This document shows positions 1-64,000 of a DNA stretch of 64,000 nucleotides, piece by piece. Source of the DNA: an uncultured Gemmatimonadaceae bacterium (GTDB lineage Bacteria; Gemmatimonadota; Gemmatimonadetes; Gemmatimonadales; Gemmatimonadaceae). A model generated the notes under the pieces. That model saw only the letters and a list, made by a program, of their open reading frames with translations, had not been told where the DNA came from and made no database searches. The stretch's first letter is position 1, and every line of letters begins with the position of its first letter. Both the position numbers and the translations under genes were made by a program. The stretch is from positions 32,001-96,000 of the forward strand of contig CAWBOC010000005.1 of the NCBI GenBank assembly GCA_963790305.1, in the 5' to 3' direction.

Positions 1-1103
1 CGGAGCTGGCCCTCGAAGATCGTGTCGATCCCGCGACCGGTGCGCTCGACCAGGCCAATGCGCTTGAACGCGTTCGCCAGGACCGGATTCCGCGGGCGCG
101 GCGCCGTCACCAGCAGATTCTCGAGCCGCACCTCCGCCGGAAAGCCGCCTGGATTCGAGATCTCGATCTCGTTCTCGCTCCATTGCACATGGACCGCGCC
201 TAACGACGTATAGTCGCGGTGAATCAACGCGTTGTGCAGCGCTTCTCGGAAGCCCGCCGGGCTGTACCGCGGCACCCCGACGCTCACCGAGCCGACGGCC
301 AGCTCCTCCTCCTCGTTCCGGGCATCGAACCGCTCGCGAATCACCTCGGCCACGCGAATCAACGGCAGGCGATAGAACTCGTTGACCGCGATGCGCAACC
401 CGGTCATCACCTGGAACGCCACCTCGTGCGTCGGAATGAGCTGACGCACCGACTCCTCGCGCCCCACCATCAGGAGTCCAGCGATCGTTATTCCGTTTCC
501 AACGCGGAGGCCGAGCGCGCGCGCGATCTCCTCGTCAGGCAGGTTGAGGAGGGTTGCGTCGGCGCGCCCCGCATTGCGGGCAATCGTCTGACGCAGCCGC
601 TCGAGCTCCAGCGGATCGAGATCCTCCCAGCGCGCCTGCGGGACGACGAGCGCCGAGTGGTCGATGACGCCGCGGGAGGCCTCGCGGGATTGCATCTCGT
701 GCGGCAGGAAGGGGACGCACTTCCACTTCCCATGCACGTCGGTCGCCCTTCGGCGGTAGACGCCGGCCACGGTCGCCGTCACCGGCTGCTCGGGAGGAAT
801 GCTGACGACGATGACATCGCGTCCGTCGACCGTGACGACGCCGCACTCGACCGAGCAGGCGGGCGCGGTCTGATTCGCGATCAGGAGCTCGAGGCGCCGC
901 GCATCGGTATACGTCCCGTGGCGCGGTCGCGCCCCCGTTATGCGGCCGTCATCCTCGACCCCGATGAGGATGAGCCCTCCGCGCGCGTTGGCGAGGCAGC
1001 TGACGGTCTCGACGAGCGCGCCGTCGTCGAGCGCGCTGCGGAACTCGACGTCGAGCTGCTCGCCCTGGGCGAGGACGTCGCGGAGCTGGTCTGCGGTGAG
1101 CAT
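1..1103 (-). CDS. AlbA_2 (Schlafen-like) + HATPase_c_4 domain protein, putative DNA-binding regulator; truncated at left edge
   Basis: Not in ORF track (runs off edge); hand translation from ATG 1103: MLTADQLRDVLAQGEQLDVEFRS...CLANARGGLILIGVEDDG...REALHNALIHRDY...EISNPGGFP...PRNPVLANAFKRIGLVERTGRGI. Confidence 0.85.
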   Translation of the reverse strand, partial: MLTADQLRDVLAQGEQLDVEFRSALDDGALVETVSCLANARGGLILIGVEDDGRITGARPRHGTYTDARRLELLIANQTAPACSVECGVVTVDGRDVIVVSIPPEQPVTATVAGVYRRRATDVHGKWKCVPFLPHEMQSREASRGVIDHSALVVPQARWEDLDPLELERLRQTIARNAGRADATLLNLPDEEIARALGLRVGNGITIAGLLMVGREESVRQLIPTHEVAFQVMTGLRIAVNEFYRLPLIRVAEVIRERFDARNEEEELAVGSVSVGVPRYSPAGFREALHNALIHRDYTSLGAVHVQWSENEIEISNPGGFPAEVRLENLLVTAPRPRNPVLANAFKRIGLVERTGRGIDTIFEGQL

Positions 1104-1158
1104 GCTGCCGCGAATGCTAGGCGCATTTGCAGCAGCGCGACAGGGGAACTAGCGGTCC

Positions 1159-2361
1159 CTATGGTATCGCCAGCCCGTACCTCGCGTTGATCGCCTGCAC
1201 CGCCGCGTTGGCGAGGATCGTCTGACCCTGCGGGCTCGGATGCACGCCGTCGAGACTGATGTTCGGGCCGAACGGATTGTTCGAGAAGAGCACGTCGTAC
1301 AGGTTGAACGAGCCCTTCGGCAGATCGTACAGCGCAGCGAGCTTGAAGAATGCGTAGCCGTTCTCGTTCGCCTTCGCCTCAATGTACGCGTTCATCTGCG
1401 CCATGCGTGCATTGAGAGCGTTCATGTCGCTGGACGTCAGCACGTAGTCCGCTTCGCCCGGAACATCCTTGCACGTCGCCGTCGTCGGCGTCCGCGAGAT
1501 GAGCTTGAGCACGTAGCCCGGGACGAACACGTAGTTCGAGCTCAGATAGCAGTTCAGGCTCATCGAGACTCCGAACGCGAGCAGGTCGGGCCACTCATTG
1601 AAGAACTCGCGCGCACGGCGGATGCTCGGGAAGTTCGCCGCATTGTTCGGGAGACCGACGAGCACCGCACCCGCCCCGGTCGACTTCACCGCCGCCAGAA
1701 TCTGATCGTAGACGGCCACCCATTCGGCGAAGGGTGTCATCGCCGAGATGCGACCCGTGCTCGCGGGCAGCACTTCGTTGGCTGCGAGCTCGACCGACAC
1801 GAACGTCGGACTCTGCGCCAGCATCGCCGTCACCTGCGTGTGTCCCGGCGGCAACACTCGGCTGTACATCACGCCCGCCTGCGGGTTGTGCGCGGCCTCG
1901 TGCTCGGGAGTCGTGTTCAGCGCATCGCGCGCCTTCGCACCCGAGATCGCTACGCTGTTGGTCGGCAGCGTGGTGCCCTCACGCAATGGCATGCAGATAT
2001 TCATCACCGCGCTCACCAGGTCTTCACCGAAGGCGGCGAACCCGGCGAGGAGCACCATGTTGGCGGCCAGCGGAGCGATGAGCGGAGGAGAGCAACCGGG
2101 GTCCTGGATCAGCGGCATCGAGAATGGCACACCGACTCTCGACGCGAGCTGTGCCGGCCACGCCATGCGTTGGCCGGACGCGCTGATGCCTGCCGACACT
2201 ACGCCCATGCTGTTGCTGGTGCCCATCGCCACGTAGCGCGCGAAGAGCTCCTGGGGCGTCGCCTGAATGCTGAGGCGCGGTGTGATGAACGTTGGGGCGG
2301 TGGGGTCAGCGCACGCGGCGACGGCCAGCGTTAGGCTGACGAGCAAGACACAATGCTTCAT
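1159..2361 (-). CDS. SGNH/GDSL-family lipoprotein hydrolase
   Basis: Lipobox VAAC; GTSNS block I-like motif, NE block III, C-terminal DGVHP. Confidence 0.8.
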   Translation of the reverse strand: MKHCVLLVSLTLAVAACADPTAPTFITPRLSIQATPQELFARYVAMGTSNSMGVVSAGISASGQRMAWPAQLASRVGVPFSMPLIQDPGCSPPLIAPLAANMVLLAGFAAFGEDLVSAVMNICMPLREGTTLPTNSVAISGAKARDALNTTPEHEAAHNPQAGVMYSRVLPPGHTQVTAMLAQSPTFVSVELAANEVLPASTGRISAMTPFAEWVAVYDQILAAVKSTGAGAVLVGLPNNAANFPSIRRAREFFNEWPDLLAFGVSMSLNCYLSSNYVFVPGYVLKLISRTPTTATCKDVPGEADYVLTSSDMNALNARMAQMNAYIEAKANENGYAFFKLAALYDLPKGSFNLYDVLFSNNPFGPNISLDGVHPSPQGQTILANAAVQAINARYGLAIP

Positions 2362-2493
2362 GGGGCGACTCCGGCAGCTGGGTCCTTCACGCCAAAGGAA
2401 AGGCGGCGGCGTCGCCGCGCGGCTTCAAGGGAACATCTATTTACGCCCCTGGCAAGGGCCGCCATTGCCAGCCCGGCTAGCTTTCCCGGACCC

Positions 2494-3366
2494 ATGCGCG
2501 GCCGTCCCCTCGCCTACGCTTTTCTTTTCGTCGCGATCCTCATCTGGGGCTTCGCGTATGTCGTCACGAAAAGCGGGCTCGATGCGGTGCCGCCGATGAT
2601 GTTCGCGCTCCTGCGCTACACGGTCGCGTCCCTTCTGCTCGTTCCACTCGCGCTCGCCCGCGGCGGACTCTCCCGACTTCCGCAGCCAGTGCCGTGGCGG
2701 ACGCTCATTCTCATGGCGATCGTCGGCGTCGCCCTCTACTACGTACTCTTCAATCTCGCGCTCGCCTATACGAGCGCATCACAGACAGCGCTCATCCAGA
2801 GCGCCTTCCCCGCCCTCGTGGCGATCCTGGCAGTGGTCTGGCTGCACGAGCGCGTCACGCGACAGCGCTTCGCGGGTATCGGCCTCGCCATCGTCGGTGT
2901 CGTGCTCATCGTCGCGACGCAGGACAATGCGGCCGCGAGCAATCCCCTCCTTGGCAACGCGTTGGCATTCGCATCGGTGCTCTCGTGGAGCACGTACACC
3001 ATTCTCGCCAAGCGGATTTCAGACGCCGACCCCATCGCCGTCACCGCGGTCATCTCGCTGATCGGCACCGTCATGCTCGTCCCCGCCGTTCTGATCGAGA
3101 ACGCCAATGTCTCGCTCTCCTCGATCCCCCGCGATGGATGGCTGGCCATCCTCTATCTCGGCGGACTGGCGTCCGCCGCCAGCTACCTGCTCTACAGCCG
3201 CGCGCTGCGCGACATCGACGCGAGCCTCGTCGGGGCGTTCATCAATCTCAGCCCCGTCATCGGCGTGGTCAGTGGCGTGCTGGTTCTCGGCGAGGCGATC
3301 ACGCCTACCGCGATCATCGGCGGCGTGTTGGTGCTGGTGGGCGTGTGGCTCTCATCTAAACGATAA
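2494..3366 (+). CDS. DMT/EamA family transporter
   Basis: About 10 hydrophobic segments, IWG and two EamA halves; start taken at ATG 2494 (MRGRPLAYAF). Confidence 0.9.
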   Translation: MRGRPLAYAFLFVAILIWGFAYVVTKSGLDAVPPMMFALLRYTVASLLLVPLALARGGLSRLPQPVPWRTLILMAIVGVALYYVLFNLALAYTSASQTALIQSAFPALVAILAVVWLHERVTRQRFAGIGLAIVGVVLIVATQDNAAASNPLLGNALAFASVLSWSTYTILAKRISDADPIAVTAVISLIGTVMLVPAVLIENANVSLSSIPRDGWLAILYLGGLASAASYLLYSRALRDIDASLVGAFINLSPVIGVVSGVLVLGEAITPTAIIGGVLVLVGVWLSSKR

Positions 3367-3370
3367 ACGG

Positions 3371-6300
3371 TCATTGCTTCGCCGCGCGGATCCACTCCAG
3401 GATGTTGGGGTCGCGAATGTCGCGATCGCGCGCGAGCATCAGGACCTTCGTCAGCACCTCGGCGGTCTTCGGATCGTCGTCGGCAAAAGGAAGGAAGAGC
3501 CGACCACGGTGCTGCGAGTGAACAGCGACGATGGGAATCGCGGTTCCCGGCATCAGCGACACACCCGCACTCCCGAGGTGCACTGAGTAGGTGCCGAGCT
3601 CGCCGCGCACCATGGCGTGATTGGCCTTGAGCTCCACGTTGGCGAGGCCGAGCAGCTCGCACGTTTCCTTCACCAGCGTCGCGCGCATCTCCACCGTCGA
3701 CGCGGTCGCCTCGGGGTCGACACCACCTCGATGCGCGACGCTCACCACCAGGTCGAGATCGCGCATGGCTTCGCTGAACAGAAGGGGCGGGATGTCACGC
3801 AGGGCGAGCTCCTTCCAGCTCCCCTTCGGAGTGAAGACGACGTCTTCCAGCGTCAGCCCCTCGATGTCGGCCGGGGTATAGAACGCCTCCTGGAAGCCGA
3901 GTCGCACGGTCAAGCCGGCTTCGTGAAACGTGCGGCTGACGCCCTCTTCCGGGCGCGCAACCCAACCGCGTCCCCCGAGCAACGCGAGCGCCTGACGAGG
4001 ATTCACCTGATGTCCGGCGTACCGCCGCGACTGCACCGCCTCCCGTTCCGCGTCCGTCATCGGGTACAGCTCGCGGAAGACCTGCTTGAACGGCTGCACC
4101 CGCTCGGCGCGGAAGCACTCGTGCTGCCATGCGGACCAGTCACCGCGCTCGAAGAGATCCATGGGATGCGCGATACGAACTTCCTCGTCGTTACCCAGCG
4201 CGTGCGCCGCACCCGAGTGATCGCGCAACACGCGCCCACCCTCGGCGAGATAGCCGGCGACGCCATCACCCACGAACACGAGTCGGGACAACGCGGGTGC
4301 GAGGATCGGGTGATCCACCAGCTCACGCAGCTCCGGCGAACGGAAGCGGTCGCCGCGACACATCGCCTCCTCGAGCGCATCGCGAACACGCGAGCGCTGA
4401 CGCTTGAGCTCCTGCAGCCGATCCTTGAGCTCGACGACATCCGCATCCTTCTTGAGCGCTGCCGGAAGTGTCTTGAGCGCCTTCCCGTTCTTGGTCGTCG
4501 TCAGGCTCGGCACGCCGTCAGCATCGATAGAGAGAGTCAATGTGACGTCGCCCTTCACCCGCACGACCGAACCGTGCGCCAGATCGGCGACAGTCTCACG
4601 CTCCATCGCCCACTGGAGCCGTTGCGGGTCCCGGTATCCGGCGGTGCGCGCGAGGTTCGCGAGACCGATCGCGACCGCGCGGCCTTCACTCTGCTGCCGC
4701 TGGGAGCCGAACTTTCGCGCTTCGCGCTTGAATTCCTGGAGCCGAACGTAGCGCTGACGAAGGTCTTCGCGCCCCTTCTCTCCCTCGGTCAGCGGCAGGA
4801 GACCTAGCGCGCGCACCGAGTCCTGATGACGCGAGGCATCGATGCGAGAAAGGACATCGTGGCGCGTGACCAGACCCGCCATCGCCCGCGCGAAGAGCTG
4901 CGCCCGGGTGTGACCACCGCTGCTTGCGGCGTACTTCGCCGCGGTATCGAGTGCCTTCCACCGTTCGGCGCCTAACGTCTCGTAGACGGCCCGGAACCAG
5001 GCGACATCCACTGCCCCCTCGGTGAGGTCGGCGGCCGAGAGGTGCGTTCGCTCGCTCACCTCAGCGGCCCAGATCTCTTTCATCTCCGCGAGCTGCCAGG
5101 AGCGGTCGTCCTTGGTGTGCGCCTCGATCCACCACACCGCCTCTTCGAGTCCGGGCCATCCCAGCACGTGGTTCACGTGCGCAGCCCATTGGGGCGCGTA
5201 CACGGCAAGCTCCACCAGCCGCGCCTCACGAATGCGCGCCTTGCGCGCCCACTCGGCGAAGGCGTCGATCGTGTCTTCGGCGCGGGGAACGCTGCGCACC
5301 ACGGAATGGCTCAGCGTCTGCTGCCGCGACGTCGAGTCCGTCCACGATACGGTCCGCGCGAAGTGCGATTTGCCCAGTGCGGGGAGCGCTTGCGAGAGTG
5401 TGTCGAGACCGCCGGTCCACCGGAGCTGCCCGGCCAGCGCCGACGCGGCCGTCTCGCGATCGCCCCGGGTGCATTCGACCTCGACCACTCGACGCCGGCA
5501 GCGATCGACCAAGGCGAGAAGCTCCGGATGGCCAGCGATTGCTCGCGCGGGCTTTCTCGTCGAGGCCGCGAGAAGGAGCGAGGAGCGCGAGTGGCGACTT
5601 CCCCCACCGACCATGAGGTCGATGAACTCCGGCTCGCTCATCGCGCCAGCCCGATGCGCCTCGGCGACATCGTCCAGCGTCAGGCGCAGCGCGTCGAATG
5701 CGTTCGACTTCTTCTCGAAATGGCGAAGCAGGCCGTAGAGTCGCTTGGCATGCGTCGCCTGGACCGACGAGGGGAACAGGTCGCGCCACCAGCGCAGCCG
5801 ACGCAGCCACACGTCGGCGCGCTCGAGCTTTCGCTGGAACGCGGGGCGGTTCTCGCCAAAGAGGGTGAAGGCGGAGATTGCCCCGCGCTTCTGCGTGGCG
5901 ATCTCGCGATAGTCGGCTTCGCTGAGCTCGGCGAGACTGCTCTCCAGGCCGTCGAGCAGGAAGTCGACGCCGCCCTTTGGCGGATCCCAGGCGATACACC
6001 ACGCCAGCAACCCACGCAGGAAGTGCGATCCCGCGCTGTACTGGCCAATGGCAACGACCTTTTTCACTGGCGGAGATTTCCACGGTCCCGTGTCGGCGTC
6101 AGTGAGAAGAGCACGCAGAATCTCCAATCCATCAGGATCACGAAGCGACGCCGGGCGCTTGTCGAGCCACGCTCTCCACACCGTCTCGAGCGCGATCGCC
6201 TCGCGCTTCTCCGATGGCTCGAGCTTGCGAGGGCCAAAGCCCCATGCGCCGCTCTCCACGAGGAGCTTTGTCTCTCCACTTGGCGTGCGGACCTCAGTCG

Positions 6301-8326
6301 CCTGGTGCTCGACCACGAGCTCGGCCAGCAATGCGACGCTCGCCCGCGCTCCCGAGGTGTCGACCTCCACCTTCCTCGAGCGCGGTGCAGGCCAGTCGGG
6401 GAGCGCGTCGGAGTCGACGAGCCCGAGCGCATCGTCGGTCGTCGCGATCTCACGTTCTTCCCCAAGAATGGCCGCGACGTGCGCGCGCTCCTCATCGGTG
6501 AGCGTAGGATGCTCGGCGGCGTACCGTTCGATACGGGAGCGCACGTTGGCGATCGCACGGTCATTCTCCGCGGCGTCACGCAATAGCTCGAGCCCGCCGA
6601 GTCGCCTGGCATCACTCGCGTCGGCGAGAAGTCGGTCGGCCGTCTCGAGCACTGCCTTGTCGGGCAAGGTACGCAGGCGCGCGAGACAGCCATTGCGGAG
6701 GTCACCCGGCTTGCGCCCGAGGAGGTCGATCAGGCGGTCGACCTCGTCCCGCTCGAGCGGAAGCTCCTTCATCGCCTCGAATGCCGTCTTGCGAACCTCC
6801 GCCGACGCATCGCCTAACAGCTCCAGCGTCAGCGAACGCTCGGTCGCCGACAGCTTGCGCTTCTTCTTCCGCTCCGCGGGATCCTTGAAGCCCCATCGCG
6901 GAGCGATATCGGCCACGCGGCGAATGAAGGCGTCACGCTCATGGGGCTTCAGCTCCGGTACGTATGGCAACATCCGCTCAGCGGGCACGGCGGCGACGTT
7001 CGCCGCCATCGCCGACGCAATGACCGGCTTCTCCAGCTTGCGCTTCCACCAGGGCCAGACGAGCGCATCCAGCGTCTGCGACCGCTTGGGCGTGCGCTTG
7101 ATCAGCTCCTCGAGGCGGTCGAAGAGCAGCTTGCCATCGACGAGCAATGTGACGTCAACGCCAAAGAGGTCGAGTGCGCGGGCCGCGATGCGCAGATCGG
7201 GATCGGCGAGCATCGGCACGAGCGGCGGGAACGCCGACGTCCAGAGCGCCTGCACGAGAAAATGCGTCGCGACGAAGCGGATCTCGGCCGACGGCGACGA
7301 GAGGAGTGTGCTCGCCGGCGCGATCGCCGCGTCAATGTCCTCGAACGCGATGCTCCACAGGGCGAGGTACACTGTCTCCGCGTCGGACTCATCGAGCGCG
7401 GCCTTTCGTGCGGCGGAGTTATCGAGGAAGGTGAGCACTCGCTCGAGTACCGAGTCGATCTTCACCGCGCTCGCGCCATCCCACATGAAGCCGAACCAGG
7501 TATCGGCCGCGCGCACCACCGAGGAAAAGCGCGAGAGGTTCTCGTCGCGAATGAGGCGCAGCATGCGGCGGAACGCCTCGGGATGTGACTCGTCGACACT
7601 CTCGAGGATCGCCTGACGAAGGCCTTCCTGTCGCTGCGCAGCGAGCAGGAGTCGCTCGACGAACTCCCACGCCTCGGGGCGACTCGAGCTCATGAGCGCC
7701 TGCGTCACGGGGCGGCCCATCTGTCCGATTTCGTGCTCGCCCTGAGCGGAGGCGATGAGGATGTCGTAGACCTCCTGCCCGGTCTTGCCTCCCATATCAA
7801 TGGCGCCGGCGAGCAGCCAGCCGATGTCGATGGCGCCCCACCAGCTGGCGAGGTGCGCCGACCGTTCGGCGACCCATTTGATGTCGGCGTCGTATTCGCC
7901 GACGAGCGATGTCGCCGAGAGGAGCCATCGCCCGCGGACATCAGCGAGCGTCTTGGGTGACCGCGGGCTACGGAAGGGCTTCCGAGCGACGCCGCTCTGC
8001 CAGGGGCGATGGACGAGGATGCGGCAGGCCAATGTCGCGCTGGGTGCGAGCTGTGGAAGCAGCATTTCAATGACGCGCTTCCAGTCTGCGTCCGAGTAAG
8101 ACTCGAAGAGATCGCCGAGCTCTCCGCGCTTGTCGGCGATGAGCGACGGCGCCGTGTAGGACTGTGCGGAGAAGACCTCCTCGACCAGTGCGCGAAACTG
8201 GCGGGGGATGCCGCGTCCGGAGAGAGCCGAGGCGATTCTATTGAGCCCGCCGAGTCGTTGCAGGACGACTCCCGGCTTGCGTCTCGCCTCGATCTCCGCT
8301 CGTACGCGATCCTGGTCCATCGTCAT
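3371..8326 (-). CDS. DUF5724/DUF4132 domain giant protein (1651 aa)
   Basis: LLAAQRQEGLRQAILES, C-terminal LEEAM...HP...QPFKQVFRELY, FSEAMRDLDLVVSVAH, GRLFLPFADDDPKTAE motifs. Confidence 0.8.
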   Translation of the reverse strand: MTMDQDRVRAEIEARRKPGVVLQRLGGLNRIASALSGRGIPRQFRALVEEVFSAQSYTAPSLIADKRGELGDLFESYSDADWKRVIEMLLPQLAPSATLACRILVHRPWQSGVARKPFRSPRSPKTLADVRGRWLLSATSLVGEYDADIKWVAERSAHLASWWGAIDIGWLLAGAIDMGGKTGQEVYDILIASAQGEHEIGQMGRPVTQALMSSSRPEAWEFVERLLLAAQRQEGLRQAILESVDESHPEAFRRMLRLIRDENLSRFSSVVRAADTWFGFMWDGASAVKIDSVLERVLTFLDNSAARKAALDESDAETVYLALWSIAFEDIDAAIAPASTLLSSPSAEIRFVATHFLVQALWTSAFPPLVPMLADPDLRIAARALDLFGVDVTLLVDGKLLFDRLEELIKRTPKRSQTLDALVWPWWKRKLEKPVIASAMAANVAAVPAERMLPYVPELKPHERDAFIRRVADIAPRWGFKDPAERKKKRKLSATERSLTLELLGDASAEVRKTAFEAMKELPLERDEVDRLIDLLGRKPGDLRNGCLARLRTLPDKAVLETADRLLADASDARRLGGLELLRDAAENDRAIANVRSRIERYAAEHPTLTDEERAHVAAILGEEREIATTDDALGLVDSDALPDWPAPRSRKVEVDTSGARASVALLAELVVEHQATEVRTPSGETKLLVESGAWGFGPRKLEPSEKREAIALETVWRAWLDKRPASLRDPDGLEILRALLTDADTGPWKSPPVKKVVAIGQYSAGSHFLRGLLAWCIAWDPPKGGVDFLLDGLESSLAELSEADYREIATQKRGAISAFTLFGENRPAFQRKLERADVWLRRLRWWRDLFPSSVQATHAKRLYGLLRHFEKKSNAFDALRLTLDDVAEAHRAGAMSEPEFIDLMVGGGSRHSRSSLLLAASTRKPARAIAGHPELLALVDRCRRRVVEVECTRGDRETAASALAGQLRWTGGLDTLSQALPALGKSHFARTVSWTDSTSRQQTLSHSVVRSVPRAEDTIDAFAEWARKARIREARLVELAVYAPQWAAHVNHVLGWPGLEEAVWWIEAHTKDDRSWQLAEMKEIWAAEVSERTHLSAADLTEGAVDVAWFRAVYETLGAERWKALDTAAKYAASSGGHTRAQLFARAMAGLVTRHDVLSRIDASRHQDSVRALGLLPLTEGEKGREDLRQRYVRLQEFKREARKFGSQRQQSEGRAVAIGLANLARTAGYRDPQRLQWAMERETVADLAHGSVVRVKGDVTLTLSIDADGVPSLTTTKNGKALKTLPAALKKDADVVELKDRLQELKRQRSRVRDALEEAMCRGDRFRSPELRELVDHPILAPALSRLVFVGDGVAGYLAEGGRVLRDHSGAAHALGNDEEVRIAHPMDLFERGDWSAWQHECFRAERVQPFKQVFRELYPMTDAEREAVQSRRYAGHQVNPRQALALLGGRGWVARPEEGVSRTFHEAGLTVRLGFQEAFYTPADIEGLTLEDVVFTPKGSWKELALRDIPPLLFSEAMRDLDLVVSVAHRGGVDPEATASTVEMRATLVKETCELLGLANVELKANHAMVRGELGTYSVHLGSAGVSLMPGTAIPIVAVHSQHRGRLFLPFADDDPKTAEVLTKVLMLARDRDIRDPNILEWIRAAKQ

Positions 8327-8751
8327 GCCCCGGCGAGAAAGGTCAGTCGCAGGAAGACCATGCGGCTCTCGGCGTTGACGTACACTTGGCGATCGAGGTC
8401 ACGCTGCTCTTCCCCGTCGAGAATGACGAGATACAGCCCGTCCTCGAAACCCTGGAGCGCGGCGCCGACCGCAGAGTCCTCGTCGACGGTGCCAGAGGGG
8501 GCGCGACCCCCCGAGTCGATCTTGCCCTTGGTTGCACCTTCGGAGATCTCCTGATCGGAGAGGACGCGGATCAGGCGCCGTGCGCGCTCACGCTTCTCGA
8601 ACGCGCTCACCTCGGAGCGGACGACGCGCGTGATCAGCTCTCGGAGGGTGAGGGGGCCGCCGTCGGACGAATCCTGGCCAGGCGGCGTGGGGATGGACCA
8701 GCCATCGAGTGGGCGGACCTTCTTCCCGATGACGCGCGTCTCGACGAACAT
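8323..8751 (-). CDS. Small conserved protein with MoaD/ThiS (ubiquitin-like) C-terminal pattern; partner of the DUF4132 gene
   Basis: ATGA overlap with 8326; ends LVILDGEEQRDLDRQVYVNAESRMVFLRLTFLAGA. Confidence 0.7.
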   Translation of the reverse strand: MFVETRVIGKKVRPLDGWSIPTPPGQDSSDGGPLTLRELITRVVRSEVSAFEKRERARRLIRVLSDQEISEGATKGKIDSGGRAPSGTVDEDSAVGAALQGFEDGLYLVILDGEEQRDLDRQVYVNAESRMVFLRLTFLAGA

Positions 8752-8790
8752 GAGTCGAGAAGATGGAGGAGTGCGCGCGGCGCTCGCTAG

Positions 8791-8893
8791 AGAGAACGGG
8801 CGCTGGGAAAGCGCTGAGGGCGCTGGAAAAGCGCTAAGAACCCCAGCGCTTTTCCAGCGCTCCTAGCGCCATTCCAGCGCCCTCACTTTCTCT
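8791..8893. repeat. Tandem-unit palindrome, family D (GCGCTGGAAA-like units, about 10-nt period)
   Basis: gcgctgggaaagcgctgagggcgctggaaaagcgct-loop-agcgcttttccagcgctcctagcgccattccagcgc; abuts stop at 8894. Confidence 0.85.
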
Positions 8894-9814
8894 TCAGTTC
8901 CCGTTCTTGTTGCTCCCCGGCTTCGTTGTGCCCGCGTGAATCTCCGACTGCGCGACCTGCCCACCACCGGGACCCCAGCCCGTCTTGCCCACGCGGTCGG
9001 GCACTGTGATCAGGACTTCGGCCGCATTGTTGTCGTAGTTGCTCTCGGCGAACATGTGGCAGCTCCCCTTCGAATCCAGGGCGGGACAGGGCTCGCCGCG
9101 CTGCCGTGCGAACGGAGGATTGACCGTCACCCGGATCATGTACCGTCCCGGCCCGATCGGCTCCGTCTTGTCCGTAAGGAGGAAGAACTGGCCGGACAGC
9201 CACTTGAAGTACGTGTCGGAGTAGCCCACCGAGATCCCCTGGAACCCGTCGACCGTCGTCGTGCCGCAGTTGCGATACACCCACGTGCCCGGCGGCTCGT
9301 TCTCCTTGTAGGGATCGACGTCGATCATGCAGAAGCCGCGCTTGCGCGCCTGAATTGCCGGCCCGCTGATCTCGCCGGCGCCGTCGACTGGGAAGATCTC
9401 GTACGTCGCGTAGTTACGGAAATGAAAGTGCTGGTGGCAGTCGGCGAACTCATACAGCCCATCGCTGTCGCTAAAGTCCCCATCGCGATTCGGGTCGGCG
9501 TGATCGAGCGGGCTGCCGATGAAGACGTCGGCCGTGCCAATGTTGGGCGTCGCAACGGTAAAGCGCAGCGTACGGTGCGTTCCTGCCTCGAATCCCCCCT
9601 CGATCGCGGTGCAGCTCGTCGGCGCGAAGGTCTCTTCGTAGATCACCCACGAGTTGGCGAGCTTGTGCTGGTTGACGATCAGGTCCGGCATGCCGTCGAG
9701 ATCTTGCACGCGAGCCAGCGACGGCGCGGACGGCGTGCTCGCGGTACGGTCCGACGGTGAGGTACAGGTGACGACGCTCGCCGAGGCGAGCATGACCATC
9801 AGGGTTTTGCGCAT
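8894..9814 (-). CDS. Lysyl oxidase family protein, secreted
   Basis: LRFT..PNIG, CHQHFH Cu site, KRGFCMID, GISVGYSDTY. Confidence 0.88.
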   Translation of the reverse strand: MRKTLMVMLASASVVTCTSPSDRTASTPSAPSLARVQDLDGMPDLIVNQHKLANSWVIYEETFAPTSCTAIEGGFEAGTHRTLRFTVATPNIGTADVFIGSPLDHADPNRDGDFSDSDGLYEFADCHQHFHFRNYATYEIFPVDGAGEISGPAIQARKRGFCMIDVDPYKENEPPGTWVYRNCGTTTVDGFQGISVGYSDTYFKWLSGQFFLLTDKTEPIGPGRYMIRVTVNPPFARQRGEPCPALDSKGSCHMFAESNYDNNAAEVLITVPDRVGKTGWGPGGGQVAQSEIHAGTTKPGSNKNGN

Positions 9815-9871
9815 GGTGCACCTCTGTCTCTCTCAGGTAAGTCTTCTGACGAGCTTGTACGCGCCGAGCGA

Positions 9872-9960
9872 AGAAGCGGTTTTCAACGCGCAGGACGCGG
9901 AGGACGCGGAGGCATTACCCTCTGCGTCCTCTGCGTCCTCTGCGTTCAAAGGTCCGTTCT
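9872..9960. repeat. Tandem-unit palindrome, family E (GGACGCGGA / TCTGCGTCC 9-mers)
   Basis: aacgcgcaggacgcggaggacgcggagg-cattac-cctctgcgtcctctgcgtcctctgcgtt. Confidence 0.85.
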
Positions 9961-9991
9961 TACTCCGTTCACGATGCTGGTACCGGTGCCT

Positions 9992-11059
9992 CTACTTCGT
10001 AGCGGTGACCGCCCCGAGCTCATCTCGAATCTGCTTGAGCGGGCTGTAGATGAAGGTCCGGTTGTCCGAGCTTCCACCCCAGAGGATGCCGACGAGCTGC
10101 ACGTTGTCGCCACTCGTAATGCGGAAGACCGGCGATCCGCTGTCTCCCGAGCCGACCACGGTCGCGCCACCGGGATTGCTCACGAACGTCTGGCAGAGCT
10201 GCGCGATGTTCGAGCCGGAGACGGCGGTGTGCACACAGGTACGCGTGACTTCCCCCTGCGTCCAGCCCGTGGTGCGGCCGACCTTGTTCACGACCGTGCC
10301 GAGGGCAAAGTTGGTCGTCGAGTTGTCCTGGGAAGAGACCGTGAACACTCCGCCAACCGTGAGCGAGCCGTTGTTGACTCCCGTCGTCTTGAGAATGTCG
10401 CCCTGGTTGGAGGCGACGCCGCTGGCGTAGAGCGCGCGCGAAGCGTCGCTGTAACGGCACTTCTTCCCCTTCGGACACGCGCCACCGCGGAAGTACGTCG
10501 GGTCAGCGGCCTCGGTGGCGATCACGGTGCCGTTGACGCTGCTCAGTGGCTGGTAGTACTGCGTTCCTTCGACGCCGCCCTGCCGATTCGTGCAGTGTGA
10601 GTTGGTGACGAACGAGCGGCCGGCCGTGTGCGAGACGTTGAAGCCCATCGTGCACAGGTACTGGCCGAAGTGGATCTGGATGCCGGCCTGCGTCGGGCGG
10701 AACACGTCGCGCAGCGTGGCCATCTGGTATATGGGCTCCGTCAGCTGGACCTCGTACGCGTCGCTCGGAATGCCGTGTCTGGAGAGCGCGACGCGAATGC
10801 CGGGAATCGCAGCGGCGTTGTGCACACCGAACACGAGTTTGTTGGCTCTTTCGTCGTGATCGGCGAATACGGCGCCGGGGAGCGCCATCACCTCCGGCGA
10901 CGCCTGATCGAACCACGAGGCGAGGCGGTCTTTCCCGCCCTGCGCGGCGAGGCTGACGTCAGGCGACGGAGCGGTGGGCGACGCCGCATCGGCGCACGCG
11001 GAGACGAGGGCGATGCACGCAACAATCGACACGCGCTGCACAATTTGCTTCCGGATCAT
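9992..11059 (-). CDS. S1 (alpha-lytic/chymotrypsin-like) serine protease lipoprotein
   Basis: CTMGFN, TNSHC, SD, GRTTG, GDSGSP; lipobox VSAC; start ATG 11059. Confidence 0.9.
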   Translation of the reverse strand: MIRKQIVQRVSIVACIALVSACADAASPTAPSPDVSLAAQGGKDRLASWFDQASPEVMALPGAVFADHDERANKLVFGVHNAAAIPGIRVALSRHGIPSDAYEVQLTEPIYQMATLRDVFRPTQAGIQIHFGQYLCTMGFNVSHTAGRSFVTNSHCTNRQGGVEGTQYYQPLSSVNGTVIATEAADPTYFRGGACPKGKKCRYSDASRALYASGVASNQGDILKTTGVNNGSLTVGGVFTVSSQDNSTTNFALGTVVNKVGRTTGWTQGEVTRTCVHTAVSGSNIAQLCQTFVSNPGGATVVGSGDSGSPVFRITSGDNVQLVGILWGGSSDNRTFIYSPLKQIRDELGAVTATK

Positions 11060-11173
11060 GGATACCTCTCTGGTATCGTGAGGCTCGGGAGATCTTGGCT
11101 CCGGCATCGAAGCCTGTCAGGCGGGCGCCAAACATTAGTTTGGCGGGCGAGAGTGTCAATAGATATGTGAAAA

Positions 11174-11226
11174 AGGAACGAGGAAGTCGATTGGAGGTCT
11201 CCAACCCACTTCCTCGTTCCTCGTTC
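11174..11226. repeat. Short tandem-unit palindrome (AGGAACG / CGTTCCT heptamers), probable terminator
   Basis: aggaacgaggaagt..ttggag-gt-ctccaa..acttcctcgttcctcgttc. Confidence 0.7.
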
Positions 11227-11260
11227 GAAGTCTAGCTACGGTGCAGCGACCCTACTGAAG

Positions 11261-13048
11261 TCAGTCGCAGTGCGCCGGTCCGATCTTCCCGTTGTTGTAA
11301 TCGTCCAAGGTCGCGGCCCATGCCAGCACCTGCTGTCGCTGACTGGAAGACAACATGCCCCAGTCCGCGGCGGCATGCGTCGCAAGAAAGCCGTCGGCCT
11401 GCGTGATCGTCTGCAGGACCGCCGAGCCACTCGCACCGCTCGCGATGTTCAGCTTGGCCGCAAGAAGCTGCGCGTACAGCTTGTTGATGCCGTTCGATGC
11501 ATCCCCGCTCTTGTCGAGTAGGGCGACGGCGAACGCGGCAGTCGTGACGTGCACGCTCCTCGTCCCACCGCTCGTCCCCAGCCACTGCGGCAACAGCGGC
11601 GTCACCACGTCGGCTTGCGGTCCAAGACCCGCGTGGTTCTTCCAGTAGCCAATCGTGCGCGTGCACGCATCGCCGGTCGGCGGCGGCGGCGGCGCGCCGC
11701 ACGCACCGACACCCAGGCGCCCTTCGTTGTACGCCGTCAGCCTGGCAACCCATTCCACGATCGCTCGGCGCTCCGACTCCGAGATCGAATCCCAATCCTG
11801 CCAGTTGTGCGTGGTGAGGAAGATGTCCGCCGCAATGCGAGCCTCGCGGATCGGACGCGGATCGCTGCCGCGCGCAATGTTGAGCTTCGCGACGAACAGC
11901 TGGGTATATAGCTCACCAATTGGATTCGTCACTCCGGCACGCCCGAATACGAAGCGGATCGGGTCGCGTGAGGAGATCATCAACGTCTTCGTGCCTTCCG
12001 GAGCACCCAGGAAGATCGCCAGGTACTGTGTCACCGAGTCGGGCTCGGCCGCGGTGGCGCCGTAGTGCGTCTTCCACCACTGCTCATTCTGAACGCAGAT
12101 CCCGCCGCCCGGAGGCGGACAGTCGCCGGTCGTGATGACGAGCGTTCCCGACACATCACGGATCTCGCCGCCCGGCGGCTTGGGGCCACCTTCGCGAAGG
12201 GGCTCGTCGATCTTGTAGATGAACGTCTGCTCGCACACGCCTTCGTTCTTGACGTCCACCATGAAGGACATGCCGAGATGTCCGGTCGCCGTCGGCGGCG
12301 CGATCCGCTGGTCGCGCGGGATGGCGTCCGCTGACGTGCACAGGAAGTCCGGACCGAGCGTCTTGTCACAGCCCGCGTACGCGCCGTCGCGCATCCACGC
12401 TTCGCCATCGACCTCGAGCGTGCCCTGCGACTGGGGCAATCCGAACCCCGCCGCGGCCTCAGCGACGCGAATACCACTCAGTGCGCCGACACCAGCAACG
12501 ACGCGGTACTCGACGTTCGACTTCGCATCGAAGAGAACCTCGTACGGAACACAGCGTGTCTCGTTCGATTCGAGTGCCTTCTCCGACTTGATGGTGGCGC
12601 TCGCACCGGCGACCGGTGCGAAGCTTCCGCCGTTCCTGGCCATCACCTGCTCGACGACGAGGAAGCCGGGAATCGAGCGGGAACCGGTATTCGTCACGCA
12701 CGTCTCGCCGCGTACTCCCTTCGCGACTTCATCCGACGTGAGGCGGCGCTGTGCATCGACCTGCCAGGTGATCCAGACCGTCTGGCCAGGACGAATCTCC
12801 ACGCGGTCGCGCTCCGGAAGCAGACGCATGTCGTGGCCGATATGGATCTCGCTCACGTACCGCTGTGCGGTCCAGTCGTACTCGACGCGACGTTCCCAGA
12901 CGCCTTGGGACGTCTGCGTCGCCGCGAGCGAGCTCCTTCCGTTGCCAGCCGCGCGGAGCAGATCCGCGGTGTCGGGTGAGAGTGGTGAATCGTGGCAAGC
13001 GACCGCGAATGCTGCCGCTGCGATGGGGACCCCAAATGCGTACCGCAT
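11261..13048 (-). CDS. Hypothetical lipoprotein with tandem-duplicated C-terminal domain
   Basis: Lipobox AVAC; two copies of C....(W/Y)WKxH...LYxQL.xAKLNIAxG...YNxG..G..C. Confidence 0.8.
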   Translation of the reverse strand: MRYAFGVPIAAAAFAVACHDSPLSPDTADLLRAAGNGRSSLAATQTSQGVWERRVEYDWTAQRYVSEIHIGHDMRLLPERDRVEIRPGQTVWITWQVDAQRRLTSDEVAKGVRGETCVTNTGSRSIPGFLVVEQVMARNGGSFAPVAGASATIKSEKALESNETRCVPYEVLFDAKSNVEYRVVAGVGALSGIRVAEAAAGFGLPQSQGTLEVDGEAWMRDGAYAGCDKTLGPDFLCTSADAIPRDQRIAPPTATGHLGMSFMVDVKNEGVCEQTFIYKIDEPLREGGPKPPGGEIRDVSGTLVITTGDCPPPGGGICVQNEQWWKTHYGATAAEPDSVTQYLAIFLGAPEGTKTLMISSRDPIRFVFGRAGVTNPIGELYTQLFVAKLNIARGSDPRPIREARIAADIFLTTHNWQDWDSISESERRAIVEWVARLTAYNEGRLGVGACGAPPPPPTGDACTRTIGYWKNHAGLGPQADVVTPLLPQWLGTSGGTRSVHVTTAAFAVALLDKSGDASNGINKLYAQLLAAKLNIASGASGSAVLQTITQADGFLATHAAADWGMLSSSQRQQVLAWAATLDDYNNGKIGPAHCD

Positions 13049-13105
13049 GCTACGTCTCCTACGAATTAGTGTCGTGTTGCGATCACTCCGTGATCCGGTT
13101 GTCGT

Positions 13106-14374
13106 TTACTCGATCGCGCCCGCGTAGGCGCGTGCGATCTCCGCTTGAAGGAACAGGTCTCCGCGCTCGAGTGCGCGGTCCGCGGCACGAATGCCAATCG
13201 TCATGCCCGCTTCAGCATCGAAGCGGTAGTGAATTCCAGCGTACACGCGCGAGTCACACGCCTCGACAGCCATGCGCTCGAGATCCTCGGCTTCACTCGG
13301 AAAGAGTGCGGCCAGCACCTCGGCGCCGGCACCCGACATGCACGCGTGTCCCGACGGATAAGAGGGATGCGGCGGTTGACCGATCGGGGTCGTGATCGCC
13401 GGATCGGCCTGCCATGGACGGACGAGCCAGTAGGCAAACTTCGAGTCCCAGCAGCCGATGACCGCATCTGCCATCGCGATATTCATGAGCGCGAGCGTAC
13501 GCGCGGCGCTGAGCTCGGCGACACCGCGCTCCTGAATGAGCTGCGCCGCGATGGCGTTCCAATGCCCCGCCGGTGTATAGGTGCCCGCGCCGTCGGCCCA
13601 GAACCTGGCCGTTTCCATCTGCGCCGGCGTCCTCGAATCAGCGATCTGCCGTACTTCCGCGAGGCCATCACGAAATTCCTGTGAATTGAAGGCCGGTGGA
13701 GGCGAGGCTCGCAGCTCGCTCCCCGAATCCCAGAGCCATGGCCGCACCAGCCCCCACGCCGGAAGCTGCGGCGCATTTCCGGTCCAGTAGCCATCCCCGT
13801 TAGGCAGCGTGCCAGTCCAGGCGGCGTTCCAGCCGTCGGCGTCGGCACGTGTCGCGAGGCTCGCCGCGATCCGCGTCCCAATCGCGGCCGCCCTCTCGAT
13901 TGCCGGCATCTCGATCGATTGGCCGCGCAGAGCGGCCAGTTCGGCACTCAGCTCGTGCTCGATACGCACCGAGTGCAATGGAAAGAGCTTCCGAAGCACG
14001 TGCGCCGAGGCGGTAGCGATGGCGGCGCGTGATGGGCTTTGCGCGTCTCGGAGCGACTCGAGGGACGGCACCGTCCCCGGCCGAATACCACGGGCGGCGA
14101 CGGCGGACGCGTACTGCGCGATGCTCAGATAGGCGTATGCGCGGCCAGCGATCGGGGGCGCGGCGCGATCGATCGTGACGAGCTCCCGGGCGAGCGCGTT
14201 CCAGCGTACGCTTGTCCCCGCTTCCTCAGGAACCGGAGCGGTGACGCCGCCGTCAGAGCACGAAAGCGCGGCTGCGGCAAGCAGAAGCGCGATCGAAAAG
14301 CGAGCAGGGCTCTGGCGGAGATGACGGGGTATCGGTGGCGACGCGGTGCGTCCCACCCGTTGCTGAATGTCCAT
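13106..14374 (-). CDS. Vanadium-dependent haloperoxidase / PAP2 family lipoprotein
   Basis: K......RP, HPSYPSGH, SRVYAGIHY; start uncertain. Confidence 0.88.
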   Translation of the reverse strand: MDIQQRVGRTASPPIPRHLRQSPARFSIALLLAAAALSCSDGGVTAPVPEEAGTSVRWNALARELVTIDRAAPPIAGRAYAYLSIAQYASAVAARGIRPGTVPSLESLRDAQSPSRAAIATASAHVLRKLFPLHSVRIEHELSAELAALRGQSIEMPAIERAAAIGTRIAASLATRADADGWNAAWTGTLPNGDGYWTGNAPQLPAWGLVRPWLWDSGSELRASPPPAFNSQEFRDGLAEVRQIADSRTPAQMETARFWADGAGTYTPAGHWNAIAAQLIQERGVAELSAARTLALMNIAMADAVIGCWDSKFAYWLVRPWQADPAITTPIGQPPHPSYPSGHACMSGAGAEVLAALFPSEAEDLERMAVEACDSRVYAGIHYRFDAEAGMTIGIRAADRALERGDLFLQAEIARAYAGAIE

Positions 14375-14593
14375 CGGCCGACCGTTGGCGTGAAAAGACG
14401 TCGTTCGTGCAGGAAATCGCCGTGCACGTGCGCCTTACCAGTGCTCGGCCGCGCCCTTGTGATAGGGGGCGTCGACGCCGAGTGTCCTGGCTCACACCAA
14501 AGCAAGAAGGCTGCCAGCGGAAACGTATGTAGGCAAGCGACAGTTTTCGCGCTGGCAGCGTCGTTCTGGACGCGGTGAAGGCCTTAACGCCGA

Positions 14594-14664
14594 AGGAGCG
14601 AGGGAAATTGACCGGACGAGAACCCGTCCAATCAATTCCCTCACTCCTCGGCCCTCATACCTCA
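14594..14664. repeat. Degenerate heptamer palindrome related to family G
   Basis: aggagcgagggaaattga..ggacg-loop-cgtcc..tcaattccctcactcct followed by degenerate cctca units. Confidence 0.6.
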
Positions 14665-14697
14665 TTTACGACAGGAACCTGCTCCTACCGCAGCAAG

Positions 14698-15663
14698 CTA
14701 TTGCCCGACGTAGACCACAGTCGCTTCGTCGCAGTCCGTGTACGTGATCTGAGCGAAGCCCATGCTTCCATCGTTCCGCACGGCGACGCGCACTGTACCG
14801 GCAACGAACGGGGACCACGCAAGACCCTCTGCTACTGCCGCCGCGCACTCGGCGCTGTACTCGAGCGCCTCGACGGTGGTGATGTTGAACTGCGCCGAGC
14901 GGCCGCCCTCTCGGTACTCGAGCGAGCCGTTCAGGTTGTAGATGCCATCCGGAAGCGCCTCACCGGGGGTGATCGTCGACCCCTGCGCCGCGGCGAAGGT
15001 CGCCGCCCAGTCGACGTCGACGCCGAGGCTGGGGTATCCGTTGAGCTGCGCCGACTCGAGCGCGGTTACCGCCTGTGACAGGCCGGTTTGGGACGCGCTC
15101 ACCGACGTCATACCGTCGCGTCGGACGTAGCCGCTGAACTCCGCGGTGGAGAAGGTGAAGCGCACGTTGTCGAGCGCCATGTTGAACGCCATCCCGGCCG
15201 CTCCCGGAGCGGGATCCGTGACGCGGATCAAGCCGGTGAGGTCGAACGTGCCGTTCTCCTCGATGAACCGGCATGCCGGCAGCGAGAACGTGATCGTGAG
15301 GTTGTCCGGCACCTGATCCTCATCGCTGTCGGTCGGCGGATTCTGCGACATCACGCCGCACTCGCTGCCGACGACCTGGAATGATGGAGACCGGACGCCC
15401 TGCAGATTGAGTGAGAGCCCACTAATGCCGCCCGGCGCGCGACGCTGTACCGAGAACTGCGGCAATTCCACGTCGTTCATCGCCTGCTGGGCAGTGAGCT
15501 GCGTGATACCGCTCTCGATTTCGGTCGCCATCGCCTGGCCGATCACCTCGAGCTGATCTGGCGAGATATCGAGCGGACGCGTCGTGTCGCTACAGGCGAC
15601 AAGGGACACAGCGGCAAGCGTCAGAGCGCTCGCGCGTCTGAAAGAACGTGACGAGAGAGTCAT
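14698..15663 (-). CDS. Hypothetical lipoprotein, beta-rich
   Basis: Lipobox LVAC; start ATG 15663 (MTLSSRSFRR). Confidence 0.7.
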   Translation of the reverse strand: MTLSSRSFRRASALTLAAVSLVACSDTTRPLDISPDQLEVIGQAMATEIESGITQLTAQQAMNDVELPQFSVQRRAPGGISGLSLNLQGVRSPSFQVVGSECGVMSQNPPTDSDEDQVPDNLTITFSLPACRFIEENGTFDLTGLIRVTDPAPGAAGMAFNMALDNVRFTFSTAEFSGYVRRDGMTSVSASQTGLSQAVTALESAQLNGYPSLGVDVDWAATFAAAQGSTITPGEALPDGIYNLNGSLEYREGGRSAQFNITTVEALEYSAECAAAVAEGLAWSPFVAGTVRVAVRNDGSMGFAQITYTDCDEATVVYVGQ

Positions 15664-15795
15664 CGGGGCCTTCGGATCGTTGATGGGAGAGGAAAGCTGC
15701 GAACGGCGAGCTGTGAACTGCGAGCTCGGCACTCCCTATCAACGATCGAAGGCGCGCTCGGGAAACGTGTCTGGGGTCACGCCTTCGGGGTTCGA

Positions 15796-17283
15796 CTACC
15801 GGCGCATGGCGCGGCGGCCTTCGGTCTCGATGGCCTGGGCAGGACCGGTGGCCCCGAAGATGAACTGGAAGGGCGACAGCCCTCCAAAGCTCGTCGCCAC
15901 GAAGATCTGTTTGTCGGCGTCTCGAACGTCGAGCGCGAGATCGGGAAGCACGCCCCAGCGCACACGCAGACCACTCTCGTCAGGCACGATCTCAATGCGG
16001 CCAAGAGCGGCATCTTCGTATGTGCCGACGTAATCGGAGAGCGGGCGCGGCGGGGTGTGCACGGGCGGTGAGGCGCTCGCCAGGCGCGCTCGCCGAGTCT
16101 GAAGCTGGGTGACCACCGTATCGAGCCGCGCCTGACCACGCGCGTCGGCATCCGTTCGGCCGAGGAACACGTCGTAGGCATACCCGGCGATGACATCGGT
16201 GAGCCGCCAGCCTGGCGTGCTGTTGACCTGGGCGACGACGCCGACGCGACGCGCGGGCAGCATCGAGAGGTGGGATCGAAACCCGGTGTACGATCCGAAG
16301 CGGCTCACCATCGGTTCCCCGTTGTAACTTCCAATGTCCCATCCAAATCCCCAGCCGTCGCGCTGGAAGTAGGCGAACTGCGCATTCTGGCGGCCGAGAA
16401 TCTCGTGCGAGCGCCGAATCACCTGTGCGGGAAAGATCTGCCGCCCGTCGAGGCGGCCCTCGTCCATGTGCAGAATCGCCCAGCGCGCCAGGTCGGCGAT
16501 CGAGGCCACGTGTCCGCCGGCGGAGTTCATCGTTAGGTCGCGCTTGAGGAACGGCTGCGCCTCGTAGCTCCCATCGGCACGCAGTTGATGCGCTTTCGCG
16601 ATGCGCCGCTCCGGAATGCCCGTGACACGGTGGTGAATGTCTCGCAGGCCGGCCGGGGCGAACACGTTGCGATCCAGATACGCTTTCCATCCTTCCGGGC
16701 GCTTCTCGGCGATCGCCATGCTGGCGACGTTGTAGCCGAGGTTGCTGTAGTTGAGGTCGCGCGTGGGCAGCGGATCGCTGAACGCGAGGAGCTGGTTGAA
16801 CTGCTCCTCCGGAAAGGCGCCTGTGTAAGCCGCCGATGTCGTGAGCGGACCGCTGTTGAGACCGTGCGTGTGAGAGAGGAATGACGCGAGGGTGAGCTCC
16901 CCGGGGCGCGCGTTCGCGTGCCACATCGCACGCGGGAGTACTCTCGTGATCGGCGCGTTGAGGTCGATCACGCCAGCGGCCTCGAGCAAAGCGACACCAA
17001 ATCCGGTGAACGCCTTCGACGTCGACGCCACATACCAGAGCGTCGAATCGGTGACCGGAATCCCTTCCTGCACGTTTGCGTGTCCGAGCGCGGCCGTGTA
17101 GACGATGCGACCCTCCGACACGACGGCGACGCCGAGCCCCGGGGTGACGCCCAGGGCGAAGGCACGGCGCACGAATCCATCGATGCGCTGGATTCTTGGA
17201 TCAACGGTCGCCGGCACGGGGACGGTGCGACAGGCCGTGGTCAGCACAGGCAATGCGAGAGCGACGGCGTATGCGAGCTGCAT
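15796..17283 (-). CDS. Serine hydrolase (beta-lactamase/AmpC fold) lipoprotein
   Basis: ASTSK (SxxK), LSHTHG, YSN; start ATG 17283. Confidence 0.88.
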   Translation of the reverse strand: MQLAYAVALALPVLTTACRTVPVPATVDPRIQRIDGFVRRAFALGVTPGLGVAVVSEGRIVYTAALGHANVQEGIPVTDSTLWYVASTSKAFTGFGVALLEAAGVIDLNAPITRVLPRAMWHANARPGELTLASFLSHTHGLNSGPLTTSAAYTGAFPEEQFNQLLAFSDPLPTRDLNYSNLGYNVASMAIAEKRPEGWKAYLDRNVFAPAGLRDIHHRVTGIPERRIAKAHQLRADGSYEAQPFLKRDLTMNSAGGHVASIADLARWAILHMDEGRLDGRQIFPAQVIRRSHEILGRQNAQFAYFQRDGWGFGWDIGSYNGEPMVSRFGSYTGFRSHLSMLPARRVGVVAQVNSTPGWRLTDVIAGYAYDVFLGRTDADARGQARLDTVVTQLQTRRARLASASPPVHTPPRPLSDYVGTYEDAALGRIEIVPDESGLRVRWGVLPDLALDVRDADKQIFVATSFGGLSPFQFIFGATGPAQAIETEGRRAMRR

Positions 17284-17373
17284 CGTGAGGCGGTCCTGAA
17301 TCGGGTGGAGGTGCGTACGTGCCGACCAATCTGGATCCGGGACCATCTCGTGGCTTGAACGAATGAAACTTCG

Positions 17374-17610
17374 CTATGGCGCCGTGACCTCTTCCGTCTT
17401 CAGGCGGTACTTCAGGGCCCCGGACGGGCAGCGCTCAACCTGGGCGGCGACCTCCGCCGCGACGCCAAGCTCCGGCATCACCCACCGCCTGCGGCGCACG
17501 TCGAACACCGCCGGCAGCCCGCGCACGCAGACGCCCGAGTGGGTGCAGAGGTCCGGCTCGAAGGTGACGGTGATCTCGGCCGTCTCGTAGACCTGCATTC
17601 GCCTGGGCAT
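17374..17610 (-). CDS. Divergent 4Fe-4S mono-cluster protein (Fer4_19-like)
   Basis: CTHSGVC...PAVF...W...CPSGAL. Confidence 0.85.
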   Translation of the reverse strand: MPRRMQVYETAEITVTFEPDLCTHSGVCVRGLPAVFDVRRRRWVMPELGVAAEVAAQVERCPSGALKYRLKTEEVTAP

Positions 17611-17803
17611 AGGCGCCTCGGATTGGAGCGTGCCTAACGGTGATGATCGCGTGAGTCGGCGGCGCTGAACAAATGTGGAGCTCGTGTCTCCAGAGTCAAC
17701 TCGCGCGAGTGTTCAAGTGTTTCACCGCACGGCGACCGCCATTCGCCGGACGCCAGACGCCGCCGGCCATACGGGGTACGCATCGTGCTCGGCAATTCGC
17801 TTC

Positions 17804-18831
17804 ATGTCCCGCGATACACCCGCCAAACGACGCCGAACGATCGCGGCGATTACGACGACGCTTCTCGTCGGGCTCGTCGCCGGCCCGGCCGCGCAAACAA
17901 AGGACGGGGGCGACGACGTGCCTGAGCTGATCCCGTTGCCCGCCGCGTTCGCCGACTCGACGTGGATCGAGATGCGCAACGTCCTCCTGCACATCGACGA
18001 CCGCGGCGTCATTCGCATCGAGCGACTGCGCGGGCAGGTATTGACCGACAGCGGGACGCCCGCTGTCCTCGACGATGCGAGGTCGTTCGCCATTCGCGTG
18101 ACGCGGGGAACGACGCGGATGAACGGTGATGACCTCGCCGCGCTTCTCAACAGCGTCGTCTTCGCCTACGAGGGCGCGCCGCTCAAAAAGCTGAAAGCGC
18201 GCATGGAGGGGAACGCGGTCGTCCTGAGCGGCACGTTGCGAAAGGGGGTCAACCTCCCCTTCTCCATCACGGCTGCTCCAACGCTCGAGCCTGACGGTCG
18301 CGTCCGCATGCATCCGACGCGCACGCGTATCCTCGGGATCAACGGCGCGGCACTGATGAAGGCGCTGGGCCTCCAGCTCGACGATCTTCTCGACCTGAAG
18401 CGGTCCCGCGGCGCGACCGTCGACGGAAACGACATCCTTCTCGACCCGACGCAGATCCTCCCTCCGCCGAGGATCGAGGCGCGTCTCGAGTCCATTGGGG
18501 TCGTCGGGGACGAGCTGGTGCAGACGTTCGTGACGACCCCTCTCGACTCGATGTTCGAGCGCTACGTTCGCCCCGACTCGGCGCAGCCGAACTTCGTGTA
18601 CTTCCGGGGCGGCCGCCTTCGTTTCGGCAAGCTGGAGATGATCGATACCGACCTTCACATCGTCGACGGCGACCAGAGCGACCCCTTCGATCTCTACCTG
18701 GCCAAGTACAACCAGCAGCTGGTGGCGGGGACCTCACGCAACCTGGAGACGTATGGGTTGCAGGTGACGATGCCGGACTTTGCAGACCTGGGGGCCCCGC
18801 GCGCGAGGTGCCGGTGGCGTCCAGGAGGTAG
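17804..18831 (+). CDS. Hypothetical exported protein; probable 1-nt frameshift near 18795
   Basis: Signal-like N-terminus; as sequenced it reads through a repeat into NmrA, but a shifted frame gives ..AREVPVASRR-TAG at 18829-18831. Confidence 0.6.
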
Positions 18832-18928
18832 TCGAGGTAGTCGAGGTCGTCCAGGTGCTCGAGGTGATCGAGGCGAGGCAAGACGTTCCCTCGATCACCT
18901 CGAGCAACGTCGCCACCCTCGACCACCT
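18826..18928. repeat. Tandem-unit palindrome, family C copy 1 (GTCGAGGTN 9-mers)
   Basis: Arms around core gacgttccctcgat shared with 49275 and 53535 copies. Confidence 0.85.
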
Positions 18929-18961
18929 TCTCCACCGTGGCATCTCCAGGAGAACCCACCC

Positions 18962-19912
18962 ATGCCAGACAAGAAAATCATCGCCGTCGTGGGCGCGACC
19001 GGCGCCCAGGGAGGCGGGCTCGTGCGCGCGATCCTCGGCGATAAGGAAGGCCAGTTCGCGGCGCGCGCGCTGACGCGCAACGTCGATGCGGACAAGGCGA
19101 AGGCGCTCGCGAAGGCGGGCGCGGAAGTCGTGCGGGCGGACCTCGATGACGAGGAGAGTCTGAAGAAGGCATTCGCGGGCGCGTATGGCGCGTTCTGCGT
19201 CACCAATTTCTGGGAGCACTTCTCGCCGGAGAAGGAGTACGCGCAAGCAGGGAATATGGCGCGCGCGGCCAAGGCTGCCGGTCTCGAGCATGTGATCTGG
19301 TCGACGCTCGAGGACACGCGGAAGAAGGTGCCGCTGAGCGACGACCGCATGCCGACGCTGCAGGGGAAGTACAAGGTTCCGCATTTCGATGCGAAGGGCG
19401 AGGCCGATCAGATCTTCCGCGATGTCGGCGTCCCCACGACGTTCCTGCTGACGTCGTTCTACTGGGAGAACCTGATCCATTTCGGAGCGGGGCCCAAGCC
19501 CGGACCCGACGGAAAGCTGGCGCTCACCTATCCCATGGGCGACAAGAAGCTTCCGGGCATCGCCGCCGAGGATATCGGAAAGACGGCGTTGGCGATCCTC
19601 AAGCGTGGGCGCGAGTACATCGGCAAGACCGTGGCGATCGCGGGCGAGCATCTCTCGGGGAAGGAGATGGCCGACAAGCTGAGCCGCGCGCTCGACAAGG
19701 AGGTCAAGTACAACGCGGTGCCCGCGGAGGTGTATCGTGGCTTTGGCTTTCCTGGCGCCGACGACATGGGCAACATGTTCCAGTTCAAGGCGGACTTCAA
19801 CGACTACTTCGTTGGAGTGCGTGACATCGAGTCGGCGCGGAAGCTGAATCCGGAGCTGCAGACCTTCGACAAGTGGCTGGAACGGCACAAGGAAGAGATT
19901 CCGGTAGAGTAG
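18962..19912 (+). CDS. NmrA/HSCARG family NAD(P)-binding protein
   Basis: VVGATGAQGG, PHFDAK; own RBS (aggag) before ATG 18962. Confidence 0.92.
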   Translation: MPDKKIIAVVGATGAQGGGLVRAILGDKEGQFAARALTRNVDADKAKALAKAGAEVVRADLDDEESLKKAFAGAYGAFCVTNFWEHFSPEKEYAQAGNMARAAKAAGLEHVIWSTLEDTRKKVPLSDDRMPTLQGKYKVPHFDAKGEADQIFRDVGVPTTFLLTSFYWENLIHFGAGPKPGPDGKLALTYPMGDKKLPGIAAEDIGKTALAILKRGREYIGKTVAIAGEHLSGKEMADKLSRALDKEVKYNAVPAEVYRGFGFPGADDMGNMFQFKADFNDYFVGVRDIESARKLNPELQTFDKWLERHKEEIPVE

Positions 19913-19934
19913 GAGACCGCCGCGTCTGGTCGGC

Positions 19935-20078
19935 TGCGCCACGAGCCCGAACTGCATCACCACAGAGGCACAGAGGACACAGAGAGCACCAACAACGAAG
20001 CCTTTTCAAAAGCTCGTGCAATTGGGGTTCTCGGTGCCCTCTGTGCCTCTGTGGTGATGCAGTCCGGCTCGTTGCGCA
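19935..20078. repeat. Tandem-unit palindrome, family A copy 1 (CACAGAGG units)
   Basis: tgcgccacgagcc..catcaccacagaggcacagagg...cctctgtgcctctgtggtgatg..ggctcgttgcgca. Confidence 0.9.
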
Positions 20079-20095
20079 AGGATAAGAGGACTCGA

Positions 20096-20989
20096 ATGAA
20101 AGCTTCCTGGCGCATCGCATTGAGCCTCCCGCTCCTCGCCTGCGGGGACGACGGAGTCGCGCCGGTGCTCGAAGGGCCACCCCTCGTGACGTCGGAGCGG
20201 CGCATCACGTTCTCCTCCACGCGAGACGGGAACCTCGAGATCTACTCGATGAACGTGGACGGGACCGACCAGCGGCGCCTAACGAACCACACCGGCGCCG
20301 ACCACAACGCCGATTGGTCCCCCGACGGAAGCCGGATCGCCTTCATGGGATACCGCGACGGGGATTACGAGCTGTACGTCATGAACGCCGATGGGATCGG
20401 GCTTCGTCAGCTCACTTTCAATTCCGCGCATGACGGGTTTCCACGCTGGTCGCCGAGTGGGCTGGAGATCATGTTCACCTCGCTGCGCGACGGAAACTTC
20501 GAGGTGTACGTGATGAGCGCGTTCGGCGGGAACGAGCGCCGGCTGACGGTGAATCCCACCGACGACGTCGGCGGCGCGTGGTCGCCCGACGGGTCGAAGA
20601 TCGCCTTCTCGTCCGGCCGCGACGGGAATCTCGACGTCTACGTGATGAACGCCGACGGGTCGAACCCCGTGCGCCTCACGGACCACGAGGCGGCCGACGG
20701 CGGCCGCATCGCCTGGTCTCCTGACGGGACGCGGATCGCCTTCTCATCTTTCCGCGACAGCAACGACGAAATTTACGTCATGAACGTCGATGGCACGAAC
20801 GTCACGCGCCTGACGAACAACCCGGCGAAGGACAAGTATCCAGCCTGGTCGCCTGACGGTCTCCGCCTCGCCTTCAGCACCAACCGTGATGGGAACGACG
20901 AGATCTACGTCATGAATGCGGACGGCACCGGGCTCGCCCGCCTGACGAACAATTCGGGTATCGATTTCCTGGATGGGTGGAGGAGGTAA
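20096..20989 (+). CDS. TolB-like beta-propeller (PD40 repeat) lipoprotein
   Basis: Repeats of WSPDG..IAF.S.RDGN.EIYVMNADG...RLT; lipobox LLAC. Confidence 0.9.
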   Translation: MKASWRIALSLPLLACGDDGVAPVLEGPPLVTSERRITFSSTRDGNLEIYSMNVDGTDQRRLTNHTGADHNADWSPDGSRIAFMGYRDGDYELYVMNADGIGLRQLTFNSAHDGFPRWSPSGLEIMFTSLRDGNFEVYVMSAFGGNERRLTVNPTDDVGGAWSPDGSKIAFSSGRDGNLDVYVMNADGSNPVRLTDHEAADGGRIAWSPDGTRIAFSSFRDSNDEIYVMNVDGTNVTRLTNNPAKDKYPAWSPDGLRLAFSTNRDGNDEIYVMNADGTGLARLTNNSGIDFLDGWRR

Positions 20990-21035
20990 GGCAAGCTCGA
21001 CCACCCTTTTTCACCACCCTTCACGCCCACGTCCC

Positions 21036-21869
21036 ATGCACCGTCGCACCTTCCTCACCGCGCTCGGCGTTGCCGCTTGCGCCCCCCGCGCGACCTTCGG
21101 CACGAACCGGCGACTCAAGCGCGTGGGGATTCAGCTCTACTCGCTCCGCGACGACGCCAGGCGCGACCTCGAGCGCACCATCGCCGACATCGCCGCCATG
21201 GGCTACAAGGATGTCGAGCTCCTCGGCTCGATGAAGAACTTCGAAATGCCCCCCGCGCAGCTGCGCGCGGTGCTGGATCGCAATGGGTTGCGTGCTCCAT
21301 CGACCCACGTGAGCGGCAATGCCCTCGACGATCTCGACCGGCAGCTCGACGAGGCACGCATCCTCGGGCACGACTACCTCATCGTCGCGAGCTTGCCGAT
21401 CAGCGGCCCTCGGACCGTCGACGATTACCGTCGCTGGGCCGATCGCCTGAACGAATCAGGAAGGCGCGCGCGAGAACGCGGCGTATGGGTCGGCTTCCAT
21501 AACCACGCCAACGACTTCACGCCGGTCGGCGGGGTCGTGCCGTACGACGTCCTGATGGATCGCACCGATGCGGCGATCGTCCGCATGCAGCTCGACACGG
21601 GGAACATCGCCATGGCGGGCCTCGACCCTCACGAGTACATGCGGCGCTTCGGCCCCCGATACTGGTCGTTCCACATCAAGGACGTCCCGAGCCTCGGCGC
21701 GACGCAGGACACCGAGCTGGGCAAGGGCGCCATCGACTTCCCGCGGCTGCTCGCGAGCATCGACCGGATCGACGAAAAGCATCTCTTCGTCGAGCAGGAG
21801 ACGTATCCGGGGACGCCGCTGGAAAGCATGAAGCGGGATTTCGAGTTCATCTCGCGTTTGGAGTTTTGA
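21036..21869 (+). CDS. Sugar phosphate isomerase/epimerase (TIM barrel), Tat signal
   Basis: MHRRTFL, GIQLYSLR, HNH, HIKD, VEQE. Confidence 0.88.
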   Translation: MHRRTFLTALGVAACAPRATFGTNRRLKRVGIQLYSLRDDARRDLERTIADIAAMGYKDVELLGSMKNFEMPPAQLRAVLDRNGLRAPSTHVSGNALDDLDRQLDEARILGHDYLIVASLPISGPRTVDDYRRWADRLNESGRRARERGVWVGFHNHANDFTPVGGVVPYDVLMDRTDAAIVRMQLDTGNIAMAGLDPHEYMRRFGPRYWSFHIKDVPSLGATQDTELGKGAIDFPRLLASIDRIDEKHLFVEQETYPGTPLESMKRDFEFISRLEF

Positions 21870-21887
21870 TCCGCGGTCGGGGCCCTC

Positions 21888-21975
21888 TGCGCAACGAGCC
21901 GTTCCAAAAAGCAGTAGCACAGAGACACACAGAGACAGAAACTTTCTCTGTGTGTCTCTGTGCTACCGCTCTTTT
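21888..21975. repeat. Family A variant palindrome (CACAGAGA units)
   Basis: tgcgcaacgagcc then gtagcacagagacacacagaga-loop-tctctgtgtgtctctgtgctac. Confidence 0.8.
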
Positions 21976-22053
21976 CAGCGGGGGCTCCGCTATTGCGCCA
22001 TCGGAGACATTTCTCCCTATTAGCCGGGACGACTCCGAGGAAAGGCGACGCCA

Positions 22054-23733
22054 ATGCAAGCACAGAGCTACGACGCGATCGTGGTGGGGTCGGGGATATC
22101 CGGCGGCTGGGCGGCCAAGGAGCTCACCGAGAAAGGGCTCCGCGTCCTTCTGCTCGAGCGGGGGCGCAACGTCGAGCACATCAAGGACTACGTCAACGCA
22201 ACCAAAGGGCCCTGGGAATACCCGCATCGCGGCGGGCGCACGCAGGACATGATCCGCCGCTACCCGGTGCTCAAGCGCGACTTTCCGCTCAACGAGAAGA
22301 ATCTCGACTTCTGGGCATCCGACCAGGACTCTCCGTACACCGAGGTCAAGCGCTTCGACTGGTATCGCGGCTATCAGGTCGGCGGCCGGTCGCTCATGTG
22401 GGGCCGGTGCAGCTTTCGGCTCAGCGACATCGACTTCGAAGCCAACCTCAAGGATGGCATCGCCAGCGACTGGCCGATTCGCTACGCCGAGATCGCGCCC
22501 TGGTACAGCCACGCGGAGCGGTTCGCCGGGATCGCGGGATCCAAGGAAGGCCTCGAGCAATTGCCGGATGGTGAATTTCAGCCGCCGATGGCGCTCAACT
22601 GCGCCGAGGAGCTGATCGCGTCACGCCTGACGAGTCGCTTCGGCGGAAAGCGCCGGCTGATCTCGAGTCGCACCGCGAATCTGACCCAGCCCCTCCCCGG
22701 GCGAGGGGCGTGTCAATACCGCGATGCCTGCTGGCTCGGCTGCTCGTACGGCGCCTATTTCAGCACGCAGTCGGCGACGCTGCCGGCCGCCATGCGCACC
22801 GGGCGCCTAACGCTTCGTCCCTTCGCGATCGCCAGCGAGGTGCTGTACGACCGCGACCGCAAGCGCGCGACGGGAGTTCGCGTGCTCGACGCCATCACCA
22901 ATGAGACGACGGACTACACGGCGAAGGTCGTCTTCCTGTGCGCATCGACGCTCAATTCCACCTGGCTGCTCATGCGCTCGGCGACCAATGTCTGGCCGGG
23001 TGGACTCGGCAGCAGCTCGGGCGAGCTCGGGCACAACCTGATGGACCACCACTTTCGCGTCGGGGCAGCCGGCCAGGTCGATGGATTGGACGACAAGTAC
23101 CTCTACGGTCGTCGTCCGAATCCGTCCTACGTCCCGCGCTATCGCAACCTCGGTGACGACAAGCGACCCTATCTGCGCGGATTCGGGTACGAGGGCGGCG
23201 CCGGCCGCGAAGGGTGGTGGCGCGCCGTAGCCGAGCTCGGTGTCGGCGGAGCGTTCAAGGATGCGATGACCGAGCCCGGGCGATGGTCGTTCGGCGCCAC
23301 CGCCTTCGGGGAGATGCTCCCGAATCACGCCAACACGGTGACGCTCGACGAGACGAAGAAGGACAAATGGGGACTGCCCGTCCTCAAGATCGACTGCGCG
23401 ATCGGCGAGAACGAGCGGCTCATGCGGAAGGACATGGCGGCAGACATGGCCGAGATGCTCACCGCGGTCGGCCTCAAGGACGTGCACACGTTCGACGACG
23501 AATACTATCCGGGCATGGGCATCCACGAGATGGGCACGGCGCGCATGGGGCGCGATCCGAAGACGTCGGTGCTCAACAAGTGGAATCAGGTGTGGGATGC
23601 ACCTAACGTCTTCGTCACCGACGGCTCCTGCATGGCGTCGACGGCGTGTCAGAATCCCTCGCTGACGTACATGGCGTTGACGGCCCGCGCGGCAGACCAC
23701 GCGGTGAATGAGCTGAATCGGCGGAGCCTTTGA
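22054..23733 (+). CDS. GMC family oxidoreductase (sugar dehydrogenase flavoprotein)
   Basis: VGSGISGG FAD motif, VGGRSLMWG, HEMGTARMG, NPSLTYMAL. Confidence 0.93.
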   Translation: MQAQSYDAIVVGSGISGGWAAKELTEKGLRVLLLERGRNVEHIKDYVNATKGPWEYPHRGGRTQDMIRRYPVLKRDFPLNEKNLDFWASDQDSPYTEVKRFDWYRGYQVGGRSLMWGRCSFRLSDIDFEANLKDGIASDWPIRYAEIAPWYSHAERFAGIAGSKEGLEQLPDGEFQPPMALNCAEELIASRLTSRFGGKRRLISSRTANLTQPLPGRGACQYRDACWLGCSYGAYFSTQSATLPAAMRTGRLTLRPFAIASEVLYDRDRKRATGVRVLDAITNETTDYTAKVVFLCASTLNSTWLLMRSATNVWPGGLGSSSGELGHNLMDHHFRVGAAGQVDGLDDKYLYGRRPNPSYVPRYRNLGDDKRPYLRGFGYEGGAGREGWWRAVAELGVGGAFKDAMTEPGRWSFGATAFGEMLPNHANTVTLDETKKDKWGLPVLKIDCAIGENERLMRKDMAADMAEMLTAVGLKDVHTFDDEYYPGMGIHEMGTARMGRDPKTSVLNKWNQVWDAPNVFVTDGSCMASTACQNPSLTYMALTARAADHAVNELNRRSL

Positions 23734-23754
23734 GGAGCTAAGGGTTCCGACGAG

Positions 23755-24468
23755 CTACCGTTTGGCCGTCGTTCGCCCTTTCGGTGGTTTTGCTCGACGC
23801 CTCGCGATGGGCATCACCGGCCAATGCGCGAGCAGATCTCCCGGATCCTCGTACACCGCGATCGCGTCGTCGAGCGCATCATCGTCCCACCATCCGCCGC
23901 AGCGTAACGCGATCGTGCGAACGCCGGCTTTTGTGGCCGCCTCAATGTCGTAGGGCGTGTCGCCGAGCATGACGAGCTCGCCCGGTTTCAGCTTGCTCTT
24001 CTTCGTGGCGGCGCCAATGACATCCGGATCGGGCTTGGAATTGTCGACGTCGCCTGACGAGGTCGCCGCATGGATCAGATCCTCGATCCCCGCCTGCTCG
24101 AGTAAACCCTTCATCTCGTCGCCACCGGCCGATGTGGCCACGACCAGTGCCAGGCCGTCGGCGAGCAACCGCTCGAGCAGGGCGCGAGCGCCCGGCGTCG
24201 GTTTGAGATCCGGCAGGTAGCGCTGCTCGAAGATCCCTTTCTTCCGCTCGACGATCGCCTTGCCTTCGCGGGTGTCGTGCTCGAAGCCCGTGAGCGAGGG
24301 AATGAGCTTGTCGCTTCCCATGCCGACGAGTGGCCGCACGTGGTCGAAGGGGATGTCGAGCCCGTGCTCGGCGAACGCGCGCGTGAACGCCGCCGCGTGG
24401 GCGTCGTTGCTATCGAGGAGCGTGCCGTCAATGTCCAGGAGGACACCCTTGAGAGGAGCCGTCGCCAT
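23755..24468 (-). CDS. HAD family hydrolase
   Basis: DIDGTLLDS, SKPDP, GDTPYD. Confidence 0.92.
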   Translation of the reverse strand: MATAPLKGVLLDIDGTLLDSNDAHAAAFTRAFAEHGLDIPFDHVRPLVGMGSDKLIPSLTGFEHDTREGKAIVERKKGIFEQRYLPDLKPTPGARALLERLLADGLALVVATSAGGDEMKGLLEQAGIEDLIHAATSSGDVDNSKPDPDVIGAATKKSKLKPGELVMLGDTPYDIEAATKAGVRTIALRCGGWWDDDALDDAIAVYEDPGDLLAHWPVMPIARRRAKPPKGRTTAKR

Positions 24469-24539
24469 GGCCGTACGGAGAGCAAGAACGTAGCCGACCC
24501 GCGTTAAAGGGCTGTTGGTTTTGTTGTGCGTACGGCGAG

Positions 24540-25529
24540 TTACGACCTCGACAGCTTTGACCAAACTGCCGGATCCTCCTGTCCAAGCCTCCAGAACGCG
24601 AACCGCGTCACCCCTAATTTCCCGGCGCCCTGCATCAACTCCTCGAGCAGGGTCGCGTCGGTGAGCCATATGGCAGAATTGCCATTCCCGCGGCTGCCGC
24701 GCACCGTCTTCGATACGGAGTCACGGGTCATCACCATGGAGTCGCGCTGAGCGTTGCGCATTCCCGTCGCGTAGGAAACGCCGACACCCGGCTTGCCTTT
24801 CACCCAGTGATACCCGTAGAGCGGCAACCCCGCGATGACTCGTGAGGCACCAACCTCGGTGACGACGCGCGACAGATTGCGCGACACCCAGTCGGGGGCG
24901 GAGATCGGTCCCGCTGGCGAGCCCGGCCAGTGCTGGTCGTAGAGCATCACCAGCACGAAGTCGGCAACGCCCGCCAGCTCGCGCGTCGGGTACGCCTCGT
25001 CAGGCTCGGCGGGGATGGCGACGGCGACCGTCGTCACGCCACGCGCTTTCGCCGAATCGGCGATCGCGCGCACCACCGCCAGCTGCGCGGGCACGTCGCG
25101 TCCCTCGAGCGTCTCGAAGTCCAGGACGAGCCCGGTGTAGCGCATGGACTGGGCATAGCGCGCAATGCGGCCGGCGACCTGACCGCGACGCGCGGGATCG
25201 GACCCCAACGCTCGAATCGATGTCGCATGAAAACCCTGTCCGTGCCACGAGGTCACCAGGCCAAACCGCCGCGGTGTCCCCGAGGCGAGGCGCATCGTGT
25301 CCGCGTACGCGGACGGTAGCAGCGGCTCTCCGGTCAAACTGTCGAGCGCGATCCATCCCGTGACCGCGGCGTCGAGTCGCGACGCGTTGGCGCGAAGGCT
25401 CGCGTCGCTCAGCGGATCCCACGGTCCGGTGAACGCCCAGAACGACTTACGCTCCTGAACGCTTCCGCCGAGCGCCGTGCAGGCGACGACCGTGACAAAG
25501 AAGACAACAACCAATGTGAAACGCCGCAT
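24540..25529 (-). CDS. GH18 glycosyl hydrolase, exported
   Basis: GLVLDFE, MLYDQH, GLPLYGY, FWRLGQED; start ATG 25529. Confidence 0.85.
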   Translation of the reverse strand: MRRFTLVVVFFVTVVACTALGGSVQERKSFWAFTGPWDPLSDASLRANASRLDAAVTGWIALDSLTGEPLLPSAYADTMRLASGTPRRFGLVTSWHGQGFHATSIRALGSDPARRGQVAGRIARYAQSMRYTGLVLDFETLEGRDVPAQLAVVRAIADSAKARGVTTVAVAIPAEPDEAYPTRELAGVADFVLVMLYDQHWPGSPAGPISAPDWVSRNLSRVVTEVGASRVIAGLPLYGYHWVKGKPGVGVSYATGMRNAQRDSMVMTRDSVSKTVRGSRGNGNSAIWLTDATLLEELMQGAGKLGVTRFAFWRLGQEDPAVWSKLSRS

Positions 25530-25602
25530 GAGGGCACGCCAATTGAAAGAGTAGGAAGGCTCGGATTCAAGCTCAATCAACGTGCCAGGCTGCACGCGGG
25601 AT

Positions 25603-26328
25603 ATGTCCACCGACGATCCATTCTTCGACGGGGCCCTGCCCAGCGGCATCGAGCCACTCGATGCCCTGCTCGGAGCTCTCGTTCCCGGCCGCATTCATGT
25701 GATCTGCGGCACAACCGGCACCGCGAAAACGATCGCGGCGCTTCAGTTCGCGTACGCGGCAGTCGCGGAGCGATCGACGGCCCTCCTCCTCACCCAGGAT
25801 GACGCCGCCGACATCTCCGCTCTCGGACGCTATCTCGGCATGCGCCTCGGCGACGCGGTGCGCGCGGGACAACTGACCATTCTGCGCTGTCGCGGCGATT
25901 TCGCGCGCCGTTATCGCCAGGCGGCCGAGCCCGAGTCGGTGTTCGATGAGCTGCGCTCGCTGGTGGGGTGGAAGCTGCCCACGCGCATCGCCGTGGACTC
26001 CATGGCGGCGTTCATGGAGGTCTCGCCGACGTCGAGCGCTCCAGTCGGGGCGCTGGCACGGTGGCTCGAGTCGACGGGGGCGACCTCGCTCGTCACGTAC
26101 CCGGGAGACGTCGCCCGGACGGATGATCTGCGGGTGGACGCGCTCCTCCAACGCGCGGCGGCCGTCGTGCGCTTCAATGCGCATACGGAGCGGGGGCGGC
26201 GCATGGAGGCGCTCAAGACGCGCTTCTCCGGTGCCTCACGAGCGCCCGTCGAGTTCCGCATCGAAGGTGGACGCGGCATCGTGGGCGGCGGCGATGGACT
26301 GCGACTCGCGACTCGCGCCTCCGCATGA
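25603..26328 (+). CDS. KaiC/RAD55-like RecA-superfamily ATPase, degenerate
   Basis: SGIEPLDALLG, Walker A-like GTTGTAKT, RIAVDS, KTR, FRIEGGRGI. Confidence 0.8.
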   Translation: MSTDDPFFDGALPSGIEPLDALLGALVPGRIHVICGTTGTAKTIAALQFAYAAVAERSTALLLTQDDAADISALGRYLGMRLGDAVRAGQLTILRCRGDFARRYRQAAEPESVFDELRSLVGWKLPTRIAVDSMAAFMEVSPTSSAPVGALARWLESTGATSLVTYPGDVARTDDLRVDALLQRAAAVVRFNAHTERGRRMEALKTRFSGASRAPVEFRIEGGRGIVGGGDGLRLATRASA

Positions 26329-26819
26329 TTCGCGACCGCTACGCCATGCTGTTCAGCCTCGGCATCGTCATCCTGACGACCGGTGCCGCGTACGCGTACA
26401 GTCACCTCGGCGCGACGCCGACGCGTGCGATGCTGGTGCTCCCGGCATCCAGTGGGGGGCCGCTCAAGGTCGGGGTCGATCGCGCGATCGCCCCGTCGCC
26501 CGAGGACTATCGCCGGTTCGCCGCGGACAATGCTGCGTGGCGGCGTAAGAACGCTCGCCTGCTGACCGCGGACGAGTATCGCGCGCGCGGCGACTGGCGC
26601 ACGCCCGAGCGTCAGGCGCTCGACGACCGCGTGTTCGCGCTGACCAAACGCGGTGAGAACGCGAAGGCGATCGCCGAGCTCGAGCGTTGGGTCGCGAGCC
26701 ATCCGCGCGACAGTGAAGCGCTCCTCGACCTCGCCCGCCTGACGAATCAGGTCGGCCGGAACGACGAATCCCTCCGGTGGTATCGCGAGGTGCTCGCGCT
26801 CAAGGAACGCGCCCGGTGA
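26325..26819 (+). CDS. Membrane-anchored TPR-like protein
   Basis: N-terminal TM helix, C-terminal TPR pattern; ATGA overlap with upstream gene. Confidence 0.7.
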   Translation: MIRDRYAMLFSLGIVILTTGAAYAYSHLGATPTRAMLVLPASSGGPLKVGVDRAIAPSPEDYRRFAADNAAWRRKNARLLTADEYRARGDWRTPERQALDDRVFALTKRGENAKAIAELERWVASHPRDSEALLDLARLTNQVGRNDESLRWYREVLALKERAR

Positions 26820-28678
26820 AGCACTGCCTCGTGATCGGAGTGCTGCTGGCAACGCTGCCAGCCGCACTCCCCGCGCAACGTCAGGGGGACACGCGGCGCA
26901 TTCGCGCCGAGTATGCGGCCGTGCTCCTTCAATCGAAGAAGTACGATGAAGCCATCGCGGAATACCGCCGCCTCGTCAGCGCGGAGCCGAGCCGCTTCGA
27001 GTATCGCATGGGCCTGGCCCGCGCGCTCGCGTGGTCCAAACGGCATCGCGACGCCGAGAACGAGCTGTCGCGGCTGCGCGCCCTGAGGCCTGGCCACGCC
27101 GAGGTCGAGCAGCTCACGCGAACCGTCCGCGCCGCGCTCGATCCGTCCTCGGGCGAGGCACGGTCGTGGGTGGCGCATGACCCGGGGCATCTCCCGTATC
27201 GCATTCAGCTCGCGCGCGCCTATGCGCGCGAAGGGAGGTCTCGTCAGGCAGCCGACCAGTTCGACACGATCTTCCGCGGAGGCGCGCGCGACGATCTCGC
27301 GCAGGAGGCGGCCGCGGCGAATGCGGATGCGAAGCGCTTCGCGACGGCGTTGCCTCTGTATCGCCGCGCCATCTCCCGGGCGCCCTCGGACACCGCGCTC
27401 CGCCACGACTATGCGCGATCGCTCTGGTTGGCTGGCGAACGTCGCGCGTCGCTGGCGCAGTACGACACGCTGCTCCTGCGCTTCCCGTCCCCGGCGTGGC
27501 TCGTCGAGCGCGCGAAGCTCCGCGTCGCCATGCGTGACCACAATGGCGCCGAGCGCGATCTCGCGTCCGCGATCGCAATGTGTCCGACTGCCGAAGCGTA
27601 CTTCGTACGGGGGGAGCTGCGCCGGTGGAACGGCCAGCTCGGCGCGGCGCGCGCCGAGTATGAGCGCGCGCTGCAGCTCGCAGGGACCGACTCGGCCGGC
27701 AGGGAGATTCGCGATCTCATCGCGCTCATCGAGCGCGAGGCGCGCCCCTCGCTTGGCGCGGCCCCCGAAGGCGATGCGGTCGGCTGGGTAGGGCGTGCCG
27801 AGCTCGCCGCGGACAACACCGGCTTCTCGTACGTCAGCGGCGGCGGACGCTACGGCATGCCGCTGGGACGACTCGCGGCCGCCAGCATCGGCGTCGAGCA
27901 GCGACGCGTTGCCGCGAAATACGATCTCTATACGCGCGAGAGCTACGGCTTCGGAGCCGACCTGGGAGCGACGGTAGGCCTTCCGTTCGCGCGGCTCAGC
28001 GCCCGCGGAGGGATGCTTCGCCATGGCGGCACCACGGAGACGGGATACGGCAGTGTCGGGGTGATCGGATGGTGGCGCTCGTGGCGAGCCTCGGCGGAGG
28101 TGAAGCGCGAGCTGGCGTTCCCGCTTCTGATGACCGCTCGCGCGCTGGCGACCAGCGATGAGATCGAGCCGGGAGAGACCGTCGACGCATCGATCATGGC
28201 CACCCGCCAGATCTACGGGTTGGCAGGCGCCGTCGGCGTCGTCGATTTCGGGATCGTCGCCGACATCATGCGTCTCACCGACGGCAACTCGCGGCCCGCC
28301 TTCACGACGACAGTGCGGTACCCGCTCGGTGACGCAATGTCGGCGCTCTACGTCGCGAGCGACCTCCGCTTCGAGGAACGCAGCGCGTTTTACTGGGATC
28401 CGACGCACTACATGGCGCACTCGTTAGGGCTGGAGGCATCGGCGCGTCGGGATCGCGGGCTGTCATACGTGGGCCGGCTCCTCACGGGCTTTGCGCGCAG
28501 CTCGCAGCTGGATACGACGGTCACGACCAGCTACGCCTTCCATGGTTCTGCCGAAGGCGAGCTGACGTATCGCGCCTCCGGGTGGGACGCGGGCCTCACG
28601 TCGTGGTACGGCCGGGGACGGGACGGGGACTACCAGCGCTGGGGCGGGAGCTTCCGGATTCGGCTGAGCACGCCATGA
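26816..28678 (+). CDS. TPR + C-terminal beta-barrel export protein (PgaA/BcsC-like architecture)
   Basis: Signal peptide from GTG 26816, TPR helices, then amphipathic beta strands with YWDP. Confidence 0.7.
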   Translation: MKHCLVIGVLLATLPAALPAQRQGDTRRIRAEYAAVLLQSKKYDEAIAEYRRLVSAEPSRFEYRMGLARALAWSKRHRDAENELSRLRALRPGHAEVEQLTRTVRAALDPSSGEARSWVAHDPGHLPYRIQLARAYAREGRSRQAADQFDTIFRGGARDDLAQEAAAANADAKRFATALPLYRRAISRAPSDTALRHDYARSLWLAGERRASLAQYDTLLLRFPSPAWLVERAKLRVAMRDHNGAERDLASAIAMCPTAEAYFVRGELRRWNGQLGAARAEYERALQLAGTDSAGREIRDLIALIEREARPSLGAAPEGDAVGWVGRAELAADNTGFSYVSGGGRYGMPLGRLAAASIGVEQRRVAAKYDLYTRESYGFGADLGATVGLPFARLSARGGMLRHGGTTETGYGSVGVIGWWRSWRASAEVKRELAFPLLMTARALATSDEIEPGETVDASIMATRQIYGLAGAVGVVDFGIVADIMRLTDGNSRPAFTTTVRYPLGDAMSALYVASDLRFEERSAFYWDPTHYMAHSLGLEASARRDRGLSYVGRLLTGFARSSQLDTTVTTSYAFHGSAEGELTYRASGWDAGLTSWYGRGRDGDYQRWGGSFRIRLSTP

Positions 28679-29988
28679 TCACGCGCCGCCGGCTCGCGCA
28701 CGCCGCGCCGATCTCGATCGTGCTGCTCGTCATCGCGGCTGCGGTGTTCTGGCTGCATGCGCGCTTCGCGATCGAGGCCGAGAGCGTCGTCCTCAGGATC
28801 GGCGTGACATTCCTGCTCGCCTTCTTGATCCTCCTCGTCGCCAGGTACGTGGTGCTGCTCTGGCTGAGCTACCTGCATCACATCGGAATGCGGGATGCGG
28901 AATGCGGAACCGTCGTCGATGCTCCCGTGTCGATTCTCGTGCCTGCCTTCAATGAAGGACCCGTCATCGAGGCCGCGATCGGGAGTCTGCTCGAGCTGGA
29001 TTGGCCGTCGTTCGAGATCATCGTCATCAATGACGGCTCGACCAATGACACCTACGAGCGCGCCTGCACCCTCGAGGGGATGCACGGCGCCGCGACGGTT
29101 CGCGTCATCCGAAAGGCGAACGCCGGCAAGGCGAGCGCGCTCAACACGGGATTGGCGGCCGCGTCCTCACCATTCGTGCTGTGCATGGACGCGGACTCCC
29201 GATTGTCGCGTGACACACTGCGGCGAGCAATGCGTCACTTCCGGAATCCGCGCATCGGCGCCGTCGCGGGCAACGTGAAGGTCGTCAATCGCGGCACGCT
29301 GTGGACGCGGCTCCAGGCGCTCGAGTACATCCAGGGGCTGAACCTTCCGCGGCGCGCGCAGGGATTTCTGCGCGTCGTCAACATCATTCCCGGCCCGATC
29401 GGTGTCTTCCGGCGTGAAGTCCTCACGCGAGTCGGCGGATACGACACCGACACCTTCGCCGAGGACGCCGACGTCACCATCAAGATCCTCGGCGCCGGTT
29501 GGCAGATCGTCTACGAGGATGGCGCGATCGCGTGGACGGAAGCGCCGGAGACGGTGCACGAGCTGCTCAAGCAGCGCTATCGCTGGACGCGCGGAATCCT
29601 TCAGGCCCTCCGAAAGCGGGGCGACTGGCTGGCACGTCCGCGCGGCGACACGGCGGTGTGGCTTTCGCTCCAGGCGCTCCTGTTCGAGGCGATCGTATGG
29701 CCGGTGGTGAACGTCGTCGGCAATCTGTTGTTCGCGATCGCAGCGCTCTCGCTGGGCGCCGCCTCAATGGTGCTCCACTGGTGGCTTCTGTTGACGATGC
29801 TCGACCTCGCCGCGGCGCTGCACACCGTGGCGATGGAAGAGGAGGACATCACCCTCGTCCCGCTCGCTATTCCCTATCGCTTCTTCTTCATCACGTTGAT
29901 CGACGTGGCGAAGATGTTCGCGACGGTGGAGGAGTTCGCCCGCGTGCGGATGACGTGGGGGAAGCTGGAAAGAGTGGGAAGAATCTGA
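28675..29988 (+). CDS. Processive GT2 glycosyltransferase (PgaC/IcaA-like synthase)
   Basis: PAFNE, DGS, GKASALN, DAD, AED, QRYRW; 2 N-terminal and several C-terminal TMs. Confidence 0.9.
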   Translation: MITRRRLAHAAPISIVLLVIAAAVFWLHARFAIEAESVVLRIGVTFLLAFLILLVARYVVLLWLSYLHHIGMRDAECGTVVDAPVSILVPAFNEGPVIEAAIGSLLELDWPSFEIIVINDGSTNDTYERACTLEGMHGAATVRVIRKANAGKASALNTGLAAASSPFVLCMDADSRLSRDTLRRAMRHFRNPRIGAVAGNVKVVNRGTLWTRLQALEYIQGLNLPRRAQGFLRVVNIIPGPIGVFRREVLTRVGGYDTDTFAEDADVTIKILGAGWQIVYEDGAIAWTEAPETVHELLKQRYRWTRGILQALRKRGDWLARPRGDTAVWLSLQALLFEAIVWPVVNVVGNLLFAIAALSLGAASMVLHWWLLLTMLDLAAALHTVAMEEEDITLVPLAIPYRFFFITLIDVAKMFATVEEFARVRMTWGKLERVGRI

Positions 29989-30071
29989 GCGCTAAGGGCG
30001 CTAGAGGCGCTAAGGGCGCTGAACTGCTCTCCCCTTAGCGCCCCTAGCGCCCCTAGCGCCCCTAGCGCCCT
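29987..30071. repeat. Tandem-unit palindrome, family D (GGCGCTAAG / CCTAGCGCC 9-mers) inside the operon
   Basis: gcgctaagggcgctagaggcgctaagggcgct-loop-ttagcgcccctagcgcccctagcgcccctagcgccc. Confidence 0.88.
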
Positions 30072-30079
30072 TGGAAACC

Positions 30080-30277
30080 ATGACCATCGAAAAACTCTTC
30101 TCCACCATCATCCTCGTCGCTTTTCTCGTCACGATCTTCCTCGCAATGGGGAGCTACGCCGCGTACAAGTGGCGCGAGTCGCGGCGGCCGAAGCTCGACA
30201 GCCAGGCGTCGAGCGACGAGCCGGTGTATTTCGAGCGAATTACGCTCGGCGTCGAGGATGATGACACCGCGCGGTAG
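30080..30277 (+). CDS. Small single-pass membrane protein
   Basis: MTIEKLFSTIILVAFLVTIFLAMGSYAAYKW; 65 aa between synthase and deacetylase. Confidence 0.7.
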   Translation: MTIEKLFSTIILVAFLVTIFLAMGSYAAYKWRESRRPKLDSQASSDEPVYFERITLGVEDDDTAR

Positions 30278-32072
30278 CGTTCGCTGGGTGGTCCTCGTCG
30301 GGCTTACCGTGGTCGGCGTCTCCGTCGCGCTCGCGGCACGGGGCGATCGCAAGCCCGCGGAGAGCGTCGGCCCGCGGCGGTTCGCGGGGTCGACCACCGT
30401 CATCCCAATGCCGTCGATCCTTCCTCCCGCGACGCTCTCATCGCCGGTGCGAGTGGCGCTCGTGCGCGATCCGGCCGCCGCATCGTACTTCACCAAAAGC
30501 GCGTCCTACGATTCGATCATCGATCGCTGGACGACGACGCTGCAAGCGACCGGCGCCGACGTGCGCGTGGTCGCGCCCGCCGAGATCGGGTCGAGTAGTG
30601 CCCGAGTACTCGTCATTCCTTCGGCGCATTGTCTGAGCGTCGCCACACGCGAGGCGATCGATCGCGCCGGCGCGCGCGGTCAAGGGTTGGTCATCACCGG
30701 CGCCATCGGCACCAAGGACGCGCGCTGCCGCCCCATTGGCTACGGGCTCCTCGTCGCGCTCACCGGCGCGTCGCGCGTCGAGACGATCGAGACGCGCGAC
30801 ATTGCCTACGTCACATTCCCGAACGGCAGCGCGCTCGCGATTGGAATTCCGCCTGGGACACGCCTCGAGCTCGATCCCGCGCCCTACGTGGCGCTGCGCC
30901 GCGCGGGGCGCGACGCGTTCTTTTCGTCGTTCGCGCTGCGACCCGAGCCGGCACGTGGCGTTCAGCTGGTCGATGGCGCCGTGGTTCGCTCGCGATACGC
31001 GAGAGCCCCGGTGGCATACTGGAGCTTCGAGCTGACCGGCGTGAATGATCTGCCCTGGGATCGAACGATCGCGCAGCTGCTGGTGCGCAACGCCGTCGCC
31101 TGGGCTGCGCGCATTCCGACGGCCGAGCTCGAGCCATGGCCGGAGGGAAAGCGCGCCGCGGCGGTGCTGGCACAAGACGTCGAGGACCAGTTCGCGAACG
31201 CCGAGTATGCACTCGATTCGCTGCGCGCGGCCGGCGTCCGAGGAACGTACTTTCTGACGTCGGAGCTGGCCCGGCGACACGAGCGCCTGACGAGAGCGAT
31301 CGCGGAAGAGGATGAGATCGGCACGCACAGCGAGAACCATCGCTTGCTCGGCGGCGAGCCCGCTGATGTCCAGCGCCGCCGCCTCGCTCTCACGCAGGTT
31401 CACCTGCGCGATCTGCTCGGCGCGCCGGTGGCCGGGCTGCGTCCTCCGGAGGAACAGTTCGACAAGGCGACGCTTGCCGCCTGGATCGAGGCGGGGGGCA
31501 CGTACGTGTTCGGCGCCAACAATTCGAGAGCGGCGGCGCCCGAGCTGCTCGAGGTGAACGGCGACACGATCGTTCTGCTTGGTCGCGCCAACGTCAATGA
31601 CTTCGACGCCGCCAGCCTCGCCTCACGGGGCAGCCTGGACGAAGTCGTGAAGGAGTATCTGGGTGAATACCAGAAGGTCCGCGCGCTCGGGGGACTCTAT
31701 CTGCTGAGCTATCACTCGCAGCTGCTCGCGCGTCCCGAGCTCGTCCCCGCGCTCGCGCGCATCGCCCGCCGCATCCACGCCGACACCGCGGTATGGCTCA
31801 CGACCGCGAGCGACGTCGTCGACTGGTGGCGCGCTCGCGCCGCGGTGACGACTCGCGCAACCCGCGTCGACGCACGTGGGCTCCGGGTCGACCTCCGCAA
31901 CACCGGTCGCGACACGGTGCGCGGTCTGGTCGCGCGCGTAACACTCGGCGACGGCGAGCGAGTGTCCGGCTCCGCACGTGCGCTAAAGTCGGAAGCGGGC
32001 ACGCTGCGTTTCGTCGTTCCGCCGCTGCCGCCGGGCGCCGAGCGGTCGTGGAGATTTGCGATTTCCAACTAG
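30258..32072 (+). CDS. Polysaccharide deacetylase (NodB/CE4-like), multidomain, exported
   Basis: QDVED, GTYF, IGTHSENH, LRPP, SYH motifs. Confidence 0.82.
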   Translation: MMTPRGSVRWVVLVGLTVVGVSVALAARGDRKPAESVGPRRFAGSTTVIPMPSILPPATLSSPVRVALVRDPAAASYFTKSASYDSIIDRWTTTLQATGADVRVVAPAEIGSSSARVLVIPSAHCLSVATREAIDRAGARGQGLVITGAIGTKDARCRPIGYGLLVALTGASRVETIETRDIAYVTFPNGSALAIGIPPGTRLELDPAPYVALRRAGRDAFFSSFALRPEPARGVQLVDGAVVRSRYARAPVAYWSFELTGVNDLPWDRTIAQLLVRNAVAWAARIPTAELEPWPEGKRAAAVLAQDVEDQFANAEYALDSLRAAGVRGTYFLTSELARRHERLTRAIAEEDEIGTHSENHRLLGGEPADVQRRRLALTQVHLRDLLGAPVAGLRPPEEQFDKATLAAWIEAGGTYVFGANNSRAAAPELLEVNGDTIVLLGRANVNDFDAASLASRGSLDEVVKEYLGEYQKVRALGGLYLLSYHSQLLARPELVPALARIARRIHADTAVWLTTASDVVDWWRARAAVTTRATRVDARGLRVDLRNTGRDTVRGLVARVTLGDGERVSGSARALKSEAGTLRFVVPPLPPGAERSWRFAISN

Positions 32073-32192
32073 GAGCTAGGAGTCAGGGGTCAGAGGGTGT
32101 CAGGGAAGAGGTTTCAGGAGTCGCGAGAGCCGTTCGCCTCGAACCTTCAACCTGACACCCCCTGACCCCCTGACTCCCGACTCCTGACCCCT
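32069..32192. repeat. Family B palindrome copy 1 (AGGRGTC heptamer arms), gene-less
   Basis: aggagctaggagtcaggggtcag...cctgaccccctgactcccgactcctgacccct. Confidence 0.9.
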
Positions 32193-32235
32193 CGTTCTTC
32201 GTGAGACGGTGCGGGGAATGCGTAACGTCTGAAGC

Positions 32236-33219
32236 ATGACCGCCATTCGTCCCGTCGCGCGCGGGCCCCATATCGAGACCCCGGAGGAAGCGCAGGAGCG
32301 GCTGCGGCGGGAGGTTCACGCCGGGCTTCGCGCGAATCCGAAGACGCTGCCGCCAAAGCTCTTTTACGATGACACCGGTGCGCGCCTGTTCGAGGAGATC
32401 ACCAAGCTCGACGAGTATTATGTCACGCGCACCGAGCGCGAGATCATGCAGGCACACGCGGCGGAGATGGCGGCGCTCATCGGGCCGAATGCGCTTGTCA
32501 TCGAGCCGGGAAGTGGCGAGGCGCTCAAAGTTCGCGTGCTGCTCGATCATCTCGAGAGTCCGGCCGCTTACGTGCCCATCGACATTTCGGCGGAGCAGCT
32601 CGCCCGCGTCGCGCGCGAGCTCACTGAGGAATACCCGACCCTGGACGTCATCCCGCTCGAGGCCGACTTCACCCGCGGGCTATGTCTTCCCGACCTGCCC
32701 GACACGACACGCCGTGCACGACGGGTCGCGTTCTTTCCCGGCTCGACGATCGGCAATCTCCATCCTCCGCAGGCAGTCGCGCTTCTCCGCGAGATCGCAC
32801 GCGTCGTTGGGTCCGGCGGGGGACTGCTGCTCGGCGTCGACCTGCGAAAGGACCCTACCATCCTCCATGCGGCGTACAACGACGCGAGACGCGTCACCGC
32901 CGCATTCAACAAGAACGCGCTGGTACGGCTCAACCGTGAGTTCGGTGCGACCTTCGACGTCGATCGTTTTCGGCACTACGCGTACTACAATCCGGTCGCG
33001 AATCGGGTCGAGATGCATCTCGTCAGCCTCGAGACGCATGAGGCAGAGGTCGATGGCGAGCGTTTCCTCTTCGAGCAGGGGGAGCCGATCTGGACGGAGT
33101 CGTCCTACAAGTATTCCCCCGCCGAGCTCGAGGGCTGTGCGCGCGAAGCTGGTCTGGTACTGCGGAAGAGGTGGCACGACCGACGCCGCTGGTTCATGGT
33201 GGCGTTCTTTGAGACATAG
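32236..33219 (+). CDS. egtD: L-histidine N-alpha-methyltransferase
   Basis: PPKLFYD..G..LFEEIT.LDEYY.TRTE, GSTIGN, AYND, TESSYKY. Confidence 0.93.
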   Translation: MTAIRPVARGPHIETPEEAQERLRREVHAGLRANPKTLPPKLFYDDTGARLFEEITKLDEYYVTRTEREIMQAHAAEMAALIGPNALVIEPGSGEALKVRVLLDHLESPAAYVPIDISAEQLARVARELTEEYPTLDVIPLEADFTRGLCLPDLPDTTRRARRVAFFPGSTIGNLHPPQAVALLREIARVVGSGGGLLLGVDLRKDPTILHAAYNDARRVTAAFNKNALVRLNREFGATFDVDRFRHYAYYNPVANRVEMHLVSLETHEAEVDGERFLFEQGEPIWTESSYKYSPAELEGCAREAGLVLRKRWHDRRRWFMVAFFET

Positions 33220-33318
33220 GGGTGTCAGGGAAGAGGTTTCAGGAGTCGCGCGAGCCGTTCTCCTCCAACCTTCCCCCTGACACCCCCTGATTCCTGACCC
33301 CTGACTCCTGATCCCTAG
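33217..33318. repeat. Family B palindrome copy 2, direct repeat of copy 1, left arm truncated
   Basis: 31 nt identical to 32095-32125 (gggtgtcagggaagaggtttcaggagtcgcg), similar thereafter. Confidence 0.9.
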
Positions 33319-33845
33319 TCTATCCGTGCCTTCCGCACGACGCTCCAGCTGCCGTTCCGCCTTACGAGCTGGTAGGCCTGCTCGATCCGGAACCGATTGT
33401 GCTCGCCGGTCGCTGGCGTGTCGTACCGATCCGCCAGCAGGTGAGTCTGCACGGAGTCGCCGGCCATCGCGAACACCTCCGAGAAGCGCACGACATAGCC
33501 GGGGAGGTCCGCTCGGCACACCGGCGTTCGCGTAGGAGCTCGCCGCTCCGGGCTGCACTCCCCTTTGGTGACGCCGGTGCCGCGCAGGGCGGCGCGCACG
33601 TCGGTACCTAACGCGTCGCCGGGGCCCTCGCCACCCACGCGGCTGAGCATCGTCGTGTCGACGAGAAGCGACAGCCCGGGATCGAGATCGAAGGCCCCTC
33701 CGAGCGAGGCGGCGTAGATCTTCGCCCGCTCAGTCGCCGATAGCTGTGCGACCACAAGACCGCGCCCGCGCGCGTAGCTCGCGTCCTTGGCGCAGCCGAG
33801 GACGAGCACGAGAAGAAGAACCTTTCGAAACGAGGGTGAGCTCAT
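33315..33845 (-). CDS. Hypothetical lipoprotein
   Basis: Lipobox VLGC. Confidence 0.65.
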   Translation of the reverse strand: MSSPSFRKVLLLVLVLGCAKDASYARGRGLVVAQLSATERAKIYAASLGGAFDLDPGLSLLVDTTMLSRVGGEGPGDALGTDVRAALRGTGVTKGECSPERRAPTRTPVCRADLPGYVVRFSEVFAMAGDSVQTHLLADRYDTPATGEHNRFRIEQAYQLVRRNGSWSVVRKARID

Positions 33846-33901
33846 CTAGGATTCGACGACCGAGCGGCTGGCAGGGTCAACTACAACTGCGTACTCCTCA
33901 A

Positions 33902-34601
33902 ATGCCAATAGCTCTCATCACCGGTGCCACGCGGGGGCTTGGGCGCGCGCTTGCCTTCGACTTCGCGCGCGCGGGATACGTGGTCTACGGCACGGGGCGG
34001 AACGAGACATCGCTTGCCACGCTCGCCACGGAGGCCAATGACGCGAAGCTCAACATCCGCCCCCTCCGCTCAAATGCCGCTACCGAAGAGGGGGCCGAGG
34101 CGATCCTCGAGCGACTCGAATCAGAATGCAGCACGCCTCGACGTCGTGATCCATAATGCCGGTGCGCTCGGCGACCGCGTCGAGTTGGCGAAGTACCCGC
34201 TCGACACGTGGGACGAGGTAATTGCTACGAACGTCCGCGGTCCCTTTCTCCTTACGCAACGGCTGCTGCCAACGCTCGCGCCCAACGCCGCGGTGATCTT
34301 CGTCTCGAGCGGTATCGTCGAGCAGGCGCGGCCGCGGTGGGGTGCGTACTACGTCTCGAAAGTGGCCGTCGACGCCGTCGCCGCAACCTATGCCGTCGAG
34401 CTGAAGGCACAGGGAATCCGAGTGTTCATCGTCAATCCGGGCCCGCTTCGCACGGAGATGCGCGCCGACGCGTTCCCGAGCGAAGACCCGAAGTCAGTCC
34501 CAGCCCCGGAGGACCGCACCGGCGTGTTCCTGTGGCTCGCGCGTAAGGCGGCGATCGAGCTCACGGGGAAGAGGTACGAGGCGGAGGAATTCCGGGGTTG
34601 A
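33902..34601 (+). pseudogene. SDR oxidoreductase (YciK-like), frameshifted near 34130
   Basis: TGATRGLG in one frame; LDVVIHNAG, YYVSK, NPGPLRT in another. Confidence 0.8.
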
Positions 34602-34602
34602 G

Positions 34603-34743
34603 TTCTTGGCGCCACGAGCCGGACTGCTATCACCACAGAGGCACAGGGGCACAGAGAAGGGCGAACTACTGCAGCACTAGTTCGCCCTTCTCTGTGCCCT
34701 CTGTGCCTCTGTGGTGATAGCAGTCCGGCTCGTGGCGCAAGAA
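34603..34743. repeat. Family A palindrome copy 2, near-perfect, between convergent genes
   Basis: About 65-bp stem gcgccacgagccggactgctatcaccacagag...ctctgtggtgatagcagtccggctcgtggcgc. Confidence 0.93.
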
Positions 34744-34746
34744 GCG

Positions 34747-35595
34747 CTACTCAATGTTCCCCAACGCCCACGCCGCCATCCGCCGCACTTCCGGATCACG
34801 GTCCTCACGAAGCAACGCCGTGAGCGCCGGGATTGCGGCCGGGTCCTCGATCTCGCCCAGGGCCCACGCCGCGTTGATACGCACTAGTGGCTCCGCGTCC
34901 TTCAACGTGCGCTCGAGCGCGGGGATCGCGCGCGAATCCTCGATCTCGCCGAGCGCCCACGCCGCCGCAGCGCGGACCGAGGACTCCCGGTCTTCCAGCG
35001 CGCGCGTCAGCGGATCGATCGTGCTCGGATTCTCGGCGAAGCGCAATCCGACCGCGGCTGCCTCACGAGTTATCGGGTTCTCGTCGCGCAGCGCCGTGAC
35101 CAGCGTCTGGACGGCCGCGTCCTGCTGCGTGCGTCCGAGGAGGGGCGCGACGAATCGGCGAACGCAGGGATCAGGATCCCCGAGCGCGGCGCGCAACGGG
35201 GCGATCACTTCCCGTCCCTTCGGCGAGCTCGCCGCGAAGCGCACCAGGTCCATGTCCCCAGCGCTGCGCGCACGCAGCGGCGTCGCCGGACCAACGTACT
35301 GCCAGTTGCCGTTCCACATTGCGCCGCGCGAAGCGAGCTCGCAGAGAATCGGGTTGGCATTGCGCACCGCGGCGATGAGTGCCGCCACGTTCTCCGCATC
35401 GTCCTGCGACGCCGCCGCCGTCGCACGCATCGGCGTGCCTTGATCCGGCGTCACGATCTCGTCCACGACCACGAGCGCTTCACCCATGATCACGGACCGC
35501 GCGGCCCGCGGAGCCACCGCGACGGCAATGGCGCCGGCACTAATGACCAGCGCCGCGACGACCAGCGGCGTGGCCGCTCCAGTTCGCGTTCTCAT
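34747..35595 (-). CDS. Exported HEAT/PBS-lyase repeat protein
   Basis: Hydrophobic N-terminus; about 5 repeats, three of the AAWALG(E/N)IE type. Confidence 0.85.
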   Translation of the reverse strand: MRTRTGAATPLVVAALVISAGAIAVAVAPRAARSVIMGEALVVVDEIVTPDQGTPMRATAAASQDDAENVAALIAAVRNANPILCELASRGAMWNGNWQYVGPATPLRARSAGDMDLVRFAASSPKGREVIAPLRAALGDPDPCVRRFVAPLLGRTQQDAAVQTLVTALRDENPITREAAAVGLRFAENPSTIDPLTRALEDRESSVRAAAAWALGEIEDSRAIPALERTLKDAEPLVRINAAWALGEIEDPAAIPALTALLREDRDPEVRRMAAWALGNIE

Positions 35596-38049
35596 TTACC
35601 GTTTCCCCAATGCCTGGGCCGCGATTTTCCGCACTTCCGGATCCGCATCCTTCAGCAGCTCCACCAGCACTTCGACGGCGGCCGAATCCTCGATCTCCGA
35701 GAGTGCGTGCACCGCGGCGTAGCGCAGCGCATTGTCCTGTCCACGCGCCAGCACGGCCAGTACGCCGACAGCTGCCGGATCACCGATCTCGCCAAGCGCG
35801 TGCGCCGCGATCTTCCGAACTTCACGATCCTGGTCACGCGTGGCTTCGATCAGCGCCGGCGGCGCCTCACCGCTGAGGTCGATCTCTCCCAGCGCCCACG
35901 CCGCCTTCCGGCGAACGCCGACGTTCGCGTCCGACAGCGCCTTCGACAGAGCGGCGACCGCCGTCGCATCCTCGATCTCGCCAAGAGCCCATACCGCCGT
36001 CTCGCGCACCTTGGGATCGCGATCCCCGATTGCTGCCGCCAGGGCCTCGACCGCGCGTGGGCTCTCGATCTCGCCTAACGCCCACGCAGCCTGGTGCCGA
36101 ATTTCGGCGTTCTCGTCCTTCAGGAAGGGCAACAGGTGCGGCACGCCATTGGGTGACTCGATCTCGCCCAGCGCCCACACGGCCGTCTTGCGCACCTCGG
36201 GGCTGGAATCCTTGAGCGCGGCGCCCAGCGCTTCGACGGCGGTGGCGCTCTCGATCTCGCCTAACGCCCAGGCGGCCATCCGCCGAACTTCCTCATCTTT
36301 ATCGGAACGAAGGGCATCCGAGAGCGCCGGCACACCGGCCGCGTCCTCGATCTCACCGAGCGCCCACGCCGCCATGCGACGCACTTCGACGCTCTCGTCC
36401 GACCGCAGCGCCCGACTCAGCGCTTCGACGGCGCGCGGATCCTCGATACCGCCCAGGCCCTCGGCGGCCGCGAGCCGAACGAGCGGGTCCGCATCACTCA
36501 GCGCCGCTGACAATCCGGCCACGGCGCGCTCGCTGACACGCGAGTCCTGCTTATCCTGCCTGTCCTGGTGTTGCTGCCTCGACTGCTCGCGCGACATCGG
36601 CGCCGGCGGCTGTGGGGGCTGCGGAACTTGCTCGGCCTCCGGAGCCTGAATCTCAAAACGGAACGCCATGTCGCTCGCGTAGTTTTCCGCGACGTTCTTC
36701 GCCGTCTCGAGACTCGCGGTCACGTTGCCGACGATCTCGTTCCTCAGTGAGCCAAGATCCACGCCGAGGTTTTCGAACGCCGACTTCACGGTCTCGGCTA
36801 CGCCCAGGCCTTCGCCTTCGCCTTCGCCGACGCCGATTCCGGTGCCTTCCCCGCTACCCGTGCCCTCATCGTAGGCGACCGTTTCCTCGGCAGCCGCATC
36901 GTTCGCATCGCTGACCGGGGCGGGCGCCATCGCCGCCAGGGGCATCGCGATCGCCGCCACGAACACCGCGACCGCCAACGAGCGGACACGCGACGGCGCG
37001 CGCCGCGGGCTGATCGGATCGAGGATCGCGAGCAGGCGTCCTTCGAAGTCCGACCGCTGTGCCATTGGCAACGCCACCGCCGGCGACCGCGAGGTCCCCG
37101 CGTTGCGCACGATGTCGAGCAAGTCATCGGCGTACGTGGATGCCGTCATCCCGGAGCGAATCACGAGATCGTCGCAAGCACGCTCGCACTCGTCCCGCAG
37201 CTTGCGCGCGGCGCGCCACACGAGCGGATTCATCCAATGCAACGCGCACGCAATGCGTGACACGAGGCATGTCGCCACGTCATTCCGACGGACGTGCGCC
37301 AGCTCGTGCACGAGGACGGTAAGGCGGCGCTCCTCGCTCCACGACGTCGCCACCGGCGGCATGACGATCGTTGGGCGCAGAATGCCCAGCGTCACCGGCA
37401 TGCCGACGTCGGTGCTTTCATAGAGACGGACGGTGCCGCTTACGCCCGCCATCTCCTGCGCATCGCTCAACAGCTGACGCCACGACGGGTCGCGGACCGG
37501 CACTGCCCGGCTGACGAGCATGCGCGCCGAGATCGCCCCGATCGCGAGACGCACCAGCAACGCGATGGCAATGATGATCCACAGGGTGACGAAGCCTTCC
37601 GCTGGCGAAATCGCCGCGACCGTAGCGACCGTGCACCGCGAGAACAGCGGGCAGGCTTCGGCTGCGGGAAGCGCCGGATCGCTCGTGCCCGACACCAGGC
37701 GTGCCGCGAGCTCCTCGGCATTGGGAAGCGCCGCGTCATTGCTGGCGAAGACGGCGCGCTTGGGCCGCCTCGTCTCTGTATTCTCCTCAGGGGATGCGGC
37801 CGGCGCCGGCGGCGGCGTCACCTGCTCCACCGCTGGCGCGGGAACGGGCACCACCTCGAGACGGGGCAGCACCGCCGAGAGGACGGGAAGCGCGATGAGC
37901 ACCACGATGCCCGCGGCCCACGCGACATGCCGCGTCGCGGCCGAGGCGCCACGCATGAGTCGCGTGACAACGAAAATCGCGATGAGGAGCAGGGCGCCCT
38001 TTGCGCCCGTGTCGATCATCGTCGGGATCCAGCTCACGAAGCGCTCCAT
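35596..38049 (-). CDS. BlaR1/M56 metallopeptidase with C-terminal HEAT repeats
   Basis: HELAHVRR.D, W.NPL.W, ERACD; about 10 HEAT repeats after last TM. Confidence 0.92.
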   Translation of the reverse strand: MERFVSWIPTMIDTGAKGALLLIAIFVVTRLMRGASAATRHVAWAAGIVVLIALPVLSAVLPRLEVVPVPAPAVEQVTPPPAPAASPEENTETRRPKRAVFASNDAALPNAEELAARLVSGTSDPALPAAEACPLFSRCTVATVAAISPAEGFVTLWIIIAIALLVRLAIGAISARMLVSRAVPVRDPSWRQLLSDAQEMAGVSGTVRLYESTDVGMPVTLGILRPTIVMPPVATSWSEERRLTVLVHELAHVRRNDVATCLVSRIACALHWMNPLVWRAARKLRDECERACDDLVIRSGMTASTYADDLLDIVRNAGTSRSPAVALPMAQRSDFEGRLLAILDPISPRRAPSRVRSLAVAVFVAAIAMPLAAMAPAPVSDANDAAAEETVAYDEGTGSGEGTGIGVGEGEGEGLGVAETVKSAFENLGVDLGSLRNEIVGNVTASLETAKNVAENYASDMAFRFEIQAPEAEQVPQPPQPPAPMSREQSRQQHQDRQDKQDSRVSERAVAGLSAALSDADPLVRLAAAEGLGGIEDPRAVEALSRALRSDESVEVRRMAAWALGEIEDAAGVPALSDALRSDKDEEVRRMAAWALGEIESATAVEALGAALKDSSPEVRKTAVWALGEIESPNGVPHLLPFLKDENAEIRHQAAWALGEIESPRAVEALAAAIGDRDPKVRETAVWALGEIEDATAVAALSKALSDANVGVRRKAAWALGEIDLSGEAPPALIEATRDQDREVRKIAAHALGEIGDPAAVGVLAVLARGQDNALRYAAVHALSEIEDSAAVEVLVELLKDADPEVRKIAAQALGKR

Positions 38050-38050
38050 T

Positions 38051-38437
38051 TTACCGTCCCTCCTTCTTGGCCTTACCGATCCGATCCGAGAGCCGCTCGA
38101 GTTCGGCGGGGGTGAGATTGGCGTCAGACATCTGCACGAGGGCTACGAGCGCCTGCTCGGCAGACCCATCGAAGAACGTGTGCACGAGATGCTTGAGCGC
38201 GGCGAACCCCGCTTTGTGGGTCGGGATCGCCGGCAGATAGACATAACGGGGCCCGTCCTGTTTGTGCTTCACGAGGCCCTTGTCCTCCAGGACGCGAAGC
38301 GTGGCGCGCACCGCCGAGTAGCTGGGCGGGTCGGGCATCCGCTCAATGACTTCGTTGACGGTGGCCTCACCGCTCTGGTAGAGCGCGTCCATAATCTCGC
38401 GCTCTCGGCGGGGCAGCTTGGTTTGAGGCAGGATCAT
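38051..38437 (-). CDS. BlaI/MecI/CopY family repressor
   Basis: L.RREREIMDAL, YSAVRATLRVLEDKG, FFDGS. Confidence 0.93.
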   Translation of the reverse strand: MILPQTKLPRREREIMDALYQSGEATVNEVIERMPDPPSYSAVRATLRVLEDKGLVKHKQDGPRYVYLPAIPTHKAGFAALKHLVHTFFDGSAEQALVALVQMSDANLTPAELERLSDRIGKAKKEGR

Positions 38438-38459
38438 GAGGAATCCGGGGCTGTGGAAA

Positions 38460-38514
38460 TGCTAGATATCTAGCAGGCTGCTAGCTATCTAGCAGGGGCC
38501 TGATTCCTAGTCAA
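38460..38514 (-). promoter_or_regulatory. Double palindromic operator and putative promoter of the blaI-like operon
   Basis: TGCTAGATATCTAGCA (38460-38475, perfect) and TGCTAGCTATCTAGCA (38479-38494); minus-strand TTGACT at 38514-38509. Confidence 0.8.
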
Positions 38515-38533
38515 GTAAGACTTGTGTAAACCG

Positions 38534-39055
38534 AGGGGTCAGGAGTCAGGAGTCAGGGATCAGGGGGTTGGAGGTGAATGGGATCGGTCCCGTCGAGTGG
38601 GAGAGATCGCTTACCCTGAACCCGTCCCTGATCCCATTCCCTCGTGATCCGCAGCTATCGCGACCTTCACGTCTGGCAGCTCGGGATCCGCCTGGTCATC
38701 GAGTCCTACAAGGTAGGACAGCAGCTGCCAGCGGATGAGCGCTTTGGCCTAACAGCTCAAATCCGAAGGGCCGCTATATCCGTACCAGCCAACATCGCCG
38801 AGGGTCACGGGCGCTCGTCGCGCGGAGACTATCGCCACCACGTCTGGATCGCCGCCGGCTCGCTTCGGGAACTCGAGACCCTTTTCGAGATCCTCATCGT
38901 GCTGAAATACCTCGACGCGAAATCACTGGAGAGGGTAAGAGGGCTCTGCGATGAGCTCGGCCGCATGCTGACACGACTCGCCAAGCGCCTCGAATCACCA
39001 GCTCCCCGCCGTTCCCTACAACCCCCTGATCCCTGACCCCTGACTCCTGACACCT
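38534..39055 (+). mobile_element. Putative element: four-helix-bundle gene enclosed by 37-bp heptamer-built inverted repeats (family B)
   Basis: Left arm 38534-38570, right arm 39019-39055, 35/37 complementary; mobility is inferred, not shown. Confidence 0.6.
38644..39036 (+). CDS. Four helix bundle protein (23S rRNA-IVP / TIGR02436, Avd-like)
   Basis: SYRDLHVWQ, LP..E.FGL..QIRRAA.S.P.NIAEG.GR, GSL.E.ET; GTG start. Confidence 0.93.
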   Translation: MIRSYRDLHVWQLGIRLVIESYKVGQQLPADERFGLTAQIRRAAISVPANIAEGHGRSSRGDYRHHVWIAAGSLRELETLFEILIVLKYLDAKSLERVRGLCDELGRMLTRLAKRLESPAPRRSLQPPDP

Positions 39056-39057
39056 AG

Positions 39058-40545
39058 TCAAATGCGCCCAAACCTCACCCCCGACACCTCCACGGCGACC
39101 GCGCGATTGCCGTCGAACTCAAAACGCGCCACGCTCCCCGACCCCGTGAGCTCCACCCGAAGCGCATTCTGCGCACCATCAAAAACCTCCACCGCGCTCC
39201 ACGCCTCGCCGGCGCGTGCCTCGAGCTTGCCGTTCACGACGCTGAACACGAGACGCCCGTAGAGCTCGTTCTCGTACGTACCCGCATACGCCTCCAGCGG
39301 GAAGGGCAGCGTTTGCGGACGTGCAGCGCGCCGCGCGCGGTCGGTTGCCACACGCTCACGGAACCCTTCGGCCTCGGTTCGAAGACGCGCGAGCGAGTCG
39401 GCGGAGAATCCCGCTCCATTAATGAGCCGCGAGTATACCGCGCGCGCGGCGAGCTCGGCCAGCGCCGAGCCGGTTCCGTTCTCGTTCGTCATGACGATCA
39501 CGCCGATCCGTCGCTGGGGCATGAACGACATGCTGGTGCTGAATCCGAGGAAGCCGCCGCCGTGCGTAAGAACCGTATCGGTACCGAGCGTGCCGATCTG
39601 CCATCCAAATCCGTAGCCGTTGAGCAACAGCCCACGAGCGTTTGCGCGGACAGTCGCCTGCCGCCGGTGCGTCTCGGCGATCGCGCTCGCCGGGAAGACG
39701 CGGCGGCCGTCGACGACACCGCCGTTGATGTGCGCCTCCAGCCAGCGTGCCATGTCCACGGCGCTGGAGACGAGACCTCCTGCCGCCTGCATGTTCGCAT
39801 CACCCTTGCTGTACGGGGCGCGCGCGAAGCCCGTCGGCTCCCGGCGATAGGGCTGCGCCAGCCGCTCACGCGGCATGCGAGAGACGTACGCGCTCGTGCT
39901 CGTCATGCCTAACGGCTGAAAGATCGTACGCTGCAGGACGTCCCGCCAGCTTGCGCCGGTCGTCGCGTCCATGGCAAGCGCGGCGATGTTGTAGCCGATG
40001 TTGCCGTAGACGTAGTCCCGTCCGGTCTTGGCGGCCGGGTGCGAGGGGAGGAGCGCGACGAGCCGGTCGTTCGTATGCTCGCCGCTGAAGGCGGTGCGAA
40101 AGACGATCGGCCCATCGTTGTCGATGCCGTGCGTGTGCGAGAGCAGCGACCGCAGCGTGATGGAGTCGGGGCTGAGCGGCGCCTGGAGCTTCGCCGCGGG
40201 CAGGTAGCGGCTGAGCGGCGCGTCGAGATCGAGACGGCCCTGTTCATCGAGCAACACGGCGGCGAGCCCGGTGAACGATTTGGTCGTCGAGGCGATGTAG
40301 AAGATCGTCTCCGGCGTGACCGGGCGTTGCGCCTCGACGTCGGCCCACCCGAAGCCCTTCGCGTAGATGACCTGTGTGTCGCGCACGACCGCGATCGACA
40401 TCCCCGGTGCGAGGTCGAGGGCGAAGAGCGCGGTGAGCGTGGAGTCGAGAGCAGCGGTCGTCGACGTGGTCGAGGTCGTCGAGGGAGTCGAGTACTGCGT
40501 GCCGGCGCAGCCGAGCACGAGCGAGAGGAAAGCCAGGCGAATCAT
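39058..40545 (-). CDS. Serine hydrolase (beta-lactamase fold) lipoprotein
   Basis: ASTTK, LSHTHG, YGN, HGGG; lipobox VLGC. Confidence 0.9.
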   Translation of the reverse strand: MIRLAFLSLVLGCAGTQYSTPSTTSTTSTTAALDSTLTALFALDLAPGMSIAVVRDTQVIYAKGFGWADVEAQRPVTPETIFYIASTTKSFTGLAAVLLDEQGRLDLDAPLSRYLPAAKLQAPLSPDSITLRSLLSHTHGIDNDGPIVFRTAFSGEHTNDRLVALLPSHPAAKTGRDYVYGNIGYNIAALAMDATTGASWRDVLQRTIFQPLGMTSTSAYVSRMPRERLAQPYRREPTGFARAPYSKGDANMQAAGGLVSSAVDMARWLEAHINGGVVDGRRVFPASAIAETHRRQATVRANARGLLLNGYGFGWQIGTLGTDTVLTHGGGFLGFSTSMSFMPQRRIGVIVMTNENGTGSALAELAARAVYSRLINGAGFSADSLARLRTEAEGFRERVATDRARRAARPQTLPFPLEAYAGTYENELYGRLVFSVVNGKLEARAGEAWSAVEVFDGAQNALRVELTGSGSVARFEFDGNRAVAVEVSGVRFGRI

Positions 40546-40580
40546 CGGAGCACCGGGATAGGGAAGCTAAAAGCTGCCGA

Positions 40581-41342
40581 TCAGGCCGGGCCCGGTCTTG
40601 AACGGATGAAACCGGCGTACCCACCCGGGGTGAAGCCGGTGCCGCTCCGGAAGGAGCGATTCAAGTGGCTCTGATCGGCGAAACCCGCCTGAAAGGCGAC
40701 CATCGAAAGAGGCAGTGAGGATGATGCGATGAGGTCGGCCGCGCGCGTCACCCGACCGCGCTGAAGGTACGACACGACCGACGAGCCGAAGTAGCGACGG
40801 AACTGCCTCGCCAGGTACACCGGGTGAACGCCCGCACGTGCGGCAATGTCGCGGACCCGCACGCCCGAGCCCACGTCGTCCATTTCCTCGCGCACTCGCG
40901 CGAGCCACCGCGGCGGCTCGCGGCGCGTCTCGTCGGCCAGCTCGCGCAGCGACGAAAGCACGTCGGTCACGCCGCGCTCGAGGAGGACGTCATCGTTCGG
41001 GCTCGTCCGGAGCAGCGCCAGCAGACGGAGGAACGCGGGCACCGCCGGGCCCCCATGCGTCCAGCGCCACTGGCGCGCTGCCGGCTCCCATTCCCGAAGC
41101 GATGCCGCTTCCTGTCCCGTTAGGCCGATCTGGACCGTTCGCGTGCCCCGCGGCCCGAATTGATCGGCATGCTCGGTGTCACCGGGCTTGACGACGATGC
41201 TCAGCGCACGCGCGGTCTCCTGCGCGCTGCCCACGGTCTCACGCAGCGACCCGGCGATCACGAGGGTCACCGTCGTTTCGGCGTGCGCGTGGCGCGGCTG
41301 CAGAAGATGAGGCCCGTAGCTGACCTCCCGAACTCGCGTCAC
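40581..41342 (-). CDS. AraC family transcriptional regulator
   Basis: Cupin HAH; AGVHPVYLARQFR; GFADQSHLNRSF; GTGA overlap with upstream gene. Confidence 0.9.
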   Translation of the reverse strand: MTRVREVSYGPHLLQPRHAHAETTVTLVIAGSLRETVGSAQETARALSIVVKPGDTEHADQFGPRGTRTVQIGLTGQEAASLREWEPAARQWRWTHGGPAVPAFLRLLALLRTSPNDDVLLERGVTDVLSSLRELADETRREPPRWLARVREEMDDVGSGVRVRDIAARAGVHPVYLARQFRRYFGSSVVSYLQRGRVTRAADLIASSSLPLSMVAFQAGFADQSHLNRSFRSGTGFTPGGYAGFIRSRPGPA

Positions 41343-42655
41343 TTGTATCGGACTCCGTGCTTCATCACCAGGTCCACCCTCTGCAACAGATCGATGTACC
41401 GCAACACATCGCCTCTCACCGCGATGATGTCCGCGTACTTCCCCTCACTGATCGTTCCGACATCCCGATCCACCTTCATTGCCACCGCCGGCCAGTAGGT
41501 CGCCGCGCGAATCACCGTCATCGGATCGACACCCAGCCGGTTCACCCAGACGTCGAGCTCATTCCAGGTCGCCATCGCGTGGAACTTCATCGGTATCCCG
41601 GCATCGGTCCCGATGAGCAGTACGACGCCCGACTCCCGGAGCTGCGAGAACTTCCGTGCCAGCGTCGGCCGCCGGCTCGGCGTCATTTGGAAGTACGAAA
41701 GTCGTTCCGGGTGCTCGATCGAGCGTCGGATGTCCGCCACGATCGAGTCGGGCAACCCCTCGTGCCACGACGGATCGTCGAGCTTCTCGGGGTTGTCGCG
41801 AACGTACTCGTAGTTGAACAGCCCTTCGATCGTTGGAGTCCAGAAGAGCGGTCCGGCGTTGCCGCGCGCCGTCCGCTCTCGAATCATAGCCACGATATCG
41901 GCCGGATACTCGGCCGCCGTGGCGAGCCCGGTATGCTCGAAGTCGTCCACACCGGCGGCAAGGCCGCGCCGAATCTCCTCGGGGCGATGCGAGTGTGCGA
42001 CGACCGGAAGGCCTCGCGCGTGCGCTTCCTCCACCACCGCGCGTACTTCCTCCATCGTCATCTGATCCTGGTCGATGAGCTTGATGACATCGACGCCCGC
42101 ATCGGCCAGTCGCTTGACCTTGGCGCGAGCGTCGTTAGGCCCCTTCACCCCCCATCGAAATGCCTCGGTGCCCGGATATGGCGCGTGCTGGATGAACGGA
42201 CCGGACACGTACAGCGTGGGACCCGGGATCTTCCCGGCCTTGATCGCATCCCGCACGCTGATGCTCGCCTCGAGCGGCGCGCCGAGGTCGCGAGCGCTGG
42301 TGACTCCCGCGAGCAGCAACTGCTTCGCGGAGGCCGGCATGATCACGCTCGCGAAGAGCGACGGGTAGGTGCGGTCCCAGTGCGCGTAGTCCGCATGCCC
42401 GTTGATCATCAGGTGGACGTGCATGTCCCAGAGCCCCGGAAGCACGCTCATTCCTTCGGTGGAGATGACTTCCGCGCCCGGCGGTACGGTGAGCCTTCCC
42501 ACCTGTCCCACCGCCTCGATGCGCTCGCCCCGCACGATGATGACCGAATTGCGCAGCGGCGGTCCGCCATGCCCGTCGATCAGGGTGCCGCCGACGAGCG
42601 CCTTGAGTGGCGCGTTCTGCGCGAGGAGAACGGAGAGGAGAATGGTTGCGAGCAT
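41339..42655 (-). CDS. Exported amidohydrolase family protein
   Basis: PGLWDMHVH, AH, EH, GTDAG, GKYADII. Confidence 0.92.
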   Translation of the reverse strand: MLATILLSVLLAQNAPLKALVGGTLIDGHGGPPLRNSVIIVRGERIEAVGQVGRLTVPPGAEVISTEGMSVLPGLWDMHVHLMINGHADYAHWDRTYPSLFASVIMPASAKQLLLAGVTSARDLGAPLEASISVRDAIKAGKIPGPTLYVSGPFIQHAPYPGTEAFRWGVKGPNDARAKVKRLADAGVDVIKLIDQDQMTMEEVRAVVEEAHARGLPVVAHSHRPEEIRRGLAAGVDDFEHTGLATAAEYPADIVAMIRERTARGNAGPLFWTPTIEGLFNYEYVRDNPEKLDDPSWHEGLPDSIVADIRRSIEHPERLSYFQMTPSRRPTLARKFSQLRESGVVLLIGTDAGIPMKFHAMATWNELDVWVNRLGVDPMTVIRAATYWPAVAMKVDRDVGTISEGKYADIIAVRGDVLRYIDLLQRVDLVMKHGVRYK

Positions 42656-42667
42656 GGGGATCGAAGC

Positions 42668-43285
42668 TCAGGACGACCGATCGATCAACTCACGTAATCG
42701 CGGGAGCTCCGCGTACAGGTTGCGACCGGGACACCGGGTCGACGCGTAGTCCTTGTGTGCACCTAACCGGTCGCCGGGAACGCCGAATCGGCGTGCGAAC
42801 GTCGTGACCAGCGACTCCAGCGCGCGCATCTGCCCCTCGGTGAGCTGCTCGTCCTCGAAGTTGCCTTCGACGACGATGAGCAGATGGCCCGTCGGGTCGT
42901 ACGGCGTATTGCTGTCACCGACGTAGCGCCACGACCGGGCTTCGCCGACCGTGCCGTCCACGGCGATGTAATAATGGTAGGGGATGTCGGCCCACGCCGG
43001 CTTCTTGCGTCCGTCACCCAGGCTGTCGTCTCGCTGCGAGAACGCCTGCAGGCCGCGCAGCTTGTCGGCGAGCGACCGCTCCATGTTCTGACGCGTCGCG
43101 GTGTGATGGATGGTGATTCGCTCAATGCGATGCTCGCGCATCGAGAGTACCGGATCACGCGCGCCCCACTCCGCCCGGCTCACGATCGGTACTTCGGCGA
43201 CCGCGGGGGTTGGAGTTCCGCGGGACGCGCACGCTCCCACGGCGACTGCGAGAGCGACAAGAGAGCAATGTCGGGTGCGATGCAT
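42668..43285 (-). CDS. N-acetylmuramoyl-L-alanine amidase (PGRP/Amidase_2) lipoprotein
   Basis: SRAEWGA, TIHHT, DIPYHY, HKD...T.CPG. Confidence 0.9.
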   Translation of the reverse strand: MHRTRHCSLVALAVAVGACASRGTPTPAVAEVPIVSRAEWGARDPVLSMREHRIERITIHHTATRQNMERSLADKLRGLQAFSQRDDSLGDGRKKPAWADIPYHYYIAVDGTVGEARSWRYVGDSNTPYDPTGHLLIVVEGNFEDEQLTEGQMRALESLVTTFARRFGVPGDRLGAHKDYASTRCPGRNLYAELPRLRELIDRSS

Positions 43286-43291
43286 CGTCCC

Positions 43292-44410
43292 TCAGCGTCG
43301 ACAGTGAAAGAGCGATAGACCTTCGACGGGCTCGTCGACGGTGAGCTTCGCCACCATCTCCCCGATGGCGGTGGCGAACTTGAAGCCATGCCCGGAGCAT
43401 GGGCTGGCGATCACGACCTCGGAGTGCGCGGGGTGATGGTCGATCACGAAGTGCCCATCCGACGTGTTGGTGTACAGACAGACGGCGCGATCGCGAAGCT
43501 CACCGGCGGCGTCGGGGAGAAACCGTTCAACGAGCCCACGCGCAGTCGCGTCCTCCTGTTCGGTAATCGTGCGTCGAACCCGCTGCGGATCGGTGATCTC
43601 TCCATCGTGATGCACGGCGATCTTGACCCCGTCACCAAAGTCGGGAATCGTGTAGAACATGCCGCCCGACGTTTCCCACAGGGCGATCGGCAACGCCTCC
43701 GGCGCGAAGCGCTCGGCCTGCGCTCTTGGCGTGAACCAGTGCTGCATCTGCCGTTCGACTGCGAGCTGAATCTGCGCCCCGTTGAGAAACTCGGGAAGCC
43801 AGGGGCCCAACGCGAGCACGAGCCGGTCGGCGATGTGCTCGCCAATGGCCGTCGCAACCCGCACGACGCCGCGCTCCACACGCCAGCTCAACATCGCCTC
43901 GCCAGCTCGGACGCTGGCGCCATCGCGCGCCGCGCAGGTGAGCAGCGCACGAACGCACGCTTCCGGAAAGAGGACACCGGCACGCGGCTCGAGGAGGGCC
44001 ACCGCGTCCGGCTCCGGAACCAGCACCGGGAATCGGCGTCGCACCTCGGCGGACGTCAGCATCTCGTGAGGCAGCCCGTGCTGCTCGGCCGACGTCAGCG
44101 CGCCAACAACGAGCTCACCATTCTCTGGACCGATCATGAGGCCGCCGGTCCGCACGAACAGCCGCTCACCCACCTCGCGCTCGAGCTCCTCCCACATGCG
44201 GCTGGCGCGCTGAACGAGCGGGACGTAGGCGGGATCCTCGAAGTACGCCTCCCGGGTGATCCGGGTGCGGCCGTGGGTCGAGCCGTGCGCGTGCGGCGGC
44301 GCATAACGATCGAGTCCCAAAACGCGAAGGCCGCGGCGCGCGAGCTCACGCACCGCGGCACTTCCCATCGCGCCGAGGCCGGTGACGATGACGTCCCAGC
44401 GCTCGGACAC
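43292..44410 (-). CDS. solA: N-methyl-L-tryptophan oxidase / monomeric sarcosine oxidase
   Basis: GLGAMGSA, GSTHG.TRI.R.AYFE, CLYT, CSGHGFKF. Confidence 0.88.
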   Translation of the reverse strand: MSERWDVIVTGLGAMGSAAVRELARRGLRVLGLDRYAPPHAHGSTHGRTRITREAYFEDPAYVPLVQRASRMWEELEREVGERLFVRTGGLMIGPENGELVVGALTSAEQHGLPHEMLTSAEVRRRFPVLVPEPDAVALLEPRAGVLFPEACVRALLTCAARDGASVRAGEAMLSWRVERGVVRVATAIGEHIADRLVLALGPWLPEFLNGAQIQLAVERQMQHWFTPRAQAERFAPEALPIALWETSGGMFYTIPDFGDGVKIAVHHDGEITDPQRVRRTITEQEDATARGLVERFLPDAAGELRDRAVCLYTNTSDGHFVIDHHPAHSEVVIASPCSGHGFKFATAIGEMVAKLTVDEPVEGLSLFHCRR

Positions 44411-44413
44411 TGC

Positions 44414-45238
44414 TCAGCGCTGGAAGCTGATTCCCAGGCCGATCATCGACTTGGCATCGTCGAGCATCACCTTCTTGAAGCCGACGTCGAGTGACAGGCC
44501 CGACGCGAAACCGAACGAGACGCCGCCGCCAAGCGCGAACGCCGTTCCCGACTCGGTCTCCTCGCCCGAGCCGAAGGTGCTCTCGACATTGAACTTGGTC
44601 TGGCCCCAGAAGAAAGCCGGCTCGATGAATGGCGTGATGGAGATGGTGCCGCTCCTGGCGACGAGGGCAAAAGGAACTCCCACGCCGACGGAGATCCCGC
44701 GTGCAGCTATCTGGATCACTTCGCCTCCGAGGTTGGCATCGATCACGTCCCCGCTTCCAAAGCCGGCAGACGCGTTCAATCCGAGCACGAAGGATTGCCC
44801 CGAGTCACCTGTGCCGATGGGATTGATGAGGAGGGGTGCTGCGAACCGTCCGCCGAACATGAAGGCACTCTCGCAGTTGACCTCAGCCTCCGGAATGTCG
44901 CAGGTGAAGTCGGCATATCCGGCGGTGAGACCGATGCTGGCCGTCCCCATTGGAATGTCGATGCCGACGCCGAAATTCCGGCGACCCGCGTCGCCTTCTT
45001 CGTCCATGCTGCCGAATCGAAAGTTGAACCCGATCCCGCTGACAGTCCGTCCGAGCCAGCTCGCGGGCAGCTGCGTTGGCAGCGCGCCGAAGGGGGTGAT
45101 GGTAGCCGCGCCGCAGGCTGCGGCCTCGTTGAAATCGGGATCCTCCTGGTCGAGGCCCAGGCAGAATTGCGCCGCGGCAGGCGCCGAGGCTAGCGGCAGC
45201 GCGAGGAGCGCCAATAACGTGACGTACTTGATGCGCAT
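44414..45238 (-). CDS. Outer-membrane beta-barrel protein
   Basis: Signal peptide from ATG 45238, alternating beta strands, C-terminal GLGISF. Confidence 0.75.
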   Translation of the reverse strand: MRIKYVTLLALLALPLASAPAAAQFCLGLDQEDPDFNEAAACGAATITPFGALPTQLPASWLGRTVSGIGFNFRFGSMDEEGDAGRRNFGVGIDIPMGTASIGLTAGYADFTCDIPEAEVNCESAFMFGGRFAAPLLINPIGTGDSGQSFVLGLNASAGFGSGDVIDANLGGEVIQIAARGISVGVGVPFALVARSGTISITPFIEPAFFWGQTKFNVESTFGSGEETESGTAFALGGGVSFGFASGLSLDVGFKKVMLDDAKSMIGLGISFQR

Positions 45239-45377
45239 GGGGTCTCCGATGCGGTAAGTTGCGTGGGGGCCGCAGCGTCGCGGCACCCGACATGATAGAG
45301 GGCTCGCCCTCTGGCGCAATCCCCTCCGATGACACTGACTTCCGACGTCTGAGTCCTGACGTCCCTGGATGTACTCA

Positions 45378-46385
45378 ATGACAATTGCCCTATACCGCTC
45401 CACCACTCTTGTCCTCGCGCTTCCGGTGCTCTCGGCCTGCAGCACGATACGGGAGATGTTCCCGTCGCGTGAGGAAGTCTTCAAGCCGATCCCGGTGACC
45501 ATTGGGGACGTGCGCGTGATCGGCGAGGACACGGTCTACGTGCTCGAGTCCCCGGAGTACGAGCTCGTCGCACCAATGCGCGAGCTTCTGCCCAATGCAC
45601 GCAAGGCCCTCGATCACACCGCGCGCGAATACCGTCGCGTCTTTGGCGACGATCCGCAAAAGATCGTGGTCGAGCTGCGCGCGGTGTCGCGCGACCGCGT
45701 GGCGGACGGCTGGATCCCCGACACGGTAGAGCCCAACGAAGGGCCACGCCGCGCCGTCGCTCCCGCCATCGTCCCGGAGAAGCGCTCATCGCGTGCGCCG
45801 GTGGCTCCCGCAGGATTCCTGATGATGCGCGCCGCGCGCGCCTGGCTGCTTGCCCGCGCCGATTACCGCGTTGGCCGCTCACCCTCGGCGCCCACCGCAC
45901 AGGTTCGTTTTGGCGACGACGCACGCATCCCCGACTGGGTCGAGGATGCGCTCACCGAGCTGATCGGCGGATCACCGGCGCAGGAGATGTACGTGGCGCG
46001 CCTTGCTGAACGCGCGGAAACGGTGTCGTTGCGCGATGTGCTCGAGGCGACGCGACCGGAGCCCACGAAGGACGCGCAGCGTCGCGCTCAGCTTCCGCCG
46101 ACGTCAGCAACGCGACCTGCCGGCGGTGTCTTCATGGGCGGGCCAGCGAGCCGCGACCGGGGGAAGCTGGAGGGCGCGGAGCTCTTCCGCGCGCAGGCGG
46201 TCGCCTTCGCGATCTTCCTCGCCGAGCACGAGGGCCGCGAGTTCCTCGGCACCGTCACCGACCGCCTGCTCTCGGGCGAGTCCGCCGAGACGGCGCTCAC
46301 CGCCGCGACGACGTTGCCTGACGATTTGGCGGGGATGGAGAAAGCGTGGAAGGATTGGCTGAGAAAGCTGGCTGCGCGGAACTAG
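45378..46385 (+). CDS. Hypothetical lipoprotein (possibly inactive peptidase MA-like fold)
   Basis: Lipobox LSAC; IPDWVEDAL resembles PxWxxEG but no HExxH. Confidence 0.6.
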   Translation: MTIALYRSTTLVLALPVLSACSTIREMFPSREEVFKPIPVTIGDVRVIGEDTVYVLESPEYELVAPMRELLPNARKALDHTAREYRRVFGDDPQKIVVELRAVSRDRVADGWIPDTVEPNEGPRRAVAPAIVPEKRSSRAPVAPAGFLMMRAARAWLLARADYRVGRSPSAPTAQVRFGDDARIPDWVEDALTELIGGSPAQEMYVARLAERAETVSLRDVLEATRPEPTKDAQRRAQLPPTSATRPAGGVFMGGPASRDRGKLEGAELFRAQAVAFAIFLAEHEGREFLGTVTDRLLSGESAETALTAATTLPDDLAGMEKAWKDWLRKLAARN

Positions 46386-46518
46386 GAGTCAGGAGTCAGG
46401 GGTCAGGGATCGGGGGAGTTAGGGAAAGACAAGGGGAAAGGAGAGCGAAGCTGTTCTCCTTTCCCCTTTGTTTGCCCTGACTCCCCCTGATCCCTGATCC
46501 CTGACTCCTGGCGCCTAG
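46382..46518. repeat. Family B palindrome copy 3, gene-less, between convergent stops
   Basis: ctaggagtcaggagtcaggggtcagggatc...gatccctgatccctgactcctggcgcctag. Confidence 0.92.
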
Positions 46519-49121
46519 TAATTGAACCAGTACGACGCCTTGATGAGAAACGTATTGTTCGGATGCAGCGCGAACAGATCTCTGTAGTCCTGGATTCCCT
46601 CGAAGTCGGACGGGCGGCCGACGTCGCGGAAGCGGCCCTGCTGCCACACGAAGAAGATCGTTGAGCCGGGGCGGTATTCCCAGCGCACGACGGCGTTGGT
46701 GTTGAGCTGCTTGAAGTCGAAGCCTCCCGGATCGCACGGAGTTGCGCTCGCGGCTCCATCGCAATCGCGCGTGAACGGCTGGAATCGGCCTTCGTACGAC
46801 ACGTTCTGCGGATCGGTGAGATCGCGGAGGTTCATGAACGTGCCCTTCGAGATGAAGGGCTGCGCGTAGAACTGGAGCGAGAGGTTCGGCGTCGCCGTGA
46901 AGTTGATGCGGGTCGTAACGTTCACCGTCGTTTGATCGAGCTCGGCGAAGGCGTAGTGCGTCGAGTCATGGCCGGTCGCGCCGAAGCGATCGAAGAACTG
47001 ATCGTCTTCGTGCTGCCACTCGTAATAGAAGTACACCCCGCCGTTGAACCGCGTCGAGAAGCGATAGTTGAACGACGGCTCCACCCAGTGACCCTTGCTC
47101 TGCCCTTCGTTGTTGCGCCAGGTGCCACCGAACAGGAAGGGAGTGATCTGCCACCGCGAATCCCCCTCCACGCCAGTCCAGACGTCGTAGCTCGCGTCAC
47201 GGCGGATGGCCGGGCCGCCGCGCGAGTTGCGATCATCATAGCTGCGACCGGCGAAATCGCTGACGGTGATTCCCCAGTTCAACCACCACTGGTTCTGGAG
47301 CTGGACATGCCAGTTGGTGTTCACGCCTTCGCGTGTCGGCAAGCCCTCCGACGACCAGTAGCGCCAGTAGTTGCTATTGAAGTTCGCGCGACGCCAGTAC
47401 TTGGTGGGCTTGGTGAATTGCAACGCGAACCAGTTGCGGAACATGATCTCGTCGGCACGCTGGAGCCAGCCGAGGTCGTTGAGCTCATACCCGGTCGAGT
47501 AGCGTTGCAGCACGCTCTGGAACCGCGTGATGCCGCCACCGAACTTGCTCATCGAGATGCGCTGCGCGTCTCCGATGAGATTGTCCTGGGTCGGATCATA
47601 TTCAGCGTCGTCATCCGGCCGCTGGTAGTAGTGCACGCTGCTGCGCTGAATGCTCGCGATCGCCTCCGGGTCGCCGCGCACCGTGCTCCCGGAGAGCATG
47701 GCAGCGACCTCGTAGTTGTTGCTCCAGAAGCGGTGCCGGCCGTCGAGGCCGATCGCGTACGCCTCACGAGCCATCGCCGGCCTGGTGACCGCATCGAGGC
47801 GACGGTTCACGGCCGTCATCATCAGGCCAATGTCGCTCGAGCCCTTGTTCAGATCCTGACGCAGGCGAGCCACCGCATAGTTCGTCTGTGGCTCGATCGT
47901 CGTGCCTTCCGCACCAACCTCGTGCTGCGTGAGGGCATTCAGAAACCCGACCGATAGCCCGCTGCCTAACCGTCCCGTGATTTTCGTGGCGCCGAGAATC
48001 GTGGTCGCCAGTGCATCCCCCGAGGCGCCGCCGAGCCCGGGGGCGCGGCCGATACGCCGCGAGTAGAACAGCCCGCGACAACCCGTGTCGATGTCCTGAC
48101 AGTTGGTCCGGAAGGTGAAGATGCCCATCCCTTCGAGAAAGAACGGCCGGCGCTCCTCGCGGAACGTCTCGAACGCGGTGAGGTTGAGCGTCGCCGGGTC
48201 GGCCTCGACCTGTCCGAAGTCGGGATTGATCGTCGCATCGAGCGTCAGGTTCGACGACAACCCGTACTTGATGTCGGCGCCGTAGGATCCGAGCGTCGGA
48301 TGGGTGTAGGTCTCGCGACCGGTGGCGTCCTCGCCTTCGTTCGTCACGCTCTTGACGACGGCGTACGGCGCGATCTCGAGGCGGCGCGGCGTCGGAATGT
48401 TCGTGATCCCGCCGATCTCGCCCGACTGCGAGACGTATCCCTGCTTCGATCGGCTATAGAGCGGCCAGCTGATGCGCGCGTTGGTACGAGCAATGTCGCG
48501 CACGATCATGAGGCCGAAGGTGTGCTCCGGCTTGTTCGCGAACCGCAGCTGACTGAACGGAATGCGGAACTCGGCAACCCAGCCCACGCTGTCGATGGTG
48601 GTGGCGACGTCCCACACCGCATCCCACGAGGCATCCTCGACGTTGTCATTGTAGACGTAGAAGTCCCGCTTGACGCCGGCGGGATTCACGCAGAACTGAT
48701 AGGCCGTGCGCTTGTCGTTGTACGAATCGATCACGAGCTTCACCTGCTCGGACTGCGTGCGCACGTCGCGCCGAGAGAGGAGCGAGATGATGCTGTCGGG
48801 TGCCGGGTCGTACATGCGCACGAGGACGTAGAGGTTCTTGTCATCGAACGTCACGCGCGCTTCGGTCTTGAAGCGCGTCTCGGCGCCCTCGGTGGGCTCG
48901 TACTCGAGGAACTTGTCAATGACCTGGGCCTGCGCCCACGCCGGATCGTCGGTGCGTCCATCGAGCACCGGAGCAATGGTGGCGCGGCTCGCGCTGGCGA
49001 TACGTGCATCGGCAAGGCCGGCAATGGCGACGCTGGTCGGCGGTGCACCATTCGAGGCAAGGATTTGCGCGGCCGCCAGGGAGGGTGCGACGGCGAGCGC
49101 GAACAGAACGAAGCGAAGCAT
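46515..49121 (-). CDS. CBM9-like + DUF5916 outer-membrane protein
   Basis: P.LDG...D.AW, EFRIPFSQLRF, TINPDFGQVEAD, EERRPFFLEG, FYSRRIGR, RWEYRPGS. Confidence 0.88.
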   Translation of the reverse strand: MLRFVLFALAVAPSLAAAQILASNGAPPTSVAIAGLADARIASASRATIAPVLDGRTDDPAWAQAQVIDKFLEYEPTEGAETRFKTEARVTFDDKNLYVLVRMYDPAPDSIISLLSRRDVRTQSEQVKLVIDSYNDKRTAYQFCVNPAGVKRDFYVYNDNVEDASWDAVWDVATTIDSVGWVAEFRIPFSQLRFANKPEHTFGLMIVRDIARTNARISWPLYSRSKQGYVSQSGEIGGITNIPTPRRLEIAPYAVVKSVTNEGEDATGRETYTHPTLGSYGADIKYGLSSNLTLDATINPDFGQVEADPATLNLTAFETFREERRPFFLEGMGIFTFRTNCQDIDTGCRGLFYSRRIGRAPGLGGASGDALATTILGATKITGRLGSGLSVGFLNALTQHEVGAEGTTIEPQTNYAVARLRQDLNKGSSDIGLMMTAVNRRLDAVTRPAMAREAYAIGLDGRHRFWSNNYEVAAMLSGSTVRGDPEAIASIQRSSVHYYQRPDDDAEYDPTQDNLIGDAQRISMSKFGGGITRFQSVLQRYSTGYELNDLGWLQRADEIMFRNWFALQFTKPTKYWRRANFNSNYWRYWSSEGLPTREGVNTNWHVQLQNQWWLNWGITVSDFAGRSYDDRNSRGGPAIRRDASYDVWTGVEGDSRWQITPFLFGGTWRNNEGQSKGHWVEPSFNYRFSTRFNGGVYFYYEWQHEDDQFFDRFGATGHDSTHYAFAELDQTTVNVTTRINFTATPNLSLQFYAQPFISKGTFMNLRDLTDPQNVSYEGRFQPFTRDCDGAASATPCDPGGFDFKQLNTNAVVRWEYRPGSTIFFVWQQGRFRDVGRPSDFEGIQDYRDLFALHPNNTFLIKASYWFNY

Positions 49122-49274
49122 GAAGGGAGCTCCCCGAGTGATTCGTGGCCGCGGACAATGGGTGTATCGTCGCGCTGGCCCCGGCTAATCCGGGGATGCG
49201 ACAACCGGGGGTGCTAGAAGGTTGGCACCCCCTTGGAGCTAAAGCGTCTGTAAGTCGTAAGGAATGTGAAAAAG

Positions 49275-49368
49275 AGGTCGTCGAGGGTGTCGAGGTCGTC
49301 GAGGCAATCGAGGGAACGTCGTCGCCTCTCCTCGATCACGTCGACGACCTCGACATCCTTGATCACCT
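49275..49368. repeat. Family C palindrome copy 2 (core reversed)
   Basis: Core atcgagggaacgtc is the reverse complement of the 18826 and 53535 cores. Confidence 0.85.
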
Positions 49369-50652
49369 TGAGGTTGCGAGATCACCTGGCAACCGCGGAG
49401 TGCTCAACAGCTCACCGAACCGCTGCCACCGCTCGGCCGGCGTCGCAACGCGCTCCACGTACGCTTTCACTAGATCCTGGCCGAGGTTGTAGTTGATCAC
49501 GTAGCTGCGGTACGTGTCGAAGAAGCGGACGCGTTGGCGCGCACGCTCGGGTGACGACAACGAATAGCGGACCAGCCAGTCGGCGGCCTGCTCGGCCGTG
49601 ATCTGCCCGTTCAGATAGCGTCGCGCCGCTTCGTTGCCGGCGTAGGTGAGCTCGCGCATGAGCTCCTGCACCGTGTAGTAGGCATCCGCTCGTGAGGCAT
49701 CCAGACCGGCGAGCGGAAAGAGCACTGCCTTCTCGTACGCCACGCGCTCCGCCCCGGGGAACGCCATCTCAATGCCGTAATTCGCGCTGCCCTCGGCAAT
49801 GAGCGATTGCGGAGAGAACAACGGATAGACCGAGTACTCCATCCAGCCGCGCTCGCGTACCAGACGATGCTCGAGCAGGGCGTTGTAGACGTGGTGGCCA
49901 GGATATCCCTCGTGACAGGCGAGGTCGACGGCGCGGTCGATGTAGATCGGCAGCTCGACGTTCACCTGAATGAGCGAGCGGTAGTTGCCCTGATACCAGT
50001 TGTATCCGCTCCACGGCTTGTCGATCACGGGCTCGACGGTGAAGCGCTCGCCCGGTGGCAGCACGAGGCGCCGTGACGTACGCGCCTTGCATTCGGCGAT
50101 CGCGGTCGCGAACACGGTGTCGAGCTTCTCACGCGGAATGACGAACGCGCGGCGGAACTCCTCCATCCGCTGGGGCACTGGCCCTGTTCCGGGCAGGAGG
50201 CGCGACAGCGTATCGATCACGCGCTGGAAGTGCGCGTCGTCGTGCGTGGGCGCCACCGCATCGTAGAGCGCCTTCGATTCTTCATCGAAGGTGAATCGCT
50301 GCCCCTGCAGCATGCGCACTCGCGCGCGAAGCGAGCTCAGCTGAGTTCGCAGATATCGATTGCGCAGCGCCGGAAGCTCATCGCCGGCTGGTGCAGGCCC
50401 GAGCTGCGCGAGGCCCACGTCCGCTCGCCGCAGGATTTCGTCCAGCGGCAGCTTCGCCGAGTCGGCGGACGCTTTCCATTCGGGCGGGCCGTAGTACGCG
50501 TCCACGTAGTTGGCGTCGTGCTGACCAACGGCGAGCACGAGCTTGACGTACGATTCGGCGATCGCGTTCATGTTCGGATCGGATTCGGACAGGCGCGCCG
50601 ACGCACAACCGGACAGGAGCGCGGCGGCAAGTAGAGAAATGCGGACAGACAC
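49363..50652 (-). CDS. DUF885-like lipoprotein (putative metallopeptidase)
   Basis: HEGYPGHH, AEG motif; GTG 50652 after AAGGAG; lipobox LSGC. Confidence 0.75.
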   Translation of the reverse strand: MSVRISLLAAALLSGCASARLSESDPNMNAIAESYVKLVLAVGQHDANYVDAYYGPPEWKASADSAKLPLDEILRRADVGLAQLGPAPAGDELPALRNRYLRTQLSSLRARVRMLQGQRFTFDEESKALYDAVAPTHDDAHFQRVIDTLSRLLPGTGPVPQRMEEFRRAFVIPREKLDTVFATAIAECKARTSRRLVLPPGERFTVEPVIDKPWSGYNWYQGNYRSLIQVNVELPIYIDRAVDLACHEGYPGHHVYNALLEHRLVRERGWMEYSVYPLFSPQSLIAEGSANYGIEMAFPGAERVAYEKAVLFPLAGLDASRADAYYTVQELMRELTYAGNEAARRYLNGQITAEQAADWLVRYSLSSPERARQRVRFFDTYRSYVINYNLGQDLVKAYVERVATPAERWQRFGELLSTPRLPGDLATSR

Positions 50653-50730
50653 GGGAGCTCCTTTCGGGACGAGGTCAATATATGCGGTGCGCACTGTGTG
50701 CCGCCCGTCGGGTGAGCATCATTCACTGAG

Positions 50731-52083
50731 ATGAATTCCTTCGTCGCCCTCCTGCGTCTCGCGCTCCCGATCGTCGTCGTGCAGGTCGGCATCATGCTCA
50801 TGGGAGTGATCGACACGATCATGGTCGGTCATCTCTCGGCGCGCGCCCTGGCGGCGGTCGCGCTCGGCAATCTCTATTTCTGGGCCTGCGGCATCTTCGG
50901 CATGGGCGTCATCATGGCGCTCGATCCCGTGATCGCGCAGGCGGTGGGCGCCAGAGATGAGGCCGCCGTCGCGCGTGGCTTCCAGCGCGGATTCCTGCTC
51001 GCGCTCGTGCTCACCATCCCGATATCGATCGCGGTTTTCTTTGTCGATCCGGTACTGCGGGCCCTCGGGCAGGCTGACGACGTCGTCCCGTTGGCCGTGT
51101 CGTACGCCCTGCTCTGCATTCCAGGCGTTCTGCCATTTCTCGCGTTCAGCGTTCTGCGGCAGACCCTGCAGGCAATGGAGCTGGTGCGGCCCATCGTACT
51201 GGCGATGATCGTGGCGAACCTCGCCAACATCCTGCTCAACTGGGCACTGATCTTCGGAAAGCTGGGCGCCCCGGCGCTTGGTGTCGGTGGCGCTGCGTGG
51301 GCGACGAGCGCCGCGCGGTGGTTGATGGTGCTCTTCCTCTTTGCGATCGCCTGGCGACGCCTGCGCCCGTACCTCACCCCGGTGCGCCGCGACACGTTCG
51401 CGCTCGCGCCGCTGGGACGGATGCTCGCGCTCGGCGCCCCGATCGGGCTTCAGTTTCAGCTCGAATACGGAATCTTCGCGGTGGTGGGGCTGCTGATGGG
51501 AACCATCGGGACGACGCCGCTGGCGGCCCACCAGGTCGCGCTCAATATCGCGTCGTTCACCTTCATGGTGCCGATGGGCGTCGCCGCCGCGGTCGCCGTG
51601 CTCGTGGGGCACGCCGTCGGGCGCGGCGATGCGCTCGAGGCGCGGCGGGCGGCGTCCGCGGCGCTCATTACCGGCGTCGGGTTCATGGCGCTGACGGCGA
51701 TCGTGCTGCTGGTGGCGCCGGGATTGATTGCGCGCCTTTACACACCCGATGCCTCCGTCATCGCCATCGCGGTCATTCTCATCCCGCTCGCCGGGTTCTT
51801 TCAGGTATTCGACGGGATGCAGGTCGTGTGCGGCGGCATCCTCCGGGGCCTGGGCGACACCCACTCTCCGCTCATCGCCAACATCGCCGGATTCTGGGTG
51901 CTGGGCCTCCCGTTAGGCGTGTGGCTCGGGATGCGCCTGGGCCACGGTCCCGCGGGTCTATGGTGGGGGCTGGTCGCCGGCCTGGCGGTCGTGGGCATTG
52001 TGCTGCTCGTCCGCGTGCAGGTGCGGATGAAGCGGACGTTGAAGAGAGTGGAGATCGATTACCAGGAGGCGGCGGAGATGTGA
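50731..52083 (+). CDS. MATE efflux transporter (NorM-like)
   Basis: LALP, IDTIMVG, LG..GAA.A, AAHQ, GILRGLGD; 12-TM pattern. Confidence 0.93.
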   Translation: MNSFVALLRLALPIVVVQVGIMLMGVIDTIMVGHLSARALAAVALGNLYFWACGIFGMGVIMALDPVIAQAVGARDEAAVARGFQRGFLLALVLTIPISIAVFFVDPVLRALGQADDVVPLAVSYALLCIPGVLPFLAFSVLRQTLQAMELVRPIVLAMIVANLANILLNWALIFGKLGAPALGVGGAAWATSAARWLMVLFLFAIAWRRLRPYLTPVRRDTFALAPLGRMLALGAPIGLQFQLEYGIFAVVGLLMGTIGTTPLAAHQVALNIASFTFMVPMGVAAAVAVLVGHAVGRGDALEARRAASAALITGVGFMALTAIVLLVAPGLIARLYTPDASVIAIAVILIPLAGFFQVFDGMQVVCGGILRGLGDTHSPLIANIAGFWVLGLPLGVWLGMRLGHGPAGLWWGLVAGLAVVGIVLLVRVQVRMKRTLKRVEIDYQEAAEM

Positions 52084-52207
52084 GCAACGAGCCGACTGCC
52101 ATCACCACAGAGGCACAGAGGGCACAGAGGAGGGCGCACTGCAGGCTGCAGTGCGCCCTCCTCTGTGCCCTCTGTGCCTCTGTGGTGATGCAGTTCAGGC
52201 TCGTCGC
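52084..52207. repeat. Family A palindrome copy 3
   Basis: catcaccacagaggcacagagggcacagaggagggcgcactgcag-g-exact reverse complement. Confidence 0.93.
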
Positions 52208-52224
52208 GGAACAACTCCCTGATC

Positions 52225-52587
52225 TCACGTCTCTTCCATCACCGACACCCCCTCCCGCCCGCTCATCTGCCACTCGATGTAGAGACGTACCTGCCCGCCC
52301 GAGGTGTGCTGCGGCGTCGCCCAGCAGCGTCCCGTCTCGATGCGGAGCGCTTCGGTCACGTGCTGAAAGCGACCCTCGAGACAGCCCATGGCGCGCACGA
52401 TCGCGAGCAGCGTTCCATGCTCGACGTTCTCTCCCGTGTAGGTCCCGACCACGATGTCTCCGAACTGCCGGCATTCGAGCACGACGTTCCGCGATGTCGG
52501 AACACCTCCGGTGAGCGTCAAGCGGAAGCGACGGCCCTCGTACGATGGCGTCCGCTCCGCTTCGCTGCGCGAATAAGCTTCAGGCAT
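52225..52587 (-). CDS. Small beta-barrel hypothetical protein
   Basis: C-terminal 120 aa of the 362-aa ORF (Y.GRRF...RQ.GDIVVG.Y.G); start uncertain. Confidence 0.55.
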   Translation of the reverse strand: MPEAYSRSEAERTPSYEGRRFRLTLTGGVPTSRNVVLECRQFGDIVVGTYTGENVEHGTLLAIVRAMGCLEGRFQHVTEALRIETGRCWATPQHTSGGQVRLYIEWQMSGREGVSVMEET

Positions 52588-52842
52588 CCGTCGCCGGGAT
52601 ACGCACGGCCGGGAAGATGACGGGTCACATACAACCGCACATCTCCCCCGGGACGAGGCGCATGTAATGGTTGACCACCGCCCTTTATCCGCGTGCGGGT
52701 CGGGCCCATGAAGGCCGGACGTTAGGCGACCGGTTCGCGTCTTTACCGAATCTGTACAATCCTCCGACGCGCCGCGCACCCCTGTTTCCATTCCGCGCTG
52801 CATTATCGCGGAGAGGCACCCGTGGTTCCCGTTTATCCGGAG

Positions 52843-53538
52843 ATGCACATGGCCATGCTGACCGTCATCGCGCTGGCCGCGGTCATCGTCGTCGAAGAGG
52901 AAGGCTCGCCTCGTGCTGAGTCGCCGGTCTCCGTCCCGCGCTCCCGCGCGGTCGTGATCGACGGGAACATCGAAGAGGCCGAGTGGCGCGGAAGTGCGGT
53001 GGTGAGACGACCGGAGGGGGAAATGCTGCTGCGCCACGACGGCAAATACCTCTACATCGGCGTCCGCGCGGCGCGACGCGGCTTCCCCAGCGTGTGCCTC
53101 ATGCGCGGCAACACCGTTCGCGTCATGCACGCCTCGTTCGCTCTCGGCAATGTGATCTACGCGAAGACGAACGCAACGTGGCGCCTGGGCGCGCCGTTCG
53201 AGTGGGAGCCGCCTGCGCGCGCGGTCGGCAGCGATCGGGATCCGCAGCGCGCCAAATTCCTCGCTGAGCGCGGATGGCTCGGAAGCACCGTGCCAATGGG
53301 AAACCCGCGGCATGCCGAGATACAGATCGCGCTGGATCAGCTCGACCGACGCGACCTGCGCATTTCACTGGCGTTCCTCATGGAAGACCAGGGGCGCGGC
53401 GAAGAGATCGCCTCATGGTCTCGGCTCGGCGCCCGCCCCGCACGCGACGGCTGCGCCAACGAGCGGCTCGTGCGCGGCTACGCCCCGGAGCGGCTCACGT
53501 TTCGGAAGAATGCCTGGACGCGTGTGAAGCTGACGTAG
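52843..53538 (+). CDS. Hypothetical exported protein (CBM9/DOMON-like N-terminal motif)
   Basis: VIDG...EAEW...HDGKYLYIG. Confidence 0.6.
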   Translation: MHMAMLTVIALAAVIVVEEEGSPRAESPVSVPRSRAVVIDGNIEEAEWRGSAVVRRPEGEMLLRHDGKYLYIGVRAARRGFPSVCLMRGNTVRVMHASFALGNVIYAKTNATWRLGAPFEWEPPARAVGSDRDPQRAKFLAERGWLGSTVPMGNPRHAEIQIALDQLDRRDLRISLAFLMEDQGRGEEIASWSRLGARPARDGCANERLVRGYAPERLTFRKNAWTRVKLT

Positions 53539-53616
53539 TCGAGGGTGTCGAGGTGATCGAGGAGAGCAACGACGTTCCCTCGATTACCTCGACGACCTGG
53601 ATTACCTCGAGTACCT
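53535..53616. repeat. Family C palindrome copy 3, between convergent stops
   Basis: gtcgagggtgtcgaggtgatcgagg..gacgttccctcgattacctcgacgacct. Confidence 0.85.
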
Positions 53617-54091
53617 ATCTCTTCGCACACCCCTCTCGCCGCGCGGTGTCCGAGAGCGCAACGATCTTCCAGCCCGCACTCGTCTTGAGCAGCTGAAACG
53701 CGTCCACCCCACAGTGGCTGAACTTGTCGCCCAGGTGGAAGTCGTATTCCGTCCACACCGAGGCGAGCGCGCCGTCGATCCGAACCTCCGGGGCGAACAT
53801 CCGCTCATTCCACGGCTCGGTCGCGCGTCCGAGTGCCTCGATGAACTCCGAGACCGCCGTCAACTGCACGCGCGCCTCCCCGTTGCGATTGACGACCCGC
53901 GACAGCATCGCCGACGAATCGAACACCGAACGGGCCATCGCGGTATCTCTTGCCTTCATGCCATCCCAGAGTCGCTGGACGACGGCGAGCACCGCCGCTC
54001 GCTCGTCAGGCGAAGCCCCGGATGCTTGCCCGTGAGCGAGTGACGGCGCCAGAGACAGCAGGCCGATCAGTGTCACGCGAAATCGAGTCAT
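53615..54091 (-). CDS. NTF2/SnoaL-like exported protein
   Basis: WNER..PEVRIDG.LASVW..Y.F...SHCGVDAFQL...WKI. Confidence 0.85.
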   Translation of the reverse strand: MTRFRVTLIGLLSLAPSLAHGQASGASPDERAAVLAVVQRLWDGMKARDTAMARSVFDSSAMLSRVVNRNGEARVQLTAVSEFIEALGRATEPWNERMFAPEVRIDGALASVWTEYDFHLGDKFSHCGVDAFQLLKTSAGWKIVALSDTARREGCAKR

Positions 54092-54095
54092 TCGG

Positions 54096-55520
54096 TCACC
54101 CTCTCGGGGCGCCTGCGTTGCGAGCCGCCATCTCGGTGAGCATCCGATCCAGCTCCGCGGATGGCAGCCAGCGTCCGCGAACCATGACGCCCGCGCGCCG
54201 CGCGACATTGCGCACATCGGTGAGCGGATTGGCATCGAGCAGGATGAGATCGGCGCGATTGCCCACCGTCACCGTTCCGAACTTCCCGTCGAGCTTCAGG
54301 TCCTTGGCGGCATACTCGGCGACGTTTCGCGTCCCCGACTCGAGCACCTGATAGGGCCTGAGCCCCGCTTCCTGCATCAGCTCGATCTCGTGGTGGAGGG
54401 CGAACCCGGGAACGTTGAACATCTGCGGGGAGTCGGTGCCCATGAGCAGCTTCGCGCCCGAGTCCGCGAGCGTCTTGAGCAGGGTGCGTCGCAGCGAGAG
54501 ATACCGCGTCGACACATCCGCGCTCACGCCGTTAGCCTGATCCTGCTGAATGCGGTTGCGCTTCTGATTCGACCAACCGGTGATCCACTGCGGCTGGGCA
54601 TACTTCATCTCCGACCGCTTGGCCATGTCCTCGGGCGACTCGGGCGAGAAGAAGCTCTCCCAGAGGAACGCCGTCGGGACGTTCCACGTGCCCGCCTTAC
54701 GAGTGTCGGCCGCCAGCGCCGCGAAGCGCGAGGCGTCGACGGCATTCACCATCTCGCCAAGGTTGGCCTGATCGGCCATCACGCGCATGCGCAGGGCCTC
54801 GGGGACCGCCGCCTCGAGGTAGCCATCGAGGTGGTCGATGGTGGATTGCCGGTTCGCGAGCGTGTGCTCGAGCCCTACGCCTTGCGAGATGTGGCCCGCG
54901 TACGTGATGCCGACAGCGCGGGACGCGGCGACGATCGAATCGTACGATGTCCGCGGGATGCCCGGGTGCAGCTTGAGGAAATCGTACCCCGCAGCCTTGT
55001 GCTCGCGCACCAGCCGGGCGGCGGTCGCGGGATCGGTGGCGTTGTTTCCGTTGAGCGACGGGGCTCCGACGAAGATCGTGGGGCCGAGCATCTCGCCGCT
55101 GGCGGTCCTGGTGCGCAGGGCGAGCTGATTCGGGGCGCCGAGCATGCCGCGGATGGTCGTGACGCCGTTCGCGATGTAGAGGGTGAAGATGTCGCGAATC
55201 ACCTGCTCCGACGCCTGCGCACCAGGAATGTGCGCGTGCATCTCGGCAAGCCCGGGCATGAGATACTTGCCTCGCGCGTCCACGCGTACCGCTCCCGCGG
55301 GCACGCGCGCGCGTGCGGAGGGCCCGATCGAGGCGATCCGCCCGTCGCGCACGATCACCGTCTGTCCCTCGAGGACTCGCTCGCGATCCATCGGGATGAC
55401 GTTGACGTCGACGAAGGCGACGACGGGCGCGGCCGGCGCGTTCTGCGCTCTCAGCGGGGCGGCGAGAGGGATCGCGACGGCGGCAAGCGCCGCAAGACGT
55501 GTCAAATGGAATGGCTTCAT
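54096..55520 (-). CDS. Exported amidohydrolase family protein
   Basis: PGLAEMHAH, GVTTIR, GTDSP, RADLILLDANP. Confidence 0.9.
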   Translation of the reverse strand: MKPFHLTRLAALAAVAIPLAAPLRAQNAPAAPVVAFVDVNVIPMDRERVLEGQTVIVRDGRIASIGPSARARVPAGAVRVDARGKYLMPGLAEMHAHIPGAQASEQVIRDIFTLYIANGVTTIRGMLGAPNQLALRTRTASGEMLGPTIFVGAPSLNGNNATDPATAARLVREHKAAGYDFLKLHPGIPRTSYDSIVAASRAVGITYAGHISQGVGLEHTLANRQSTIDHLDGYLEAAVPEALRMRVMADQANLGEMVNAVDASRFAALAADTRKAGTWNVPTAFLWESFFSPESPEDMAKRSEMKYAQPQWITGWSNQKRNRIQQDQANGVSADVSTRYLSLRRTLLKTLADSGAKLLMGTDSPQMFNVPGFALHHEIELMQEAGLRPYQVLESGTRNVAEYAAKDLKLDGKFGTVTVGNRADLILLDANPLTDVRNVARRAGVMVRGRWLPSAELDRMLTEMAARNAGAPRG

Positions 55521-55748
55521 GGCACGGCCAGGAGAGGAGAGTCCGGGGCAAGGAGCCCGGTGGCGGGGGGCGATTCCGGGTATCCCCCCGGCCAACCGGA
55601 ATCCTGAAGAACCACGCGCGTCTATGATGGCGCCTGGGCTCAGCCGCGGAAGGGGAAGGGTTTGGATATTACCGAGCACTTACACCGGACGGGCGCGCCC
55701 GGCCCTGCTGGGTGTTTGCGCCTTCCTCACGTTCCCCAAGTCATGACT

Positions 55749-55864
55749 GCATAACCACAGAGGCACAGAGGGCACAGAGGACGGCGAACTGCAAAGGCCT
55801 TTGCAGTTCGCCGTCCTCTGTGCCCTCTGTGCCTCTGTAGTTATGCTCCTTGGCTCGTTGCGCA
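55749..55864. repeat. Family A palindrome copy 4
   Basis: gcataaccacagaggcacagagggcacagaggacggcgaactgcaaaggcctttgcagttcgccgtcc...; outer ggctcgttgcgca on right only. Confidence 0.92.
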
Positions 55865-55872
55865 GACGGATC

Positions 55873-56172
55873 CTACACGCGCGTAGGAGTCTCCGCCGCC
55901 TTCGCTACCGGTAAGAAAGTCGATGTAGACGGCAGTGGCTCGAGTCGCGTCGCGTGCAGACAGGAGTCTTCGAGCTGCCGCACCGGGAGGCGCATCCAAT
56001 CATCGGGGTAAGGAGCGAGCCGTCGTTTCTCACCGGAGGACTCGAAGAGCAGCCATCCGCGCGCGAACTCCGGGTCGGTGAGCAAGTACGTGGGAATCAT
56101 CGCCAGGTTGGGATCCTTCACTTCGCGGACGATCCAATCACGTCCCTTGCTGTCTACGAACCTCGTTATCAC
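55873..56172 (-). CDS. Small hypothetical protein
   Basis: GGAGG + GTG 56172; GWLLFES.GEKRRLAPYP..W. Confidence 0.65.
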   Translation of the reverse strand: MITRFVDSKGRDWIVREVKDPNLAMIPTYLLTDPEFARGWLLFESSGEKRRLAPYPDDWMRLPVRQLEDSCLHATRLEPLPSTSTFLPVAKAAETPTRV

Positions 56173-56311
56173 GATCCACCTCCGCAGCGACCTCGCATCA
56201 AGAAAATGCAATTGTCAACCGATCGCGGTGATGCTTGTCACGAGGGTACGTGCGCATACACACTGTTGTGCATCTTCGCCGTTCGCGCAAGTGTCATTCG
56301 GAGGACGGCAG

Positions 56312-56422
56312 AGACGTCAGATATCAGAATTCAGAACTCAGATAAAAACATACGGGGAGCCAATACTGGCTCCCCGTTGTCGTTTCTGACATTCGAATTC
56401 TGAATTCTGATATCTGACGTCT
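56312..56422. repeat. AT-rich heptamer palindrome, family F (TCAGAAT / ATTCTGA)
   Basis: agacgtcagatatcagaattcagaa..cggggagcca-atac-tggctccccg..aattctgaattctgatatctgacgtct. Confidence 0.9.
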
Positions 56423-56976
56423 TAGTCCGACCAGGGAGGAACGACTCCGTTCACGCGTGCGTACGCGATCAGCTGCCCCAGATGCTCACCGAGATGGCGC
56501 GCCATGAAGAAGGAGAAGCTCCGGCCCGTCATGTCCATCCCGAAGACCTTCATCGCCTTGTCGGCATCCGCGTCCTTCATCGAGCTCGCCGCCGCCTCGA
56601 TGTGCGCGAATGATTTCTTCAGCTCGGCGATGATTTTCGCCTTGTCGGTCGTCGACGCCTCGTAGCCCTGCCCGGAGAATCCGGCCGGCGCCTTGATCCC
56701 AGCCATTCCCGGGAGGCCCTGGTTCGCTGCCGAGACGTGCAGCAGAACTTCCGCCACCGACCGCACCCCGGCGGCCGGACGCCACGTGAACTTGTCCGCT
56801 GGAATCGCCTCGGCGAGCTGCGTGAAGCGACCTTCGAAGTACTTCATCTCTTTCAGAAACTCGGCGCGATACCCGGACGTGGGTTCGGCCGAGGTGGCCG
56901 CCGCTGCCTGTGCCCCCGCCACGGACACGACGCCCGTGAGCGCCGCGGCGATGAGCGTGAACCGAACTGTGCGCAT
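56422..56976 (-). CDS. DinB family protein, exported
   Basis: WRP..GVRS..E..H, H..EHLGQLIAYAR. Confidence 0.9.
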   Translation of the reverse strand: MRTVRFTLIAAALTGVVSVAGAQAAAATSAEPTSGYRAEFLKEMKYFEGRFTQLAEAIPADKFTWRPAAGVRSVAEVLLHVSAANQGLPGMAGIKAPAGFSGQGYEASTTDKAKIIAELKKSFAHIEAAASSMKDADADKAMKVFGMDMTGRSFSFFMARHLGEHLGQLIAYARVNGVVPPWSD

Positions 56977-57074
56977 TGATGATCTCCAGTGAGAGTGATC
57001 AAAATCGGTGGCCTGGTGGGCCATCCCGCAAGCCTCGGATCGTCAGAAAACCATGGGGAAGATGACCCCGTGAC

Positions 57075-57828
57075 TCAGCTCACTTTCCCGACGCGCACGC
57101 TCAGCCGCCAGGCCACGCGGCGTGCCTCGTGAGGATCCCCCCAAACCTCGCGCAACCCGGCCTCGAAGTCGACCGTGGGGTCTTCGTTCAATGCCTTACG
57201 ATACGCACTCGTCGCCGACCAGGTGCTGACGTAGCCAACGAGCTGGTCGACCGTCCATCGCTCTGCCATTCTCGAAGTCAGGCACCGCGATCTCGTCGAA
57301 CGGCATCCGGATCGAGCGGTACCCCTCGTCGACCAGATGGCGCTCCGGCGGCCAGTAGGGGCCGATGACCGACCTGGCGAAGTGACGGAGGACCCCGTCG
57401 GCCACGGGATGATCGATTACGACGTCGTTGTAGCTCCACACCGCGACCAGCCCAGCCGGCCGCGCCACGCGCGCAGCCTCGCGAAAGAACGCGTCAATGT
57501 CGAGCCAGTGCAGCGCCTGTGCGACGGTCACGAGATCGCACGTCCCCGTCGGAATCCCGCTCCGCTCGCCGGGAGCGATCCGCCATTCGACGCGAGGATG
57601 CGCCGGCGCTTCGGCGATCTGCGCGGCGCTCGAGTCGGTGCCGATCACTCGATCGAATCGCGCGGCGAGATCGATCGTCGCCTGCCCATTCCCGCACGCA
57701 CAGTCCCACGCCAGCATACGCGCGGGCGCACGGCCAGCGAGAAAATCGAACAGCTCGCCCGGATAGCGGGGTCGATAGGCCGCGTAGCCGTGCGCGATCT
57801 GGGAGAAGTGGTCGCGAGACGTGGTCAC
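57075..57828 (-). pseudogene. Class I SAM methyltransferase, 1-nt insertion near 57270
   Basis: DHFS..A.GYA.YRP.YP, DCACGNGQ, AQALHW; GAG-A-ATG shifts into MAERWTVDQLVGYVSTWSA. Confidence 0.82.
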
Positions 57829-57832
57829 TCCC

Positions 57833-58805
57833 TCACAAGGGAATCAGTCCCTTCTCGATCTCGGACCTTCGGCCTTCCAGGAACGGCGGCAAGGAAAGAC
57901 GCTCACCGAGATGCTCGAGCGGCTCATCGGCGGTCATGCCCGGTCCATCGGTCGCGATCTCGAACAGCACCCCACTCGGAGTCATGAAGTAGATCGAGTG
58001 GAAATAGAAACGGTCGATCACGGGCGTCACCTGAAATCCGGCGTTGCCGATTCGGTCGCGCCAGGCCGCGTGGGTCGCATCGGTCGGCGTACGCAGGGCG
58101 ACGTGATGCACCCCGCCTCGCCCGAACCGCCCACGCGGCGCATCACGACGGACCGCCAGGTGAAGCTGCGCATCGACATCCCCGTCAGCGGTAGCGAACA
58201 CGAGGACACTCGTCTCCGCTGTGACATTCGGGCGAAGTGCGCGTGACATATTCGTTGGCCTGACGAAAGCCGAGCACATCGGTAAGAAACGAGCTCATCG
58301 GGCGAGGGTCGGCGACTTCGATCGTCGCCGGACCGAGTCCCTTCACCCCATGCTCCTGCCCCACGTCTTCAGCACTCCACGCGACACCGTTCGCGAGACC
58401 GCGATCGTCGACGAGCACGAGCGATTGTCCCTCTGGATCGAGAAAGCGCAGGGTCACGCGCCCATTCTCTTCCGCGATGTCACTGTGCGTGACACCCGCG
58501 CTCGTCAGGCGCCGCGCCCACCACTCCAGGGCCTCCTCGCTTCCGACACGCAGGCCCGTCGATGCGATGGTGCCCGGGCCGCGCCGCCGCGGTACCGCAT
58601 GCGCCCAATCGAAGAACGTGAGCTCGGAGCCAGGGCTGGCAACCGCATCCCCGTAGAAGAGGTGATACGCGGTGACATCGTCCTGGTTGACGGTCTTCTT
58701 CGTGAGACGCATGCCAAGGGTTCGCGTATAAAAACGGACGTTCTCGGCGGCCGAGCCCGTGATGGCGGTGACGTGGTGAAGTCCAGTAAGGGCGCCCGGC
58801 GGCAT
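57833..58805 (-). pseudogene. Ring-cleaving dioxygenase / glyoxalase (MhqO-like), frameshift near 58225-58250
   Basis: GLHHVTA, KKTVNQDD, HLFYGD in one frame; HHVALR, DRFYFHSIYF, FEIATDGPG in another. Confidence 0.85.
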
Positions 58806-59012
58806 TCGTGCTCTTTGCCGACTGACTGCCCTGAACCGTAGTCGTGTCCATGGTGTACCTACCCGCGAAATGAGACGCTGGGAGCGACACTGACAGGTTA
58901 TCGCTCCCGGGTGACCAACGCGATAGTCGTGGCCTGGGTTCTCGATTCGGGGCCAGGCCGGTCCTCGCGCCACGTGTTCCGTCCCCCGCGTCGGCGTGTA
59001 ACGTTTCCTCAT

Positions 59013-60548
59013 ATGGAGAATCATTTGCGATCGATTTTGACGATGCTCGCCCTGGCGCTCACACCACTCCTCGTGGAGGCGCAGCACCCGCACACGACGG
59101 CCAAGCTGCTCAATGGGCTCGGCGACCACCATCACGCAATCACGACGAAGAGCCCGCAGGCGCAGCGCTTCTTCGACCAGGGGCTCGCGCTCGCGTACGC
59201 CTTCAATCATCCGGAAGCGAAGCGGTCGTTCGAGGAGGCGGCGCGCCTCGACCCGTCGTGCGCCATGTGCCATTGGGGGATCGCCTTCGTGCTCGGCCCC
59301 AACATCAACGCGTCGATGGACCCGGCGGTGAACGCGGAGGCATATTCGGCATCGCGCCGAGCGCTGGCGCTGGCGCCTAACGTCACCGCTCGAGAGCGCG
59401 CCTACGTTGAAGCGCTGGCGAAGCGGTACGCCGAGCGTTCACCAGAGAACCGCGCCCCGCTCGACAGCGCGTTCGCGCGCGCGATGCGCGAGGTCGCCAC
59501 ACGCTTTCCAGCGGACGACGATGCCAGGACCATCTACGCCGAAGCGCTGATGGATTTGACGCCGTGGACGTACTGGACTCGCGATAAGCGCCCTCTTCCT
59601 GGCACGGCCGACCTCATCGCGGCGCTCGAGACCGTCAGTGCGCGGAATCCCAAGCATCCCGGCGCCTGTCATCTGTACATCCACGCCGTCGAATCGGCCT
59701 TCCCAGAACGAGCGGTGGCCTGTGCCGAGCGGCTGGCGGCGCTCATGCCGTCAGCTGGCCACATCGTGCACATGCCGGCGCACATCTACCTCCGCGTGGG
59801 GCGGTACGAGGACGCCATCCGCGCGAACGAGCACGCCGTCCACGCCGACGAGACCTACATCGCCGACCAGCGAGCCGAGAGCTTCTATACGGTCGCGTAC
59901 TATCCGCACAACTATCACTTTCTCGCGTTCGCCGCGATCATGGCTGGCCTCGACTCCCGCGCGCTCGAGGCTGCACGTGCAGCGGCGTCGAAGATTCCGC
60001 TGGACATCGCCGCCGTCGCGCCAGATCTCCAGCTTCTGGTCGCGTATCCACACGTGACGCTGGCGACGTTCGACCGCTTCGACGAAGTGCTTCGCGAGCC
60101 GCTTCCCCGGAGCGACCTCCGCGTCGCGACCGGCCTCGCATGGTTCGCGCGCGGAGTCGCGTTCGCCGCCAAACAACGGTTCGCCGACGCGAGAGCCGCC
60201 CTCGACACCGTCCGCGCGATATCAGCCGCGTTGACGACCAATCCGGGGGATCCGGTGATGAGCATCGCCGAGCGAGTGCTCGCGGCGCAGATCGCCATGC
60301 GATTGGGAAGGCCCGCCGATGCGATCGCGCCCCTCACCGAGGCGAAGGACATCGAGGACGGCTTGATGTACATGGAGCCGCCCTTCTGGCACCAACCCGT
60401 GCGCCACGTTCTGGGTGCGGCGCTCCTCGAGCTTGGCCGCCCGGCGGACGCGGAACGGGTCTATCGCGAAGACCTTGCGAGGTTTCCAAAGAACGTGTGG
60501 AGCATGCGCGGTCTCGAGCGGAGCTCCCGCGCGTCGAGGCAGAACTGA
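59013..60548 (+). CDS. Exported TPR-like protein
   Basis: AQ.FFDQGL...Y.FNH.EA, HPGA.H.YIH, H..HMP.HIY; TPR helices. Confidence 0.82.
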   Translation: MENHLRSILTMLALALTPLLVEAQHPHTTAKLLNGLGDHHHAITTKSPQAQRFFDQGLALAYAFNHPEAKRSFEEAARLDPSCAMCHWGIAFVLGPNINASMDPAVNAEAYSASRRALALAPNVTARERAYVEALAKRYAERSPENRAPLDSAFARAMREVATRFPADDDARTIYAEALMDLTPWTYWTRDKRPLPGTADLIAALETVSARNPKHPGACHLYIHAVESAFPERAVACAERLAALMPSAGHIVHMPAHIYLRVGRYEDAIRANEHAVHADETYIADQRAESFYTVAYYPHNYHFLAFAAIMAGLDSRALEAARAAASKIPLDIAAVAPDLQLLVAYPHVTLATFDRFDEVLREPLPRSDLRVATGLAWFARGVAFAAKQRFADARAALDTVRAISAALTTNPGDPVMSIAERVLAAQIAMRLGRPADAIAPLTEAKDIEDGLMYMEPPFWHQPVRHVLGAALLELGRPADAERVYREDLARFPKNVWSMRGLERSSRASRQN

Positions 60549-60592
60549 GGGACGATTGCGGAGTCATCGCAACGCGCCTCAGTCGCGTGGAC

Positions 60593-62518
60593 TCACCCTC
60601 CGGGACGCGGCCTGGCGCGAGCCGCGGCGGCGAGCAAGCGTAACCGCTCGAGAAGGTCGGTCTCGGTCGGCGTTCCGCGGCACGAGTGCTCCTGCAACCG
60701 CTCGAGCACCGTCCAGATCGCGTGCAGTGTCGCGTTGGCATCCTCGCGCTCGAGACGCTTCACCTCGAGAAGCTCGGCCTGTCCCCGCATGATCCTCGCG
60801 TATCCCTCGAGGTGTTGACGGGCGTCGCGCTGTGTTTCGTTCAGCTGAGCCATACGTCGCTCCATCCGGTTGAGCTCTTCCGGATCGGCATCTCGGGCGA
60901 GGTTCTCGATATCGCCGTCCAGCCGCTCGACATCGTCGAGAAGAAGGCGCGCGGCATCGGTGGCGTCACTGCCGCCTTCGCGCGCCCGTCCGCTCAACAG
61001 CCCCGCCGCGTTTTCGATCGCACGCAGCATGGATCGCGCGGAGTCCGGTGGTGTCGCGCATGCGGCCGCGGCATCGGGACGCGTGATGAGGACGGCGTTG
61101 AAAGGCGGTTGATTCCAGAACGCGACACCGATCGTGGGACCGAAGAGCAGGCGCGACGCGTTCTGCATCGCGAAGCCGCGAGCGCGCCAGCGCACGAGGG
61201 CTGTCGCTACGGCCAGCACGGCGACGACCGAAACCGCGATCACCGACCACCTCAGTGGCTCGCGTGCGAGGCCGGGAAGTGCCGATCGCGTCACGAGCCA
61301 CGCGAGGATGGTGGCGAACATGAGCGTCAGAAGGACGCGTGTGAGCCGCGCGCTCGGCGGGAGACACTCCCACACGTCTCCCGGACGACGGAGGGCGCGC
61401 GGCCACCAGAGGCCCCACCACTTGGGAGCCCACATGCTCACACGGAGCACGTCACGCAGTGCATACCCGTGGTCCGCGATGCCACGCGCGTAAATCAGGA
61501 ATCCGATGGCGACGAGCAGCCCCGCGAGCGACGTCACCGCCGCAAGGACATAGTCGGCTGATGCCCAGCCGTTCACTGCCCAGGCCACCGCGGCGAGCAA
61601 CACAATCACCATGAAGGCGCCGAACCCCGTCACTCCTCGCAGCTCCTCGGTGACCGGCTCGTCCTCGCTTGCCTCACGAGAGAGAGCACTGTGCAGAGCC
61701 CGGGCATCGGGCCATCGGCGCTCCGGAGCCTTCTCGAGACATCTCGAGATAGCCGCCACCAGATCCTGCGGCGCGTCAGGCACCAATTCGCGCAGCGGCA
61801 TTGGTTCTTCGGTGAGAATCTTCCCGATGACGCTGGCCGGCCCGCTCCCCTGGTGCGGGGGGCGACCGGCGAGCATGGTGTAGCCGATAGCGCCAAGAGA
61901 ATAGAGGTCACTTCAATGATCAATGTCGCGCTCCGCGGCCGCTTGCTCCGGCGACATGTATTGGGGGGTGCCGATCATGAATCCGGAGAGCGTGAGGTGG
62001 CTTCCGTCGTCCATGGCCTTGGCAATGCCGAAATCCGCGAGGAGCGGCCGTCCCGAGTCGGCAGCGATCAGAATGTTTTCTGGTTTGAGGTCGCGATGAA
62101 TGATTCCGCGGCGGTGCGCATGGTCGAGTGCATCAGAGAGGTCGAGGAGAATGCGACGGGTTGCGTCGGGAGGGAGACGCCCCTCGTACCGGAGTCGTCG
62201 GCCGAGCGATTCGCCGCGCACGAATTCCATGATGATGTACGGAAACTCTCCCGTTTCATCGAACTCGAACACCGGGACGATCAATGGGTGGGACAGCGAG
62301 GCTGCGAGTCGCGCTTCGCGCCGAAACCGGTCGCGGGCGCCCGCGGTGAGCGCGCCCGGGAGGAGGACCTTGATCGCGACCAGCTTTTCGAGGGCTCGCG
62401 CCCGTGCGCAGAACACCATGCCCATGCCGCCGTGGCCATGGAGATTCAGAATCTCGTAACGCGCGCTCAGGGCATCCTCGAGCGCGGCACGCGCAGACTC
62501 GGACCGTTCGCGGTCCAT
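60593..62518 (-). pseudogene. Membrane Ser/Thr protein kinase with in-frame TGA at 61913-61915
   Basis: GGMG.V, AIK, HRDLKPEN, DFG, GTPQYMSPE, then DH*SDLYSLG continuing in the same frame. Confidence 0.85.
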
Positions 62519-62584
62519 TCGCCCTCCGCGGCGCTCACGGCGGCTTGCCGTCCGACTCCGCCAATATCCGGGCATTGTGCAGGG

Positions 62585-63280
62585 GTGTCAAACGCTCGTT
62601 ATGGCTGGATCGCCGGAGCTCTCGCAGGCACGCTCGCCATGGGACCGCTCTGGGCGCAGACGAGCTCGGCCGAGCTGACGGCCGAGCAGCGCGGGCTCAT
62701 CAATGCGCGGGAGCAGGTGTTCGTCACGCGCGACTCGGCGAAGACACCGTGGCCAATGGCGTGGGCCTATCAGTTCATCGACGCGACACCAGAGGTCGCC
62801 GCTGCAGTCTTTGCCGATGCGGAACGACAGGTCGACTACGTCCCGGGCCTCAAGAGCTCACGCGTCACCCGGACGATCGCTCCGGGCGTGATCGAGGTCC
62901 GGCAGGAGATGCGCGTCCCAATCGTGAAAGATGAATGGTGGGAGGTGCGCGACACGGTGCGCGCGCACGATGATGGCAGCTATCGCATCACCTGGACGCT
63001 CGTTCGCGCCCGCACGACGAAGAGCGTTACCGGGTACGCGCACTTCGAGCCCTATCGCAACGCACTTACCGGCCGCGATGGGACGCTACTGACTTATCAC
63101 AACTTCGCCGTTCCGGGCTCCCGCATGGCGGGAATCGGTCCGATCGAGCGACACGCGCTGAAGAAGCTGCGCGAGACCGCGCGCGCACTGCGAGACCAGG
63201 TCGAGCGCGAGCGCAGCGAGGACCCGGATCTCCTGGCGAGGCAACTCGCGGCGTTGAAAGAGATGGTTCGAAAGGAGTGA
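62585..63280 (+). CDS. SRPBCC/START-like exported protein
   Basis: C-terminal part of 529-aa ORF; IDATPE...VF.D...YVP; GTG start approximate. Confidence 0.6.
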   Translation: MSNARYGWIAGALAGTLAMGPLWAQTSSAELTAEQRGLINAREQVFVTRDSAKTPWPMAWAYQFIDATPEVAAAVFADAERQVDYVPGLKSSRVTRTIAPGVIEVRQEMRVPIVKDEWWEVRDTVRAHDDGSYRITWTLVRARTTKSVTGYAHFEPYRNALTGRDGTLLTYHNFAVPGSRMAGIGPIERHALKKLRETARALRDQVERERSEDPDLLARQLAALKEMVRKE

Positions 63281-63376
63281 GGAGTGAGGAGTGAGGAGTG
63301 CGGATTGTGATGCGGAATAGAACCATTCGATCAATCGCATTCCTCACTCCTCACTCCTCACTCCTCACTCCTCACT
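63273..63376. repeat. Heptamer palindrome, family G: (AGGAGTG)x4 ... (CCTCACT)x5
   Basis: Perfect units; both convergent stop codons lie inside the units. Confidence 0.93.
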
Positions 63377-64000
63377 CGTTCGCCGCTGTCCCCCGCTTCA
63401 TCGCATCCTTCCTCGTCAGCGCGAACCCGACTGAATTGAAGTTCCAGCTCGCGACATCCTGAAAGAGCTTCCGCGCTTCGTCCGACTGCCCCGCGCCTTG
63501 AAGCGCGAGCGCAAGGTGGTACTTCTGGTACACGTCGGTGAGATCGGCCTGGCGGTAATGCGGGATCGCCTGCGCGAACTCCTTCTTGCGCAGCTCGATC
63601 AAGCCCAGCAGCGAGTGGTAGGTCTCGAGGCGCCGCGGGTTCTGATCCTTCTCCACGAGGGCTTTGTGCTCGTTCGCCTTCGCGAGCGCCTTGGCGAAGT
63701 CGCCGCGCCGGGCCGCGAGCTGGCTCTCCCAGGACGTGATCGCCGCCTCCGTCAGACGCGTGTTGTTCGCGTCGTTCACCGCGTTCGCGTCGGCACGTAC
63801 CACCCGTGCGTACAGCGGGAGCACCCGCTCGGCGTCGGCCAGAAGATCGTTATGCAGCGCGATCTGGAGAGCGCTCACCAACGCGAACGTCTTGGCGCCA
63901 TTCACCTGCTTGGCCGGGACCGTCTTCTCCGCTGAGCGCGCGACGGCGGTGAGCTCTTCGATGGCGGCCGCGGGCTGCGCCGCGTGCACGCTCGCGTACG
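63372..64000 (-). CDS. TPR protein, C-terminal part (truncated at right edge)
   Basis: YHSLLGLIEL..KEF.QAI..Y, YHLALAL..AG...EA..LF. Confidence 0.7.
   Translation of the reverse strand, partial: YASVHAAQPAAAIEELTAVARSAEKTVPAKQVNGAKTFALVSALQIALHNDLLADAERVLPLYARVVRADANAVNDANNTRLTEAAITSWESQLAARRGDFAKALAKANEHKALVEKDQNPRRLETYHSLLGLIELRKKEFAQAIPHYRQADLTDVYQKYHLALALQGAGQSDEARKLFQDVASWNFNSVGFALTRKDAMKRGTAANE

Follow-up and report, generated by a model that had tools for sequence, protein, structure and literature searches.

To our knowledge, PF05635 is a large protein family that has had no known function since its discovery in rRNA intervening sequences; we know of no catalytic activity in the family, and the only characterised relative known to us is Avd, which binds nucleic acid in retroelements. 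Among the intervening sequences (IVS), that of Coxiella is described as 428 nt long with a 28-bp stem that is cut by RNase III, and the same source describes a Xanthomonas relative of the protein as a homopentamer of four-helix bundles (PMC4990558). The structures 4DWL and 2GSC are reported to be homologous (PMC10053308). Paired tandem octa- and heptanucleotide arrays are known from Geobacter metallireducens, where they are listed, in classes 1-3, as 'putative global regulator binding sites' (PMC2700814); neither 'four-helix' nor 'S23' occurs in the main text of that paper.

Here we set beside these systems a gene of the PF05635 family that is enclosed in a hairpin element, in a stretch of 64,000 nt from an uncultured Gemmatimonadaceae bacterium that was analysed as a whole (the window). 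In the literature searched, mostly outside subscription journals, we found no link between PF05635 or GxxExxY genes and flanking tandem-repeat arms or gene-less hairpin families, and for that literature the first-pass annotation's description of the system as undescribed stands.

A gene-bearing hairpin element beside blaI

The element at 38534-39055 is 522 bp long and is made up of two arms, a 69-nt leader and one gene. Its neighbours are a blaI-like repressor gene, with blaI/blaR1-like genes nearby, and a beta-lactamase-family serine-hydrolase gene. Gene-less copies of the same arms had been noted at 32069, 33217 and 46382, and all three are present, the second without its left tandem arm. 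The features are as follows.

32069-32192, no strand: hairpin without a gene, subfamily A of this arm family
33217-33316: gene-less copy of the same arm family, left tandem arm missing, inner sequence in common with the 32069 copy
38534-38574, no strand: left terminal arm, about five tandem heptamers (AGGGGTC AGGAGTC AGGAGTC AGGGATC AGGGGGT) plus 6 nt
38575-38643, plus strand: leader, 69 nt, with its own nested hairpin at about 38576-38639
38644-39036, plus strand: four-helix-bundle gene, 130 aa, intact, PF05635 / TIGR02436
39015-39055, no strand: right terminal arm, complement of the left arm
46382-46516: hairpin of this arm family that lacks a gene, flanked by a convergent gene pair

The arms, for which a pairing of 35 of 37 positions had been claimed, pair at 38 of 41 nt each in an inverted-repeat search (93% complementary, 440 nt apart), and TRF calls both as 4.7 copies of a 7-mer. 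When 38525-39065 is folded as RNA, the long closing stem appears in both the MFE and the centroid structure (-245.3 kcal/mol, z = -6.35), a fold equalled by none of 100 shuffles, and the nested leader stem is likewise present in both. The 3' half of the leader resembles degenerate right-arm units. Searching the window with a 17-nt two-unit pattern, at three mismatches or fewer, returned 24 matches against 0.10 expected, with a maximum of 2 in 100 shuffles. The right arm ends 2 nt from the stop codon of the serine-hydrolase gene (39058-39060, minus strand). An Rfam scan found no rRNA match in 31900-39200, which places the element outside 23S and 16S rRNA helices, as the first-pass annotation had it; in the window the scan matched microRNA-precursor and further generic hairpin models, in every case below threshold. 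A promoter scan of the element returned no sigma-70-like sites. Neither a T-run after the stem nor a terminator-like site was found at the element, so that the stem does not qualify as an intrinsic terminator, and the sole terminator-like site found, at 38401-38414, is outside it.

Within the loop there is a single long ORF, 38644-39036; it begins with GTG, and its last codons and TGA fall inside the right arm, which bears out the earlier description of a loop holding a leader and a 130-aa gene. Its product scores 115.8 bits against PF05635 (cut-off 33.8, E 1.3e-33) and 111.6 bits against TIGR02436 (cut-off 24), and keeps all 15 columns that are at least 80% identical in 77 intact relatives (W11, Q39, R42, S46, N50, E53, G54, S73, E76 and others). 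Among solved structures, 2GSC, an entry with five chains, is the nearest relative (E 4e-19); the Avd models match under their cut-offs (bAvd 22.5 bits against 40, DivGenRetAVD 29.5 bits against 80). With a pN/pS of 0.10-0.19 against seven relatives, the gene is under strong purifying selection in five genomes. The uncommon codon usage ascribed to it is borne out only in broad terms: the gene has a GC3 of 0.70, and all ten cargo genes span 0.59-0.72, compared with a mean of 0.81 for 3312 called genes, a comparison that is biased because the crude gene caller behind the reference demanded a GC3 of at least 0.72.

A comparison for filled and empty alleles had been suggested at the blaI/serine-hydrolase junction, and both occur: the junction is filled in the congeners G008, G004 and G005, and in G002 it holds neither arms nor gene. 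A copy at a second locus (G008, contig C54) is 88% identical over the element, with homology that starts and stops exactly at the arm ends. On these sequence comparisons, 38534-39055 is one discrete, insertable cassette. At the second locus, G008 carries this locus-1-type cassette, and G004, G005 and G006 carry a 72-75% identical cassette with similar arms. In G000, the exact site at which four congeners have a heptamer-armed cassette is taken by a hairpin that has no gene and belongs to an unrelated family of 9-mers, an arrangement that arm homology alone does not account for. The locus-1 empty site in G002 is too diverged for a target-site duplication to be read; many copies end in TA...TA, where the TA is itself part of the palindrome and thus ambiguous as a target-site duplication, and the GCGC at both junctions of an element at 34634 is itself palindromic.

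Sequence constraint is uneven along the element. Compared with four orthologous or paralogous copies, the left arm shows 0-1 differences per 41 nt; between copies, the right arm shows 1-5 per 41 nt, and the leader differs at 3-17 of its 69 positions. Taken together, the arms differ at 15 of 328 positions and third codon positions at 176 of 492, so that the arms evolve at roughly one eighth of the rate of those positions.

Of 22 sequencing runs listed, 20 contained part of the stretch (best DNA share 0.47; the single RNA run 0.05). The assembled contigs of the RNA run, at that share, show no ends, include some that contain arms and none over 38594-38863, and are uninformative on expression or processing. 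Contig joints that skip 449-472 nt were considered as products of excision and rejected, their sides being short (20-35 nt); they are best read as gene-less family members of other loci or organisms.

Armed genes and gene-less hairpins in the genus

All six PF05635 genes in this genome lie between inverted tandem arrays of 7- or 9-nt units, with six different units, and arrays of the same kind stand beside each of four GxxExxY nuclease-fold genes, in varied layouts. The arrangement is common beyond this genome. At PF05635 loci from 41 related genomes, flanking inverted arms were found in 98 of 112 cases, compared with 3 of 112 and 6 of 112 in mirror-image controls; 14 of the 112 have no inverted arms, and in 28 of the 98 the arms are not tandem. 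GxxExxY loci from many phyla, collected with a single protein as query, have flanking inverted arms in 36 of 59 usable cases, against 0 and 1 in controls. Furthermore, the arm unit co-varies with the protein phylogeny, as the first-pass annotation had suggested that it might: on a quick tree, the repeat period changes 6 times, compared with 20.4 +/- 1.2 times (minimum 16) in 500 shuffles. Seven stop-holding rows were left out of the tree; these are intact genes whose match ran beyond the natural stop. An apparent orientation bias, with the G-rich arm upstream of the gene, was dropped, since a G-rich 5' arm reads identically on both strands. The system had been described as having no transposase or reverse transcriptase, and across this genome (94% complete) there is no RVT_1 match at E <= 0.001 and no Y1_Tnp match, the latter model matching in 6 of 14 control genomes.

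Several of the armed genes are broken. Relative to intact orthologs, IVP3, IVP4 and IVP5 are each split over two frames, and IVP6 is probably interrupted too, which would make four of the six PF05635 genes frameshifted in this assembly; one of the four GxxExxY genes also looks interrupted. These frameshifts may be either real decay or assembly error. The families of IVP3, IVP4, IVP5, IVP6 and the interrupted GxxExxY gene still have satellites (41, 25, 14, 67 and 8), and thus an intact master is not needed for the satellites' present existence.

Gene-less hairpins are numerous. An inverted partner within 3 kb was found for 356 of 1654 tandem arrays, compared with 3 and 9 in null orientations, and the genome holds about 295 distinct gene-less hairpins. 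Families were defined by nearest-unit assignment with a margin rule, single-linkage clustering having over-merged them; in this way 235 of the 295 were matched to the unit of a cargo gene, of which there are ten, and about 24 of the remainder are of the CACAGAGG type and were left out only by the margin rule. The ten cargo genes fall one each into ten families, an outcome met in none of 200,000 random draws. The AGGRGTC family, to which the window element belongs, has about 63 gene-less copies in the genome. The order of unit variants in gene-less copies is that of the cassette arm, and the same outer arms enclose three kinds of inner module, one of them with the gene. The conserved centre of subfamily B, CTCATCNGATGAG, was examined as a ribozyme core, and none was recognised either by Rfam scan or by inspecting the copies; an Rfam scan of three further hairpin loci gave only sub-threshold matches to generic hairpins.

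To compare the distribution of genes and hairpins, arm matches were counted forward and reverse in nine congeneric genomes for four arm variants. GGGCCAA arms number 127-250 in the five genomes with the GGGCCAA-armed gene and 0-5 in the other four; GGGTSCTCA arms number 173-402 in the four genomes with the gene and 0-28 in the other five; a paralog-specific variant occurs 14 and 23 times in the two genomes with that paralog and 0-2 times elsewhere. For AGGAGTC arms, the counts are 114-334 in five genomes with an IVP1-clade gene and 0-87 in the rest, where G001 and G002 have 87 and 75 AGGAGTC-type matches with no cognate gene detected. An arm family is abundant mainly where the matching gene is present, cleanly for three variants and in graded fashion for AGGAGTC, in counts that are not independent because the nine congeners are kin. 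Were the gene-less copies descended in common from the cassette, such a distribution would arise even if the protein played no part. The one-gene-per-family pattern and this co-distribution across nine congeners strengthen the likeness to RAYTs and REPINs that had been proposed for the element.

Interpretations of the hairpin families

Our leading interpretation, held tentatively and with slightly less than even confidence, is that of a master-and-satellite hairpin repeat system, RAYT/REPIN-like in its working but with a different protein. The window cassette would be the gene-bearing master of the AGGRGTC hairpin family. Each four-helix-bundle gene would travel with arms of its own unit and period, as would the genome's GxxExxY genes, and the gene-less hairpins would be bearers of the same outer arms around other inner modules, placed right behind stop codons genome-wide. 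The protein, an Avd relative whose closest solved relative is reported to be a homopentamer, would most likely recognise the repeated units of the folded arms, and this recognition would promote copying or retention of the hairpin by host replication, repair or nuclease functions. Binding of the arms, a dependence of the hairpins on the protein that goes beyond mere descent from a cassette, and each stage of the copying are inferred. Against this interpretation stand the frameshifts in three and probably four of the six PF05635 genes in this assembly, the AGGAGTC-type matches of G001 and G002 with no cognate gene detected, the 14 loci with no inverted arms and the 28 with non-tandem ones, the unrelated hairpin at the G000 site, the uninformative RNA contigs, and arm mismatches that give no wobble signal.

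A broader version of the same idea is more doubtful, and on balance somewhat unlikely. It would make non-transposase proteins (the Avd-related, pentamer-forming four-helix bundle and, in parallel, the GxxExxY PD-(D/E)XK protein) the specificity factors of a widespread class of hairpin repeats, each reading the 7-, 8- or 9-nt register of its own arms and driving their copying with neither a reverse transcriptase nor a conventional transposase. On that view, the rRNA intervening sequences with an ORF would be those members of the class that have landed in rRNA helices, and the unexplained paired arrays of heptamers and octamers from other phyla would be their satellites.

Could the genes instead be passengers? 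The hairpins would then be spread by another agent, such as replication slippage with template switching or an unrecognised enzyme, and the four-helix-bundle and GxxExxY genes would be selfish cargo of the loop, as in rRNA helices, going through cycles of invasion, decay and loss; the gene-less copies would be deletion derivatives or pre-existing targets. We consider this unlikely, and it is the alternative that fares best. The same kind of hairpin is occupied by two unrelated cargo proteins, three inner modules have common outer arms, several cargo genes are frameshifted and cargo GC3 is atypical, all of which suit a homing gene; decay is also reported for the Coxiella IVS ORF (PMC4990558), and the swap at locus 2 of G008, where a locus-1-type cassette takes the place of the 72-75% identical one, fits replacement by recombination within the arms. 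However, the gene of the element is under strong purifying selection in five genomes, and conservation of the arms far exceeds that of silent sites. Moreover, a mere passenger accords poorly with the one gene per family (0 of the 200,000 draws) and with a repeat period and unit that track the protein clades.

The position of the hairpins suggests a different and quite improbable explanation, namely that they are host cis-elements at gene ends, acting in RNA stability, termination or nucleoid structure, with the four-helix-bundle protein as their trans-acting binder and the gene inside its own site as a case of autoregulation, not mobility. The hairpins abut stop codons at a median distance of 6 nt; convergent gene pairs flank 99 of 266 intergenic hairpins, compared with 398 of 1993 background spacers, and divergent pairs flank only 27 of 266, compared with 446 of 1993. 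The sequence of the arms is conserved beyond pairing alone, and the paired arrays of Geobacter metallireducens have been interpreted as sites of unidentified global regulators (PMC2700814). Yet hairpins are gained and lost between congeners at orthologous sites with the neighbouring genes unchanged (the hairpin at 46382-46516 is absent at the same site in G002 and G003), unrelated families occupy one site in different species, the copy number of a family runs from 0 to 400 inside one genus, and no T-run follows the stem of the window element.

Finally, we hold it very improbable that the element is purely an RNA element of the IVS type, with the long stem as an RNase III site as in 23S rRNA, cleavage freeing or destroying the enclosed mRNA and parting the hydrolase and blaI transcripts, and the gene-less hairpins as look-alikes: the protein family, size class and stem-plus-ORF design are those of the 428-nt Coxiella IVS and the closing stem does form in the RNA fold, but the element is outside rRNA, mismatches in the arms give no wobble sign of pairing as RNA (151 sense-strand G.U vs 139 A.C, p = 0.52, hence no excess), and the gene-less copies are not look-alikes because they share the exact order of arm variants.

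For the master-and-satellite interpretation, the genus and the locus together provide a hypothesis that can be tested at the bench: that each protein recognises the tandem-repeat hairpin flanking its own gene. Natural controls exist within the genus: a single genome has six protein-arm pairs that differ in unit, alleles occur both filled and empty, and between congeners a hairpin family goes from hundreds of copies to none, depending on whether the gene is present.

Comparison with known systems

In its shared terminal inverted arms, its variable inner modules (three kinds, one with a gene) and its presence/absence polymorphism, the family resembles MITEs and the autonomous transposons with terminal inverted repeats. 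It is unlike them in that the arms are internally tandem-repetitive and the sole ORF is the 130-aa four-helix-bundle gene, with no transposase. The protein shares a homologous four-helix-bundle fold with the Avd of diversity-generating retroelements and gives weak matches to the bAvd and Avd models; unlike Avd, its scores are under the model cut-offs, no reverse transcriptase was found in the genome, and the neighbours are blaI/blaR1-like and serine-hydrolase genes.

The Geobacter metallireducens arrays come close in form: runs of four or five tandem repeats, of 7 or 8 nt, are paired on opposite strands with variable spacing, in tens of intergenic copies, and one class consensus there, MTYCTGA, matches the TTCTGA-type unit of one family here (PMC2700814). 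In contrast to the interpretation given here, those arrays have been interpreted as sites for IHF/HU or a regulator (PMC2700814). If the link between protein and arms is functional, it would account for the intergenic hairpins of this lineage, which run to hundreds in each genome, and for similar arrays in other phyla.

Like the ORF-bearing 23S rRNA intervening sequences (the helix 45 IVS of Coxiella burnetii with S23p, and those of Leptospira and Haemophilus), the window element encodes a PF05635 protein, has terminal inverted repeats that pair into a long stem enclosing a leader and a single small ORF, and shares a total length of about 430-520 nt, a sporadic distribution and an atypical GC content (PMC4990558). 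However, it stands between protein-coding genes and not in an rRNA helix, its arms are tandem arrays of a 7-nt unit, and it has dozens of gene-less satellites. Furthermore, its gene is under purifying selection, whereas the Coxiella ORF is reported to be decaying (PMC4990558). A functional link would connect the intervening sequences of rRNA with repeat elements as a general class.

In the REPIN-RAYT system, as here, each repeat family has a single gene, which lies between inverted copies of that family's repeat, and tens to hundreds of gene-less hairpin-forming copies that are intergenic and near gene ends (PMC3116915, PMC3337134), and in both systems gene and repeat family co-occur across related genomes (bioRxiv 10.1101/2021.07.10.451892). 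The protein here is a four-helix bundle (its counterpart in the sister case is small and of the PD-(D/E)XK type) and not an HUH Y1 transposase of the IS200/IS605-like kind, and the arms are tandem arrays of 7-9-nt units and not a single REP palindrome. Should the link prove functional, these hairpin families would be a second, mechanistically different example of a long-lived repeat system of the RAYT/REPIN type.

The cassette and its alleles

The element at 38534-39055 and its neighbours are laid out as follows:

35596-38049, minus strand: BlaR1-type M56 peptidase gene with HEAT repeats
38051-38437, minus strand: blaI-like repressor gene
38534-38574: left arm, 41 nt, 4.7 copies of an AGGRGTC-type heptamer (TRF)
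Between left arm and ORF: 69-nt leader, folding as a small hairpin of its own
38644-39036, plus strand: ORF of 130 aa, final codons and TGA inside the right arm
39015-39055: right arm, 41 nt, 4.7 copies of an AGGRGTC-type heptamer (TRF)
39058-40545, minus strand: beta-lactamase-family serine hydrolase gene, its stop codon 2 nt from the right arm

The inverted arms that the first-pass annotation had described around a four-helix-bundle gene are borne out (93% complementarity over 41 nt), as is its account of the loop, which holds only the leader and the single 130-aa ORF, ending within the right arm. By profile search the protein is a clear PF05635 / TIGR02436 member, and it scores under the cut-offs of both Avd models. 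Its nearest solved structure is 2GSC from Xanthomonas (E 4e-19), whose entry has five chains; that protein has been described as a homopentamer of four-helix bundles (PMC4990558). A site scan of the element found no promoter-like or terminator-like sites inside the cassette, and Rfam gave no family at threshold for it or for the further hairpin loci scanned. The two-unit arm pattern has 24 matches in the window, against 0.10 expected.

Relatives were searched with 2 kb around the element and the junctions were then read; here G000 is the window's own genome and G001-G008 are related genomes. At the blaI/hydrolase junction (locus 1), the entire cassette is present in G008, G004 and G005 at 87-88% identity; in G002 both the arms and the gene are absent, although the blaI operator and the next 20 nt are retained; and in G003 synteny stops after blaI. 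An extra copy, 88% identical to that of the window, lies on contig C54 of G008 (locus 2), with similarity spanning the first base of the left arm to the last bases of the right arm. The counterpart of locus 2 in G000 is C7:251646-251739, between the stop of a gene and the start of its downstream, same-strand neighbour, and at exactly that place G000 has a gene-less hairpin from an unrelated 9-mer family; G004, G005 and G006 have cassettes there that are 70-74% identical, with related heptamer arms. The cassette is a discrete unit, present in some genomes and missing from others, and the filled and empty alleles which the annotation had envisaged do occur at this junction.

The surroundings have features of their own. 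The M56 peptidase is fused to about 300 residues of HEAT repeats (six HEAT_2 stretches), an unusual sensor architecture. Two adjoining 17-18-nt palindromes of TGCTAGATATCTAGCA type (38460-38496), directly upstream of the gene for the blaI-like repressor, are conserved in G002, G003, G004, G005 and G008 and are probably operators of that repressor. A 16-nt direct repeat, CCTGAYNCCTAGTCAA, at 38499-38514 and 39046-39061, comprises the right-arm end plus 6 nt, with its other copy 20 nt ahead of the left arm; at 38499-38514 the three filled congeners have CCTAGTCAAG and the empty G002 differs ahead of GTCAAG. This repeat may be what is left of an earlier hairpin, or an insertion trace.

Gene-less hairpins and cargo genes of one genome

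The gene-less copies of the arms that had been noted in the window were all found, one as half a hairpin, together with inverted tandem-array pairs of other units (7-11 nt):

32069: gene-less AGGRGTC-family hairpin
33217: gene-less AGGRGTC-family hairpin, half
46382: gene-less AGGRGTC-family hairpin
8798-8881, 9886-9945, 18825-18936, 19961-20053, 49274-49313: other-unit pairs
52106-52184, 53538-53616, 55756-55838, 56324-56410, 63273-63377: further other-unit pairs

Intergenic hairpins occur about once per 4-5 kb of the window. At 32069-33316, two AGGRGTC-family hairpins that share inner sequence flank a gene of about 1 kb (roughly 32237-33217); gene and hairpins are absent in G001 and G006, where two convergent neighbours are a few bases apart. 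The hairpin at 29989-30070 has four GCGCTAAGG-type units in each arm, and its site in G008 and G002 holds a plain stem-loop (GGCGCTG, GAAC, AGCGCC, T-run) with the innermost unit in common, so that arrays may expand or collapse in place. A 141-nt palindrome at 34603-34743, 95% self-complementary and with CACAGAGG-type arrays at its centre, has GCGC on both junctions and is not at the orthologous site of G001 and G006. As we read the frames, both convergent neighbours of the hairpin at 46382-46516 terminate in CTAG at its two ends; the hairpin thus supplies both stop codons.

Across G000 (4.31 Mb, 13 contigs, 66% G+C), 356 of the 1654 TRF arrays with a period of 6-12, 2.5 or more copies and a length of 18 nt or more had a reverse-complement partner (at least 80% identity, within 3 kb), against 3 and 9 in mirror-image nulls and 73 direct partners. 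The arms were less than 150 nt apart in 296 of these pairs and 150-200 nt apart in none. Merging overlaps left 295 gene-less hairpins. Judged by our own crude gene caller (3312 genes), 99 of them lie in convergent, 140 in tandem and 27 in divergent settings, a further 28 being within called genes and 1 at the edge of a contig. The corresponding numbers of background spacers (40 nt or longer) are 398, 1149 and 446. The median distance from array edge to adjacent stop codon is 6 nt over 338 gene-end adjacencies genome-wide, in 47 of which the edge lies at most 3 nt inside the stop codon. The 5' arm is G-rich and the 3' arm C-rich in 280 of the 295 (the reverse in 6), and likewise in 87 of 95 cassette arms; as the pattern is the same whichever strand is read, the asymmetry is a genuine one of the element.

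All six PF05635 genes of G000 are flanked by inverted tandem arrays, with units AGGAGTC, GGGGAGT, GAGGTCGTC, GAGGCGCTA, GTCAGAA type and CGGAATG. The genome also has four TIGR04256 GxxExxY genes, associated with CACAGAGG, ACGCGGAGG, CCGCAGATGG and CGCGGATTG arrays, and each of them retains the D...ExK residues expected for the PD-(D/E)XK fold. One is plainly in a loop and one is at a contig end; the other two loci (C5:638651-639598 and C5:741537-742424) read left arm, gene, second left arm, loop, right arm, so that the gene is flanked by direct arm copies beside a complete hairpin.

The unit of one of these ten cargo genes could be assigned to 235 of the 295 hairpins, giving 63, 4, 41, 25, 14 and 67 satellites (gene-less hairpins with the same unit) for the four-helix-bundle genes, with 1, 7, 5 and 8 for those of GxxExxY type; some 24 further hairpins of CACAGAGG(G) type fall outside the assigned set solely through the margin rule. 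Each cargo gene has its own hairpin family, and not one of 200,000 random draws, with weights set by family size, put ten insertions one per family. The 63 gene-less AGGRGTC members are not loose arrays, their unit variants following one another just as in the cassette arm. Each has one of two conserved architectures, either a simple long hairpin (about 128 nt) or one of about 145 nt that contains two inner hairpins; with the cassette this makes three inner modules, one being the gene, on one outer-arm pair. In the 145-nt form (subfamily B; G000:C5:286950-287200 (L138), C9:828950-829200 (L139) and about 20 more), the stems of the inner hairpins vary among copies yet still pair, a conserved palindromic CTCATCNGATGAG centre lies between them, and Rfam gave no match.

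Compared with intact orthologs, three of the six PF05635 genes are broken across two reading frames, and a fourth, with one GxxExxY gene, looks interrupted too on our reading of the sequences. All five have intact orthologs in congeners:

C7:228030, interrupted cargo gene
C9:787754, interrupted cargo gene
C9:163389, interrupted cargo gene
C10:203511, interrupted cargo gene
C5:741837, interrupted cargo gene

These frameshifts are either real decay or assembly error. The interrupted four-helix-bundle genes have families of 14-67 satellites even so.

Gene, arms and hairpin family among relatives

PF05635 matches were present in 36 of 41 related genomes. From 150 listed places we took 100, leaving out partial matches, those at most 400 nt from a contig start and the weakest rows; with the six G000 loci and seven from the relative searches, and one locus without a tblastn hit dropped, the set comprised 112. 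By local alignment of the upstream flank with the reverse complement of the downstream flank (score at least 34), 98 of the 112 have inverted flanking arms, against 3 and 6 in two null orientations. Arms around other members of this protein family, as the annotation had anticipated, are thus found both in the genome and in its relatives. Tandem arms account for 70 of the 98 (period 7 or 14, n=42; 9, n=14; 8, n=11; 15, n=3), and the remaining 28 are long non-tandem inverted repeats, mostly from four genomes of other genera. Of the 98 loci, 43 have the stop codon inside the right arm; in 40 it precedes the arm (median 9.5 nt), and in 15 it falls past the arm.

A test of whether arm type follows protein phylogeny had also been suggested. 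In a quick tree of 96 rows (16 with short or stop-containing hits were left out, seven of them being intact genes whose hit extends past the natural stop), one clade of 12 (SH-aLRT 96) has 9-mer arms only, another clade of 12 mostly 8-mers, and the others 7-mers. Over 58 labelled rows the repeat period changes 6 times, against 20.4 +/- 1.2 (minimum 16) in 500 shuffles; since kin share period labels, this shows co-inheritance of gene and arm rather than co-evolution as such. Among 63 GxxExxY loci across many phyla, 59 were usable; 36 of these have inverted flanks at the same threshold (nulls 0 and 1) and 13 strong direct flanks, and as we read the loci their arm units in other phyla have a CRCRRAG-like core in common.

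Gene and hairpin family travel together in the nine congeners, which are kin with fragmented assemblies; for AGGAGTC the relation is graded, not clean.

Arm-variant counts per genome (forward plus reverse pattern matches; mirror controls 0-7)
GGGCCAA, matching gene present: G001 234, G002 169, G005 223, G006 250, G007 127
GGGCCAA, no matching gene: G000 1, G003 0, G004 5, G008 0
GGGTSCTCA, matching gene present: G003 402, G004 290, G005 269, G008 173
GGGTSCTCA, no matching gene: G000 28, G002 27, G007 27, G001 1, G006 0
Variant of the G004/G005 locus-2 paralog: G004 14, G005 23, other seven 0-2
AGGAGTC, gene of the clade of the window's PF05635 gene detected: G008 334, G000 194, G004 184, G006 182, G005 114
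AGGAGTC, no gene of that clade detected: G001 87, G002 75, G007 10, G003 0

Between the window cassette and four close copies, 15 of 328 arm positions differ, compared with 47 of 276 in the leader and 176 of 492 third codon positions. The contrast of arms with silent sites indicates that the arm sequence itself is held, beyond pairing alone, either by selection or by concerted evolution with the hairpin family. Furthermore, pN/pS is 0.10-0.19 in seven comparisons of the window gene, and its protein retains all 15 columns with an identity of 80% or more among 77 intact relatives, including a polar set (W, Q, R, S, N, E, S, E).

Mechanism and comparison with known systems

The cassette and the gene-less hairpins very probably form one family, related as autonomous and non-autonomous elements, much as the annotation had proposed in calling it a filled/empty family. 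The best single mechanism, which by analogy we put forward tentatively, is that the four-helix-bundle protein would recognise the arms flanking its own gene and that the gene-less hairpins would depend on their cognate protein, in the manner of RAYT/REPIN. A protein-driven system is weakened because interrupted cargo genes still have families with satellites, because the arms lack a sense-strand wobble signature (151 G.U vs 139 A.C) and because one site holds unrelated hairpin families in different species. A passenger or homing gene living in hairpins spread by other means is a less likely alternative, each cargo gene having a family of its own. Quasi-palindrome correction by template switching during replication occurs in E. 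coli, and arms that are highly complementary yet lack an RNA signature would be compatible with such a process too.

A regulator with its putative binding sites seems less likely again. In G. metallireducens, paired tandem hepta- and octanucleotide arrays have been catalogued and read as regulator sites, and the main text of that report does not mention a four-helix-bundle gene (PMC2700814). A purely IVS-like RNA element is improbable, the sense-strand RNA signature being absent from the arms. Finally, as the annotation had stated, the system includes no transposase or reverse transcriptase: neither a Y1 transposase nor a reverse transcriptase was found in the G000 genome, which rules out RAYT-driven REPINs and a diversity-generating retroelement.

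Two of the systems compared here are established, namely RAYT/REPIN and the rRNA intervening sequence with an S23p ORF and RNase III excision (PMC4990558). We found no literature linking PF05635 or GxxExxY genes to tandem-repeat arms or gene-less hairpin families. The window adds the one-gene-per-family pattern within a single genome, the co-distribution test within one genus, the difference in divergence between arms and silent sites, the pattern of repeat period by clade, and the frameshifted gene-bearing copies.
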